DNA of 49,394 bases from a virus (taxonomy: Duplodnaviria; Caudoviricetes). Location of the stretch: IMG/VR virus record IMGVR_UViG_3300016476_001020, positions 1 through 49,394 of that record; one strand, written 5' to 3'. A model generated the notes under the pieces. That model was not told where the DNA came from. It made no database searches and saw only the letters and a list, made by a program, of their open reading frames with translations. Shown here piece after piece: positions 1 through 49,394 of this stretch. A program made the position numbers and the translations under genes. How positions within the stretch are numbered: position 1 is the first letter of the stretch; each line of letters starts with the position of its first letter.

Positions 1-341
1 TTATCGCCAGGATTATTAGTAAATACTGCAAGAGCAGAGTACCCTAACGAAGTGAGCCTAGCAGCATCAAACAAACCTTCTACTAAGAACAAGGTATTTG
101 ACAGATTCCAGCTCTCAACACCCCAATAAGTAGGTTCAGGATTATTAGGCTTACGAGTAAAATACTTTCCTTCACGAGGATCATTATTAACGTCTTTACT
201 ACCTTCAGGGCGATACTGCTGATAGCCTAATAGCTGCCCTCGTAGATTGTAAAGAGGGAATGTAGCTACATAATTTTCTTCACATAACCACACTTGATGT
301 AGAGAAAAATCTACATATCTAGACTGTAGGTGTGAGTACAA
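1..341 (-). CDS. TOPRIM-domain primase-like protein (runs off window)
   Basis: Manual translation from TTG at 341: ...FPLYNLRGQLLGYQQYRP...GKYFT...LFLVEGLFDAARL; VEGxFDA TOPRIM motif. Confidence 0.65.
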   Translation of the reverse strand, partial: MYSHLQSRYVDFSLHQVWLCEENYVATFPLYNLRGQLLGYQQYRPEGSKDVNNDPREGKYFTRKPNNPEPTYWGVESWNLSNTLFLVEGLFDAARLTSLGYSALAVFTNNPGD

Positions 342-342
342 T

Positions 343-663
343 CTACCATTGCGGTCCAGTCGTTGATTCTGTACGGTCATAGCGCTGGTTCCATTCACAG
401 CCGTAGGCAGGACAAATCCAAATATACTCAGGAAGTAGGTTGTTGTCCTTGCTGCCGCCTTCACCAGAGATGAAATAATCTCCTGTTATTTCTGGTTTTG
501 AGTGCTTAAAACGAGTTCGTTCACGTTCATAAATATCCAACCCCCGTTCTAGCTTTTTAATATACTCAGCCGCCTCCCGGATAGCTGCTGTTTCTACCCA
601 AGCATTGTCACTTTCATGTTCGTGTTTATCTGCAATTGTATGCAACAACGCTGCGTAGTCCAT
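343..663 (-). CDS. hypothetical protein
   Basis: 106-aa ORF in tightly packed minus-strand operon. Confidence 0.6.
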   Translation of the reverse strand: MDYAALLHTIADKHEHESDNAWVETAAIREAAEYIKKLERGLDIYERERTRFKHSKPEITGDYFISGEGGSKDNNLLPEYIWICPAYGCEWNQRYDRTESTTGPQW

Positions 664-1709
664 TAATATACCTCGGCTTGAATCTCTCTACGGAAACCGT
701 CCATAGCACTAAGCACATCAGAAACAGCAATTACTGCTTCCTCATACGTTTTTGATTTTCCGATGATTTCATTAATATACTCATCGGACCAACATTCAAC
801 TAGAATGTCCCAGCCATCTTCCGTATAATGCACAGTAGCGTGTTGACGCAGACGTTCCGCCCAAGTTTTCATTACCACATTCCTACATCAGTGATTTCAA
901 TAGTGCCAAGCAGTTCTTGTTTAGTAATCGGGAATAGCTTACAATAGTAATAATCCGCAAATTCAGAAGGACCAATGCCAGACCCATTTGCTTCTTCTCG
1001 AATAGTCACATATGTGGTATTCGGATACTCCTGAAGGCCGGTATGAAGTTGCTTAATTTGTTCTGCTGATAGCATCATTTTATTTTTCCTTTTTCATAAC
1101 TCATTATAACAAAGAAAAAAGCGGCTATGCAAGCCGCTTTAGAGTTTTTTTGGTGTTAGGTCGAAGCCTAACTTCATTTTAGGTCGTCTAATGGCATATG
1201 GCTGCCCATCCGGCCCAAGTAACTTTGTAAGCTGTACTTCGTCACTTTCGTGTACTATGGAAGTTTTGGCGTCGTTGCCGCTGTAGAACAGCCATGCATC
1301 TTCAGATAGAGTTTGCATTATTTAGTAACTCGTTAAGCTCTGTTTTAACAGCCAGTTTTTCTTTTTTCTTGAGCTGCAATAGAGCTTTGTGTTCAGATGA
1401 GCGATTAGTAGAACGCTCATTTTCTAACTGTGCAACCACTGCTTCTAGTTCTTTATGCTTTTTCTGTAACCATTCGGCTCTAGTCATTATTACTTGAATC
1501 CTGTTCTGTAATAAAAATCTTTAGGGTACGCCCCTCGTCTTGTAGCTGTAATTGTAGATTATTGACTGCCCAATTGCTATAAGATCTACCATCTTTATCT
1601 ATAACCTCTACTCTAGTTACAGAGTCAAAATCTAAAGATTTAGTCTTAAACCAGTCGTCTTCTAATGGAAAACGACCTTCTGGAAGAACCCATTTTGCCA
1701 TGTAACCTC

Positions 1710-2000
1710 TTATTTTCTAGTAGTAATAAAGTCGTAAATCTTATTTGCGTGCTCTAAGATTTGTTCAAAAGTATAAGGCTTAAGAGCTTCTACATATGCT
1801 TCGCTAGTTTTTTGACCTAGCTCAGTCATTTTAGCAACATACTCTAAATTGGCTTTATGTTGTTTTTCAATGTAGTCTTTTGCAATAGCTACAACTTCTG
1901 CTCTGATTTCGTATCCGTTCTTATTCACTTTTTTACCTTCTGTGTCTGGTTGATTATAATAAGGAATGTGGCTCATTTTTGCTCCATTTTCGGAAACCAA
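1710..2000 (-). CDS. hypothetical protein, similar to 46626..46880
   Basis: YEIRAEVVAIAKD...ANKIYDFI resembles FEIRLDVLKMAQE...SAALYSFI. Confidence 0.6.
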   Translation of the reverse strand: MVSENGAKMSHIPYYNQPDTEGKKVNKNGYEIRAEVVAIAKDYIEKQHKANLEYVAKMTELGQKTSEAYVEALKPYTFEQILEHANKIYDFITTRK

Positions 2001-2214
2001 AAAGAAGTTTGGCTATTGATTGCGTGTCGGAGCACGTCTTGCGTGTTATTAATTAACATTTTTGCAAAGACTGTTTGTGCATCAATATATCTATGAGCAG
2101 CCTTATTTAGCTCTGGGTCAGAAATTACTTTATCAGTAATTTTCTTTTTTGTTTGTTGAAATGTCTCAACATAAATTTCTAATGAATACATGTGTGTCTC
2201 TCTATTCTACTAAC

Positions 2215-2712
2215 TTAAAACTCGTTAGTTGTTTTTGGTATGCCGGCTGCGGTCATTTTTGGTAAAGGCTTAGTCTTTCCGGCATAAGTACTAGGCCATC
2301 TAGCTGCTATCATTCTTTTTTTATCAATACGAACAATGCTAACAGTGTTTCCTTGATTTCCGCCGAGTACGTACCAATCTGTTGCATCTTCGCCAACTAG
2401 AAAGCCTACATGACCTCCGCCATCGCGTACGAATACTCCAATCGCGCCATAACAAGGCTGCACTGCTTTACCAAATACAGCCCAGTTTCTTGCCCAGTAA
2501 GGATTTTCACCTACAGCGTCTGTAAATGGTTCTTTAGGTAGTGTTTTCTTTATACAAGTTTCCACATAGTCACCACACCAAGGTAATGCTTTTGGATCAC
2601 CCAACGTTTTACCGTCAGATTTTAGCCAAGCGCGCAGAGCGGCATTATCTCTTGTTTCGTGTAAACCGAATACTCGTTTTCCTTCAACTATCCAAGGTAA
2701 CTCATTTGTCAT
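2215..2712 (-). CDS. TIGR02594-like NlpC/P60-CHAP peptidoglycan hydrolase (candidate endolysin)
   Basis: PWC, GHVGF and LGGNQ motifs. Confidence 0.8.
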   Translation of the reverse strand: MTNELPWIVEGKRVFGLHETRDNAALRAWLKSDGKTLGDPKALPWCGDYVETCIKKTLPKEPFTDAVGENPYWARNWAVFGKAVQPCYGAIGVFVRDGGGHVGFLVGEDATDWYVLGGNQGNTVSIVRIDKKRMIAARWPSTYAGKTKPLPKMTAAGIPKTTNEF

Positions 2713-2973
2713 TTAATCTCCTTAGTCAAGTAGTTTGTAACTTTCTACTTCTACTTGCAAGACTTTATACTCGTCTCCGAGTAAGCTACTAGCATCTATA
2801 GTAGCTTTAGATTTTCCGTTTATAGTCTCAACATCTTTTAAAAGAGGGAACGTAGAGTCGGATATGCGTATCTTATCATACATTCCTCTTAGTATGCGAA
2901 TGCGTTTAGGCATATGCGTATCTCCTTATATTAATATTAACAATAACAAAAGCTATTGTCAAATAAAAATTGA

Positions 2974-3591
2974 CTACCAGCTTGCGCTGGTAGTCTTATT
3001 AGACATACGTACAACCCAATCACTTACATCAACTACATCAGACATATCACCTTCGCACCAAGGGTCGGTTACTACTAAGACCCCATCTCGAAACATAAAA
3101 TTTCCAGTATGCATGTCAAGTCTGTTTGTAGCATCGTCGTGGTCTTCCTCATAGGTTAGCACGCCAGTACGCTCTCTAATCTTATCAAGAAGATTAGCTA
3201 GAGTTTCAGCGCATGGAATGGCCCGTTGATACCTGGCAGCGAAGTCAATAAACTCTTTACGAGTAATCATGCGGATAGTATAGTCTCTACACAGATCTGC
3301 AATATCAAACTTATTAACACCATAAGACTCTTCTTCAAGACGCTCCATGATGCAAATATAGTAATTGTGATCTTCGTCGCACATAAAGTGTTTTACTTTA
3401 GGCACGTGAGGGTTCGACTGATTTTGGTTAATAATTAAGTGGTAATAGTCAATCCACGGATCATTAATAGAATTACCAATTTTAATAATTTGATTAGGAT
3501 CGTTAGACCCAATAGCTGCTGAATAGCAACCGGAACCAAGTAACACATTACCACGTTTAGTAAGAGATTTGATTAGGTTGAAGGCAGTCAT
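2974..3591 (-). CDS. Ser/Thr protein kinase, T7 gp0.7 kinase-domain-like
   Basis: LGSGCYS glycine loop, IIKIG, DMHTGNFM catalytic loop, VTDP. Confidence 0.75.
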   Translation of the reverse strand: MTAFNLIKSLTKRGNVLLGSGCYSAAIGSNDPNQIIKIGNSINDPWIDYYHLIINQNQSNPHVPKVKHFMCDEDHNYYICIMERLEEESYGVNKFDIADLCRDYTIRMITRKEFIDFAARYQRAIPCAETLANLLDKIRERTGVLTYEEDHDDATNRLDMHTGNFMFRDGVLVVTDPWCEGDMSDVVDVSDWVVRMSNKTTSASW

Positions 3592-3736
3592 TGAGAATCT
3601 CCCTAGCTATATATACATATTACTAAGAAGAAACGCAATAAGCAACTAAGATTTGACATACAGTAGTTGCAAAAAAGAAAAAAGAGCGAAAGAGAATACT
3701 CTATCGCCCTAGTACAGTTTGATTGTAGCGTTGTTG

Positions 3737-4054
3737 TTAGTTAGCTACTAGTCCTAGTAGGCGAGACAGCGCAATTTTGGTAGCGCCTTCAAAACCAGTG
3801 GTATCAAAACCCTTGGCTTCGATTTCGCGTAGCAGCTCTTTTTTAGACGGACCTTCCGATTTATTGGAAGCGCCTTTAGGTGTAGCTACGTATACACCTT
3901 CTCGTACAAGTTTGCTGCGAACACTACGTACAGTTTTACCTAGTTCCTCAGCAATTTTCTCAATACCGTCATTGCCAAGCTCTTCATACATGGCAACCAT
4001 ACGTTCTAGCATTTCAGCGGAGTAGTTTGCATTCTTGTCAGTTACTTCAGCCAT
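3737..4054 (-). CDS. T5 A2-like DNA-binding protein
   Basis: NYS..EKIAEELGKTVRSVRSKLVREGVY HTH-like pattern recalled from the T5 A2 family. Confidence 0.5.
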   Translation of the reverse strand: MAEVTDKNANYSAEMLERMVAMYEELGNDGIEKIAEELGKTVRSVRSKLVREGVYVATPKGASNKSEGPSKKELLREIEAKGFDTTGFEGATKIALSRLLGLVAN

Positions 4055-5153
4055 AATTTTCCTCTGTTAGCTCTGAAATAAGAGTTATGCTTAGAGGGAT
4101 AACTCATTCCTCGTTCAGTGTTATTAGAATAGCAGAAGGTAAGCAGCTGTGCAAGAAGAATCTTACTACAGCTAGTAGCGTTTGCTCCTACTAAACGAAG
4201 TATCGTTTACTTCCTAAAAGTGTATTTTAGTTGAATCCATTTAGATATATCTTTCGATACATCATCACACGGATCGTCATACTTATTTAGCACAACCGTC
4301 TCCTTAAGCACAGATACTTAGTATATGCTTAAGGAGCGTTTTTTACCAACTTTAATAACTAAGAACAAGCACACTTACTGCAACGAGATGCTATGAGTTG
4401 TTCTTGTAAGGAGTTATTGTCAACCTGTAACTGTTCGATAACCTTTTTTAGGTACTCTATTTCTCCAGTTTTTACAGCTAATAAATCTTTAACTGCTGTT
4501 TCTGAAAAATATCCTGGGTTCATGTCAACTCCTTAAAAGTCTATCTGAGCGAGTCCTGAACCTGTATTAGATAGTAAATTTACGCCCAGATGACGGTTTT
4601 GCTTGGATGCATCCTCGTAAGGACATCCAGCTATATTGCAAGGCCATATTGCTGGTTTATTGTCTGTACTACTCCAGAGATTAATCGTACAAACAGAACA
4701 CTTGCCTGTACATTCTCCAAAATTCTTCTTAGCCATTAGTAACCCTTAATGAAGCGTTCTTTGTTTATTTTCAATAAATCTATTAGAAGTAGAGAATATT
4801 TTAGCTATAACTTCTTCATAAGCTTGTGGTGTTAGTTGTTTAGCATAGACGCTAAATGCAGTAACCATTAAAGACGCTGCAATCGCTAACGGATCATATC
4901 CGTGGTCTAACAAACCGTTATAGGTTTCTGCAATTACAGTTTGGATATCAACTACTTCGCTCATGTGTTATTTATAGGCAAAATACGCCCACTACTCCAG
5001 TTATGAAATAAAATTTCAACAGCGTTATAAGCACTGTCATAATTCTTATGAAACGCTATGGACTAGCTGTCGAACAACTGCTCGTGCCGTGTTCCATAGC
5101 GTTTATAAATCTGTATACGCTTATAATAGCAAACTATTAAGCGTAGTGCAAGC

Positions 5154-5771
5154 TCATTTTTCTTGCAAAAATAGTAGAAGCTCACGTAGTTGTGCTTCGG
5201 TACTAATATGAAACACGCTACCGCGAGTGTTAACTGCTTGTGCTAGTGAATAGTTGACGCTACCTACTAAACCAATAGGAGTAATAAACCGAATATAGTA
5301 GTTGCTGCTAATTAGTGCAGGAATTACCCTGCGAGCATCACTATCGTCTGTAATACAAAAACCGCCTGTACAAGATGTAGCTTTAAACTCGCTAAATAGC
5401 TCATTAAACTCTCGCACTCGTGAAGCAGAAGTATAAGGATCAGCTTTTACATGAACTTTATGTAGATACAGTGCTGAAGCTAGCTGTGTAGATTCAATCC
5501 ATTTACGAACTTCATGAGTTGGTTGGATAATATTTTTATAGCGTAGTTTGTTGCTAACATATACTTCATTAGCGTCAGAAGCAAATACATATCTAGCGTG
5601 CGTTACCCAGTCTGGTGGTAGTGCAGAGGCAGAGCGTGAGGTTAAGATAGCAGTAGGAACTTCACAAACAAAATCAGTGAAGAAGTTGGTAAACTCTTCA
5701 CTGAAAGATGTTGCGACGTCAATATCTACTAAGTAAAGCTTATCGGCCATGTACAACTGCATCCGCTCCAA
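5154..5771 (-). CDS. degenerate HAD (phosphomannomutase-like) fold protein
   Basis: LYLVDID N-terminal motif; other catalytic motifs eroded. Confidence 0.35.
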   Translation of the reverse strand: MERMQLYMADKLYLVDIDVATSFSEEFTNFFTDFVCEVPTAILTSRSASALPPDWVTHARYVFASDANEVYVSNKLRYKNIIQPTHEVRKWIESTQLASALYLHKVHVKADPYTSASRVREFNELFSEFKATSCTGGFCITDDSDARRVIPALISSNYYIRFITPIGLVGSVNYSLAQAVNTRGSVFHISTEAQLRELLLFLQEK

Positions 5772-6207
5772 AACTTGCAGCCCAACTTTCTGGTTTTAGC
5801 TTAGGTTCAATACCAGTCATGCCAAGAACAAAACCCGCAGCTTCATTAGCAGCACAGTTACTTCCGTGTTTTGGGTCTGTGTTGATATCAAGGTGAATTT
5901 CAATATCAAACTCGTCGATGAATGGTGCTAGTTGAGTATATAGTTGACATACTTTTTGTACTTCATTCATCATTCGAACCTTTGGACGATTCTTTTTAAG
6001 ATCGTAGTCCGGTTCAACTGAGATGTTGTTAAAAATACGGCAACCGTTCTTACCATTCATGTGAATGATGGCAACTGTTGCATATCTAGCGTACCAACGC
6101 CCGTTGCGGTTGAAACGAACGCTATCACACCCTAGATACACTTTAGTGTCTGGGCTTAGCGTTAGTAGTAGTTCAACCATATCTTCAATTTGTTTTTGTG
6201 TAAACAT
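5740..6207 (-). CDS. RNase H-like YkuK/DUF458 protein
   Basis: VYLGCDS, RMMNEV, EIHLDIN, SWAASFGAD. Confidence 0.8.
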   Translation of the reverse strand: MFTQKQIEDMVELLLTLSPDTKVYLGCDSVRFNRNGRWYARYATVAIIHMNGKNGCRIFNNISVEPDYDLKKNRPKVRMMNEVQKVCQLYTQLAPFIDEFDIEIHLDINTDPKHGSNCAANEAAGFVLGMTGIEPKLKPESWAASFGADAVVHGR

Positions 6208-6719
6208 TATACAAATCCATTATTCCAATCTATACACCTATAATCATACAGGTTGTATAGTCTTCCGTCAAGCGTTGTTTTAAATAATTCATCTTCTAAA
6301 GATTGTTCAATACTATTTTTACATGCTTCAACTGTGTCAAACATATTAGCGTATGTAACAGTGTAACAGCCTGAGTGTGTATCTATAGTACATATTAGCA
6401 CGATTGCGGTTATCATCGTAGCTCCTTGTGTCAGCTAGGGCCGACAATAATCTCTGCTTTGTAAGTAAATGACTTTATATCTGAGTCAAGATATTGAATA
6501 ACTTTACTAGGCAGGTATTCCGAATATAACTCTACAAAAGATTGTTTTGAGTGTTCTCTGATTCCTAAAAATAGCCAAGGACCAAACTCTTCTCTAAGTA
6601 GGTCTAATAGCTCAGCGCGACGAGTACCTGTATCGTTAGTAATGTATATAAATAATACGTTACCAGGACTATTATCATACTGAGAAGTAAAAAATCTCAT
6701 AGCAACTCATTTCAAATAA

Positions 6720-6745
6720 TAAAAAAGGCGCTTAAGCGCCTTTTT
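6720..6745. terminator. bidirectional intrinsic terminator
   Basis: AAAAAAGGCGC-TTAA-GCGCCTTTTT. Confidence 0.7.
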
Positions 6746-6974
6746 GTCTAATAACTCTTTTAGATTCTTCTATATCTTTTTTAGCCTCGGGCAGCGCCCA
6801 AAAAGCAAGCGGAGACATAGATAGTAGCATAGCAATAGCAAGCATTATTTATCCTTAGTAATATCAATTACGTTATCAGCGCTCACTCGTTTAAGTCCGC
6901 GGATTAGGACGTATAGTACAATGCCCAATCCAATACCTGCTAAAATATAAAACATTAGTTATCATCCTATAAAA

Positions 6975-7083
6975 CTGGTTGGCAATTTGTGTGACTTATC
7001 CATTAGTCAAATTTTCCAATTGGCGGAAAATGTTGGATTCGAACCAACAATGAAACAAAGTTTCGGTTTGCTGAAACCAACCA
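6975..7083 (-). ncRNA. Y-RNA-like element E1 (YrlA topology)
   Basis: TGGTTGG-T-TTCAGCA ... T-arm GTTGG-TTCGAAT-CCAAC, acceptor ATTTTCC-GCCA-att-GGAAAAT, D-arm TGAC..GTCA ... CCAACCAG. Confidence 0.8.
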
Positions 7084-7095
7084 ATATATTGTTTA

Positions 7096-7208
7096 CTGGC
7101 TCTGTATGAAACGGCGCCCTACCACTAGGCTAATAGCTGTAACAGCTATAGAGGGATCGAACCTCTGCTTCCGGCTTGATGAGCGATATAAAATGCTGCA
7201 AAGAGCCA
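7096..7208 (-). ncRNA. Y-RNA-like element E2 (permuted tRNA-Met-like module)
   Basis: TGGCTCT-T-TGCAGCA ... T-arm AGAGG-TTCGATC-CCTCT, closed acceptor ATAGCTG-tta-CAGCTAT, D-arm GCCTAGTGGTAGGGC ... AGAGCCAG. Confidence 0.8.
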
Positions 7209-7224
7209 AAGGGGTAGCTACGCC

Positions 7225-8637
7225 TTAGTAGGCGTAGCGATCTTTTTCAAGAGCTTTTAGCATGACGTTATAAGGAGTGTAATCCTCTAGGTCATTAGCT
7301 AGTACAGCCTTCATGATAGAAGGCGAGAAGCCAGAGACTTGGCAAACACCACGACTATCAAAAGAGACAGGAGTGTTACCAGTATCACTACGTAGGTTCC
7401 AGAATACGATTCGTGGAACTGCATAGCCTGCTTCTTCGTACTTACGAGCAATCATCTTGACTGCAGAATCATCGTAACGAGTGCAACGATCAAACTGCAT
7501 ATCAGACAGAATTAGCAGAACTTCTGGCATATCTTCCGCACGGACACGGCTGCGTTGTGCTACAGACAGAATCTCATCGAAAGCACGATGTAGGTCTGTG
7601 TTCATCTCCCAGTCAGAATTAGACATTTTATAAATGCGCTGTGACAGAGAGCCTGAAACTGTAACAAATTCAGGACGGTTGCTAAAAGTAAGGAAAAGAT
7701 CCTTAAAAGCACCAGTATTCTTGCTTGAAGTATACAGACCAAGAGCAACTGCAACTTCAATAGGCTGAACCCCTTTTGTCTGGATGTATGAGAAGCTGCC
7801 CATAGAACCCGATACGTCTACCATTGGTAGAATTTTTGCATCGCCTACATAGTTAGGAAGGGCATTCCACTGTTCATCTGCAACAGAGGCGTTACCTGTA
7901 TAAACAGACTTAACAACGTCGTGAGGGTAAACCGCACCTGCGTTGATCTTAACTTCTGGGTTACGTTCAGCCTGTGGCTTTTTTAGCTCTGCAATATATG
8001 CAGAATACGCTTCAGATGCATTACGACCAAAGGCTTTTTGATAACGCGCAGAAGCGACAGAAGGAACATGTGAGAAGTTAATCTCATCCCACTGCTTAGC
8101 ACACATCTTGTTTTCAACTACGTTGGTTAGACCAACAAGTAGCTTACGATACTGCTTTGGTGTAAGTTTAAAATGACGAGTAAGCTCTACTGCAAGTGGG
8201 CCTTTACGAGGCATCCATTTTGCAGCAAGACCGTCACCCGCGTCTAGCGCAGCCTTAATCATATCAAAAGCGGCACGACGATTGGCCCAATCAGTATAGG
8301 CAAAAAGGTCGTCCCAGCGGCCAAGGAATGGCACCTTATGCATAATCCGAGCAGCTAGTGCTGGGTTCTTGTTATCTAGCTTAGCTAGAATATTACGAAA
8401 TTGAGCACGCTCACCAGCACCCTCGCGAACATCACGAGACCAAAGAAGGGCGCGTACTGCCAGATTCTCATTCTCAGCTAGTGCTGAGAAGAAAGAAGCT
8501 GAAGCATCTTTACCGCGAGCACTACCTACTTCACTGAAGAAATCAAGTACTGCTGAACCAGTAGAAGCGTTAGCACGCATACCATTTTCAGTACGAGCGC
8601 TTGGTACATTGTTGCGAACTGCGTTTGCGAATGACAT
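7225..8637 (-). CDS. DUF2828 family TROVE/Ro60-like helical + vWA protein
   Basis: RTENG..LDFF, RDVREGAGER, GRWDDL, AKWMPR, VPSVA, AGAVYPH, MIDAS DVSGSM, LSDMQFD, VFWNL. Confidence 0.85.
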   Translation of the reverse strand: MSFANAVRNNVPSARTENGMRANASTGSAVLDFFSEVGSARGKDASASFFSALAENENLAVRALLWSRDVREGAGERAQFRNILAKLDNKNPALAARIMHKVPFLGRWDDLFAYTDWANRRAAFDMIKAALDAGDGLAAKWMPRKGPLAVELTRHFKLTPKQYRKLLVGLTNVVENKMCAKQWDEINFSHVPSVASARYQKAFGRNASEAYSAYIAELKKPQAERNPEVKINAGAVYPHDVVKSVYTGNASVADEQWNALPNYVGDAKILPMVDVSGSMGSFSYIQTKGVQPIEVAVALGLYTSSKNTGAFKDLFLTFSNRPEFVTVSGSLSQRIYKMSNSDWEMNTDLHRAFDEILSVAQRSRVRAEDMPEVLLILSDMQFDRCTRYDDSAVKMIARKYEEAGYAVPRIVFWNLRSDTGNTPVSFDSRGVCQVSGFSPSIMKAVLANDLEDYTPYNVMLKALEKDRYAY

Positions 8638-8650
8638 TTTAGTTATTTTC

Positions 8651-8744
8651 CTGGATGAGTTGTTGTACGGATTCGAACCGTTAAGTTTGTTTCATAGACA
8701 AATTGGGAACCATTCCCGTTTTATTAAGCTGCTGAAAGCATCCA
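8651..8744 (-). ncRNA. Y-RNA-like element E3 (D, anticodon ATG and T arms inside the stem)
   Basis: TGGATG-CT-TTCAGCA ... GGGAATGGTTCCC, TTTGT-CTATGAA-ACAAA, ACGG-TTCGAAT-CCGT ... CATCCAG; 3' end overlaps the AGGA SD of DUF2828. Confidence 0.75.
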
Positions 8745-8756
8745 ATAATAAGTGTT

Positions 8757-8853
8757 CAGGATTAGGATTTTGTTGCCGAATCGAACGGCTCAGTTTGATT
8801 AATAGTCAAATGCTCTACCATTGAGCTTACAAATTTTTTGCGGAACTAATCCT
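8757..8853 (-). ncRNA. Y-RNA-like element E4 (tRNA-Asn-like cloverleaf, anticodon ATT, inside the stem)
   Basis: AGGATTAG-TTCCGCA ... GCTCAATGGTAGAGC, TTTGA-CTATTAA-TCAAA, GCCG-TTCGATT-CGGC ... CTAATCCTG. Confidence 0.75.
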
Positions 8854-8862
8854 ATAATAAAG

Positions 8863-9018
8863 TTAAGTTGAACCGAGGTATTTTGGTATCTCAATGTAGG
8901 CGCCTACAAGAAGATTTCAGGCTCCTGCCACTCTGCGGCCACAAAGTTGTTCTTATTGAATGACTCAATAAGTCGTGCTATTCCCTACGCCTAATAAACG
9001 CTTAACGACTCAACTTAA
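8863..9018 (-). ncRNA. stem-closed structured RNA (~155 nt)
   Basis: 13-bp terminal stem TTAAGTTGAGTCG/CGGTTCAACTTAA plus internal hairpins. Confidence 0.45.
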
Positions 9019-9020
9019 AA

Positions 9021-9620
9021 TGCAAACAGGCTCTAAATAATTTGGCCTGCATTGTCTGAGACGTAAAGCAGCGTGAACGTCCTGTTTGCAGTTTAAATTG
9101 AGTGCTGAGGTTATCCTACTCAGCACGGGGTCGCTCCTTGTCCCCGAGGACAGTACTATGAACACTGAAGAACGCTTGGCAACGTAAGCTATCATCAGAC
9201 TAGTACGAGTTCTAGTTGCCACCTAGAGCGGTTAAAGTTAGATAAGTAGTAGCGGTGCCTCATCTGCGCTATACTACACGTCCCGTTAGTAAGGCTAGTC
9301 GATAATTATCTAACAAACCGGTTACTAATCCGGCGACACTTTTTCGTAGTGTCAGATTCTGAACTGAACGGCGATACAATGGACTATTTTTAGGTATCCA
9401 CCCTACCTATACCCAGGGTTATTACTATCGCGGTAATCCTGGTAGCGCGCAGGAGTTCATCCCTATCTGCTCGAAAATAATTAACACAAGGTTCTAGACT
9501 CTTGCGAGTATAATAGAACGCCGTTAATTAGACGGCTGCTAACTATAAGACAACTATAACGTGTTGCCGTATACGTGTAGACTCTACAAACGATTCCCAA
9601 TGTCTAGAAGCAAGGGGACA
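9021..9620 (-). ncRNA. candidate large structured ncRNA(s)
   Basis: No credible ORF; dense nested hairpins, GNRA-type loops. Confidence 0.4.
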
Positions 9621-9621
9621 A

Positions 9622-9693
9622 GTCTCCGGGATGGACTGCAACCACCCTTTCACTGGTTAAGAGCCAGCGTCTTAGCGTCATAGATGACGGAGA
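9622..9693 (-). tRNA. degenerate tRNA-Lys(CTT)-like, no CCA
   Basis: TCTCCG/CGGAGA acceptor, GCTGG-CTCTTAA-CCAGT, atypical T-loop TTGCAGT. Confidence 0.5.
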
Positions 9694-10165
9694 AATAATA
9701 TTGCTTTGTTTACTATAAACAAAGAAACACGCCTGACCATATCATTATTAATCGCACTCAGGTGATTCGTCAGTAGAGCAGTCCAGCAGTCCTGTTACTG
9801 GTTTGTGGCTACGAGTTTATTACATCCGGTTCGTTACGTGGATTTTTATTAGTAATAAGTAGGACGTTTTCCCCTCACGGCACACCGCCTATTATCTATA
9901 CAAATATAGATAATCACGTCCTAAAAGCTGATGGCTACTAACTCTCCGCAGAGAAGTTTTCACAAAAACTGGTCCTCGTAGACTTCTGGTGGGACTCACA
10001 CCGCGTTTTTGACCGATTCTACTTCTAGTCGCTTCCTTTTCACTTACTTTGGTAACGACATAGCCACGCGCTTTTGACGGCGGGTAAGAGGCTAAAATAT
10101 TAATGCTAGCAGTAGTTAACTAGCCTTAGATTATTGTGGCATCTACTACTAGGGGTCTTTAATAT

Positions 10166-10216
10166 CAGGATGAACTTGTTGCATTATCCGAGCAAGTTTG
10201 TAGCTGAACTCATCCT
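10166..10216 (-). ncRNA. Y-RNA-like element E5 (minimal)
   Basis: AGGATGAG-TTCAGCT ... TTCATCCTG; own promoter immediately upstream. Confidence 0.65.
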
Positions 10217-10223
10217 ATAATTC

Positions 10224-10252
10224 ATTATATAGTATTTTTTAGCAGCGTGCAA
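10224..10252 (-). promoter_or_regulatory. sigma70-type promoter for E5
   Basis: TTGCAC-N17-TATAAT; the same TTGC/TTGA-N17-TANNNT pattern recurs across the window. Confidence 0.7.
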
Positions 10253-10265
10253 TAGTAGAGTGAAA

Positions 10266-10333
10266 CTGGATGATACTGAAGCTTTCTAAAATTTATTGGT
10301 TAGAAATTTTCATTAGTTTGCGGAAATCATCCA
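10266..10333 (-). ncRNA. Y-RNA-like element E6 (minimal)
   Basis: TGGATGAT-TTCCGCA ... ATCATCCAG; promoter TTGCCT-N17-TATACT at 10344-10372. Confidence 0.65.
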
Positions 10334-10572
10334 TTACTAATCAAGTATACACTATACTTAAGCACTAGGCAAGAACAATATCACTGTCTTACTACCTGCC
10401 CGCGGGCTAGAATTCTGACAGTGAAGCGACCTACTGACGATCTTAATTGACAAAAGCAGTTATCTGCTAGTAGGTTCCAGGTTTGTCGCTTACTACTACG
10501 AACCTTTCTTCGTATATTTATAATATAACTGATTCGCAACTATCAAGCAAGCTTAAAGTGACATTAGATGCT

Positions 10573-10647
10573 TGGTACTGAGTAGAGGATTCGAACCTCA
10601 TCTGCCGCAGTCACAATGCGGAGTGCAACCATTACACTTTACTCAGC
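10573..10647 (-). tRNA. tRNA-His(GTG)
   Basis: CCGCA-TTGTGAC-TGCGG, cloverleaf, CCA. Confidence 0.9.
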
Positions 10648-10959
10648 ATTAACTACGTTATACATTCCTGTAGAAAAGTTTACTATAGATTCGCCAAAAG
10701 CTGAGATAGCAAAAAGCAAAAATCCCATAGTAATTAGCGAGTAAACAATCCACCGCTTGTTGAAAGGATTAGCTGATATAGCTAACGCAAAAATTTCATT
10801 ACTTAGTAGACGTATAGCAATTTCAAATTTACCACTATCTTCCTCTTCTACCGCTAAGACTTTTGTTGGTCTTGGCATAATTGGTTTAGGTGTTATTGTT
10901 TTAACAGGTGTTACTGTAGAAGAGGTAGGTGCAGTATTTTGCGTAGGAGTTGTATTCAT
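10639..10959 (-). CDS. membrane protein, hypothetical
   Basis: Pro/Thr-rich N-terminus, C-terminal TM helix; stop inside tRNA-His. Confidence 0.6.
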   Translation of the reverse strand: MNTTPTQNTAPTSSTVTPVKTITPKPIMPRPTKVLAVEEEDSGKFEIAIRLLSNEIFALAISANPFNKRWIVYSLITMGFLLFAISAFGESIVNFSTGMYNVVNAE

Positions 10960-10972
10960 AAAGAATCCAATC

Positions 10973-11049
10973 TGGTGCTCTTAGTAGGGATCGAACCCAC
11001 AACCCTCGCGTTCGAAGCGCGATGCTCTAATCCGTTGAGCTATAAGAGC
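10973..11049 (-). tRNA. tRNA-Arg(TCG)
   Basis: TCGCG-CTTCGAA-CGCGA, CCA. Confidence 0.9.
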
Positions 11050-11103
11050 TAATTTTATATATGATACAACTAAACTGACAACATGTCAAGTCTAATTTTA
11101 AAA

Positions 11104-11176
11104 TGGCGCCCCCTAGATGAGTCGAACATCTGTAAGCTGGCTTCGTAGACCTGCCACCGGTTCCGCCGGAGAGGGC
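11104..11176 (-). tRNA. tRNA-Arg(ACG)
   Basis: loop CTACGAA, short D-arm, CCA. Confidence 0.8.
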
Positions 11177-11181
11177 ATTAT

Positions 11182-11256
11182 TGGTACTCCTGAAAGGAAT
11201 CGAGCCTTTGTCTCTGCCATGTCACAGCAGCGCTCTGACCATTGAGCTACAGGAGT
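11182..11256 (-). tRNA. tRNA-Val(GAC)
   Basis: CTGCT-GTGACAT-GGCAG, CCA. Confidence 0.85.
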
Positions 11257-11271
11257 GTGATGAAGCCCTAG

Positions 11272-11916
11272 TTAAAGGGCTTCAGTTACTAGTTTAACGC
11301 CATCAAACGTCTTGGTAGCAGTTTCGCTTTCAGTGTTAACTGCTACTACACGAGCAATAGACATTGAGTCGTTTAGAAGCAAGATATTACCTACTTCTAC
11401 TTGACCCTCACGGCCACGGTAGGAGTAACGGTTCTGACGATTAGTACCGCCAGTTAGGAACTCTACATCAAACGTGTATGGCATTACGCGCTTTAGTTCG
11501 CTTTCAGCGAAAGCTTCAAAGTTGCCGTTGTCTTGCATCTTTAGTACATACTTACCATCGCTGTCGATAGCAAGACCCGTACCAAAACGATTGCCTTCTA
11601 GGGTTTTAAATAGCTTGTCTTTCATGTCAAAATCTTTCATGTTTTTATCTTCATAAGGTACGTCGTATTCATATGGCACATAGTCTGAGGCACTACGAAA
11701 ACCGTTTTGTTTTCTACTTGAGAGATACTCACAGCGTAGACAATGCCCTCTGACTTCTAGCACTTTTTGTGGTGCTTCTCCGCCCACAAGCCGCACTATG
11801 TCACCTACTTTAAATTTACTGTATTGTGGTGATGTAGCAGACGACTTGTACTTAGGTAGATCGTAATCATAATAGCCGCTTCTTACTGCATCTATAAAAC
11901 GTATTTCAGGTTCCAT
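11272..11916 (-). CDS. hypothetical protein (SH3/KOW-like FKVGDIV segment)
   Basis: 214-aa ORF between tRNA genes. Confidence 0.6.
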   Translation of the reverse strand: MEPEIRFIDAVRSGYYDYDLPKYKSSATSPQYSKFKVGDIVRLVGGEAPQKVLEVRGHCLRCEYLSSRKQNGFRSASDYVPYEYDVPYEDKNMKDFDMKDKLFKTLEGNRFGTGLAIDSDGKYVLKMQDNGNFEAFAESELKRVMPYTFDVEFLTGGTNRQNRYSYRGREGQVEVGNILLLNDSMSIARVVAVNTESETATKTFDGVKLVTEAL

Positions 11917-11932
11917 TATATACCTATATGGT

Positions 11933-12008
11933 TGGTGCTGCTTGAGGGACTTGAACCCCCGACCAACTGATTACTAATCAGTTGCTCTACCGTCTGAGCT
12001 AAAGCAGC
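11933..12008 (-). tRNA. tRNA-Thr(AGT)
   Basis: ACTGA-TTAGTAA-TCAGT, canonical body, CCA. Confidence 0.9.
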
Positions 12009-12009
12009 G

Positions 12010-12543
12010 TTATTTTTCGTGCCAAGTACCGATTATACTAAGAGCGTTTCGCATATGTTTAATCAGTAATCCGTTCTCAGCGTCTGTTCTAACTAATCTA
12101 CGTTTTCCTAATACTTTCTCAAAATCATAATCATTATCATCGAAAAGTATATAGTCTAAGTGATTGGGAGCATACAACTCAAGATATTCTTTTACTTCGT
12201 GAGCTCGAGTCATGCCTCGCTCATAAAATTTGCTATCATTATTAGGATTCGTTTTCCATAATCTAGCAAACTCGCCACGAAAACCAGCTGCTCGAAAAGT
12301 AGCTATTACCCACTGATACTGATTTGCACTGTCGCAGGTCAGATACTCTTTCCAAGTAGACATCAGAACAAATTCTACACGATCTCTAGTATCATGAATT
12401 TTATTCATAAAGGAGATTGCTACAGGATCAAACACGTTCCACATGTCAAGTGGATTACCGCTAGATAGCTGCACTCTTGTAGAAGTAAATACTCCATCAA
12501 CATCTAAAAATACTAAGTATTTTGCTTCAAGTTTTTTAGTCAT
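12010..12543 (-). CDS. HAD phosphatase, Swiss Army Knife RNA-repair-like
   Basis: FLDVDGV, MSTWK, ILFDD motifs. Confidence 0.75.
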   Translation of the reverse strand: MTKKLEAKYLVFLDVDGVFTSTRVQLSSGNPLDMWNVFDPVAISFMNKIHDTRDRVEFVLMSTWKEYLTCDSANQYQWVIATFRAAGFRGEFARLWKTNPNNDSKFYERGMTRAHEVKEYLELYAPNHLDYILFDDNDYDFEKVLGKRRLVRTDAENGLLIKHMRNALSIIGTWHEK

Positions 12544-12561
12544 TTTACTTCTCGATAAAAT

Positions 12562-12636
12562 TGGTACACCGTACGGGTTATGATCCCGTCTCTCTATCTT
12601 GAAAGGATAGCGATCTCACCAGAAATCCAACGGTGC
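12562..12636 (-). tRNA. tRNA-Glu(TTC)
   Basis: CTATC-CTTTCAA-GATAG, variant T-loop, CCA. Confidence 0.85.
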
Positions 12637-12641
12637 GTATG

Positions 12642-12716
12642 TGGTGCTCTAAGTAAGACTCGAACTTACAACCCTCGCTTTACGAAAGCGCAGCACTACC
12701 TTTGTGCGATTAGAGC
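12642..12716 (-). tRNA. tRNA-Thr(CGT)
   Basis: loop TTCGTAA, CCA. Confidence 0.85.
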
Positions 12717-12721
12717 GTTAT

Positions 12722-12805
12722 TGGTGGGAAGCAGTGGAATCGAACCACGCCCGATTAAAGAACGGTTTTACAGACCGCATACTACACCAGTAGCTGATAC
12801 TTCCC
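12722..12805 (-). tRNA. tRNA-Tyr(GTA)
   Basis: GCGGT-CTGTAAA-ACCGT, long variable region, CCA. Confidence 0.85.
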
Positions 12806-12811
12806 ATATAT

Positions 12812-12885
12812 TGGTTGTCCAGGAAGGTAACGATCCTTCGTCTACGAGTTATCAGCTCGTTGCTCTACCTTTGAGCTACAGGACA
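12812..12885 (-). tRNA. tRNA-Ile(GAT)
   Basis: ACGAG-CTGATAA-CTCGT, CCA. Confidence 0.9.
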
Positions 12886-12957
12886 GAAATTCAGGGACAT
12901 GATTGCTTTAAAATGCCGAAGTCCAGCGGCATTGCTCTTTTACAAAAGAGCGTAAAC

Positions 12958-13035
12958 TGGTGCCGAAGGAGAGGGTCGAACTCTCTACGCAAGGTTTTTC
13001 AGACCTTCGCTCTACCTACCATGAGCTACAACGGC
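12958..13035 (-). tRNA. tRNA-Phe(GAA)
   Basis: AAGGT-CTGAAAA-ACCTT, CCA. Confidence 0.88.
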
Positions 13036-13171
13036 GTTATTCTTTAGGCTCTACTAGCAAGCGCAGACTAGCGATTTAACGGATTAGTGGCGCTCTTATC
13101 CGTACCATGCATTTGGCTCTACCTTCGTATTCAGGCGACTTAGCTGCATTTCAAGTAGCAGTACCGAGTAT

Positions 13172-13249
13172 TGGCTCCCTCTGCTGGACTCGAACCAGCC
13201 TCATTCTCGGTTAACAGCCGAGCACCATCACCTGGATAGCTTAGAGGGA
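13172..13249 (-). tRNA. tRNA-Asn(GTT)
   Basis: CTCGG-CTGTTAA-CCGAG, CCA. Confidence 0.9.
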
Positions 13250-13258
13250 ATGATAGTT

Positions 13259-13336
13259 TGGTGGACCTTATCGGAGTCGAACCGATAACACACTTGAGTT
13301 ACAAATGCCTGTTAGCCATTTACACAGTCAAGGCCC
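13259..13336 (-). tRNA. tRNA-like RNA with Ala acceptor and aberrant anticodon loop (GT-AAC-TC)
   Basis: GGGCCTT/AAGGTCC-ACCA (G3:U70, A73), canonical T-arm. Confidence 0.6.
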
Positions 13337-13342
13337 GTATAG

Positions 13343-13420
13343 TGGTGTGCCAGGTGAGACTCGAACTCACGTTGTCGCGGGTTAAGAGGCCGCCGCTAAA
13401 ACCACCTCAGCTACTGGCGC
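13343..13420 (-). tRNA. tRNA-Lys(CTT)
   Basis: loop CTCTTAA, CCA. Confidence 0.85.
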
Positions 13421-13595
13421 ATTATTTTGAAGTGCATAGTATAAACACCAGTAAGGCTCTAGAACTACTGGTTCTCACTGCTAGCGTATCTTGGTGTCGG
13501 GTGGCCAAACCCAGTACCGTCGAGAGCTGATTTAAGGACGTTCGACCCTTCTGTCTGGAAGAAACTGACCACAGCTACTATACACGTCAAAATAA

Positions 13596-13673
13596 TGGTG
13601 AACCGAGAGGGGATCGAACCCACGTATGACAGAGATTAAAAGTCTCCCGCTAAACCAACTCAGCTATCGGTCC
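13596..13673 (-). tRNA. tRNA-Lys(TTT)
   Basis: GGAGA-CTTTTAA-TCTCT, CCA. Confidence 0.9.
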
Positions 13674-13841
13674 ATTAAGAGTACTCAGAAAAACTAGTAG
13701 CTTATCAGAGTACTCTCGCTTTAAAGACGCTTTTGCGTCACGACGCTCAGTTTTATAAGGCTTAACATGAGCGCCAGTTTTGCGTTTAACCAGATGCTGT
13801 ACAAACGGGTTACGCGGTTTTGGAAGTTTCTGCTTCTTCAT
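13650..13841 (-). CDS. small basic protein (RNPFV..KRKTGAH), reads into tRNA-Lys
   Basis: Lys/Arg-rich ORF; stop lies inside the tRNA. Confidence 0.6.
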   Translation of the reverse strand: MKKQKLPKPRNPFVQHLVKRKTGAHVKPYKTERRDAKASLKREYSDKLLVFLSTLNGPIAELV

Positions 13842-14163
13842 AATAAGGCTCTTCTTTCCAATTCATAGATTTTAATAATTTTGCAGCATTGGTTCTGCGC
13901 TTAATCTCACGTCTAGGGTAAAAAAAGTCAGGTAATGTGCCTTGTACTTGTACGATTTTGTAACTATGGTAGCAGTTAGGCTTAAACTTAGAATACCAGT
14001 CAAGCAACTCTTGCTTAACTTCGCTAGAAAGTAGCTGATACCACCACTCACGCTGTTCATACGGGATTTCTTCGCAATGATCTGAGTGTTTTTGAATCGC
14101 GTATAAGTAAAACATTTGTTTCCTGTTTTTCTTTATATTATTAATATACGCGATTCTACACTA

Positions 14164-14667
14164 CTAAGCAAGCTGTAAGTTAAAGTCGTTGCACAAAGCA
14201 GTCAAGTCTTTTTTATGATACAAATTGTAGATTTTTATACCATGATCGTGTGCAATCCGCATAGCCTGTGCTGTACCTCCGCTCATCTTACCGTCGCTAG
14301 TCCAGCATACTAAGAAAGAAGAAGGATTACTCAGGTTATCTCCAAGCACTTGGTATGAATTACGTGACATTAGTTGTAAACCAGCCCTGCTAAGCCGTTC
14401 TGGAGCAGGATGATAGTCATAAACCATTTCTTTATTCATAGGCGGTATAATATACGTATAGTTATCCGCATATTTATCGTTAAACCCGCTCCACGGAAGA
14501 TAGATTCGACGATACTTAGCCCCGGCTTCAAAAGCGCTATCGGCACCCTCTGCACCACCTGAACGCAAGATCCAATTGTCATTAGAAAGTGCAGTTGCTA
14601 TAGCAGTCATTAAAGTTTGAATGTCTAGTGGAGTCTCACGACTTCCGATACCAGTATAGTATTTCAT
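14164..14667 (-). CDS. SLOG/DprA-Smf-like nucleotide-binding protein
   Basis: YTGIGSRETP, LRSGGAEGAD, GGTAQA; start reassigned to ATG at 14667. Confidence 0.75.
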   Translation of the reverse strand: MKYYTGIGSRETPLDIQTLMTAIATALSNDNWILRSGGAEGADSAFEAGAKYRRIYLPWSGFNDKYADNYTYIIPPMNKEMVYDYHPAPERLSRAGLQLMSRNSYQVLGDNLSNPSSFLVCWTSDGKMSGGTAQAMRIAHDHGIKIYNLYHKKDLTALCNDFNLQLA

Positions 14668-15116
14668 AGCTGATATACTACCGCCTGGACTGTTTTCAGC
14701 TCGCTCTCTATAATTGCAGAGATTACAGACCAATCACCGCCACCAAGTGCGGCACCAATTGTTGGCATAGCAATAGTTGAACCACTATACACTTTATTTA
14801 ATGAATGCATAATTTCTGCAACAGCGTCATAGCTTACGTAACGAACAGGATTTGGTCCTAGTTGTTCTGCAGCCTTGCCATATTCTTGTTGAGTAACAGC
14901 ATTGATTATAGTCTTACTACCTACATTAACAGGTAGATACTGTCCTAACCTAAACCCTTTGGCACACCATAAATGATACTCTTCAAAAGCGCTAGGATAA
15001 AGTGCTTTGACTATTTTTGCTACACCTGACCCCATTACACCTTTAGAGTTACACCCGTGAAGAATCACAGGTATTTCAGTACTGAATAAATCACCTTTGC
15101 GATACTCAATTCTCAC
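14664..15116 (-). CDS. macro domain protein (ADP-ribose / Appr-1''-p processing)
   Basis: GDLF, HGCNSKGVMGSGVA, MPTIGAALGGGDW. Confidence 0.85.
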   Translation of the reverse strand: MRIEYRKGDLFSTEIPVILHGCNSKGVMGSGVAKIVKALYPSAFEEYHLWCAKGFRLGQYLPVNVGSKTIINAVTQQEYGKAAEQLGPNPVRYVSYDAVAEIMHSLNKVYSGSTIAMPTIGAALGGGDWSVISAIIESELKTVQAVVYQL

Positions 15117-15595
15117 AGAGTTACTCCGTACTTACGACATAGTTCACGTATTTTAGCATAGTCTTGTTTATGCTCAATAATATAACTTTGTTGTAACATA
15201 AATAGTAAATCAGCAAGGATTTCTTCTTTTGTATGGACTTTAGTATTCATCACGTTTCCAAAAGTTAATGTAGTAGTAACCTATCATAATAAAGAAACCG
15301 CCTTCTCCATATATCTCTTCGTTTAGCCAGCCAACACCTATCTGAAATGTGTCGCCTCTATCTATAAAGAAAAGATTACCCATGTGCTAGCAACTCCATA
15401 TGCTTACGAATATAACGCATGAACAGCATAGCTTTATCCGAAGCTAAGAAAGTAGCTGTGCCTATATCCGATACCGGTACAGGAAAACTAAAACCATCTT
15501 CAGTCTTATACCAAAGACTACCATCAAAGTAGTGAGTAAACGTTACATTTCCACGAACGCGGTCTTTTAAAGTAATCATTATTTTACCTAAAGGT

Positions 15596-15667
15596 TGGTA
15601 GTGCCGGTGGGAGTTGAACCCACCCTACAGGCTTATGAGACCCGCGTCCGAACCACTCGGCGTCACC
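15596..15667 (-). tRNA. tRNA-Met(CAT), atypical D-arm junction
   Basis: CGGGT-CTCATAA-GCCTG, CCA. Confidence 0.75.
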
Positions 15668-15996
15668 ATTATTTTTTTCGCTTAAGTGCTGATACTTCTT
15701 TTTTAGCAGCAATTAAAGCATCTTTATATTCTCTATTTTGTTTAGTCAGATAAGCTATAACATGAGCTGCTAGATGTATATGATTATCTGGAGGCTCGTA
15801 CGAAGCATTAAAGGCTGCATTTTTTAACTGATTACGCCAGCTATCGCCCTGATCCTCTCCAAACAGTAATTTGGCTTGCTCTTCTACTAAAGTCCATTTA
15901 GTAGAATACATGAATGGGCCACGACGCTCGCCTTTTTCTACAACGTATTTAGGTTGCCATTCTGGATGATATTTTTCCATTATGCTATCGTATAAT

Positions 15997-16071
15997 TGGA
16001 GGTCGTGGGGAGAATCGAACTCCTACGCGTAGTTTTGCAGACCAGCGATGCACCCAGGCAAATCCACGACC
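15997..16071 (-). tRNA. tRNA-Cys(GCA)
   Basis: loop CTGCAAA, U73, CCA. Confidence 0.85.
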
Positions 16072-16078
16072 ATATAAT

Positions 16079-16110
16079 AAAAAACCCCTCACAGATATTA
16101 TCTGGAGGGG
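16079..16110 (-). terminator. intrinsic terminator (attenuator) just upstream of tRNA-Cys
   Basis: CCCCTC-CAGAT-AAT-ATCTG-T-GAGGGG-TTTTTT. Confidence 0.8.
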
Positions 16111-16138
16111 CTACACAACTGTAAATAACGCACGTGCG

Positions 16139-16207
16139 TTAACAGCCAGTACCGCCTCCGGTATTGGTATAATTTTTCTCACAAATGTTGCGAAATTCGA
16201 CGTGCAT
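16139..16207 (-). CDS. leader peptide MHVEFRNICEKNYTNTGGGTGC (not in ORF track)
   Basis: SD AAGGA before ATG; overlaps the antiterminator 5' strand. Confidence 0.75.
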   Translation of the reverse strand: MHVEFRNICEKNYTNTGGGTGC

Positions 16208-16234
16208 AATTAGTCCTTTTTTATCTATAAAATA

Positions 16235-16263
16235 ACTATAACTGAAAAAACAGCAGGTAGCAA
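16235..16263 (-). promoter_or_regulatory. sigma70-type promoter of the leader/attenuator
   Basis: TTGCTA-N17-TATAGT. Confidence 0.7.
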
Positions 16264-16281
16264 CTATAATTTTAAATTATA

Positions 16282-16371
16282 TGGCAGAAGGCAGGGTACT
16301 CGAAACCCATACGGTTTCCCGTACACAACGCTTTCCAGGCGTGTCCGGCGCGCCTGTCCGGTTTACCTTCT
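16282..16371 (-). tRNA. tRNA-Ser(GGA)
   Basis: loop CTGGAAA, long V-arm, G73, CCA. Confidence 0.85.
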
Positions 16372-16377
16372 ATAATC

Positions 16378-16467
16378 TGGCGGAGTAGTCCGAGCACGAT
16401 TCGGATGGCATTTCTGTCACGCATTGCTTAGCAGGCAAGCCCAGCAACCTTACTGGCTATCTACTCC
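16378..16467 (-). tRNA. tRNA-Ser(GCT)
   Basis: loop CTGCTAA, long V-arm, G73, CCA. Confidence 0.85.
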
Positions 16468-16671
16468 ATTATTCATTTCTTTTAGATGTTGTTTAGCGAT
16501 TATATCGTCTCTCAAATCAAGACACGTACAACAGTAACAACGCATAACTTTAGTTTTTTTGCCGCGCATGTTAATATTAGCAGCGGCAGGATGGTGTGGG
16601 CCAGCTTTCTTTTTTCCAACCCAACGATGTTTCAAATTACGACCTTGACCAAAAACTGGTGATTTAGCCAT
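16450..16671 (-). CDS. small basic Cys-cluster protein, reads into tRNA-Ser
   Basis: CYCCTC; stop inside tRNA. Confidence 0.55.
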   Translation of the reverse strand: MAKSPVFGQGRNLKHRWVGKKKAGPHHPAAANINMRGKKTKVMRCYCCTCLDLRDDIIAKQHLKEMNNGVDSQ

Positions 16672-16672
16672 A

Positions 16673-17017
16673 TTATCCTTGATATTTTGTTGCTAAACCT
16701 AGCGATAGCATTTCAACATTGATATTAGTATCATCAATATATATGTCTGCTAGATAGCGACCATACTTTTCTTTTTTATCTTTATAAGTTTTGATAACGA
16801 TAGAAGTACCTACAGGTAGCTTTTCTCGTAACCAATCTCTTGATTTAATGCCTTCGGGTCTTTCTACTCCAGAAATCTCAGGAGCATCAATACCTGCTAG
16901 TCTTAAAGACTGATTATGAATCCAAGTATCAAAACCTAAATCAATCGAGGCTCTAATAGTGTCGCCATCGTAAATAGAGGATACGATTGCTCGATAGGTG
17001 TAAGAAGGCTTATTCAT
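16673..17017 (-). CDS. thermonuclease (SNase-like)
   Basis: IYDGDT, RLAGIDAPE, KYGRYLA. Confidence 0.9.
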   Translation of the reverse strand: MNKPSYTYRAIVSSIYDGDTIRASIDLGFDTWIHNQSLRLAGIDAPEISGVERPEGIKSRDWLREKLPVGTSIVIKTYKDKKEKYGRYLADIYIDDTNINVEMLSLGLATKYQG

Positions 17018-17151
17018 TTATTATCCTTTGAAATGTACGCTATAACATCATCTAGTATCTTAGATGGAATATTTGCAGTTATTAAAGTAGCTTTTAAAAA
17101 AAGCAAACGTCTAACTAATTCTTGTTTAGCGTATCTTTCCATACCTGCTCC

Positions 17152-17237
17152 TGGTACCCAAGACAGGAGTCGAACCTGCACCGATATTATCGCACAGAGT
17201 TTGAGTCTGCTATGTCTGCCAATTCCATCACTTGGGC
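17152..17237 (-). tRNA. tRNA-Leu(CAA)
   Basis: GCAGA-CTCAAAC-TCTGT, V-arm, CCA. Confidence 0.9.
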
Positions 17238-17444
17238 GTCAATAACTCTTAATTCTTGTATAGTTCTTTGACTAAAATGCCGTCTAGGGTTTCCGCAGCT
17301 AGGACAAGAGCAGATAGCAGGGCTATGTGCTCTTAAACCTATTCTAGCAGGGTTTATACCGTCAAACCAATAGTTTTTAAAGGTTTTGGATACCCATTGT
17401 TTTTTCTTTTTTTCTTGGAACCTACGAAAAGCTAAACCTCTCAT
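17187..17444 (-). CDS. small basic protein with CSCPSCGNPRR, reads into tRNA-Leu
   Basis: SD AGGAG; Cys motif; stop inside tRNA. Confidence 0.65.
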   Translation of the reverse strand: MRGLAFRRFQEKKKKQWVSKTFKNYWFDGINPARIGLRAHSPAICSCPSCGNPRRHFSQRTIQELRVIDAQVMELADIADSNSVR

Positions 17445-17457
17445 TAGAACTCCTAAC

Positions 17458-17678
17458 CAGAATGTTTGGGGAAAAGCAGATTATAAGTCTGCTGGCACCT
17501 TGCCATACTCCCCATCAAAGATACACTGATTCGGGGACAATGCTAATTCGCAAACGAACATTGCCTTTATCCGTGGATACATATCTGTCGTGTTTCATAC
17601 AGTCCATATCACAGTGTAGCTGTGGTGGGGAGTATCGGAATCGAACCGATGAATTTTCTTGTTTGCTGTAAACATTCT
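17458..17678 (-). ncRNA. Y-RNA-like element E7, a circularly permuted tRNA(TAT) with intervening sequence
   Basis: AGAATGTT-TACAGCA...T-arm-ACTCCCC-ACCA [109 nt] GGGGAGT-D-arm-GCAGA-CTTATAA-TCTGC...AACATTCTG. Confidence 0.8.
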
Positions 17679-17684
17679 AAAACT

Positions 17685-17767
17685 TGGTAGGGGCGGCGGG
17701 ACTCGAACCCACACTCCGAAGAACTAGTTCCTAAGACTAGCGCGGCTACCAATTACGCCACGCCCCC
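17685..17767 (-). tRNA. tRNA-Leu(TAG)
   Basis: CTAGT-CTTAGGA-ACTAG, CCA. Confidence 0.9.
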
Positions 17768-17772
17768 ATAAA

Positions 17773-18396
17773 TTAAAACTGACCTTCAACTCCGGCAAAG
17801 GCTGCTAAAGAGTCGCCATCTAGTGACTTAGAAATCTTTACATAAAGACCTAGATTATCTTGAATGCCATAATGAATACCTACCGCGATAGCTTCGCCTG
17901 ACGAACCACCGCTAGTAATGCCACCAATACCTGCACTCCAAGACCATACACCTGCGCCGCCTTGACGCATTTCTAGACCACCTAAGCCAGCTACTGCTGC
18001 CATATCAGACTGATACTGACCATAATCAACATCTTTACCGTCAACACCATCTTTACCGTCAACACCATCTTTGCCGTCAACTCCGTCACGACCGTCTTTG
18101 CCGTCAACGCCATTTAGACCATCTTTGCCATCAACACCGTCACGACCGTTTTTACCGTCAACTCCGTTTAAGCCATCTTTACCATCGCGTCCAGGCAACC
18201 CTTGTGGACCAGCAGGACCAATAGGGCCTTGAGGACCAGTGGCCCCTTTAAGGTCTAGATATACTTTTTTATTACCGTCTTTGAAGTAAAACTGCTTTAC
18301 AGACTCATCATAAAAAACTGGTTCTGCGCTACCCGCCATAGCGGCGCCTACAGACACAGTTAATAGTAAGGCAGAAGAAAGTAGAAGATTTTTCAT
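17773..18396 (-). CDS. secreted collagen-repeat protein with YadA-like beta-anchor
   Basis: signal peptide, Gly-X-Y repeats, C-terminal amphipathic strands ending in F. Confidence 0.65.
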   Translation of the reverse strand: MKNLLLSSALLLTVSVGAAMAGSAEPVFYDESVKQFYFKDGNKKVYLDLKGATGPQGPIGPAGPQGLPGRDGKDGLNGVDGKNGRDGVDGKDGLNGVDGKDGRDGVDGKDGVDGKDGVDGKDVDYGQYQSDMAAVAGLGGLEMRQGGAGVWSWSAGIGGITSGGSSGEAIAVGIHYGIQDNLGLYVKISKSLDGDSLAAFAGVEGQF

Positions 18397-18441
18397 TTTA
18401 TTCCTATTTTTAAAGTTAAGCCCCCACCACAGAAGCTACTT

Positions 18442-18516
18442 TGGTTGGGAAGGCACGGCTCGAACGTGCGACCTGCTGATTCAAAGTCAGTTATTCTACC
18501 ACTGAACTACTTCCCA
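18442..18516 (-). tRNA. tRNA-Gln(TTG)
   Basis: loop CTTTGAA, CCA. Confidence 0.9.
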
Positions 18517-18866
18517 ACATTATTTCGTTTTATCACATTATCATCTTTGTCATAAAGTGTTACGACTGAAGGTATAATATTTCTAGCTTTTAGCTTACAA
18601 GCATACCATATATTTGCTTCCTCCAAGGTATCTACCTCTACAGAAGCCCACTCGCCTGTTGACGGGAATATATGGTGTACTTTAAACATGTTATATCCTC
18701 TATATATTTAATATTACCACATAGTGTAGGATATAGCAAGACTTATTTCGATGAGGCCGGTGCGGTATCTGACAAAGCAGTAACGCTACTTTGTTTTCCC
18801 ATGCTCCGTTTGCAGTAACCTGCTGTACTAACTAGCTATCTTAGTACACTTTCCTTGCCTCAAACT

Positions 18867-18970
18867 TGGTGGACATTTGGAGATTTTCACTCCGCTGACT
18901 AGCATCTTTATTATTGTCGCATACTATACAATTTATAGCGCTGCCAGTCTTTACTATATGCTGAATGCCC
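18867..18970 (-). ncRNA. Ala-acceptor tRNA-like RNA lacking D-stem and anticodon loop
   Basis: GGGCATT/AATGTCC-ACCA (G3:U70), stem GACTGGCA/TGCTAGTC, T-like arm GGAG-TGAAAAT-CTCC. Confidence 0.6.
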
Positions 18971-19066
18971 GTATTCATTCATGTAGCTGCGTCTTACCGT
19001 AGTGTACCGGCCTAAAAGGTGAGCATTACAAGGCATGCTTCCGCAGGCGCTACTGTCCTTGTATTT

Positions 19067-19141
19067 TGGTAGTCGGAGAGGGACTCGAACCCCCGACAGC
19101 TTGCGTGTAAAGCAAGAGTTCTACCGCTGAACTATCCGACT
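19067..19141 (-). tRNA. tRNA-Val(TAC)
   Basis: CTTGC-TTTACAC-GCAAG, CCA. Confidence 0.9.
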
Positions 19142-19144
19142 ATA

Positions 19145-19798
19145 TTATTGTTTATATTTATCTACTAAGCTATAGTATAATTCAAAATCTTCTTTATAAG
19201 CTTTGTAGACGTCTTGTTTAAGCTGTTCATCATAGAACACGTCAACTAATCTTGAAGTATCACCTGGGAATTTGTTAATAACTCTTAGCGGAGATTTAAC
19301 TTCAATACCATTGTCTTTACAAAAATCTAACAAATGGTTTTCTAAATTGTCGTGTAGCCAATAGGTATGGTGTAAATCTTTACTTATGAAGGAGCATTGT
19401 GGCTGTGCTTGTTGAGGCTTATCTTGAAAAACACCGTTTACTATGAGTGACTTAAAATGCTTTGGAGTCGGTAGTTTAACAGAATAAAACCCGTCTCTTA
19501 CTTTGTGTAAGTACAAACTTAGCTGCCTATGTAACGGATTACGAATAACACCTATAAAATGAGCATTACTAGGTACTATCCCGTGCTCTATAACATAAGT
19601 GCTGTCTACATTAGCATGAGGCAGTTTTGGAGAATTTTTATTGTAGATCTTAACGTATTCACTACCAGTCCAAGTAAATATTTTACTTAGCACATCTTCC
19701 TCGTGGCACACATTTTCATAAAGAAAATGCGTTGCTGCACAGGAGGCAGTTTTTGGTATTTTAATAAAACAAGTGTTAAGTCTTTTAATATAAATCAA
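19145..19798 (-). CDS. sulfotransferase family protein
   Basis: FIKIPKTAS (5'-PSB) and IRNPLHRQLSLY (3'-PB). Confidence 0.7.
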   Translation of the reverse strand: MIYIKRLNTCFIKIPKTASCAATHFLYENVCHEEDVLSKIFTWTGSEYVKIYNKNSPKLPHANVDSTYVIEHGIVPSNAHFIGVIRNPLHRQLSLYLHKVRDGFYSVKLPTPKHFKSLIVNGVFQDKPQQAQPQCSFISKDLHHTYWLHDNLENHLLDFCKDNGIEVKSPLRVINKFPGDTSRLVDVFYDEQLKQDVYKAYKEDFELYYSLVDKYKQ

Positions 19799-19861
19799 AC
19801 TACTTACTTTCTATAACGTCACTATTTACACAATACTGACGTTTTATTATACGCAATAAAT

Positions 19862-19937
19862 TGGCAGGGGTGTAGAGAATCGAACTCTACTCTCAAGCTT
19901 TTGGAGGGCCGCGTATATCCCAGTTTACCTCACCCCT
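19862..19937 (-). tRNA. tRNA-Trp(CCA), weak anticodon stem
   Basis: loop CTCCAAA, A1-U72, G73, CCA. Confidence 0.7.
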
Positions 19938-19941
19938 ATAA

Positions 19942-20067
19942 CAGGTTCATTTATAATGACAGCCGCGTCTACCATTCCGCCATACCTCCCATAAGCGAGG
20001 CAGTAGGACTCGAACCTACACGTTTTTCAACAGCCGTTTTTTCATATATCTATGCTGTATTGAACCT
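19942..20067 (-). ncRNA. Y-RNA-like element E8 (permuted tRNA-Leu-like module)
   Basis: AGGTTCA-A-TACAGCA...V-arm, T-arm GTAGG-TTCGAGT-CCTAC, closed acceptor, Leu-type D-arm GGCGGAATGGTAGACGC...TGAACCTG. Confidence 0.8.
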
Positions 20068-20072
20068 AATAA

Positions 20073-20147
20073 TGGCGACTCTACGGGGACTCGAACCCCG
20101 TTCACCTGGTAGACAGCCAAGTGTAATAACCCATATACGATAGAGCC
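20073..20147 (-). tRNA. tRNA-Asp(GTC)
   Basis: CTTGG-CTGTCTA-CCAGG, CCA. Confidence 0.9.
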
Positions 20148-20151
20148 ATAA

Positions 20152-20285
20152 AAACGGATTGCTGTTACGCCAAAAAACCCTGACCCGGCATATCGTCGTT
20201 TCAAAATGCCGGTTGTTTTTTTGAAATTATCTCAAACTCGGTTTACTTTTTAAAGGATGGCTGCTTTTAAGCCGACCTACCGTTT
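20152..20285 (-). ncRNA. 23S rRNA H43-H44 (L11-binding) mimic with insert
   Basis: GGTCGGCTTAAAAGCAGCCATCCTTTAAA...GCGTAACAGC versus 23S GTTGGCTTAGAAGCAGCCATCATTTAAAGAAAGCGTAATAGC. Confidence 0.75.
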
Positions 20286-20293
20286 ATATATTT

Positions 20294-20369
20294 TGGTGGA
20301 CCTTAGGAGGATCGAACTCCTGACCTCCTGAATGCAAATCAGGCGCTCTCCCAGCTGAGCTAAAAGCCC
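20294..20369 (-). tRNA. tRNA-Ala(TGC)
   Basis: CCTGA-TTTGCAT-TCAGG, G3:U70, CCA. Confidence 0.92.
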
Positions 20370-20452
20370 GTATAGTTGGCTTTCCGGGTCTACATACGTT
20401 AAACCTATTACCCACTCAGGTTCGCGAAAACTCTGATAATGTGGCGGAAACT

Positions 20453-20545
20453 TGGCGGAGAGCGGGTATACTCGAAATCCAAGCGGCTACTAACCGCTCC
20501 CACCGCTTTCAAGGCGGGTCTAGCACCCTGGCTAGTTCACTCTCC
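20453..20545 (-). tRNA. tRNA-Ser(TGA)
   Basis: loop CTTGAAA, long V-arm, CCA. Confidence 0.85.
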
Positions 20546-20681
20546 GTATTGGTGCCTGCTTGACGTCTATGGCGCTATCCATAAAATCTAAATGCTCAGC
20601 AGTTAGCCACTATAACTTCTCTAGCTTAATCTTGCCGAAGCTCATCTAGTCTTTCATTATAGTCTTTTTGTCGTCCGAAAC

Positions 20682-20743
20682 TGGAGCCGATGGTAGGAAT
20701 TGAACCTACAGATGCATCTGCGTACCCGCTACGCTACATCGGC
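20682..20743 (-). ncRNA. anticodon-less mini-tRNA (62 nt)
   Basis: GCCGATG/CATCGGC-TCCA, D-arm and T-arm intact; only AGATGCATCT between them. Confidence 0.7.
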
Positions 20744-20751
20744 ATAACTCT

Positions 20752-20825
20752 TGGTGGAAGCGAAGGGAATCGAACCCTCTGACAGCAATCTTGCAAGGAT
20801 CACCCGTAACCCCATTACCGCCCCC
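20752..20825 (-). tRNA. tRNA-Ala(TGC), second divergent copy
   Basis: TGATC-CTTGCAA-GATTG, G3:U70, CCA. Confidence 0.8.
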
Positions 20826-20996
20826 GCTATTGGTCGTATGGCAATGACGGTAATGAGCCGTCCACGCGCGTTTTCTGGCCGCCATACTAAGCTTCCCTCT
20901 TCGTCTAACATTATTACAACATTCAAAGTGACATAGCCGAGGATCAATCGACCATGTAATAATGTATGTTGACTAAAGTTCCACTGTTCTTATTTT

Positions 20997-21072
20997 TGGT
21001 TGCGGTGGGAAGGACTCGAACCTTCGATCTTCTGGTTATGAGCCAGACGAGATGCCGCTTCTCTACCCCGCA
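20997..21072 (-). tRNA. tRNA-fMet(CAT)-like
   Basis: TGCGGGGTAGAG 5' end, TCTGG-CTCATAA-CCAGA, CCA. Confidence 0.85.
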
Positions 21073-21090
21073 ATAATTAAACTGTATAAT

Positions 21091-21238
21091 TGAAGAAACA
21101 CAAGGGGTTAGCTAGACCACAACGAGGCTACTGTTTGCAACCAGTAGTTGCTCCTAACTTTCAAGACAAGGAATCGAACCAAGACCTCCCGCAGTGGGCG
21201 CGCTACCGTTACACCATCTTTACTTATCTGTTTCTTCA
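21091..21238 (-). ncRNA. stem-closed RNA containing a shrunken tRNA module
   Basis: TGAAGAAACA/TGTTTCTTCA ends; D-arm GGTGTAACGGTAGCGC, T-loop GGTTCGATTCC. Confidence 0.55.
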
Positions 21239-21764
21239 GTAATAAAGTCTAAGTATTATAATGTCAGTACCCCCGGAGTACTCGGCTGTAGGTTAGTTAC
21301 TCCCACAATATCCTAACTACCACAGTTAGGCCACCGAATGCTACCCACACAAAGGGGCTAAGTTGCTGTACGAAGTTCTACTGCTAAAAATAGCAAGCGT
21401 TCTTCTATAGTCTTAGAGGAATCTATGCTCAACTCCAGACCTAACACTTTTTCATAATAGGTTATAAACGCTTGCTCAAGTTGCTCTAAAGCTTTACGTT
21501 CTTTTACTAGAAGTGCCATGTAACACCTATAAAATTTTAAAGTTAGTACTGCTTAGTTCGTCTAATTAGCTAAAAAAGACTTATAAGTGATTAGTCGCGG
21601 TGTCTTGTTCACCCGACGATTGACAGAAAGCACAAATCAACAAGACTTCTAGCTTTTGCCATCCGCTCCAGATTGAGGCTCAGAGCGTCTTATTCCCAAT
21701 ACTAACATTAAAATCTTATACTAGTAATATATACTGTGTTTTACCATAAGGCAAGAATTAATTT

Positions 21765-22607
21765 GCATCGCCTGAGACTACAGCTTTGCAAGAGAGCCTT
21801 CACAGTGTACCGCGTTCCTTGCGAGAAGCGTTGCTGCGTAATCCACTGAAGCCTATGTCCTTGCGGGACAGTCAACGGTCATTCAGTATCTCTCAGTGCT
21901 GCTTTTTATAAGGTGTAGCTTTTCACCTATCATACGTTGATACTCATCCGTCTATCCTTCGTCTGCCTTGCGAGCAGTTCACAGTCGCTAAACCGTTACG
22001 CTATCTTTCTGAATGAACAACTCAACCTTGCGGGCATCGTTGCACTGACTTCCTTGCGGGCCAGTATTAAGCACCTTTCTCAACGTACTGGAGTAGACTT
22101 TCGCTTTTTCTATGTATAAAATTGCATTTATCCAAAATAAATTGGGCTTTGAACCCTGCGATAACCTACTGAGATGTGCTACTCCCGCTGCTTCATGCCT
22201 TGTTAGACACAAAATACAACACACCTCCTGTCTTTCACCTTGCGAGCTACTCAACGGCTTTTCAAGTATCTAGGTATTACCCTTTCAACTCTAAAGCTGA
22301 TAATTTGCCTTTCTGCGCAAACAGTCAGACTATTATCTACCCATTGGTATTACATGTTCGTTAGTTTGGCTGAAAATCGTGAGGGCGCCAACCCCCTTAT
22401 TGCTCACCGACCGGCTCTGCAACTATCTTTTCAGACGATCTTCCTAACTTAGCACTTACTGCCCAACTTATTGTTAGACAGAGACTACTTACGCATCTGC
22501 GAGTAATCTTAACCTGGGCTTGCATAGATGAACCATTGCTGGCGCGAGTATGTAGGGTTTCTCGCTTTGGGTGTATCACTACACTTATTCTATGACGCTA
22601 TGCCGCC
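21765..22607 (-). ncRNA. GOLLD-like giant ornate ncRNA (~840 nt)
   Basis: No real ORF; many CGCAAG/GAAA tetraloop hairpins; in tRNA array; promoter TTGCCT-N17-TAATAT at 22623-22651; family assignment from recall. Confidence 0.7.
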
Positions 22608-22898
22608 AATCTTTATAATATCATATTAAAGTAAAAAACAGTAACAGGCAAGAACAATTTTAAGTTATTGATCTAAGTTCTTCTGTTACTTTTTGAATCC
22701 TAGCCGCTAGTGTATCACTAGTGTTTGGATTAAACGTCTCGCCATATACGACTAGCATAAATGCTTCCATAGCAGATTCTAAGTCTTTTACAGCATCAAG
22801 CTCTTCTTGCATTATTTTGACCCTGGACCATCAGACAGATACAGAATACCAACAATCAATAGAACTACGAAAAACAACCACATAGCGATTTCCTATAT

Positions 22899-22973
22899 TG
22901 GAGCGGAGAAAGGGGATCGAACCCTCGACCTACTGCTTGGCAAGCAGTTGCTCTACCACTGAGCTACCTCCGC
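22899..22973 (-). tRNA. tRNA-Gly(GCC)
   Basis: ACTGC-TTGCCAA-GCAGT, U73, CCA. Confidence 0.92.
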
Positions 22974-23570
22974 AATTTCTAGATTATTAGTTTAACTTAA
23001 CTAAGCATACCCAGCAAGTTGCAAATTCAAAACAAAATTTTCAACTAGGAGTTTTGTGGCAGCTATTACTGCTACTAACTCTGGATTATCTGAGTTATTA
23101 AGTATACTACAGATATTTTCAGCAATGAGCAAGTACGCATCTTCTTCGCGAATGGGCAATAGCCCCCAGTCAATCGGATCAGATAACTCGAACTCTTGCG
23201 CTAGTTCTGCAATAATTTCAGGATTATACAAATGTTCCCCTTGTCCTTGCTGCTTGGGCAACCCGCTCTACGAGCGTTTTTGCAGGAACTGCGCCACGCC
23301 ATACTGCACGAGGAGCTTTATTCTGCTTACACCAAATAGCAAACATACGACCACGAGTATACTTTACAGCACAATTTCGGTCTGCAATATCGTAGTCGTA
23401 CGGCAGATTTTTCATTACACTTTCGTACCCTAGCTTGAAGTAAGGGTGCTTAGTATTAAGCATAGCAAAAGTTTCTATAGAAACTTCGCGATGAACTAAG
23501 TTTCGCATTTGCTGTTCCTTTTCTGTTATAATTAAATATAAATCAAAAATAAGGAATAAGCAAGGCTAAA

Positions 23571-24119
23571 TTAGCGTCCGTAGAACTCTGTAGGTCCAGC
23601 TTTTTTAGAATCGAACAGATACCAACAGCAGTTGTCTTTGCCTGTACCAACACTGTCTTCTATCCACTTAACTCTACCAATAGATACTATCTTGACGAGC
23701 CTATTTTTTACTAATTCGCTAGACTGCACTGTGTGTATCCAGTCGGCGTCAAATAATAACCAAGTTGGTCTTAAATCAGAAAATGTTTTAATAAGTTCGT
23801 GTAGTAAAAAACCACTAGCTTTAGTACGTATCCAAGGAGGGTTAGTAATAATTAAATCACACCCAGATACATGAGTTTCATCTAAATCAAGAGCTTCTAG
23901 TACAGATATACTAGTATCACGCGGCTCAATATCAGATGCCCATAAACATTCAGAAAAAGTATGTAGGTCTTGTATGTGGTCTATAAGACGACCGTCTCCT
24001 GCACAAGGTTCGGCAAAAGTGAAAGTCTTAGGTAAATGAGGTATTAAGGCTTGTACAGCCGCCAACGGAGTTGGGTAATAATCCCTATCTACTCTTTTAA
24101 AGTCACTTCTTTTGCCCAA
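23571..24119 (-). CDS. DNA N6-adenine methyltransferase
   Basis: DYYPTP, EPCAGDG, ITNPPW. Confidence 0.85.
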   Translation of the reverse strand: MGKRSDFKRVDRDYYPTPLAAVQALIPHLPKTFTFAEPCAGDGRLIDHIQDLHTFSECLWASDIEPRDTSISVLEALDLDETHVSGCDLIITNPPWIRTKASGFLLHELIKTFSDLRPTWLLFDADWIHTVQSSELVKNRLVKIVSIGRVKWIEDSVGTGKDNCCWYLFDSKKAGPTEFYGR

Positions 24120-24289
24120 TAGCTATCTCCCTCAGTGCTATGGAAGCACTAACGGCAGCATCAAGTTCTTCACGAGTTGAACTAAGTAAAACGCAGCTAA
24201 AAAGTTCCTCAATGGTTAAACCAGAGAAACAAGCGTTGCCCACGGTACTGCCAAAATAATTATAATCAGTAATTTCGATTTTCATATAA

Positions 24290-24455
24290 AAATACGCCTA
24301 AGTAATTACACCAAAGCGGATTCCCACCGCCTTCTATTCACCTAAGTAGACCCTCTTGTTTATGAGACAAGCGTGCTTTGTGTGTGGGAGCACAGCAGGT
24401 GAAACTTATTGTCCTATAATAAAGTCTCCCAACTTTACTATAGTAAGGCGTATTT
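24290..24455 (-). ncRNA. stem-closed RNA with CAT anticodon arm and T-like arm
   Basis: AAATACGCCT/AGGCGTATTT ends; CTTGT-CTCATAA-ACAAG; GCGG-TGGGAAT-CCGC. Confidence 0.55.
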
Positions 24456-24567
24456 ATATATAAAAACCATGTAAAAATACCTACCCATTACCCGTTGACG
24501 AGACGGCATATGTCTGGTTTATTTATCTTCGTCCAGAACGACCAGGCGTCAAATAGGTATTTATATC

Positions 24568-24649
24568 TGGTGCTGGCGGTGAGACTCGAACTCACGGTGT
24601 GGTATGCCGCCTTACAAGAGCGGTGCAATCGCCGCTATGCGACGCCAGC
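24568..24649 (-). tRNA. tRNA-Thr(TGT)
   Basis: CCGCT-CTTGTAA-GGCGG, enlarged variable loop, CCA. Confidence 0.88.
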
Positions 24650-24964
24650 ATGGTGAGACGCTAACCGTGGCGTCTCGCGAGTTTATTACGTAACTACCCG
24701 CTATGTTTGCAGTAGCAGCGCCCGCTTAGCACTAAGGGTCGTAGGCCACCATTACGTGTCCTGCAAATAAGCTCCCTGCCAAGCTTACCGTCCGCAGAAA
24801 GCGTGTCATTATGCAGGATATACACACTTCAATGCTCTTTACGCCATAGACAGTATCCTCACGGCTTTGATACCATGCCTACTATTACCCGAGGTCTCAC
24901 CCCTAAAATCCGTAGCAAACTAGTACTACGCGAGAGAAGCTGTTGAACACTAAGTAGGTATTTT

Positions 24965-25039
24965 TGGAGCGGACGATGGGGATCGAACCCACGACGAACA
25001 GCTTGGAAGGCTGACACTCTACCACTGAGCTACATCCGC
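24965..25039 (-). tRNA. tRNA-Gly(TCC)
   Basis: loop CTTCCAA, U73, CCA. Confidence 0.92.
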
Positions 25040-25358
25040 GTTTATACGTGATACATCTAAAGGACTTTTACCCCTGTATACCTAGAGAGAAGTTGTATCA
25101 TTCCTCTAACAGTCTTATCAAAAGGGAGCGACCCTAATGAGGATTTAAACATACTATTATGACCACTATTTTGGCGCTAGACTGCGCATGGGTTAGTATG
25201 TTAAATATTAAATTAGCATAGTTCTCACATTATTGAACTATAGGCTATTAGTATCGTGACTTATCTGGATAACCAGCAGTAACTAATTAGCTATATCCTT
25301 CCACCCGAAGATTGAAGGGCGATTGGCGTCATATCATATACTATCCACAATTTATAAA

Positions 25359-25446
25359 CTGGATGGTCTGTGGACCTCTATGATACTATCCAACCAATGC
25401 TTGATAAAGTATTTTACAATACAATCTTGGTTGCAGTATCCATCCA
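25359..25446 (-). ncRNA. Y-RNA-like element E10
   Basis: TGGATGG-A-TACTGCA ... CCATCCAG. Confidence 0.55.
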
Positions 25447-25452
25447 AAAAAC

Positions 25453-25914
25453 TTAAGCAGATGCCCAGGCTTTAATTGCTTCAGAAATTTTAGCAAGCTC
25501 TGGATTATCTACGAGACCACCTTTTGTTCTATCGTAAATCTTTAAAGGTAGTTTACAAGTACCGTACTTAGCTACCATAGCTACAACACGAGGCAGAACA
25601 TACACATAAAAAGTATATTCATTCTCTGGTTTACGCTTGTGCTCTACACTAGCATAACTCTTACCTGCTAGATAAGCGCGAGCTAGAAATGTAGCACGGT
25701 TTTCGTTGCGAACATCCCAGCGACGGTGACGGTTTAAGCTAGTATATTGGTTAAACGGAGTAAAGTTATGAAGCTTTACTTCTTCGTTGTTTCCAGCAGC
25801 TTTATGATCGGTAATATACCAACGTACTTGTTTTTTTAGTTTACGCTCTTCAAATCTAATAATTTGCGCTTCAACGCCTAAATGCTTAGATTTAATTTTT
25901 AGTTCGATAGACAT
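25453..25914 (-). CDS. basic hypothetical phage protein under a structured leader
   Basis: 153-aa ORF with SD AAGGAG. Confidence 0.75.
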   Translation of the reverse strand: MSIELKIKSKHLGVEAQIIRFEERKLKKQVRWYITDHKAAGNNEEVKLHNFTPFNQYTSLNRHRRWDVRNENRATFLARAYLAGKSYASVEHKRKPENEYTFYVYVLPRVVAMVAKYGTCKLPLKIYDRTKGGLVDNPELAKISEAIKAWASA

Positions 25915-25920
25915 TAATTT

Positions 25921-26003
25921 CTCCTTGATTATGTTAATATAAAGTATAGTTAAGCATTAATCAAGGTTAAGGTGGTTTTTTAATCTACATCTGGTATTCC
26001 TTA
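25921..26003 (-). promoter_or_regulatory. mini-ORF leader ATG TAG ATT AAA AAA CCA CCT TAA plus SD-sequestering hairpin
   Basis: AAGGA SD, ATG at 25990; CCTTGATTA pairs with TAATCAAGG of the downstream SD. Confidence 0.6.
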
Positions 26004-26004
26004 T

Positions 26005-26373
26005 TTAGCAGCACTCGTCCCAGTACTCCCAATTTTCATATACAGCAATAACTTTTTGCTGCTGTCTTATTATTTTTAGTACATCAGCCTTATTATATAA
26101 CTGATTTACAAGTCCATCAGATGTTAAAGCATATAAAACAGGCTCTTTGCCTTCGTCTCTGAGACGTGCTAAAACACTTTGATAGTTAGATTCTGTAACG
26201 ACTATCCAAGGAACCTCTCTAAGAGCTAAATCATCTACTCTAGGTACTATAGGTCTCTGATACTTTATAGGTACAGAATCTATAGGAGGATTTGACTCAG
26301 GAGGCTTAGAGCAAGCACTAACGGTTAAGATCGTCAAAAATCCAAGGACACATAGGATTGAGTTCTTGACCAT
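26005..26373 (-). CDS. o-spanin-like lipoprotein
   Basis: lipobox VSAC, Pro-rich, overlaps upstream coiled-coil gene. Confidence 0.7.
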   Translation of the reverse strand: MVKNSILCVLGFLTILTVSACSKPPESNPPIDSVPIKYQRPIVPRVDDLALREVPWIVVTESNYQSVLARLRDEGKEPVLYALTSDGLVNQLYNKADVLKIIRQQQKVIAVYENWEYWDECC

Positions 26374-26812
26374 TTTTTGCTTCTTTCTCGACTTCAGTTA
26401 GGGGCGCTCCAGATAATAGCTCAAAGCATCTATCAAAATTAGTATTAGTTGTATTAATACTAATTTCAGCAGCACTCGGAGATTCAATAGAAAGCTTATC
26501 TACTTCTGATGCCTGAAGTTCTTCTTTTAATGCTTCTGCGTCTCGTCTGATTTGTGCAAAAGCGTTTTCAGTTTCTCTGAACTCACGCTCAATAAGCCTA
26601 GCTTGATTTTGTAGAAAATCAATAGTATTTTTTTGCTCAACGAGGGCAGACTGTAGTTGTGCTTTACTTACCTCTAACTGTACTACGTCAGCACGAAGTG
26701 CTCGTATTGTACGTTGAGAATTCCATACATATAGACTGCCTGCTGCAATTGCAATCACAGCTACAGGAAGAGCAATATTTTTTGGAGTAAGTAAGCTTAA
26801 AAATGCTAACAT
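26318..26812 (-). CDS. i-spanin-like protein
   Basis: N-terminal TM helix, long coiled coil, C-terminal Cys. Confidence 0.7.
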   Translation of the reverse strand: MLAFLSLLTPKNIALPVAVIAIAAGSLYVWNSQRTIRALRADVVQLEVSKAQLQSALVEQKNTIDFLQNQARLIEREFRETENAFAQIRRDAEALKEELQASEVDKLSIESPSAAEISINTTNTNFDRCFELLSGAPLTEVEKEAKNGQELNPMCPWIFDDLNR

Positions 26813-26817
26813 ATATT

Positions 26818-26893
26818 TGGCGCCTTTAACAGGAATCGAACCTGTTTCCTACTACGTTAGGGCGCAGCTGCACTACCTTAGTGCTATAAAGGC
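26818..26893 (-). tRNA. tRNA-Arg(CCT)-like with non-7-nt anticodon loop
   Basis: GCTGCG-CCCTAA-CGTAGT; other arms canonical; GCCA end. Confidence 0.6.
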
Positions 26894-27134
26894 GCTATTC
26901 CTATTACTCAACGCAGTGTTCACAATAACCTTGGTTTTCCTCGCCCTCTGCCATCTCAGACAACTCAAACCACCAACCGCAGCATTCACAGTTGAAAATT
27001 TCATTATCTAAATATTGCAAAAAAGGCATGTGATCCTCAAGCTCTTCAGCATCGTGCTTATCTAAAACACGAATGATAGTATCACAAGTACCATTCAGAT
27101 CATAAATAATCTGATTCCATTTATCTAAACTATA

Positions 27135-27193
27135 CAGGCTCATTTTGATTTTCAAATCCGCTTTGAAAGTTGGTTTATTGCTGAACTGAACCT
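27135..27193 (-). ncRNA. Y-RNA-like element E9, overlapping the ATG of the downstream ORF
   Basis: AGGTTCA-G-TTCAGCA ... ATGAGCCTG. Confidence 0.6.
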
Positions 27194-27199
27194 AATAAA

Positions 27200-27780
27200 G
27201 GTTGCAAGAGCGCTAATCTTGCTATTACTATTGACACTAATAGTGCGCTAACTAGGGATTGCCTACTGGCGTGCTAGTAGGTTTTTTGCCTAGACTATTT
27301 GGCCCGCCCTATGCATTACGCTGTCAAGCTGTAAGCATTATCTCTGCCTACGCCGACGGGCAGCGTAGTCGTTGCAGCACTTACAATTCTGTGTTGATTC
27401 ACAGTTAAACATAGCTATAGTGCTTCAAAAGCTATGCTCTATTTACCGATTTGCACTACGGTAAAATATATGTCTATAGGGCTAGACAAACCCTGCTAGT
27501 ATTTTAAGACTAACGACTTAGGAACCTCGACTTTTATTATACAGAGTTTGGCTTCCCAAAGCTATCGGACTTCTCTGTCACCGACTATGTAAAGAGTAGC
27601 TTGCGCTGGTCTTTACTAGCTATTATCCTCAAAAGGCGGTATATTTGGCAGGTTATCTTGGGACTCTTACCCCTGATTACGGTGTTACGACAAACCTGTA
27701 ACTAACACCAGCTTTCTATTAGTAAATACTTCGGCAGCCATACCACCACATCGCTGTAATTTAATACAATTTACTAACTT
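27200..27780 (-). ncRNA. candidate large structured ncRNA (~580 nt)
   Basis: ORF-free, continuous hairpins, downstream of tRNA-Pro. Confidence 0.4.
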
Positions 27781-27784
27781 CTAT

Positions 27785-27861
27785 TGGTCAAGGTGATAGG
27801 ATTCGAACCCACGACATCTTGGTCCCAAACCAAGCGCTCTACCAGACTGAGCTACACCCTG
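27785..27861 (-). tRNA. tRNA-Pro(TGG)
   Basis: CTTGG-TTTGGGA-CCAAG, CCA. Confidence 0.92.
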
Positions 27862-28201
27862 TTAATTTCTATAAAAGTAATATAACTGATTCTCAAGCAA
27901 GGAGCAAGAATAAAGTTATTTTAAAAGCGCCGATGTACACCCTCACGGCTGGTCTCCTAGCTATCTATAACTGCTACAAAGCCGCAGGTTTCACTGTGTC
28001 TAGGACGTTGGCTTTAATTTACAGAGCTTGGAACCACCACATTTCCAACATTATGCACATATTCAAAGGCCCTGTGCGTGTGCGATGAAATCGCTTAGGG
28101 TACGTTATTACAGCTACTTGACGGGTATTACTTTGCAGGTATCACCGCTTCTGTCGAGGACATGACCCCTCTGCACTTTCACTTACTAACACTCTGTAAT
28201 C

Positions 28202-28276
28202 TGGCGAAGGTGGTAGGAATCGAACCCACTACGCGCGGTTTTGGAGACCGCCGCTCTACCATTGAGCTACACCAAC
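28202..28276 (-). tRNA. tRNA-Trp(CCA), two acceptor mismatches
   Basis: GCGGT-CTCCAAA-ACCGC, GCCA. Confidence 0.82.
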
Positions 28277-28426
28277 GTATAAGCTATTGGCTGTCAGGAT
28301 TTGCACTTAGAACCCACGGTTATGTACTCCTCAGGTTACGTTAACAGCGCCCACTAATGGCTGAGCTGTTACTCGTCTTAGGGACTTCTTGTCCTGCTTT
28401 CCTACACTTAACAGTGTACCAATATT

Positions 28427-28501
28427 TGGCTCCCAGGGTAGGGATCGAACCTACGACCTACTGATTAACAGTCAGCTGCACTACCGCTGTGCTACCTGGA
28501 A
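28427..28501 (-). tRNA. tRNA-Asn(GTT)
   Basis: GCTGA-CTGTTAA-TCAGT, CCA. Confidence 0.92.
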
Positions 28502-28965
28502 ATTACTAATCTTAATTTGTTCATCTAGATACTTGATTAGACTATCTGATAGAGTAAAAGTATCTGTTTTTGTATAACTATCTAGTTCGTATTTTGCAAG
28601 TAAATCAATAAGTTCAGCTTTGAACCGTAGTTTGTGACGCATGCTCATCCCAGTCTTGCAGATATTGCAGTTTCTTCTCTCTAGGCCATTCAGATAGATA
28701 GCTATTATCAATATCAAAGATAGTTAAAGTATCTTCTTCAGTGTATAGAGAAATATCTGATACAACCTCGCCTAGGTGATGCTGTGTAAACTCTTTAAAC
28801 TTACCGCTTTGAATAAGGGAAACTAGGCGCTCAGTGTCGATAGGCTCACTAAAACCCAGGTTATCAAATGCGCTTTGAGGGATTGCATACTTAAGTTTAA
28901 AGTGAGACAGAGTAGTAATTAGAACATAGTTATCTGACATTGATTTCTCTATTTGTAGGTTATTA

Positions 28966-29041
28966 TGGTAGGCCCGGAGGGACTCGAACCCCCAACCTAA
29001 GCGTTATGAGCGCTCAGCTCTAACCGTTGAGCTACAGGCCC
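28966..29041 (-). tRNA. tRNA-Ile2/Met(CAT)
   Basis: GGGCCTG acceptor, GAGCG-CTCATAA-CGCTT. Confidence 0.88.
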
Positions 29042-29215
29042 GAAACTGTTTTTGTGCTATGTTAAGTTCTTTTGGGTTTCTTGCCCCAAAAGACTGCCAA
29101 AAAACACAAGTACGGCCTTTCCAGCCTGTTTTTAAGCATATGCACTTAGCGTGAGTACATACCCCGTAATTATCTAAGTACCAGTTTTCTAGTTCAGACA
29201 ATTATGGCTCTTTTC

Positions 29216-29307
29216 TGGTAGAAGTGCTGGGACTCGAACCCAGTCAAGAACGCTAATCTGGCGCTAAAAGGCTTATAAGGCCTCTCTGACTACCCAGTCT
29301 CACTTCC
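29216..29307 (-). tRNA. tRNA-Ile(TAT) with long variable arm
   Basis: GAGGC-CTTATAA-GCCTT, short D-loop, long V-arm, CCA. Confidence 0.8.
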
Positions 29308-29526
29308 ATTATTTGTTTTGTAGTTGTTTAATTCGGCTTTTAATCCAGTTAGTCACAGTTAACCATTCATGATCTTGGTACTCTTTTGTAACTACTTCAA
29401 GGTTTTTTAAAGCAATGTGTAACCCAGATAACTCTGAGTAATCAAGACTAGATTTAGCCAATTAATACCTCACCAAAATAAAAATAACTAATAGTGCTAG
29501 CAATTACTAGCTAGTTAGTTTAATTT

Positions 29527-29610
29527 TGGTACCCCCTGCCGGACTCGAACCGGCACTCCATAGGAACAAGATTTTAAGTCTCGCGCGGCTACCAATTTCA
29601 CCAAGGGGGC
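29527..29610 (-). tRNA. tRNA-Leu(TAA)
   Basis: CGAGA-CTTAAAA-TCTTG, CCA. Confidence 0.92.
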
Positions 29611-29736
29611 TTAGTGATTAACCAATAATACGGGCTATCAAGTCTTTAGCCCACTGAGGTTGAGGGATAAAAGCCCAACCTAATACTAATCCAACTACTA
29701 TACCTAAAATGAGTTCCATTTGGTATCTCCTTTATT

Positions 29737-29811
29737 TGGCGCCCCCGGCAGGAATCGAACCCACACCCTGGAGGTAGAAGCTCCGTACTCTATCCGTTGA
29801 GCTACGAGGGC
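29737..29811 (-). tRNA. tRNA-Arg(TCT)
   Basis: loop CTTCTAC, GCCA. Confidence 0.9.
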
Positions 29812-29985
29812 GAACTATATAATTAACTATAGCCTAAAAACAACTAGTATGCAAGAACTTTTTTAGTTTAGCTTGCTTCTAACTGACTGTGCGACAGATA
29901 GTTATATATTTTATCTTAAAAACAATATAACTCATTGATAACTAGAATGCAAGGGCGATTTTACTTTAACCGCCCTTGCAGAGCA

Positions 29986-30123
29986 TCAGGCGATATAACC
30001 GCGCTGACGAAGTTCACGTTGGCGTCTTTCTAAATCTTCAAGAGATACAGACTTAGCTAAATACTCTTGTACGTATTCGCTATCTGTTTTTGTTTTGAAT
30101 ATGTTTTTAACCCAAGAAAACAT
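29986..30123 (-). CDS. DUF3563-like small protein (45 aa, below track cutoff)
   Basis: SD GGAG; EYLAKSVSLEDLERRQREL. Confidence 0.5.
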   Translation of the reverse strand: MFSWVKNIFKTKTDSEYVQEYLAKSVSLEDLERRQRELRQRGYIA

Positions 30124-30319
30124 TATTTTTCTCCAAAATAAGTAGACTTATGTTGCTCCATAGCTTTATGAAGAGCCCAAGCCTGATCTACAGGTCTATA
30201 TTCTAACGCACAGTAGCGAAGTAGATTTTGTTCTAACTTGGATTTACCAAGCGCCCAACGAATTTGTTTTAAAAGTTTCATCACTATTCTCCCATTGACA
30301 AACGCAATGAGACACTAAT

Positions 30320-30751
30320 TTACTTATTACCTAAAGCTGGTTTGTCTGTGTCAATCGGTATAAGCTTCGGTAATTTTTCTTCAGGTACTTTAACGGATAC
30401 GTTTACGCTTAAAATACCATCGGTAATATTAGCTCCTGTGACTTCTGTGTACTCACTTAGCCTAAAACTTTTACTAAATTTTTTATTGGAAATACCTCTG
30501 TGAACGTAGACTGTGTCGGCATAACCCGTAGTTTTTTCGCCGCTTATTGTCAGTATATTGTCTTTAAGCTCGATTTTTAGTTCATCTTTACGGAAACCAG
30601 CAACAGCTAGCTCAATTAAAGTAGTGGTATCATCTAGTTTAATCACGTTATGAGGCGGATATACTTCGCTCGGATGAGCCGAAAGCTTATCTAACTCTCT
30701 TAAAATTGGATCAAACCCAATAAATCTAGTTCTAGGAAATGTACCTGTCAT
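30320..30751 (-). CDS. small heat shock protein Hsp20 (IbpA-like)
   Basis: IGFD, YPPHN, IELAVAGF, YVHRGIS, DGIL. Confidence 0.92.
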   Translation of the reverse strand: MTGTFPRTRFIGFDPILRELDKLSAHPSEVYPPHNVIKLDDTTTLIELAVAGFRKDELKIELKDNILTISGEKTTGYADTVYVHRGISNKKFSKSFRLSEYTEVTGANITDGILSVNVSVKVPEEKLPKLIPIDTDKPALGNK

Positions 30752-30808
30752 TTATTTCTCCTTAACAAGCAAGAAAATAGCGTAGACCCGCAACCGGCAT
30801 CTACGCTA
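30749..30808 (-). promoter_or_regulatory. ROSE-like RNA thermometer
   Basis: 5' hairpin, then TTCTTGCTT pairing with SD AAGGAG before the hsp20 ATG. Confidence 0.65.
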
Positions 30809-31079
30809 ATAATTATACATATTTTTTATAAATATGCAAGTAGTTTTTTAATAATCTTCGTCCAGATCCTCGGAATCATCTTCATCGTCAATGCCGAGTA
30901 TAGATTCAATATAGTCTACAAATTCCATATAAAAACGAAAATCAGCTAGAAGTACGCACAGAGCCATAGTAATAACGGTATATGGTACTACAAAATAATA
31001 ACTTATTACGTAACCGAAAAATAAAAAACGTAATTGTAGTAATATGTAACTAAAGCTTAATTCATACGGAACGGAATAA

Positions 31080-31580
31080 TTAACCCCGCCTGTAAAATAC
31101 ATGAGCGCCGATTTCAACAGTTTTCTCCAAATTGTGCCAGCCAGGACTTATACTCGTAGAGTGAAAAAATAAAGCTCCTTGAGTTAAGTCCATGACTTGC
31201 TGAGTAAGTAGACCTTTAGCTAGTGCTACTGCAAGTCTTGCCTCAGTATTATTAGGTAAGTTGTCTGACTTACCATCACAATACCAGCTATACTGACATA
31301 CAGGAGCAGTCTGACTTATAACCTTACAAATAGTATCTGGAAATAAGTCACTATTGCGTCTATTAATTGTTACTTGAGCTACAGCGATTTGCCCGTAAAT
31401 AGGCTCTCCTCGCGCTTCAAAGTATATTACTTGGGCTAAGCAGTAAGATTCTGCTTCGAATATTTTAGTATCTTGTGTCGGCCTAATAGCCGCTAGGGAA
31501 GGGGAGTCTGACAATATCATGCTCAGAGCAATCGTCGCCATACTGTATTTCAATAATTGATAAAATTTCTTTAGTTTCAT
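31080..31580 (-). CDS. SleB-like cell wall hydrolase
   Basis: CLAQVIYFEARGE, CQYSWYCDGK, IGAHVFY. Confidence 0.88.
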   Translation of the reverse strand: MKLKKFYQLLKYSMATIALSMILSDSPSLAAIRPTQDTKIFEAESYCLAQVIYFEARGEPIYGQIAVAQVTINRRNSDLFPDTICKVISQTAPVCQYSWYCDGKSDNLPNNTEARLAVALAKGLLTQQVMDLTQGALFFHSTSISPGWHNLEKTVEIGAHVFYRRG

Positions 31581-32274
31581 TGGATAATCTATGCCATTTC
31601 TCTAAAGGAATTGTAAATACATCATTTTTACGTAATGTAGTTTTCTCAATACCTTCATAGGCATGATTAGAATGATGTACCGTAGCAGTGCCTTCGCGAA
31701 CAAACCATACTTCGGACCTTTTATGGTGCATTTGCCAAGAAAGAGATTCTTTTGGATTTACTACTAATTCCTTGATTTTAGTTGTGTTGGGTGAATACTT
31801 ATGCAGAACTTTCCACAAACCCCAATCACGAATAGTAGAATCACTCTTCCAACTGTCAAGCAGCGTGGAGGAAGAATTCATCTTGTTGCTCCCTCCCAGC
31901 ATATCATTTACTTCTATATTATTTTCTAAACAAAAAGTAAATTCTGGATAGTTAGCAGAGGAACGATCTCCACCGTTCCCGAAGATAAGTTTACTACGAG
32001 GATAAAGATTTTGCACATCCTTCAATAAGGCGATTGCAGTATTATCTGTATCGTCGAAACTTAAAACTGAATCAATATATTTTATTGATTCTAATACTGC
32101 TTTTCTAGAAGAAAAGCTCATAAAGGGCTTACCCTTCTTACGAGTAAGCCAGTTATCTGAATTTAAACCCACGACAACGTAATCATACATTTCATGGGCT
32201 TGTTTGAACATTGAAATATGACCTTCGTGTACTGGGTCAAAACCGCCAGACAATATAATTACAGTATTATGCAA
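31483..32274 (-). CDS. cytidylyltransferase fused to cupin (mannose-6-P isomerase type II C-terminal-like)
   Basis: SGGFDPVHEGH, FGNGGDR; LSWQMHHKRSEVW, IIEIQYG. Confidence 0.85.
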   Translation of the reverse strand: MHNTVIILSGGFDPVHEGHISMFKQAHEMYDYVVVGLNSDNWLTRKKGKPFMSFSSRKAVLESIKYIDSVLSFDDTDNTAIALLKDVQNLYPRSKLIFGNGGDRSSANYPEFTFCLENNIEVNDMLGGSNKMNSSSTLLDSWKSDSTIRDWGLWKVLHKYSPNTTKIKELVVNPKESLSWQMHHKRSEVWFVREGTATVHHSNHAYEGIEKTTLRKNDVFTIPLEKWHRLSNETKEILSIIEIQYGDDCSEHDIVRLPFPSGY

Positions 32275-32497
32275 ATAAAGTCCCTATATGTTTAGCATCA
32301 TCGTCAAAAACGAAGCCTTCTGGCTCTCCCAGAGATTTCCACGTAGACATTATTTTAACATGCTTGCAACCACGGCGACCAGCGGGGCAAGTGCACCCTC
32401 GTTGAGTAAACTTGTATACCGCAGTAGGAGCATCTGAGTCTTCAAACTTAGCGAGTTCATAGAATAAAGTAACCTTTCGCAAAAGATATTGTGCCAT
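32267..32497 (-). CDS. SWIM zinc-finger protein
   Basis: CTCP....CKH. Confidence 0.65.
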   Translation of the reverse strand: MAQYLLRKVTLFYELAKFEDSDAPTAVYKFTQRGCTCPAGRRGCKHVKIMSTWKSLGEPEGFVFDDDAKHIGTLFA

Positions 32498-32600
32498 ATC
32501 AGCCTCTATGTGTGTAATTAACTATAACAATAAAAAAAGCACATAGCAAGAATTTTCTTGCTAGTGCTGGAGGTTATATAGCGTAATTATGAGATAAGCA

Positions 32601-33122
32601 TTATAGCTTATAGGAGTTAATATAGAATTTCCTTAAACTATCTTCATATTGTTGTTTTAGCGGATTTTGATCTGCTAATTTATGATTAATAAACTCTTTT
32701 CTTAGTAGAGTGTAGTATTTTTTAAATATAGGGCCGTGAGGCTTACATCTAGTATTTAGCTTCTTATACTCAAAAAACTGAACAGCATGTGCTACTTCAT
32801 GAGCAATAATAGCTTCGAGTTTTATTAAATAGTCTTTAGCATAGAAACCGCCAATTATACTATTACTATCGTAAGAAGGGTATTCGTAAAATCTATATAC
32901 ATCAACAGGATTATGGTATATCAAAGCAGCACTAGACATCGCAATATTAATACCTGGGCCGTTTTTATATACACCACCTCTTGAAGATCGTCTAGCATTA
33001 CTCCAATCTGTTTTCAAGAAACACGTAAAGTCGCTATAAATATTACTTTGAACAAACCGTTCAAGTAATAAAGTAAAACGTAGCGCATGTGCATTTGCTT
33101 GTATTTGTTTTTCGTTTAGCAT
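32601..33122 (-). CDS. SprT-like zinc metalloprotease
   Basis: HEVAH ... PHGPIF. Confidence 0.65.
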   Translation of the reverse strand: MLNEKQIQANAHALRFTLLLERFVQSNIYSDFTCFLKTDWSNARRSSRGGVYKNGPGINIAMSSAALIYHNPVDVYRFYEYPSYDSNSIIGGFYAKDYLIKLEAIIAHEVAHAVQFFEYKKLNTRCKPHGPIFKKYYTLLRKEFINHKLADQNPLKQQYEDSLRKFYINSYKL

Positions 33123-33396
33123 CGTCTTTTTCCAGTAGCTGGGTCAGAAGCATCTTCTTTAGATAATACTACATAATTACCTTTATTGTAGGCCTGTCCT
33201 ACAACTAAAGAATCAGAGCCGGAATAAGCGTTTGATTTTTTAACATACCCGTTACCGATACTATTTGAAAGAGGCGGTTGCTTAGTCAGGCCTTCGCGTA
33301 AATTTGGAAGTTTATATGGACTTGTTTTGACAGGTTTACCTTTAACACCCATTTTCTTTAACCATTCTTCGTGCTGTTCTAATAACTTTTTCTTGT

Positions 33397-34335
33397 TCAT
33401 GTCTTTAAGAATACATAGTTTAGTAGTGGATCAGTAAATCTGCCTTCAATATCTGGAGAAAACAGAGCTATAGCAATATTTCTAGCGCGTGTTACCTTTG
33501 ATAAGTCAGTGTCACAGAATAGTGCTAAGCGCTTACCTAGTACTGGACTACCTATAGGTTCTATTCCAGAACTATCTAACTGAAAATAAACTAAGTCTGA
33601 AAATAAGTAGTTTGCTAGTGCTACATTTATAGAGAATTTAGCATCATGTTGACCGAATAAGGCAGCTATATAAAATTCTGTTGGTAATGTATTATTATAT
33701 GTCCACTTATTAGCATTGTACAACACATGAATGGCTTCAAGCAGTTCAGTATCACCAATACGATCTAAATCGCCAAATCTTAAATGTACCTCAATTATAA
33801 CACCGTCTATGACTTCAAAATTCATACAACCGCTATAACGTGGAGTGTATTTTGTAATCCATTCTTGTAGATAGTGAATAGTAGAAAGATTACTCTTTGT
33901 AAGATACCAGTAGTCAAACAAACCAAGTTGTAGTTTTTCGCCTACAAAAGTAATATCTAATTTTATTTCGCCGTTTAAAACAATAACATCAATAGAATAA
34001 TGGGTTCCAAGGTGGAATCTTGACCAAAAATAACCGGCTAAGTGCATGATTTTAGAGTATTGCTCTTTGTTATGACAAACAGTCGCACCTACGCCTCCGC
34101 CAGCTAAGTTAGTTATAGGCTTGACTATTACTGGATATTCAGTAGGCTCTACGCCTATAGGTCCAGAGGGTATATTTTGAGATAGTGCTACTGCTAGCTT
34201 ATTGTAAACCCAATTATATTCTGGGTTTACTATCCAAGCAACATCATCACTAGTAGGAATGACCATTCCCCACTCTGATAACTCTTTGTAAGCATTAGGC
34301 ATAGCTTGTTTTGGGTTATAATTTTTCCACGGCAT
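33397..34335 (-). CDS. ATP-grasp-like protein
   Basis: YPVIVKP, HYSID, NFEVI..IIEVHLR. Confidence 0.6.
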   Translation of the reverse strand: MPWKNYNPKQAMPNAYKELSEWGMVIPTSDDVAWIVNPEYNWVYNKLAVALSQNIPSGPIGVEPTEYPVIVKPITNLAGGGVGATVCHNKEQYSKIMHLAGYFWSRFHLGTHYSIDVIVLNGEIKLDITFVGEKLQLGLFDYWYLTKSNLSTIHYLQEWITKYTPRYSGCMNFEVIDGVIIEVHLRFGDLDRIGDTELLEAIHVLYNANKWTYNNTLPTEFYIAALFGQHDAKFSINVALANYLFSDLVYFQLDSSGIEPIGSPVLGKRLALFCDTDLSKVTRARNIAIALFSPDIEGRFTDPLLNYVFLKT

Positions 34336-35097
34336 TTATTCTCCCATAAAAAATGCACAGCCGAAGCTGTGCATTTACTTAGACTGCAAATCCTTGTACT
34401 TTTGGGTCTCGCCAAATAGTACTTGCTGGAACCTTAATAAACCGTTTATTAGTTTCGGTCTTATTAGGATTCTCAATAGTAACGATAACACGTTTACCGC
34501 GCTTATGTGCGGCAAGCTGATTCATCACACGCTCAGCAGACTTTAGATACTCAGAACGAACTGCGTTAAGAAGTTTCTTATTCACAGTAGAATGAATACC
34601 GGCAGACCGCTTACCTGTGCCTTTAGATGTTTTACCTTTAGCCATTTTTATGCTCCGTTGTTGTATATCTAACAATAGAACATAAATAGCAACAAAGCAA
34701 GTATTATTTTGATTTGTATAGTATGCTATTAGCAGATACAGTAACGTTTTGATATAGATCAAGTAAGCATAGTATAAAGTCGGAGGCATGATACACATAA
34801 GAACATCTGTTACATTCTGTAGCGTCTGCAAACGCTACTGCACCTTTATAGTACCAAACCTCTTCTTCAGCAGAACACTTTGGACAAGCTGTTCTGGCTC
34901 TTAGTACGCTCATTCGTAATACTTTTGCTCGTCAAGAATTTGCTTAATAAGTGTATCTTTATTATAACGCTTATCGAGCTCTAATCCTAAAGTTCTAGCA
35001 TAAGTTTCTAGCTGATCTTTATCCATGCGCTGTAATTGCTGTTCTGTTTTTTGAATTGCTTTTTTAACGAATAGACTTTTTAGTTTTTGAAATATAC

Positions 35098-35346
35098 TCA
35101 TTCTCTGTATGCCTTTACTTTCTTAGCTATATTGCTAGGTTGTTTTACGAATTGTTTGCCTTTTTTGGTTCCTTCTCGTTTTGCTCTATTAGTAGCTGCT
35201 TTTTCTGCCGGAGACAAAGAGTCCCAGGCTTTTTTAGGCAGGTATCTTCCACGTTTACTCTTTGGCTTATCGGCTTCTGAAGGGCTTGAGTACTGCCACT
35301 CTTGCTTAGTCCAATTAACCAAAGATCGTTGTGTTTTTTTAAGCAT
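35098..35346 (-). CDS. DUF5872-like protein, C-terminal half
   Basis: SLVNWTKQEW, GRYLPKKAW, GKQFV. Confidence 0.55.
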   Translation of the reverse strand: MLKKTQRSLVNWTKQEWQYSSPSEADKPKSKRGRYLPKKAWDSLSPAEKAATNRAKREGTKKGKQFVKQPSNIAKKVKAYRE

Positions 35347-35522
35347 TACGATTTATACCCTCCACCAGCTTTTCTATACTTAACAGCTAGTAACTGTGCT
35401 TTCCTCGCACTCCATTGACCAGGAGCGCCACCTTTGTCTCCTGCTTTTATCTGTTGAAATAGCCTTTTTCTCAAAGTAGGCTTGGTATATACGCCTGCTT
35501 CGTTGACTCTAGACTTACTCAT
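35346..35522 (-). CDS. DUF5872-like protein, N-terminal half (58 aa, not in track)
   Basis: YTKPTLRKRL..GGAPGQWSARKAQLL..YRKAGGGY. Confidence 0.55.
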   Translation of the reverse strand: MSKSRVNEAGVYTKPTLRKRLFQQIKAGDKGGAPGQWSARKAQLLAVKYRKAGGGYKS

Positions 35523-35835
35523 TAACCCATACGCTTACGCTGAGCACGCGCTTTAAACATAGCTGCTGCTGCTACACGTTCGCCAGCCTCTTTGCTGCCG
35601 TATTCCTCAGCTGCTTTAGCTGCAACCTTATCAAACATTTTACCTTTTTTACCAATATCTTTACCAGCAGCTGCTTTTTTAGCTAAACCAGAACGTTCTT
35701 TCTTGTTTAACATTTTCATACCTGGATTTGTTTCTTTAACCATTACCGACTCCTTAATAAAAAATGAGAGTGTATTGCTACACTCTCATTATACAATCTT
35801 AAATAATTACGTCAATTTTTATTTTATTAAAGTGT

Positions 35836-36795
35836 TTATTCAATATTAGCAGCAGTTTCTTGCGCCTCTGCAAGATTAGGGTCTGGTACTAATCCGTAAG
35901 ACGTTAAAATACCGTCTGGACCAGCTATATCATCACTTACAAAGAACTCAATATATTCCCTTAAACCAGGAATTGTATCTAAATGTGCGTTCTTAACATA
36001 AAAATATAACGGACGACTAATTGGGTACTCCCCATTAGCAATAGTATCAATTGTTGGGAATACGCCATTAATAGTTGCTACTTCAAGTTTATTAGTATTA
36101 TTTTGATAAAAACTTAAACCAAACACTCCTAAAGCTGTTGGATTAGCGTCGAGACGAGCGAGTGTTTCTGTATAGTCTCCGTCAATATCAACTGCTACAC
36201 CGTCTGTACGAACTGAATGACAGTCTTTCTTTTGCTCATCGTCTAGTTTTTCTAAACCAAGTGTTGTTTTGCAGCCTTCTTCCATTACTTTTACATCAAA
36301 CACCTCTCGGGTTCCATGCTTAGTTCCTGGAATAAAAGCAAGAATTTCAACGGCTGGCAGTGCAGAATCAATATCACTCCATAGTTTAGCTGTACTGCTT
36401 TCGTGTAGAGCAGAATATAGCTGAGCCGGGGTCAGATCATCAATGTTTAGTTTGTCGATGTTAGATGCAAACACAATGCCGTCATAACCTATACGGATTT
36501 CAGTAATTTTACCTATAGTTGCTTCGCAGGCTAGCCACTCTTCGTCTTTCATCTTAGAAGAGCTGTTCGCTATATCAACAGTGTTTTCACCAGTTCCTTC
36601 GCACAGTTTTTTACGTCCGGCTCCAGAACCTCCACCTTCAACAACAGGTGTTGGGAAGTCATAGTTCTCACCAAAAGCTTCTGCAACAATAGTTGCATAA
36701 GGTAGTACAGTAGAAGACCCAGTAATCTGGATATTATCTCGTGCAGTCGCTGAAGTGGCAACACACATAAAGGCTAGTGCATAAAGTATTTTCAT
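35836..36795 (-). CDS. pstS: phosphate ABC transporter substrate-binding protein
   Basis: signal peptide, ITGSSTV, GGSGAG, IGYDGIV, YPISRPLYFY. Confidence 0.92.
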   Translation of the reverse strand: MKILYALAFMCVATSATARDNIQITGSSTVLPYATIVAEAFGENYDFPTPVVEGGGSGAGRKKLCEGTGENTVDIANSSSKMKDEEWLACEATIGKITEIRIGYDGIVFASNIDKLNIDDLTPAQLYSALHESSTAKLWSDIDSALPAVEILAFIPGTKHGTREVFDVKVMEEGCKTTLGLEKLDDEQKKDCHSVRTDGVAVDIDGDYTETLARLDANPTALGVFGLSFYQNNTNKLEVATINGVFPTIDTIANGEYPISRPLYFYVKNAHLDTIPGLREYIEFFVSDDIAGPDGILTSYGLVPDPNLAEAQETAANIE

Positions 36796-36834
36796 ATATT
36801 CTCCTATAACCTGTAAGGTTTATAGTTATATATT

Positions 36835-36863
36835 ATTACACTTTTGTAACAATTTTATGACAA
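36835..36863 (-). promoter_or_regulatory. Pho box (three 11-bp-spaced half sites)
   Basis: TTGTCAT-AAAA-TTGTTAC-AAAA-GTGTAAT upstream of pstS. Confidence 0.75.
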
Positions 36864-36876
36864 TAAAAAAGCTGGC

Positions 36877-37953
36877 TTACGCCAGCTTTTTAGCCACTAC
36901 AGGCTCGTTTGCAAATTTTTCTTCGTCCTTGATAAAAGAGTAAAAGTGCTGCACTGCTACTTCTTTATTCTTAGCCTCAACGTCAAAATCAGCATACTCT
37001 AGCATTGGTACGTGATTAGCCATCAGTTCTTCGTCCCAAAATACTTCACTATGGGCATTTGGTTTCATCCAATATTCTTCATTATCAGGATGAAACGACT
37101 GAGACTTATGAAATAGTGGTCTTACGTTTTTCCATGTTTTAACAGCTTCGATAAAGTAATCAGAAGTATGTGTGATATGTGTAACATCACGTACTTTTCT
37201 ATTGACTGTTTTTGTACCTACTTTAACTTTTTCTGTTTCAGTCATTCTGTGACAAGCATAATGGTGTGTGTCCAGAGTACAACGAATAGGAATACGTTGT
37301 GCTAACTCTAAAGTATGCTTAATATCATAACCATTAGGCTTATCTTCGTTTTCCACAGCTAAACACTGCTGCGCATAATCAGATAGATACTGGTAGTTAG
37401 TAGCAAAACGCTTAATACCGTCTTCATGCTTGCCGCCATACAGACCTTGTAAATGAATATTCATTACAAAATCATTAGCAGGTAAATTCATTAGCTTACC
37501 GTACAAAGCATGGTATTCTAAGTCTTTTATAGAATTTTTTACAACATCTGCATCTGTAGAGCCTAGTACAGTATACTGCCCTGGATGTACACTAAGCCTG
37601 ACTTCATGGCGTTTTGCTTGCTCACCTGCTTTGGCTAATAGCTCAGAGATAGTACCCCAGATCTCGGCGTACCAATCATTAGTAAAGTCTAGTGTATAAC
37701 ACGGGAAAATCTCAGAAGATATACGAAAGCTTCTCAGATTCTTAGGCTGAGTAGGAAAATACGTGCTAAGAATGTCTAATAGCTTTTTACAGTTTTCGAT
37801 AGCTTTTGCTTGAACTTTTTCTTTGCCACCAGCTTTTAAGGCGTATGTTTTAGTCGTAGTGCCAAAGTTATAGCGTTTTGCTAGTTTTGCGTCAAAAAAT
37901 TGACAGCACTGACTAATTCTCCAGTCAGTGCTGTTTACATTAAAGTATTCCAT
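36877..37953 (-). CDS. uvsE: UV damage endonuclease
   Basis: FRISS, RLSVHPGQYTVL, LAVENEDK, LDTHH, VEAKNKE. Confidence 0.85.
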   Translation of the reverse strand: MEYFNVNSTDWRISQCCQFFDAKLAKRYNFGTTTKTYALKAGGKEKVQAKAIENCKKLLDILSTYFPTQPKNLRSFRISSEIFPCYTLDFTNDWYAEIWGTISELLAKAGEQAKRHEVRLSVHPGQYTVLGSTDADVVKNSIKDLEYHALYGKLMNLPANDFVMNIHLQGLYGGKHEDGIKRFATNYQYLSDYAQQCLAVENEDKPNGYDIKHTLELAQRIPIRCTLDTHHYACHRMTETEKVKVGTKTVNRKVRDVTHITHTSDYFIEAVKTWKNVRPLFHKSQSFHPDNEEYWMKPNAHSEVFWDEELMANHVPMLEYADFDVEAKNKEVAVQHFYSFIKDEEKFANEPVVAKKLA

Positions 37954-37999
37954 ATAAACTCCATTATTTTTTATAAAATAACAGATAATTTACGTTATG

Positions 38000-38326
38000 T
38001 CAATATTGAACTGGCGGAGACTTGCTCATATAGGCTGTAGCCCCGAAGTAAAAACCTATAATAGAAGCCATAGCTAAATAAAACATACTAATTAAGTCGC
38101 TCAGTGCTGCTACTTTTTCTGGTGAAATAATAGGAGACATTAAAAAAGCTGTAATTATTAACATACTAGCCATAGCAATCCAGCTAATACGCTTTTGTGC
38201 ATCCGCTTTCTCTTCTCTAAGCTCTAGCTCTAATAGCTGTGTAGCTCGATCTTTTTCTTCTTCAGACACTTCGCCGTCTTTGTTGAAGTCATAGTCTTTA
38301 AAATTAAACTTTTTTATCACAGCCAT
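38000..38326 (-). CDS. EF-hand-like plus two TM helices membrane protein (holin-like)
   Basis: DFNKDGEVSEEE; two hydrophobic helices ending GFYFG. Confidence 0.5.
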   Translation of the reverse strand: MAVIKKFNFKDYDFNKDGEVSEEEKDRATQLLELELREEKADAQKRISWIAMASMLIITAFLMSPIISPEKVAALSDLISMFYLAMASIIGFYFGATAYMSKSPPVQY

Positions 38327-38338
38327 CTCTTAGCTTTC

Positions 38339-39082
38339 TCAATTATCTATAAGTATAAGATCAAATGCAGCAGTAACACGTGCATTATTACTACGAACAT
38401 GTGCTCTCACGTCAATATCACTTTTTTCTGGTATTCTTATAGGTACACTAAATTTATAGACGTAAGGACCGCCCTCGCCTTGTACCTCAAAAGAGTGTCC
38501 GACTCTAAAAGAACTTTGGCCAAAATACCTAACAAACATATCGCCAGTAGCGTCTCCGCCTTTTTGAATTGAGCACACGCCTTGCATTAAATAGGCTGTT
38601 TTGTCTGCCGGTACGGTATATACAGCCATTAAAGTCTGGCCTTTTCCAGCCCTAACTCGTAATACTGTAGTTGCTCCTTTGGTCACGTTAACGTCACCTA
38701 CGTTAGTAGAACCGTCTACTATAAAGCCTCTATTAAGCCTAATGAAAGATTTAGTACTTGTAACAGTCACAGAAGAGGATAGCGTAATAGTTTCTTCTTG
38801 AAAGTTATAATCTGCATCTAAACCTTGGATAGTAATTTGTTTATTATTATCTGAAGCATTTACCGCGGGAATATCTACTGTTCCAGCCGTTGCCCAAGCA
38901 CTCCACGGATATATAGTATCACTAACATCCCATATAGTACCAGTTACGCTAGTACTCATAGCAGGGACAGCACCAAACTTGTGGTTAAAAGAGTGGTTAG
39001 ATATATGACCTCGGGCTATTTGAAGCGCAAATTCCTCATTTTTACCTTGTGCTGTCATAGAGGGATTTTGAAATAGTGTCAA
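38339..39082 (-). CDS. hypothetical beta-rich protein, possibly virion-associated
   Basis: 247-aa ORF, Thr/Val/Gly-rich. Confidence 0.55.
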   Translation of the reverse strand: MTLFQNPSMTAQGKNEEFALQIARGHISNHSFNHKFGAVPAMSTSVTGTIWDVSDTIYPWSAWATAGTVDIPAVNASDNNKQITIQGLDADYNFQEETITLSSSVTVTSTKSFIRLNRGFIVDGSTNVGDVNVTKGATTVLRVRAGKGQTLMAVYTVPADKTAYLMQGVCSIQKGGDATGDMFVRYFGQSSFRVGHSFEVQGEGGPYVYKFSVPIRIPEKSDIDVRAHVRSNNARVTAAFDLILIDN

Positions 39083-39084
39083 TT

Positions 39085-39906
39085 CTATTCCTTACTAGAG
39101 AAAGAGATATTTTGTTGTAGTTCTCTTTCATCTAACTCGTACAATTTACGATAACTATTATTTATGTCTATTGCTTTTTCTAATAGCGTCATTTTATCAG
39201 TAGTATGAACAAAAGCAGCAGTATCTTTAGGGAAACACGCACCTCCAAAACCACGCTTATTATCAAAACCTGGAACACGTAAGTGCGTCTTACCAATACG
39301 CGGCTCTTGTTCTAATACCTTGATAATAGAATTATAATTTGCTCCAAAATCGTTAGCCACATCATATAATTGGTTAAAAAAGGTAACTTTAGTAGCTAAG
39401 AAAGAATTCATTGCATACTTTATTAAACTAGCTTCCTTGTAGCCTACATGAAAGACTGGACATTTTTTACAAGAACTGTAATCGTTATATATTTCTTCTA
39501 CCACTTGTGTGTCAAAACGATAGCCACCAAACACGTGAAAATCGGGGTTTATAAAGTCTTCTAAAGCAGTTTTTTCGCGTAAAAACTCTGGATTGTAAAC
39601 AACCCCACGATCATTGTATAGTTCTAATATATCTGGCGTAACGGTAGATTTGATAATAATTTTGTGATGAATATTTCTATGTCGGCTATTTAGCTGATTC
39701 ATTACAGAATCTAATATTGTATAGTCTATAGCACCAGTGTTACTCATAGGAGTCGGTACGCAAACAAAAGTACAAATATAGTCGTTTAAATCTACTTCGT
39801 CTAGTGTTGTACCATAAATTGGGTCTACTATATGTCGTTCTACAGCGCTAAACCCGTAGTCAACAGCTTTACCAACAAAACCGTGACCTACAATTAAAAT
39901 CTTCAT
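39085..39906 (-). CDS. UDP-glucose/GDP-mannose dehydrogenase family (lacks C-terminal domain)
   Basis: VGHGFVG, CVPTP, IKSTVTP, NPEFLRE, GFGGACFPKD. Confidence 0.88.
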   Translation of the reverse strand: MKILIVGHGFVGKAVDYGFSAVERHIVDPIYGTTLDEVDLNDYICTFVCVPTPMSNTGAIDYTILDSVMNQLNSRHRNIHHKIIIKSTVTPDILELYNDRGVVYNPEFLREKTALEDFINPDFHVFGGYRFDTQVVEEIYNDYSSCKKCPVFHVGYKEASLIKYAMNSFLATKVTFFNQLYDVANDFGANYNSIIKVLEQEPRIGKTHLRVPGFDNKRGFGGACFPKDTAAFVHTTDKMTLLEKAIDINNSYRKLYELDERELQQNISFSSKE

Positions 39907-40535
39907 AATTTACTCTATTATTTTCTTGGACCACCTGGTTTGGGTCTAGCAACAGAACCACCGCTACCAGCCCATAGTCTGCGTCGTGCCCAGTAGTTGG
40001 CACTAAACTTATCATCTTTTGTTAAATTACCTGAAGCGTCACGTATACCTGCACTACGTTCTAGATAGTTCTTACGGGCTTCAGCACTGTAGTTATGACC
40101 ATAGTCTTTATGACCGTATCTTACTACTTTTACTTCATCGCCTTTTTTAGCTAGTACTACTTCTTTGTGTTTTGAACCAGAGGTATTACGTTTTGGCTTA
40201 TTGAACCCAGGAAATTTCTCTCCTCGATACTCTACTCCACCACCTGGTAGTCGTTTTACATCACTTGCTTTGGCCATATTTGTATCTCGATTCTATATCA
40301 CAGACTATTTTCCACTGTCTAGAAGTTAGTTGTGGGTACTCTTGCTGAGCTGCTATACAACCAAGTATAAAAGCTTTTTCTGGCGCTGTCAAAGGTTGCT
40401 TTTCAAAAAATTCTCTTAGCTCTTTTTTAATTCTTCTCGTCATAGTGCCAAGGAAATAAATACGAATCATCAGTTTTTAAACTAATGAGCGCCTCTGTAA
40501 ACATTTTATCTTGTTTTCTGCGGATAAGTTTATTT

Positions 40536-41198
40536 TTAAGACTCTTGAATAAGTTTATCAAAAGCAACTCTCCTATTCTGTAATTCATATAAAAAAGGCG
40601 GAGCAGTCTTTTCAAATAACTGAGGTTCTTTTCCGTCTACAGTTATTGCTACAACTATGTCTCGTATACCGGTGCCAAACATTTCATTATGCGCTACGGC
40701 ATATCCACAACATTGAATAAAGTAGTCTCTAATCTGTGTTGCTTGTTTAGGTTTTTTAGAGGTTTTAAAGTCTATAATCGCGGGACGACCTTTCCATACT
40801 CCTACCATATCCGTACGACCAGCGTATCTATACTTATTACTCCATAGAATCTGTTCTTGACCCCATATTTCATCAATACCTGGTTCTACTACCTTGATTA
40901 AGTCACGGCTCATTTGCCTAATATCTAAAGGCTGCTCTCTCAGCTCTTCCCAAATACGTTCACCGTTAAAGTGACGTTCTGCAAAAGAGTGTATAATAGT
41001 TCCTCTATCAGTAGCTTCCTTAGAGATTCTAGCTGCCTCTTCTTCTCCAACTCTAGCTTTCCATTGAGCTAACCAAGGAGCATTAGCTGTTTTACCTAAA
41101 ATAGTAGTCAGAGAAGGGTACGACCCGTCTGGTGTATGATAAGTTCTACCTGTTGGCAGGGTATCTACTGCAAGTTCTGTAGTATAGTTGTATTTCAT
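40536..41198 (-). CDS. PD-(D/E)xK exonuclease
   Basis: YPSLTTIL, RGTIIH, AGRTD, IIDFKTS. Confidence 0.85.
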   Translation of the reverse strand: MKYNYTTELAVDTLPTGRTYHTPDGSYPSLTTILGKTANAPWLAQWKARVGEEEAARISKEATDRGTIIHSFAERHFNGERIWEELREQPLDIRQMSRDLIKVVEPGIDEIWGQEQILWSNKYRYAGRTDMVGVWKGRPAIIDFKTSKKPKQATQIRDYFIQCCGYAVAHNEMFGTGIRDIVVAITVDGKEPQLFEKTAPPFLYELQNRRVAFDKLIQES

Positions 41199-42421
41199 TA
41201 ATTTGTTCTACTCACAAGTATTGGGTATCCTTGTGCACGAGTCAACTCTAATACTCGATTTATAAAAGGATTTTTGTTTTTTGCTACAGTAATAACTCTA
41301 GCATAATCATAGTTAAGTGCTTTTTTATTTGTTACCTGAGACAGATACTGACCGTAGTATGGAGTATGATAACCTTTAAAGTATGTATTATAGTCTCTGT
41401 CTTGACAAATAGCATAAACTAAAGGCGTGGTTATAGTTCTTAATCTAGGCTCAAACGGTAACGTTAATATATTTTGGTTCATGAAGGCGTTATCGCTAAA
41501 CTCACGCGTACCTTCATGATATACTACTGAACCTTGTATTAGTTCATTAGCAACTTCATCTGGTGACCACTTTGGCTCAACGTCTATACCAACATAATGA
41601 TGTTCATATAAAGGTCTTTTAATAAGTGCTGCGGCTCCTAAAGAAGTAGCAGCTGCACCGTTTAACGATATAGTAGCAACCTGATCATAGTCAATTAAAC
41701 GTGCTATGTCAGTATTTGATATATAATTAGCTGCACTACGACCGACAATAGCAAGTCGTGGTATATCTACGTTTTTACGCAGCCACTGAGCTAGATTTAC
41801 TAGCACGGCGCTAAACACGGCCTGAGCAGAGGCTGCTACATCTGCGTCTGGAACTCCTGTTCCAACTCCTCGCTCAAGATTTAACAGCAGATTATAGCTG
41901 CCATCTGACATATGAACGCTTTTATGGCCTAACCATTGAGTATACTTTGGATCGCCTGTAATTGACAGAGCACGAGCATAGTCTTCGCCATAGATAGCGT
42001 CAAACCCTAGAAAGCGAGTAGCTGCTGCACTAAATAATGCGATAGAGTTTGGATAGCTAAACTCGCGTATCCAATAAAAGCTGCCATCTACATAGTATCC
42101 TAGTCGTGTATAGTAACTATCACTCAGTAAGATTGCACAACTGTTCCAATCAGTACTACAAATTGTAGCCATGCTAAGTGCTTCACAGTAGTCTACACGC
42201 TCAATACGCCTTTTAGCAGGTAATGAAGCTTTTACTAGGTCATAAGCATGAGGAACTGTAGCTACTGTATCTATATCGTTATATGTTTTTTGCAGTGCTC
42301 TAACTTCATCATGCGGAAAAGCGCGACTATGCTTATCACATAGCGCGCTTACTTTTAAAGTGGGACTAATACTGCACGCGGAGCTTCTATCAGCTACTGC
42401 ATTTATACCTAATATAGTCAT
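41198..42421 (-). CDS. degenerate carbamoyltransferase-like protein
   Basis: ILGIN N-terminus, DVAASAQ, SLGAA; catalytic His motifs not evident. Confidence 0.5.
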   Translation of the reverse strand: MTILGINAVADRSSACSISPTLKVSALCDKHSRAFPHDEVRALQKTYNDIDTVATVPHAYDLVKASLPAKRRIERVDYCEALSMATICSTDWNSCAILLSDSYYTRLGYYVDGSFYWIREFSYPNSIALFSAAATRFLGFDAIYGEDYARALSITGDPKYTQWLGHKSVHMSDGSYNLLLNLERGVGTGVPDADVAASAQAVFSAVLVNLAQWLRKNVDIPRLAIVGRSAANYISNTDIARLIDYDQVATISLNGAAATSLGAAALIKRPLYEHHYVGIDVEPKWSPDEVANELIQGSVVYHEGTREFSDNAFMNQNILTLPFEPRLRTITTPLVYAICQDRDYNTYFKGYHTPYYGQYLSQVTNKKALNYDYARVITVAKNKNPFINRVLELTRAQGYPILVSRTN

Positions 42422-42657
42422 TATGAACAGATGTCAACATATTCACGAATAGTGTTCCACTTTTCCTCTTCTTCGCTTAGATTCTGCTTACGAAGAATTG
42501 TTGCTACTTTAGTAATAGTAGCTACAGGAATGTCATAATTTGTTTTAATATCTTTTTTGAGCTCAGCAATGCTTTCGCGTAGTGAGTCCATTTGAATCAT
42601 CATATCTACAATACGATTGATTTCTTTACGAAGTTCTGCTTTTAATGCTGGTTCCAT
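42421..42657 (-). CDS. DsbA/GapR-like small DNA-binding protein
   Basis: helical 78 aa, IAELKKDIK pattern. Confidence 0.4.
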   Translation of the reverse strand: MEPALKAELRKEINRIVDMMIQMDSLRESIAELKKDIKTNYDIPVATITKVATILRKQNLSEEEEKWNTIREYVDICS

Positions 42658-44641
42658 TATACCGCTCTAAAGGTTGATCTAACCTTATCAGGCTTTCGCC
42701 TGATAAGTTTTTTTGATTCAAGATACTCTAGTGTATCTTTAAAGTCGCTTAGTGCGTTTGTGTGATCTTCTCCGCTAGATAGTAGCTTTAAGCAAAAAAG
42801 ATTATAGGCAGACACAATATTAGCACTACCAATTGTACGTTGTCCTACGAAGTCGCCCGAAGGGCGAGGAGTGACGAGCTCCCATAAATCGCTACTCCAT
42901 ACTGAATGTGTCTCTTCGTCGAATACTTCTACCGGAATCCCAGACAGAACTTTCCACACTAAGTCGTGATGTTTCATTAATCGCAAATCCAATCATCGCG
43001 ATGGGCATTAGAATAAAACCACCCAAGCGATCGAGAAATTGTATCACTACCCCAGTATGCGCCTTCGTGCATAGCCTGTTCAAACTCACGTTTGAAGCGT
43101 AGCCAAGGATTGTTCATATTGGTCACAGGGCGAATTGAAGTTACATCGCGCTGGTTCCAATGTTCACAACGTTGAGCAAACGCTGGGTTAGAGTTTAGCA
43201 AACGCTCATTTTCTAGCATACGCGGAGCCAACAGTTTATATAGCTCACGATATGCTGCGAATTTGTTTTGATAACTATCTGAAGATAGGGCAATGCGACG
43301 AGCATTACGAACAAAATCACGATAAGCGTTACGATTAGTAAGTTTAAAAAACATTTTATACCTTAATATTAGCAGAAAAAAGTGCAGTTGTCCAAAAATT
43401 TTATTCAGTAGATAGTTCTAGATATGTAGGAGGGTATGGCTCGCCTTCTAACGTCCAGAACTCAATTGGATTGAACCAATGGAATCGCTCTAGTAGTCGC
43501 CAACGAGCGTTAATACGTTCTACAGCGGCGTCATACTCAGAGAAAAATGGATTCTCAAGCGATAGTGCGTCGCGAGCCTCAGCCATCCAAGCGTGTGCCA
43601 GCCAAGGATTCCAGCGGGCTACATTCTCAGCTTCGCGAATTGTACGGCGAATATCCCATACAGCATAACCAACAGCGCTATATTTAGCGGGTAGACTCTT
43701 ACGTTTAGCCATGAGCAATACCTTTTGTAGATAGAATGTGATAGTGATGGTCAATAATATCTACAACCATACGGCAAGCTTCAAAATCCATACCTTCTTC
43801 TCTCATATCATAGTATTGCTGTAGAGCTGAAGCTGCATCAGCTGAAATTTTTGACAAAGAAGATAGTACTTGAAGTGCTTCTGCTAGTCTAGGACGTTTA
43901 TGCATTAATTACCTTTTATTTAAAATCCAAGAATAGTTGCAATAACATTTTTATTGACACTATAGATATAATATATTATAGTTTTAACATGTATGCAACT
44001 GAAAAATACGTAAAAATGGAAGCAAAAGAGCTTCGAGAATCAATTAACCAACTAGCAAGCGATCTAGGTGGCGATGTACGCTATCTAGATGAACAAATTG
44101 CTGAATTGCGCTCAATGTTATATGCGATACAGCAACAGCTAGAAACTATGGCGCAGCGAGATAAAAATGAGTAAAACTATTGTAGGAGTCAGTAATTCTA
44201 GTGATCCTGTAATGGTAGATTATGTAGAAAAACAGCTACAAGCAATCTCTATTTCATTTCCAGAGCTAGCAATAGAGCATGTAAATGAAAGCAATTCTAT
44301 AATGGATCGTTTTGCTAGATACCCAGGTAGATTACCCGCTTTCTTTATTCTTAAGAATGGCGCTCGTATGGGTGTATTACAAGCTAAGCTTAACGATGAT
44401 GAATTAATTTCTTGGGTTAGTTCAACCGCTGGTTAAATAATTAGCACACAAAATAAGCAATGGCAACAACAAAATAAAAGTTGTTGCTTTTTGCATTTCA
44501 TATATCTAGTTACATCATATTTTGAAATCCACAAACTAGATAATTAAAAAATATGCTGCATACTAGGTTGTACAGTAACTTTTTTGTAGACTTAGAATAG
44601 CATTAAGCGTATTATAAATAAAATTAAGTAAAGATCAATTA

Positions 44642-44914
44642 ATGAAAATATATGTAAAAAATAATGATATTAGCCGTGCTCTACGTGTTCTTAAGAAAAA
44701 ACTTCATGACGAAGGCGAAACAAAAGAACTGAGAGAGCGTCAGCACTTTGTATCAGATGGAGAGCGTCGTCGTTTAGCTGAACGCGCTGGAAAGCGTCGT
44801 TGGCTTAAGAAACGTCAACGTATCGAACAAAATATGGTACGGGCTGAACAAAATCTTATCAAACAGAATCGTAAAAAGCGACAGACTGAACAAAGAAATA
44901 AAACTGTTGCTTAA
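44642..44914 (+). CDS. rpsU: ribosomal protein bS21
   Basis: IYVKNNDISRALRVLKKK..ELRERQHF. Confidence 0.85.
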   Translation: MKIYVKNNDISRALRVLKKKLHDEGETKELRERQHFVSDGERRRLAERAGKRRWLKKRQRIEQNMVRAEQNLIKQNRKKRQTEQRNKTVA

Positions 44915-44957
44915 TGCTTAACCGCTTGATACAATTAAGTATCAATGGAGATTAAGT

Positions 44958-45206
44958 ATGAAAGTTTACAAAGGCTCGTTTAGAAAACGCAACGGCGATA
45001 TTCGCCAAATGTTGTTTGCTAAGATTAAAGACCTGCCTGATTCTTTTATTGAAGAAAAGATTGTAGGCTCAGGGTCAGAAAAACAATATCCTCCTGGCAT
45101 GGAGCTAGTATGGGATATTGAAGAAGATAATTTTAGGGTGTTTAATTGGTCAACAGTTGAAGAACCTGTAAAGGAACTAACTGTTGATAAAAACTACTTT
45201 AATTGA
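44958..45206 (+). CDS. WYL_2/DUF2693-like SH3-fold protein
   Basis: FRKRNGDIRQM, VWDIEEDNFRVF. Confidence 0.55.
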   Translation: MKVYKGSFRKRNGDIRQMLFAKIKDLPDSFIEEKIVGSGSEKQYPPGMELVWDIEEDNFRVFNWSTVEEPVKELTVDKNYFN

Positions 45207-45476
45207 TTCTTATGTGCTAGTAGAAACAGAGGATATTGACTTCTCAATGTTACGCTCAGCTATAAATATGTTAGCAAAAACACGCTACCGTTTTCATGAT
45301 AAGGTTTTTGAAGAACCTTATACGCCGTATTTTGATGCTTATCGCGGTCATACATTTGTGATTGATCATGCATCATCAGAAGATGAAACTGGTAATCATG
45401 TTTGGCTTACTTGTATATCAGATGATAGCGTAAAAGTCTCTGGATATGTACATCTGGATCAGTTAGTAATAGAATA

Positions 45477-45781
45477 GCTCTGATTACGTAAATCGGATGC
45501 AGCATGGACCTGGGGGCGGTACCCAGCGAGTCCACCACAGATACTCTTGCTTTGATAAGCCCAGATATAGTTGCAACTACTGGATAACTGAAAAGAGTAT
45601 CTTTGATGGGCTCGAAATAGGATCGACATGTTGAGCAAGAAGAAACCAGGAGCCAGTGCGCAAGCGACTGATAACCGCAAGAAACATAATAACTGCAAAC
45701 GATAATTTTGCACCAGTATCTCTAGCTCTAGCAGCTTGATTTACTATCGGTATGGTACCACCGGGAAACAGAACGGGCCGC
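45477..45781 (+). ncRNA. ssrA: circularly permuted (two-piece) tmRNA, tag ANDNFAPVSLALAA
   Basis: T-arm + CGAGTCC-ACCA (ends 45537), intervening sequence, GGGCTCG (45608, G3:U70), tag frame 45695-45739. Confidence 0.92.
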
Positions 45782-45808
45782 TATACATCACATCACAAAG
45801 GACACTAC

Positions 45809-46636
45809 ATGACATTTATTAACTATCCACAGCCTACTGTAGGAGGCTACGTATTACCTTCAGTACCATCAATCTCATCAGTAACCTCTGCTCGTAGAAT
45901 TACTGATTTTAATCCTCTCTCGCTAGTAGAAGCGTTTAAGCCAAAGCGAGCAGGTAAGAATAAGAATTTAGCACACGTAGTTGTAGTTCTTGACGACTCC
46001 TCATCTATGCAAAGTTGTTTAGAAGCTACTATTTCAGGATTTAACGAATTTATTGCTGGACAAAAGACTGATGCTAAGCAGTCCGGTATTAAAACACTAG
46101 TATCTCTATTCAAATTTAATGGCTCCCACGTAACTTGTGTATTTGACAGACAAGACGTTGAAACGGTAGAGCCTCTCACTAAGAAAACATATAACCCAAG
46201 CGGTAATACTAATCTTCTAGATGCTATGGGCGGCGTACTCATGAAAATCAATGAGTTACTAACTGCCAAGAATAAAGCAGATCGCGAATCAGTAATTGTA
46301 ACAGTTCTTACTGATGGCGAAGAAAACGCTTCCCGTACTTTTAAAAATACCGATATTAAAGGCATGGTAGAAAAGGCACAAGGCAAAAGCTGGGCTTTCA
46401 TGTTCCTAGGCGCTAACATTGATGCGTTTTCAACTAGTTCTAGTCTTGGATTCAGTACGCACAATACTATGCAGTATGATACACGAAATATTGCGTCTAC
46501 TATGGCATCAGCCAGCCGCATGGCTAACTCACTAAAAAGTGAGTTAAGCAAGGGTGTAAGTCTTGATTTAGCTTACGCACAAACTTCCTTTACTGATGCA
46601 GAACGAAGTGCAGCGGTAGCAAAGAATGACAAATAA
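45809..46636 (+). CDS. vWA domain protein
   Basis: VLDDSSSM MIDAS, TNLLDA, LTDGEENAS, FLGAN; start set to ATG 45809 after SD AAGGA. Confidence 0.85.
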   Translation: MTFINYPQPTVGGYVLPSVPSISSVTSARRITDFNPLSLVEAFKPKRAGKNKNLAHVVVVLDDSSSMQSCLEATISGFNEFIAGQKTDAKQSGIKTLVSLFKFNGSHVTCVFDRQDVETVEPLTKKTYNPSGNTNLLDAMGGVLMKINELLTAKNKADRESVIVTVLTDGEENASRTFKNTDIKGMVEKAQGKSWAFMFLGANIDAFSTSSSLGFSTHNTMQYDTRNIASTMASASRMANSLKSELSKGVSLDLAYAQTSFTDAERSAAVAKNDK

Positions 46637-46880
46637 GACACCTTTTGAAATTCGACTAGATGTACTAAAAATGGCACAAGAAATGCTAGATGCCGAAAGA
46701 CGTACACAAGAGAAGTACTTTGAAAAACAAGTAGAATTGCTAATAAGTTCTAATCCAACTAGCGATACTATTGTTAATTTTTTAAATAGTACACCACCTA
46801 TAAAATCATATAATGAAGCAGACGTGTTATCTCGCTCTGCCGCTTTATATTCTTTTATAGATAACAAAACCAGAACATAA
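46626..46880 (+). CDS. hypothetical protein, similar to 1710..2000
   Basis: shared EIR..V...A motif. Confidence 0.6.
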   Translation: MTNKTPFEIRLDVLKMAQEMLDAERRTQEKYFEKQVELLISSNPTSDTIVNFLNSTPPIKSYNEADVLSRSAALYSFIDNKTRT

Positions 46881-46890
46881 GGATATCCAC

Positions 46891-47244
46891 ATGAAAAAAC
46901 TACTATTAACTTCCGCAGTTGTAGCAGCTCTAGCAACTCCTGCTCTAGCACTAGACCTAGGCAATGGCTGGGCGCTAGATAATACTGCTACGCTAGACTA
47001 CTACGTAGAAGCTGAAGACGTAACAGCAGTATACGAAGCTGAACTTAGCTACAAAGTAAACGATGAAGTAAAGCTATATGCTTATACAGAAGTCGATCTA
47101 GAAGATGTACATTTTGATGGGCTAGATCTAGGTGTTAACTACGCACCAGCACAGGTCCAGTATATCAACTTTAATGCCGAAGTCCAACTAGACGGAAGCC
47201 TAGATTACGAAGAATTAGTTCTTACTGCTGAAGTAAACTTCTAA
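46891..47244 (+). CDS. small outer-membrane beta-barrel/porin-like protein
   Basis: signal peptide MKKLLL..PALA, amphipathic strands, C-terminal F. Confidence 0.6.
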   Translation: MKKLLLTSAVVAALATPALALDLGNGWALDNTATLDYYVEAEDVTAVYEAELSYKVNDEVKLYAYTEVDLEDVHFDGLDLGVNYAPAQVQYINFNAEVQLDGSLDYEELVLTAEVNF

Positions 47245-47250
47245 TTTTTT

Positions 47251-47289
47251 AGGGGGCCGTGGCTACTCGCGGCCCTCTTTTTCTTTTTT
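47251..47289 (+). terminator. intrinsic terminator
   Basis: GGGCCGTG..CGCGGCCC followed by T tract. Confidence 0.7.
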
Positions 47290-47304
47290 AATAAGTTAAG
47301 TAAT

Positions 47305-47922
47305 ATGAAAACTTACATCTTAGGTAACAGTGGTTTTGCCAGAGAAATATTTGAACAAATTTTTCTAAGAAATCATAAAAGCAATTTTGGAGGGTTTATC
47401 ATTCTGAACAATGATAAACCTTTTGTCATTGATAGCGATGGCTCAAAAGAATTCGACTACAACGATGATTCTTGCTTTGTTCTCGGTACTGGTAATAAGA
47501 AATGGCGAAAAACTTTTATAGATCATTTTAAAAGCCATTACCCTCTTACTTCTACCTATTTTCCTACTTTTTGTGCTGAAGACGCGCATATTTCTAAAAT
47601 GTCGGTATTAGGTATAGGTAATGTATTTTGCTCTTTTAGTCTCACTAATGCAAATGCAGAAGTTGGAGACTTTAACTGCTTTAATATTTATTCTACTATC
47701 AGCCACGACTGCGTTATGGGTAGTCACAATATTATAAGTCCTTATGCAGGTATAATGGGGTACTGTAAAGTAGGTAATCATAATTTTATCGGTACTCATT
47801 CAACTATCACTCCTAAGTTAACTATAGGAAATGATAACACAATTAGTGCTGGTGAGTGTTTATTCGATAATATGCAAGATAGGCAGTTTTTTGGTTCGGG
47901 GGTAATTTACAATAAACCATGA
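47305..47922 (+). CDS. PglD/NeuD-like sugar acetyltransferase
   Basis: ILGNSGFARE, hexapeptide repeats, ISHDC. Confidence 0.85.
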   Translation: MKTYILGNSGFAREIFEQIFLRNHKSNFGGFIILNNDKPFVIDSDGSKEFDYNDDSCFVLGTGNKKWRKTFIDHFKSHYPLTSTYFPTFCAEDAHISKMSVLGIGNVFCSFSLTNANAEVGDFNCFNIYSTISHDCVMGSHNIISPYAGIMGYCKVGNHNFIGTHSTITPKLTIGNDNTISAGECLFDNMQDRQFFGSGVIYNKP

Positions 47923-48686
47923 TTATATTATTTAGAAGCTGCGAAGCTAATCTATCTGCCGGCTCTCTAGGAGATGGTACTGCTAATAAACCTAGATGGG
48001 CCGGTAAGTATAAGCTAGAAATACTACGTAAGTGTTACATGTCAATTCAACAAGGTTTAGACTCAAACGATTCTATAATTGTAATTAATGACAGAACAAC
48101 GCAAGATACACTAGATTGGATGAAAGCTAATACTAAAGCTGCTTTTAGCGTAGTAGACATTACGCCACTTCCAGAGTTAAGAGCTAACCACGCCTATCCT
48201 TCTTATCACCCGGTACTACCTAACGCATGCCCAGACTTAATGGAGTTTTTAGTCGAACTCGCTAGTAACAATCCTAATGAGTTAATATATATTTGTGAGG
48301 ATGACTACCTTCATACTAACGTAGCTATTACTGCCATGAAACAGGTTTATAGCTCAGGTTATCAGGGCTTTTACGTACCATACGATTATCCAGATCGGTA
48401 CATAATAGACACTGATAAGAGTTGTACTTTAGTTTTAGGTCCGTATGGACACTTAAGAACAGTACCAAGTGCCACGCTAACAATAGCAGCAACAGGAGCA
48501 ATCTGGTCTTATTTTAAGTATGATTTACTTAGAGCAGGTGTTTTTGCAGATGATTCTTGGACGTGGAAAGCGTTTAGTCAAATCAACGCTCTGGCACCAG
48601 TACCAGGACATGCTACACATTTACAAGATAATTGCATAACCCCGTATATTGATTGGTTAAACCTTTACGAATCTATAAACATATGA
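47919..48686 (+). CDS. glycosyltransferase family 2-like
   Basis: IYICEDDYLH DxD-type motif. Confidence 0.65.
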   Translation: MIILFRSCEANLSAGSLGDGTANKPRWAGKYKLEILRKCYMSIQQGLDSNDSIIVINDRTTQDTLDWMKANTKAAFSVVDITPLPELRANHAYPSYHPVLPNACPDLMEFLVELASNNPNELIYICEDDYLHTNVAITAMKQVYSSGYQGFYVPYDYPDRYIIDTDKSCTLVLGPYGHLRTVPSATLTIAATGAIWSYFKYDLLRAGVFADDSWTWKAFSQINALAPVPGHATHLQDNCITPYIDWLNLYESINI

Positions 48687-49394
48687 CGGTAATTCACTTT
48701 ACACAACGCAAAAAACTAAACATAGAACGCTTCAGTCAATATCTGACTGAGGCCCAAACATCTAATCAGTTTACTAACTATGGGTATGCGGTAAAAACGT
48801 TAGAGCAACGAGCCAGAAAAAATCTACAAATACCTGACAGCAAAGCAATTATAGCTACTTGTAATGGTGCTGCTGCTTTAAATGCAATAATGGCGGCGAT
48901 TCATACGTCTGAGCCTGTATATTCACAAGATTTTACATTTCCTTGTAATTTTCAAATACCTGGTGTGTACACAGAGCCTTTTGACTTAGATGATGCTGGT
49001 AATCCTGACATTTACCACATAAGAACACCAGGAATACTCATTATAACAAATTGTTTTGGTCATGTAGTGGATATTGATAAAATCCTAAAACATGCCGAAC
49101 TTTATAATCAGAAAGTAGTATTTGACAATGCTGCTAGTCCTTATTCTTTTTATAAAGGTAAAAATATTAGTGCGTATGGTATAGCCAGCTATATATCACT
49201 ACATCACACAAAACCGCTTGGTTTTGGTGAGGGCGGTTTAGTCGTAATTGATAAAAGTTATGAAACAAGCGTAAGAGCTGCTATTAATTTCGGAATGCAC
49301 GAAGGCAGGCCCGTTATAGAGGGTAATAACTATAAAATGAGTGAGCTTTCCGCTGCCGGAATACTACAGTGGTGGGACAGCTTTGATATAGATG
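48683..49394 (+). CDS. DegT/DnrJ/EryC1/StrS aminotransferase (runs off window)
   Basis: Manual translation: NGAAAL, FDNAAS, SLHHTKPLGFGEGG, NYKMSEL. Confidence 0.85.
   Translation, partial: MTVIHFTQRKKLNIERFSQYLTEAQTSNQFTNYGYAVKTLEQRARKNLQIPDSKAIIATCNGAAALNAIMAAIHTSEPVYSQDFTFPCNFQIPGVYTEPFDLDDAGNPDIYHIRTPGILIITNCFGHVVDIDKILKHAELYNQKVVFDNAASPYSFYKGKNISAYGIASYISLHHTKPLGFGEGGLVVIDKSYETSVRAAINFGMHEGRPVIEGNNYKMSELSAAGILQWWDSFDID

Follow-up and report, generated by a model that had tools for sequence, protein, structure and literature searches.

A candidate ribosome-coupled attenuator ahead of a phage tRNA block, with leader codons that match the tRNA genes downstream

Results

A leader ORF ahead of a tRNA block

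A block of tRNA genes on the minus strand of a freshwater phage is preceded by a short leader ORF that lists the amino acids of that block, and we consider it probable, at roughly 0.76, that the locus is a ribosome-coupled transcription attenuator controlling the phage tRNA block. The window, that is, the whole stretch of phage DNA analysed, comprised 49,394 nucleotides (IMGVR_UViG_3300016476_001020:1-49394). The features follow one another in the order promoter-like site, Shine-Dalgarno sequence (SD), leader, antiterminator, terminator and 15 tRNAs (Table 1). The original prediction, made from the sequence alone, had described a 22-codon ORF with its SD and a terminator before tRNA-Cys, and these were found as claimed. 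It had also placed a promoter at 16235-16263, where a site is indeed present, but the number of such sites is close to that expected by chance, with 36 in the window against 27.0 (sd 5.3). The site is similar to a motif found 12 times within 7000-33000, and the leaders of relatives are preceded by equivalent promoter-like sites, a leader promoter being detected in 7/30 families under strict and 15/30 under loose settings. An SD with at least four matches was present in 20/30 leader families, and the leader peptide of the window had no PHROG family match.

Table 1. Features of the leader region and of the tRNA genes on either side of it.
Feature	Position	Strand	Basis
Promoter-like site TTGCTA-17-TATAGT, candidate for leader	16235..16263	-	9/12 consensus matches
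Shine-Dalgarno AAGGA, 7 nt 5' of ATG	16214..16218	-	sequence
Leader ORF, 22 codons, MHVEFRNICEKNYTNTGGGTGC then stop	16139..16207	-	sequence and ORF list
Predicted sensor codons 2-13 (H V E F R N I C E K N Y)	16169..16204	-	nascent-RNA folding
Putative antiterminator 5' strand: Gly-Gly-Gly-Thr-Gly-Cys codons and stop	16136..16159	-	predicted fold
Putative antiterminator 3' strand, its end being the terminator's 5' arm	16104..16131	-	predicted fold
Putative intrinsic terminator hairpin and six-T tract	16079..16111	-	predicted fold
Minor alternative hairpin, not dominant, -10.4 kcal/mol	16145..16168	-	predicted fold
tRNA-Cys(GCA), first in block	15997..16071	-	ARAGORN ps90
103-aa ORF, no family	15669..15980	-	ORF 3' of tRNA-Cys
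tRNA with CAT anticodon, Met or possibly Ile2	15596..15670	-	tRNA call
Macro-domain protein	14664..15116	-	PF01661
DprA-like protein	14164..14664	-	phrog_768
Internal promoter-like site	14143..14171	-	motif match
tRNA-Lys(TTT)	13596..13673	-	tRNA call
tRNA-Lys(CTT)	13343..13420	-	tRNA call
tRNA-like element, odd anticodon arm	13259..13336	-	ARAGORN ps95 Val AAC; MFE 5-nt loop
tRNA-Asn(GTT)	13172..13249	-	tRNA call
tRNA-Phe(GAA)	12958..13035	-	tRNA call
tRNA-Ile(GAT)	12812..12885	-	tRNA call
tRNA-Tyr(GTA)	12722..12805	-	tRNA call
tRNA-Thr(CGT)	12642..12716	-	tRNA call
tRNA-Glu(TTC)	12562..12636	-	tRNA call
HAD_SAK_2 protein (HAD domain of Swiss-army-knife RNA repair proteins)	12010..12543	-	PF18143
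tRNA-Thr(AGT)	11933..12008	-	tRNA call
tRNA-Val(GAC)	11182..11256	-	tRNA call
tRNA-Arg(ACG)	11104..11176	-	tRNA call
Internal promoter-like site TTGACA-17-TATCAT	11061..11089	-	11/12 matches
tRNA-Arg(TCG)	10973..11049	-	tRNA call
tRNA-His(GTG), final standard tRNA of block	10573..10647	-	tRNA call
Upstream tRNA region (Arg TCT, Leu, Trp, Pro, Gly, Thr TGT, Ala, Ser, Asp, Val TAC, Gln, others)	16282..29811	-	tRNA calls

The antiterminator (16159-16104) was predicted to fold at -25.1 kcal/mol and the terminator hairpin (16111-16084) at -18.4 kcal/mol, the latter followed by six T; both folds use the 5' arm 16111-16104 and would be mutually exclusive. The antiterminator would thus take the terminator's 5' arm and hold the leader stop codon, as had been proposed. 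A competing hairpin that had also been pointed out exists, but it is minor and does not prevail on untranslated RNA. The folding z-score of the whole leader was -4.3.

The block (16071-10573) reads Cys, Met, Lys x2, Asn, Phe, Ile, Tyr, Thr x2, Glu, Val(GAC), Arg x2 and His, and the tRNA calls agree with the earlier statement that its 12 amino acids are exactly those of leader codons 1-16, where most have one or two codons each. The amino acids A, D, L, P, Q, S and W, likewise as stated, are missing from leader and block; their tRNAs, and that for G, occur only upstream of the leader, in a region where a leader-attenuator was looked for and none was detected. The first gene, tRNA-Cys, was called by ARAGORN only at ps90, with no Rfam match at gathering score, and the 103-aa ORF behind it had no relative and no family. 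The tRNA-like element among the Lys and Asn genes was absent from the original prediction; L259 has a similar element.

When codons were drawn from the usage of the window, all 15/15 codons were served by the block in 315 of 2,000,000 draws, and the full amino-acid set was also reproduced in 2 of 2,000,000. Stop-free base shuffles (n = 342,052) gave 155 sequences with all codons served and 3 with the full set. The amino-acid diversity of leaders alone was a weak marker (median z 1.3).

Recurrence of the architecture

A motif built from the antiterminator strand and terminator, structure only, had a tRNA at most 1.5 kb downstream in 71/83 viral matches. The corresponding figure for a terminator-only motif was 6/120 among the matches listed; other terminator-only baits did poorly, with 5/120 (again among the matches listed) and 1/14 near a tRNA, as did a second, window-like motif (0/4), and in cellular genomes 2/120 of the matches listed lay near a tRNA. 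Lack of conservation had been named in advance as grounds for giving up the reading, and the architecture is conserved: relatives have the same layout ahead of their Cys/Met-led block with unrelated peptide sequences, and the antiterminator is kept though its sequence changes. Strain relatives showed five differences in the leader-attenuator (among 40 listed of 110), namely a synonymous substitution, a G-U pair replaced by A-U, two changes in bulges and one loop deletion. No close cultured relative was found: blastn matched just the upstream tRNA-Ser gene and unrelated short segments, and all tblastn matches were below 60% identity. Among seven tRNA regions of cultured phages, leaders were present in one, Caulobacter phage CcrRogue; a simple detector found no leader in the tRNA stretches of T5 (22000-45000), DLP_6, RSP15, BUCT-ZZ01, RcXuper and DSS3_MAL1.

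The leaders compared below came from 128 candidates, of which 26 were dropped for want of an ATG frame (including the GTG-started first leader of L064) and seven for a duplex weaker than -9 kcal/mol (including a probable leader, L139); two of 32 families had fewer than five tRNAs and were also dropped, leaving 30. The antiterminator strand began 4-8 codons before the stop in 28/30 families, and the inner helix, which lies outside every search motif, had a median z of -2.2; the best duplex partner came from the leader's own 3' half in just 9/30. In a MAFFT alignment of ten leaders L259 was misplaced and the structures were out of register, and therefore no pair count was taken from it.

Leaders match their own blocks

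The correspondence between leader codons and tRNA content held across the 30 families, and within genomes, at the level of the amino acid. Sensor codons were served by their own block at 0.81, compared with 0.64 (sd 0.025) for permuted blocks, and the Jaccard index of leader and own block was 0.74 against 0.53, a value reached in 0/20,000 permutations, though such counts overstate independence because the families are related. Trp occurs in the leaders of 16/17 blocks that have tRNA-Trp and of 0/13 that lack it. Frames +1 and +2 gave no match signal (857/5000 and 513/5000), a reverse-complement control left a weak residual one (85/5000), and the match was robust across seven block definitions. 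In five same-contig leader pairs, four of them from the same two families, 167/211 codons were served by the own block and 39/211 by the sister block. The third leader of L064, looked up after its block had been seen, contains all six of P, E, Q, H, L and R. Matches were poor in L083 (0.36), L241 (0.45) and L209 (0.55), and the association was not significant for A, C, G, S, T, V and Y taken singly.

A predicted kinetic switch

Folding of nascent RNA in silico gave the polarity expected of an attenuator. With the ribosome stalled at codons 2-13 of the window's leader the terminator's 5' arm was predicted to be sequestered (P ~0.95); a stall at T14 gave P 0.23-0.95, and stalls from T16 on gave P <=0.17. 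Thus read-through is predicted with the ribosome absent or stalled at codons 2-13, and termination with the ribosome at the Gly codons. That a stall on any sampled codon would suffice, as first proposed, is borne out in these models for codons 2-13, the only clear sensors, but not for Thr16, and Thr14 is marginal. The trp/his-type logic then invoked applies in so far as stalling is predicted to antiterminate, but a lock by a trp-type 1:2 protector is not predicted, the arm being sequestered on untranslated window RNA at P 0.93.

The switch was predicted on nascent RNA in 23/30 families, and E. coli thrL and trpL gave the same two-state pattern in the identical test, which hisL fails. On full-length RNA the terminator prevailed at every ribosome position and 0/30 families switched, nor did any of the three E. 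coli controls, and the switch must therefore be kinetic.

Discussion

The locus combines an ORF and ribosome-binding site, exclusive predicted folds, a suitable stall geometry on nascent RNA in silico and a control-codon match at the amino-acid level, as a ribosome-mediated attenuator does. Conservation, the leader-block match and the polarity of the predicted folds support the interpretation as an attenuator given in the original prediction.

Among other readings the best placed, although an unlikely one, is that the same switch serves chiefly as a monitor of translation failing in general (through uncoupling, a block of initiation or ribosome damage) and/or acts on the first genes alone, distal tRNAs being read from internal promoters and the codon census secondary. 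Untranslated RNA was predicted to leave the terminator arm free in 0/30 families, so that any ribosome loss would give read-through. Promoter-like sites lie within the blocks of 23/30 families, and the two in this window (14143-14171 and 11061-11089) are present as an earlier caveat about bypass had it, the first of which could bypass the attenuator for Lys through Arg(ACG); several leaders, moreover, are near-pangrams ahead of near-complete tRNA sets. However, a match to the block would be superfluous for a generic sensor, whereas the observed match is in-frame and block-specific within one genome, it persists for distal tRNAs when the first six are skipped (0.48 vs 0.37), and a search of the window's block gave no terminator-like site outside the tRNAs.

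It is still less likely that the switch evolved in nutrient-poor hosts to register low charging under amino-acid starvation, and not tRNA destruction, although a stall cannot distinguish the two causes and both may trigger it. A lack of amino acids is the signal for classical attenuators and for whiB7 (PMC10274678), and the leader-block match is by amino acid, with no overall excess at the anticodon level: of 254 leader codons, 185 could be read by a tRNA of the block if wobble is allowed, against 183.8 expected, with Val (z -2.1) and Ala under expectation. The compatibility of anticodons noted at the outset thus holds in this window and for two codon boxes but shows no excess overall. Those boxes speak against starvation, since the Arg CGN box follows the block in 25/27 cases (16.0 expected, z 3.7) and the Leu CTN box in 16/19 (11.3 expected, z 2.3); the synonymous bias of leaders is towards CGC (25 vs 4.6 expected) and CTC (16 vs 3.3). 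Furthermore, the genes that the switch would control encode tRNAs, neither enzymes of biosynthesis nor synthetases, and additional tRNA would supply no amino acid.

A constitutive terminator of the upstream tRNA operon, beside an unrelated small peptide gene or chance ORF, would account for the terminator prevailing at equilibrium and for promoter-like matches near chance, yet it is very improbable given an antiterminator conserved through changing sequence at fixed spacing to the stop, and unconserved peptides that are block-matched in composition. A switch flipped without a ribosome, by T-box-like direct binding of tRNA or by an antitermination protein of the phage, can point to the antiterminator ahead of tRNA genes and to a boxA-like motif after the terminator in 9/30 families, though absent in this window, but we give it hardly any credence, as a dozen in-frame codons, preceded by an SD and ATG, share the signal and no T-box or other Rfam family came near threshold (gathering score, or up to E 10), on which ground a T-box riboswitch was rejected.

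On the preferred reading, ribosome-coupled attenuation, the leader would be translated and stalling would cause read-through. With ample host tRNAs, the ribosome would not fall behind RNA polymerase and would cover the Gly codons and stop, freeing the terminator's 5' arm, and transcription would end near 16079. If any of the sampled tRNAs became scarce, or if no ribosome had loaded, the antiterminator would already be in place when the 3' arm of the terminator emerged, and the 15 tRNAs would be read together with the macro-domain, DprA-like and HAD RNA-repair-type genes; fresh tRNAs would then relieve the stall in a negative feedback. The selective cause may be tRNA loss, through host anticodon nucleases or infection-driven decay.

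The enterobacterial thrL, trpL and hisL leaders likewise have a short ORF, an antiterminator overlapping its end and an intrinsic terminator, but they carry runs for one to three amino acids and control biosynthetic operons, whereas the phage leader samples 12 and precedes tRNA genes; ilvGMEDA and pheM are further multivalent leader-peptide attenuators. A biosynthetic leader of the trp/his/thr type was rejected, as tandem codons for 1-3 amino acids are lacking and the genes downstream are tRNAs, and so was a trp-type attenuator with superattenuation, naked trpL RNA giving 0.09 against 0.93 for the window. The phage leader is without a dominant 1:2 protector and so is predicted to read through when untranslated, which would make it whiB7/thrL-like rather than trp-type. 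The TrcR paper (PMC10272220) reportedly concerns the trn operon (L-array) of Anabaena.

The main text on that array describes supernumerary tRNAs induced when translation is impaired, under a repressor at promoter repeats that is not codon-specific, and the string 'attenuat' is absent from it (PMC8421152). In the mycobacterial whiB7 attenuator, tRNA knockdowns activate and loss of the start codon raises read-through; as in the phages, a uORF of diverse codons sets which shortage is sensed and efficient translation terminates, but the system is chromosomal, Ala-enriched and controls a transcription factor, with no one-to-one match of leader codons to controlled tRNA genes in the accessible text (PMC10274678). 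T5-type phage tRNAs rescue infection from the tRNA-cutting defences retron-Eco7 and PrrC, but are described as driven by a strong promoter (PMC11555353), and, as mentioned above, T5 22000-45000 yielded no leader-attenuator. The original prediction had known of no described example, and our search found no description of attenuation of phage tRNA genes either, within a literature that mostly excluded subscription journals and supplements.

On the preferred reading, leader-peptide attenuation would also operate in viruses and on genes for non-coding RNA. The reasons for which phages carry tRNA genes have been sought for a long time; if a leader spells out the amino acids of its block, the implication is that the tRNA genes would be made on demand when decoding slows, which would favour compensation for tRNA loss over constant tuning of codon bias, and the question becomes testable through single-codon swaps, with CcrRogue as a cultured test case. 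The leader would also be a compact multi-tRNA stress reporter. We put at even odds the wider proposal that diverse large phages carry a modular tRNA homeostat, in which each block has its own codon-census leader auditing the matching host tRNAs and is switched on when anticodon nucleases or infection deplete them. If so, it would constitute an inducible counter-defence, and the tRNAs attacked by each host lineage could be read from the leader sequences.

The window leader and its tRNA block

The promoter-like site, SD, 22-codon ORF (16207-16139, minus strand), antiterminator and intrinsic terminator were all found where the original prediction had placed them, the antiterminator being predicted at -25.1 kcal/mol and the terminator at -18.4. 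The 15 standard tRNAs that follow (16071-10573) cover C, M, K, N, F, I, Y, T, E, V, R and H. Leader codons 1-16 use exactly these twelve amino acids, as proposed; tRNA-Cys of the block is called only at the relaxed threshold. A, D, G, L, P, Q, S and W are served only by tRNA genes upstream of the leader. In draws from the codon usage of the window, 15 of 15 served codons were obtained in 315 of 2,000,000 and the full set in 2, while base shuffles gave 155 and 3 of 342,052, respectively. The window is a complete 49.4-kb contig of a large phage. Its content (34 tRNA calls at the default setting and 43 when relaxed, together with GOLLD RNA and permuted alpha-type tmRNA) indicates that the host is probably an alphaproteobacterium, and its best DNA match is in a freshwater metagenome, possibly the sample of origin.

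Further features of the window, and motifs and a gene flanking leaders in other contigs (L-numbers)
Feature	Position	Strand	Remarks
GOLLD RNA (RF02032, 168 bits)	21769-22227	-	inside upstream tRNA region
Permuted alpha-type tmRNA, tag ARNIITANDNFAPVSLALAA	45437-45830	+	
Ribosomal protein S21 gene	44642-44914		near tmRNA
DUF2828/DUF7788 RNA-binding protein gene (phrog_850) with flanking tRNA-like elements	7021-9693	-	
Degenerate tRNA-like elements flanking this gene	7021-7097, 8765-8835, 9622-9693	-	
tRNA-Thr, A-starting anticodon (AGT)	11933-12008	-	also L130, L259, L078, L228
tRNA-like gene, CTA-type anticodon	26818-26893	-	Pyl or suppressor calls in relatives
Long tRNA-Ile(TAT)	29216-29307	-	
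Collagen-like G-x-D-G repeat protein, signal-like N-terminus	17773-18396	-	amid tRNA genes
boxA-like motif	within 250 nt after terminator		L001, L002, L003, L166, L228, L238, L243, L250, L276
TATAAATA	adjoining leader start, upstream		8/30 families: L001, L002, L132, L207, L238, L243, L263, L283
Gene of about 145 codons	L001 6466-6900, L002 6222-6655		directly upstream of leader promoter; ferritin/Dps-like by eye

A tRNA-Thr with an A-starting anticodon is rare in bacteria. Relatives also have the CTA-type gene and the long tRNA-Ile(TAT). The DUF2828/DUF7788 locus is reminiscent of Ro60/Y-RNA loci. Between 20000 and 28200 (minus strand) several long intergenic stretches have no ORFs and, except for GOLLD, no Rfam matches; these could possibly be further non-coding RNAs.

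Conservation of the layout

Related contigs were retrieved through the neighbouring DUF2828/DUF7788 gene. Conservation among related phages, raised in the original prediction, was seen in the layout, which likewise precedes Cys/Met-led blocks, with leader peptides unrelated in sequence (for example, MLCHLQSPMNAKRSVFTGEYIRMRGGSI in L002 and MHHTMTIRCEKFYNYARGGRVC in L130). In L130, the closest relative, the Val(GAC) call is absent from the block and Val from the sensor codons; for the Asn and Ala codons of its leader no tRNA was called. A search motif derived from the relatives, comprising only the antiterminator strand and terminator, lay within 1.5 kb before a tRNA at 71 of 83 viral sites, redundant relatives included (63 of 69 counting sites with enough DNA). 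Among the matches listed, a terminator-only motif was near tRNA in 6 of 120, and the combined motif in cellular genomes in 2 of 120; a second, window-like motif gave 0 of 4 matches near tRNA. The combined motif also stands ahead of a seven-tRNA array on a Leptospiraceae MAG contig (L357 3440-3620, plus strand), possibly a cellular or prophage case. In strain-level contigs the module was kept and the flanks replaced, and five changes within it fit frame and fold (among 40 of 110 strain differences listed).

Leaders match their own tRNA blocks

Leaders were selected by structure and a start rule, codons not being used. Across 30 families, phylogenetically non-independent and with some block tRNAs missed by callers, 0.81 of sensor codons were served by the leader's own block against 0.64 (sd 0.025) with permuted blocks, and the Jaccard overlap was 0.74 against 0.53, a value reached in 0 of 20,000 permutations, extending the predicted codon/tRNA correspondence to homologues. 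The match held under seven block definitions; frames +1 and +2 gave no signal and the reverse-complement control a weak residual one. Individually, 11 of 19 amino acids were associated at p<0.01, such as Trp (16/0/1/13; both/leader only/block only/neither), Gln (18/1/1/10) and Asp (9/3/1/17); A, C, G, S, T, V and Y were not at this threshold in the 30 families, and F was borderline.

The L276 leader MFATSYSYCYYGSSSSSVSYGYESEEGSM precedes a block (8090-12300) of Glu, Ser, Tyr, Gly and Cys tRNAs only, and that of L149, MTYFICKFKEYMT, a block for C, I, Y, F, K, E and M. The L276 block has many isodecoder copies. In five same-contig pairs, four of them from two shared families, every leader suited its own block more closely than the sister block (167 vs 39 of 211 codons). 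Of the three leaders in L064, the last, MKTTRLHTQLLEQPRIS, was examined once the tRNAs behind it were seen to be for P, E, Q, H, L and R. Poor fits also occurred: 0.36 (L083), 0.45 (L241) and 0.55 (L209).

The anticodon-level match originally noted is true in the window but does not seem to be a general rule, 185 of 254 leader codons being readable by block anticodons against 183.8 expected. Arg CGN (25/27 vs 16.0) and Leu CTN (16/19 vs 11.3) follow the block, and Val codons do not (1/6 vs 3.5). Leaders favour CGC (25 vs 4.6), CTC (16 vs 3.3) and ATT (39 vs 24.4), a preference that suggests decoding is under selection.

A candidate cultured example is the Caulobacter phage CcrRogue (JX100814). 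In its 45-codon gp083, 42 of 44 codons are for P, T, K, L, H, A or S, which are also what the 12 tRNAs beyond the gp083 terminator carry; the RNA geometry here is unlike that of other leaders. A second leader of 31 codons lies ahead of an F, V, I, Q, R block, with 16 of 30 codons matching over the whole frame. The available part of the genome paper explains the phage tRNAs by codon usage and is silent on control of this kind (PMC3556154).

Predicted switch mechanism

In full-length RNA folding the terminator always won, as with E. coli thrL, trpL and hisL. A nascent-RNA test was read on RNA without the last 7 nt of the terminator 3' arm. With the ribosome stalled at codons 2-13 of the window leader, the terminator 5' arm was predicted to stay sequestered (P about 0.95); a stall at Thr14 was marginal, and from codon 16 onward the arm was free. 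The test was passed by 23 of 30 families and by thrL, more weakly by trpL, and failed by hisL. The inner antiterminator helix, not part of the search motifs, exceeded shuffled sequences in stability, with z below -2 for 18 of the 30 families, and the antiterminator strand begins 4-8 codons before the leader stop in 28 of 30. Untranslated RNA was predicted to be antiterminated (0.93 in the window, and none of the 30 families had the arm free); therefore the competing hairpin of the original prediction, although present, would have a minor role, and the logic resembles that of the whiB7 uORF, as described in part of PMC10274678.

Downstream reach and relation to known systems

Promoter-like sites lie within 23 of 30 blocks, including the two against which the original prediction had cautioned (14171-14143 and 11089-11061), and the attenuator may thus boost, rather than gate, distal tRNAs. 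In relatives, some of these sites overlap a boxA-like motif and so may not be promoters. The leader census still covers distal tRNAs, which argues that read-through matters for them. In 9 of 30 families the boxA-like motif lies no more than 250 nt beyond the terminator (0.012 expected each); the window lacks it. The motif may keep Rho off the tRNA transcript, which is long and untranslated. TATAAATA, upstream of leaders, we take to be a T4-type late promoter motif.

Inducible tRNA arrays and phage tRNA counter-defence are known under other controls, from the portions available of PMC8421152 and PMC11555353, and the accessible text of a review of viral RNA regulation does not mention such an attenuator (PMC9693318); no description of one for phage tRNAs was found in the main texts of openly accessible literature. 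The trp/his-type logic first proposed stands in part: all the leader-peptide attenuator features examined were present and the module is alike in working to multivalent attenuators of this kind, but it differs from trp-type attenuators and biosynthetic-operon leaders, and is not a T-box. The candidate leader-attenuator is real and conserved, and very probably regulatory.

Follow-up and report, generated by a model that had tools for sequence, protein, structure and literature searches.

The RNA encoded at 17678-17459 on the minus strand of the window probably acts as a tRNA mimic bound by a Ro60-like phage protein rather than as a functional tRNA for isoleucine. The window is the whole stretch of viral DNA that was analysed (49,394 nucleotides). 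We read the element as a tRNA mimic of the YrlA type, likely opened by RNase P, likely bound by a Ro-like protein, and probably serving as a decoy; as a whole, this reading has about an even chance of being right. The RNA family to which the element belongs is real, with covarying handle, T, spacer, and anticodon-position stems. An earlier note on the same DNA had proposed a circularly permuted tRNA(UAU) that is processed, like two-piece tmRNA, into a chargeable two-piece tRNA with a protein-binding handle.

The virus record of the window is ~17% complete and contains 34 tRNA calls and one permuted tmRNA. The tmRNA fits the alphaproteobacterial Rfam model, which hints at the host group without showing it. 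The element, its parts, and the associated features in the window are:

17678-17459, minus strand: whole RNA gene, tRNA-shaped, the 3′ half preceding the 5′ half.
17670-17678, minus strand: 5′ strand of the handle stem and start of the RNA; pairs with 17459-17467 over 9 bp.
17651-17669, minus strand: ACAGCAA motif and A-rich linker, containing GAAAA (17658-17654); likely the site of a Ro-like protein, by prediction.
17634-17650, minus strand: T arm, 5 bp, loop UUCGAUU.
17633-17627, minus strand: 3′ strand of the acceptor, followed by A73 (17626) and an encoded CCA ending at 17623.
17622-17514, minus strand: spacer of 109 nt; a conserved closing stem of 9-10 bp around exchangeable cargo.
17507-17513, minus strand: 5′ strand of the acceptor, with U at -1; predicted RNase P site before 17513.
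17494-17506, minus strand: two-base linker (A8, U9) and minimal D hairpin (17504-17494) with a GG-containing loop.
17476-17493, minus strand: anticodon-position hairpin, a 5-bp stem with a 7-nt CUUAUAA loop at 17492-17476; swappable module.
17459-17475, minus strand: pyrimidine linker and 3′ strand of the handle stem; TTTTC (17475-17471) can pair with GAAAA (17658-17654).
8652-8744, minus strand: sister handle RNA immediately upstream of where the DUF2828 gene starts; in place of an acceptor stem it has the handle, with a D hairpin, a 7-nt loop with AUG, and a T arm.
7225-8637, minus strand: DUF2828/DUF7788 protein (Pfam; PHROG 850 'RNA-binding protein') with a Ro60-like fold; likely the handle partner, by prediction.
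7097-7208, minus strand: sister handle RNA, its parts ordered as in YrlA and its acceptor hairpin closed; weak folding alone (z -0.2).
6976-7083, minus strand: sister handle RNA with a T arm, an 8-bp acceptor-like hairpin, and a D-like hairpin (z -2.8).
45445-45830, plus strand: permuted tmRNA; its spacer (45538-45607, 70 nt) has the same cassette ends.

The RNA starts 6 nt past the CCA of tRNA-Leu(UAG). Its joined ends form the 9-bp handle with an 11-by-3 internal loop, its acceptor is 7 bp long, and both G4-C69 and A8 are present. None of 200 shuffles folds as well as the element (z -4.0). Neither ARAGORN nor Rfam calls it; the best Rfam matches at E<=10 are partial, weak matches to permuted tmRNA (15.8 bits against a threshold of 47). 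A scan for promoters and terminators gives no signal above the chance level. The parts that the earlier note named (3′ half, CCA, 109-nt spacer, and 5′ half) are confirmed base for base on the minus strand, and its description of a permuted, tRNA-shaped RNA with a 7-bp acceptor, an encoded CCA, and a spacer predicted to be removable and closed by a stem is supported.

The window also contains a GOLLD RNA (21769-22227, minus strand, 168 bits). ORFs on the minus strand encode HAD_SAK_2, an RNA-repair HAD (12010-12543), a Macro domain (14664-15116), and an SNase-type nuclease (16673-17017); ORFs on the plus strand encode ribosomal protein S21 (44642-44914) and a vWA-like protein (45752-46636). 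Two tRNA calls on the minus strand are odd: Asn(ATT) at 8765-8835 adjoins a handle RNA, and the anticodon of the call at 26818-26893 is unreadable.

Relatives were collected with the D arm as search anchor, which gives 22 viral and 37 metagenome loci (59 in total). The element is present in 45 of them; the other 14 are chance matches and were dropped before counts were made. Loops were counted in 33 distinct copies. There are 31 distinct full-length sequences, 27 of which enter the alignment and the tree, and three copies (L151, L158, and L185) are cut or interrupted and lie outside the full-length pattern. Because the anchor fixes the D arm and the 5′ acceptor strand, the invariance of both is no evidence, and CAGCAA in the 5′ linkers of the 31 members was likewise required by the search pattern. 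The T stem, the 3′ acceptor strand, the spacer, and the anticodon-position arm are unconstrained by the anchor. Isolate phages give no full-length match to the element; one partial match leads to a short-spacer handle RNA in phage DLP6. In GTDB genomes, three exact D-arm matches are found, none with the element. A search with the neighbouring 85-aa ORF returns one distant locus.

In the 27 aligned sequences, 99.3% of the cells are paired and 15 of the 40 pairs are altered on both sides. None of 500 shuffles scores as high, and slid controls are 34-46% paired. Pairs that change on both sides make up 2/9 of the handle stem in relatives, 5/9 of the spacer closing stem, and 6/6 of the anticodon-position hairpin. 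The T arm is paired in 31/31 full-length sequences, with two compensating pairs, and the 3′ acceptor strand is a perfect complement in 29/31. N73 is A in 20 of these sequences, G in nine, and T in two. In a wider relative (L208), the stem of the D hairpin is reversed around the same loop.

The ends of the spacer nearly equal those of the tmRNA spacer, as the earlier note had pointed out; one A-U pair is exchanged for U-A, and the element's spacer stem also has one unpaired C.U. A scan with the 3′ end of the spacer matches at least 120 viral loci (of an estimated 630 stretches). Among the 120 loci listed, 59 parse as permuted tmRNAs and three are true homologs of the element. Since 59 of the 120 are permuted tmRNAs, the shared ends are a common feature of phage tmRNA spacers and no private link between two genes of the window. 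Cellular alphaproteobacterial tmRNAs (26 spacers parsed from 31 loci) have the 5′ end motif in 0/26 and the 3′ motif in 1/26, with a few of the spacers ending similarly.

The family has 29 distinct spacers, which are 64-109 nt long and form 17 clusters; their ends are fixed and their closing stem is conserved. A phage tmRNA spacer is matched by 11 of the 29, from four clusters, with a core identity of 73-92% (shuffled maximum 67%). In particular, the copy in L191 carries the spacer of the window's own tmRNA (core 88% identical). Whole spacers move between the element and phage tmRNA, and the scatter of spacers on near-identical backbones shows exchange among phages, presumably by recombination. 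The spacer of phage two-piece tmRNA is a cassette that also enters a second, different host RNA. The cargo of the window's own spacer has no relative among the family and tmRNA spacers compared (four exact 16-base matches, none extending), and it folds no better than shuffles (z -0.4).

Two ORFs lie within RNAs of these kinds. In L351 (2954-3586, minus strand; record G018), the acceptor 3′ strand of the element's homolog is split by an ORF for a GIY-YIG endonuclease, with five bases repeated at both flanks; homing is a possible route for cassette exchange. In L331 (1670-2030, minus strand; record G025, a complete phage), the tmRNA spacer holds an ORF of ~100 codons whose Cys/His pairs look HNH-like by eye and which has no Pfam match.

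The variety of spacers raises an alternative in which the tRNA-shaped frame recruits RNase P and 3′ trimming, and the released spacer RNA is the working product, perhaps in tmRNA as well. The 29 distinct spacers with fixed ends, the 11 that match phage tmRNA spacers, and the near-absence of the end motifs from cellular alphaproteobacterial tmRNA spacers speak for it. However, the 17 relatives with spacers of just 3-17 nt described below have the handle, T arm, acceptor, and CCA, and hence show a frame that lacks cargo. The window's spacer has shuffle-like folding and no relative among the spacers compared, and a handle would be superfluous. We therefore consider this alternative unlikely.

The short-spacer relatives come from a more permissive scan (119 loci; 770 stretches estimated), which yields at least 17 handle RNAs with an encoded CCA and spacers of 3-17 nt. 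The covariance model of the element fits the best ones along its entire length (E 1e-16 to 1e-5). DUF7788 is encoded in 16/16 searchable records with short-spacer handle RNAs and in 5/29 control records (Fisher p 3e-8, uncorrected for kinship). The 17th record was excluded from the count as it had been chosen for adjoining the gene, and the 29 controls counted were hand-picked, with longer contigs preferred, from 70 loci that have an ARAGORN tRNA over the match. This association with a Ro60-like gene supports the putative protein-binding handle proposed earlier. In the exact family, the DUF2828 gene is present in 5/18 records, which are mostly small fragments, and in the one complete record. 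The element and the gene are on the same strand, separated by 8.8 kb in the window and by ~2 kb in L129 and L130. A complete relative that has the gene (G028) gives only a partial match to the element model, so the element looks dispensable.

The predicted fold of the DUF2828/DUF7788 protein resembles that of Ro60. In a Foldseek search with the protein model, 13/13 hits at E<=0.001 are Ro60 structures, with 9KOP at the top; the model itself is poor (pTM 0.43; TM 0.27-0.37 to Ro60). Among its Atlas neighbours outside the protein's own families, 27/30 carry TROVE and vWA_Ro60. Pfam TROVE has no match in the protein, and a PDB sequence search with it gives no meaningful match to a solved Ro60. 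Matches to the protein are found in 710 isolate phage records. One of these phages, DLP6 (KU682439), also encodes a CCA-bearing, unannotated handle RNA with a 6-nt spacer (L002:6007-6103).

The CAGCA motif recurs in the RNAs flanking the DUF2828/DUF7788 gene. RNAs of the acceptor-less type at 8652-8744 show seven loop triplets, UAU included, across 15 loci on fixed stems; anticodon loops are thus displayed here on RNAs that cannot be charged. In L132, L134, and L135, a different handle RNA with a CUUAUAA loop occupies that upstream site. Elsewhere on the minus strand of the window, a CAGC-handle stem with a T arm and tRNA-like hairpins lies at 19943-20067, and another CAGC-handle stem, recognized by eye only, lies at 10160-10216. 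A region of ~1.7 kb (~8850-10560, minus strand) has no ORF of >=80 aa, tRNA call, or Rfam call, and may hold more RNAs.

Handle RNAs that accompany a Ro-like protein might also join it to a host RNase such as PNPase, or block an RNase, with the tRNA fold and CCA being merely protective. Precedents exist: Rsr is held on PNPase by a Y RNA (PMC4201824), and PNPase of the host is bound and slowed by phage phiRo60 with its Yrl RNAs (PMC12135203). Such a role would leave unexplained the near-fixed acceptor, the encoded CCA with its spacer cassette, and the anticodon loops on several handle RNAs, and we regard it as decidedly improbable.

The anticodon-position hairpin is the most variable module of the element. 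Its loop is GNRA in 21 of the 33 distinct copies, a long arm with a GUGAAA-type loop in six, CUCAUAA in four, CUUAUAA in one, and another type in one. The CUUAUAA loop occurs in the window copy only. These counts do not support a conserved tRNA(UAU), as UAU is found once, CAU four times, and no anticodon loop at all in 28 copies. The earlier note's expectation that anticodon pairing is kept in relatives is borne out for the stem at this position and fails for the loop, with a GNRA tetraloop in 21/33. The TTTTC/GAAAA junction is present in the window and is not a general feature, as GAAAA is found in 8/31 relatives.

On a tree of the remaining parts and the flank, the anticodon label needs at least two changes. 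The window groups with three CAU copies (support 100/99), and the fourth CAU copy (L192), on an over-long arm, lies elsewhere. Long and short arms occur on near-identical backbones. In this four-member clade, compensatory changes preserve the stem, the loop reads CUYAUAA, the TTTTC/GAAAA stem is possible in 4/4, and N73 is G in two. The five anticodon-loop copies as a group have A73 in two and G73 in three, which goes against charging by IleRS. A source of the anticodon arm was sought; two phage tRNA(CAT) genes differ from it at 3/18 bases, which is a lead only.

The clade of four also gives rise to the alternative that this lineage has rebuilt a chargeable two-piece tRNA-Ile that reads AUA, through UAU in the window and lysidine-CAU in its kin, with the handle as a large variable arm. 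Several features of a decoding tRNA are present: a 7-bp acceptor, a T arm, and CCA throughout, and in the window a canonical 7-nt loop on a 5-bp stem together with A73. The part of PMC9976931 available to us reports that lysidine-modified CAU reads AUA and cites work on tRNA-Ile bearing UAU as its anticodon in lactic acid bacteria. AUA accounts for 95/274 Ile codons in 17 window ORFs. However, 28/33 copies have no anticodon loop, and G73 is found in two of the clade of four. In the same part of PMC9976931, the discriminator and the anticodon are strong IleRS determinants and C4-G69 a minor one; the element has A8, and G4-C69 in 31/31, versus C4-G69 in E. coli tRNA-Ile. Apart from the element, the window encodes tRNA-Ile(GAT), one unpermuted tRNA(TAT), and three tRNA(CAT). 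ARAGORN calls a tRNA in 0/31 re-ordered forms, a weak test in which the long arm alone may defeat the tool. Taken together, we consider a rebuilt tRNA-Ile very unlikely. A slim chance is left for AUA decoding in the window's four-member lineage, because the clade keeps the stem, CUYAUAA, and the small stem, and because UAU and lysidine-CAU would both read AUA. Equally slim is the chance of a Y-RNA chassis that has gained an anticodon arm, a chargeable two-piece AUA-reading tRNA that would be stored or gated by the Ro-like protein via the handle and would release a mobile RNA shared with tmRNA. If true, the bacterial world would have a permuted tRNA that decodes, derived from a tRNA mimic.

The unpermuted tRNA(TAT) reported earlier is confirmed at 29216-29307 on the minus strand, with a long variable arm and a D loop of 4 nt. 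It has G1-U72, and a close copy is present in L129. Descent of the element from this gene is unsupported, as the acceptor and the D arm differ.

Ordinary features recognized by RNase P are a 7-bp acceptor, a T arm, U at -1, and RCCA, all of which the element has. In the YrlA-type reading that we prefer, the RNA would be made as part of the tRNA operon transcript of the minus strand and released 6 nt behind tRNA-Leu(UAG). Covariation shows that it folds into the handle and T arm, the stems of acceptor and spacer, and the D and anticodon-position hairpins. RNase P would probably cut before 17513, and 3′ trimming to the CCA at 17623 would release the 109-nt spacer. N73 pairs with the spacer base at -1 in 29/31, so the cut is perhaps one base earlier. 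A Ro-like protein would, quite likely, bind the CAGCAA handle and hold the two pieces together. The weakest step, which we put forward tentatively and with less than even confidence, is that the complex displays a tRNA elbow and a free acceptor end (and, in the window lineage, a Met/Ile2-type anticodon loop), thereby luring tRNA-attacking enzymes of the host. The spacer and the anticodon-position hairpin are modules that phages exchange, as their scatter on near-identical backbones shows, presumably by recombination. We choose the decoy because anticodon loops sit on acceptor-less RNAs, vary on fixed stems, and come and go on the element. The variation of the loops could be drift, and the conservation in the clade of four (stem, CUYAUAA, and TTTTC/GAAAA) fits a real tRNA function just as well.

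The closest precedent is YrlA (Chen et al. 2014, PMC4201824). The element has the YrlA order of handle, T arm, acceptor, D arm, and handle, and a 7-bp acceptor, and YrlA also occurs in phages (PMC4201824). YrlA is encoded with a Ro60-fold protein, and the window encodes one with a predicted Ro60-like fold; a YrlA gene would be expected on the strand of a gene for TROVE-domain Ro60 and within ~4 kb of it. In M. smegmatis, RNase P cleaves YrlA and CCA is added (PMC4201824), which gives a two-piece RNA like the one that is predicted for the element. However, the handle of the element has CAGCAA and not GNCGAA, and its partner DUF2828/DUF7788 has no Pfam TROVE match. The CCA of the element is fully encoded and is followed by a cassette of 64-109 nt shared with tmRNA, its D loop is minimal, and it has the extra anticodon-position hairpin, with an anticodon loop in 5/33. 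The YrlA motif GNCGAAN0-1G (PMC4201824) is found in 0/31 member 5′ linkers, and the Rfam YrlA model has no match at E<=10 in the window region nor at E<=1 in seven related loci. The failure of the motif and of the Rfam match, together with the lack of a Pfam TROVE match in the partner, is why we do not file the element as YrlA.

In red and green algae and in archaea, permuted tRNA genes, which the earlier note had given as context, also place the 3′ half first, with a spacer between the acceptor strands. Their ends form a bulge-helix-bulge, and splicing enzymes produce a one-piece decoding tRNA. The ends of the element instead form a 9-bp stem with an asymmetric internal loop and no bulge-helix-bulge, and its anticodon is unconserved. 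We do not class the element with the algal or archaeal permuted tRNAs; the nearest precedent is the bacterial YrlA.

Like permuted two-piece tmRNA (RF01849, RF04321; the available part of PMC11915505), the element runs from the 3′ half through CCA and spacer to the 5′ half, and spacers are shared. Unlike tmRNA, it has G3-C70, a D hairpin, closure by the CAGCAA handle, and no tag reading frame that we see; given G3-C70 in particular, it does not count as a tmRNA. Also highly improbable is a tmRNA derivative without a tag that either disturbs or helps trans-translation: the permuted order, the spacer cassette, the G-rich acceptor, and the weak RF04321 match agree with one, and such a form in phage DS6A inhibits tmRNA (PMC11915505), but G3 pairs with C70 and not U70 in 31/31, U70 is found in 47/47 parsed phage tmRNAs, a D hairpin stands where tmRNA has its D loop, and the element is more closely related to the short-spacer handle RNAs. 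With tRNA-Ile(UAU) of lactic acid bacteria (the available part of PMC9976931) and the window's tRNA(TAT) at 29216, the element shares the CUUAUAA loop, A73, and a short D loop. Those tRNAs are unpermuted, whereas the kin of the element drop the loop.

No title or abstract opening describing the element, CAGCAA handles, or spacer exchange is returned by a full-text literature search, whose coverage leaves out most subscription journals. Y-like RNAs in T4-like phages were reportedly described by Nolan and co-workers in 2006. Terms for Y-like RNAs were not found in the main text of that paper (PMC1524935). As far as the accessible part of PMC7824862 goes, jumbo phages encode ROT/TROVE proteins with a tRNA-like partner. 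A prior description may exist in the supplements of PMC4201824 or PMC11915505, or in reviews on RNA repair (2016) or Ro60 (2020).

The phiRo60 of Thermus phage phiLo, with Yrl1 and Yrl2 (PMC12135203), resembles the window in pairing a phage Ro60-fold protein with adjacent RNAs, and 9KOP is the top structural hit. Unlike the element, the phiRo60 RNAs use a CGAA motif, and the terms tRNA-like, CCA, and anticodon do not occur in the main text of PMC12135203. Yrn1 of D. radiodurans (PMC4201824) is a Y RNA for which an anticodon-like arm can be drawn, similar to the sister RNA at 8652-8744, which has D, anticodon-like, and T arms on a handle. Unlike Yrn1, the element has the YrlA order, an openable acceptor, and the anticodon-position hairpin. 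The role of the tRNA-like domain in bacterial Y RNAs is an open question (PMC4201824). Phage handle RNAs vary one tRNA part at a time, with the acceptor open or closed and the anticodon loop present, absent, or changed, and this natural variation makes the question testable.
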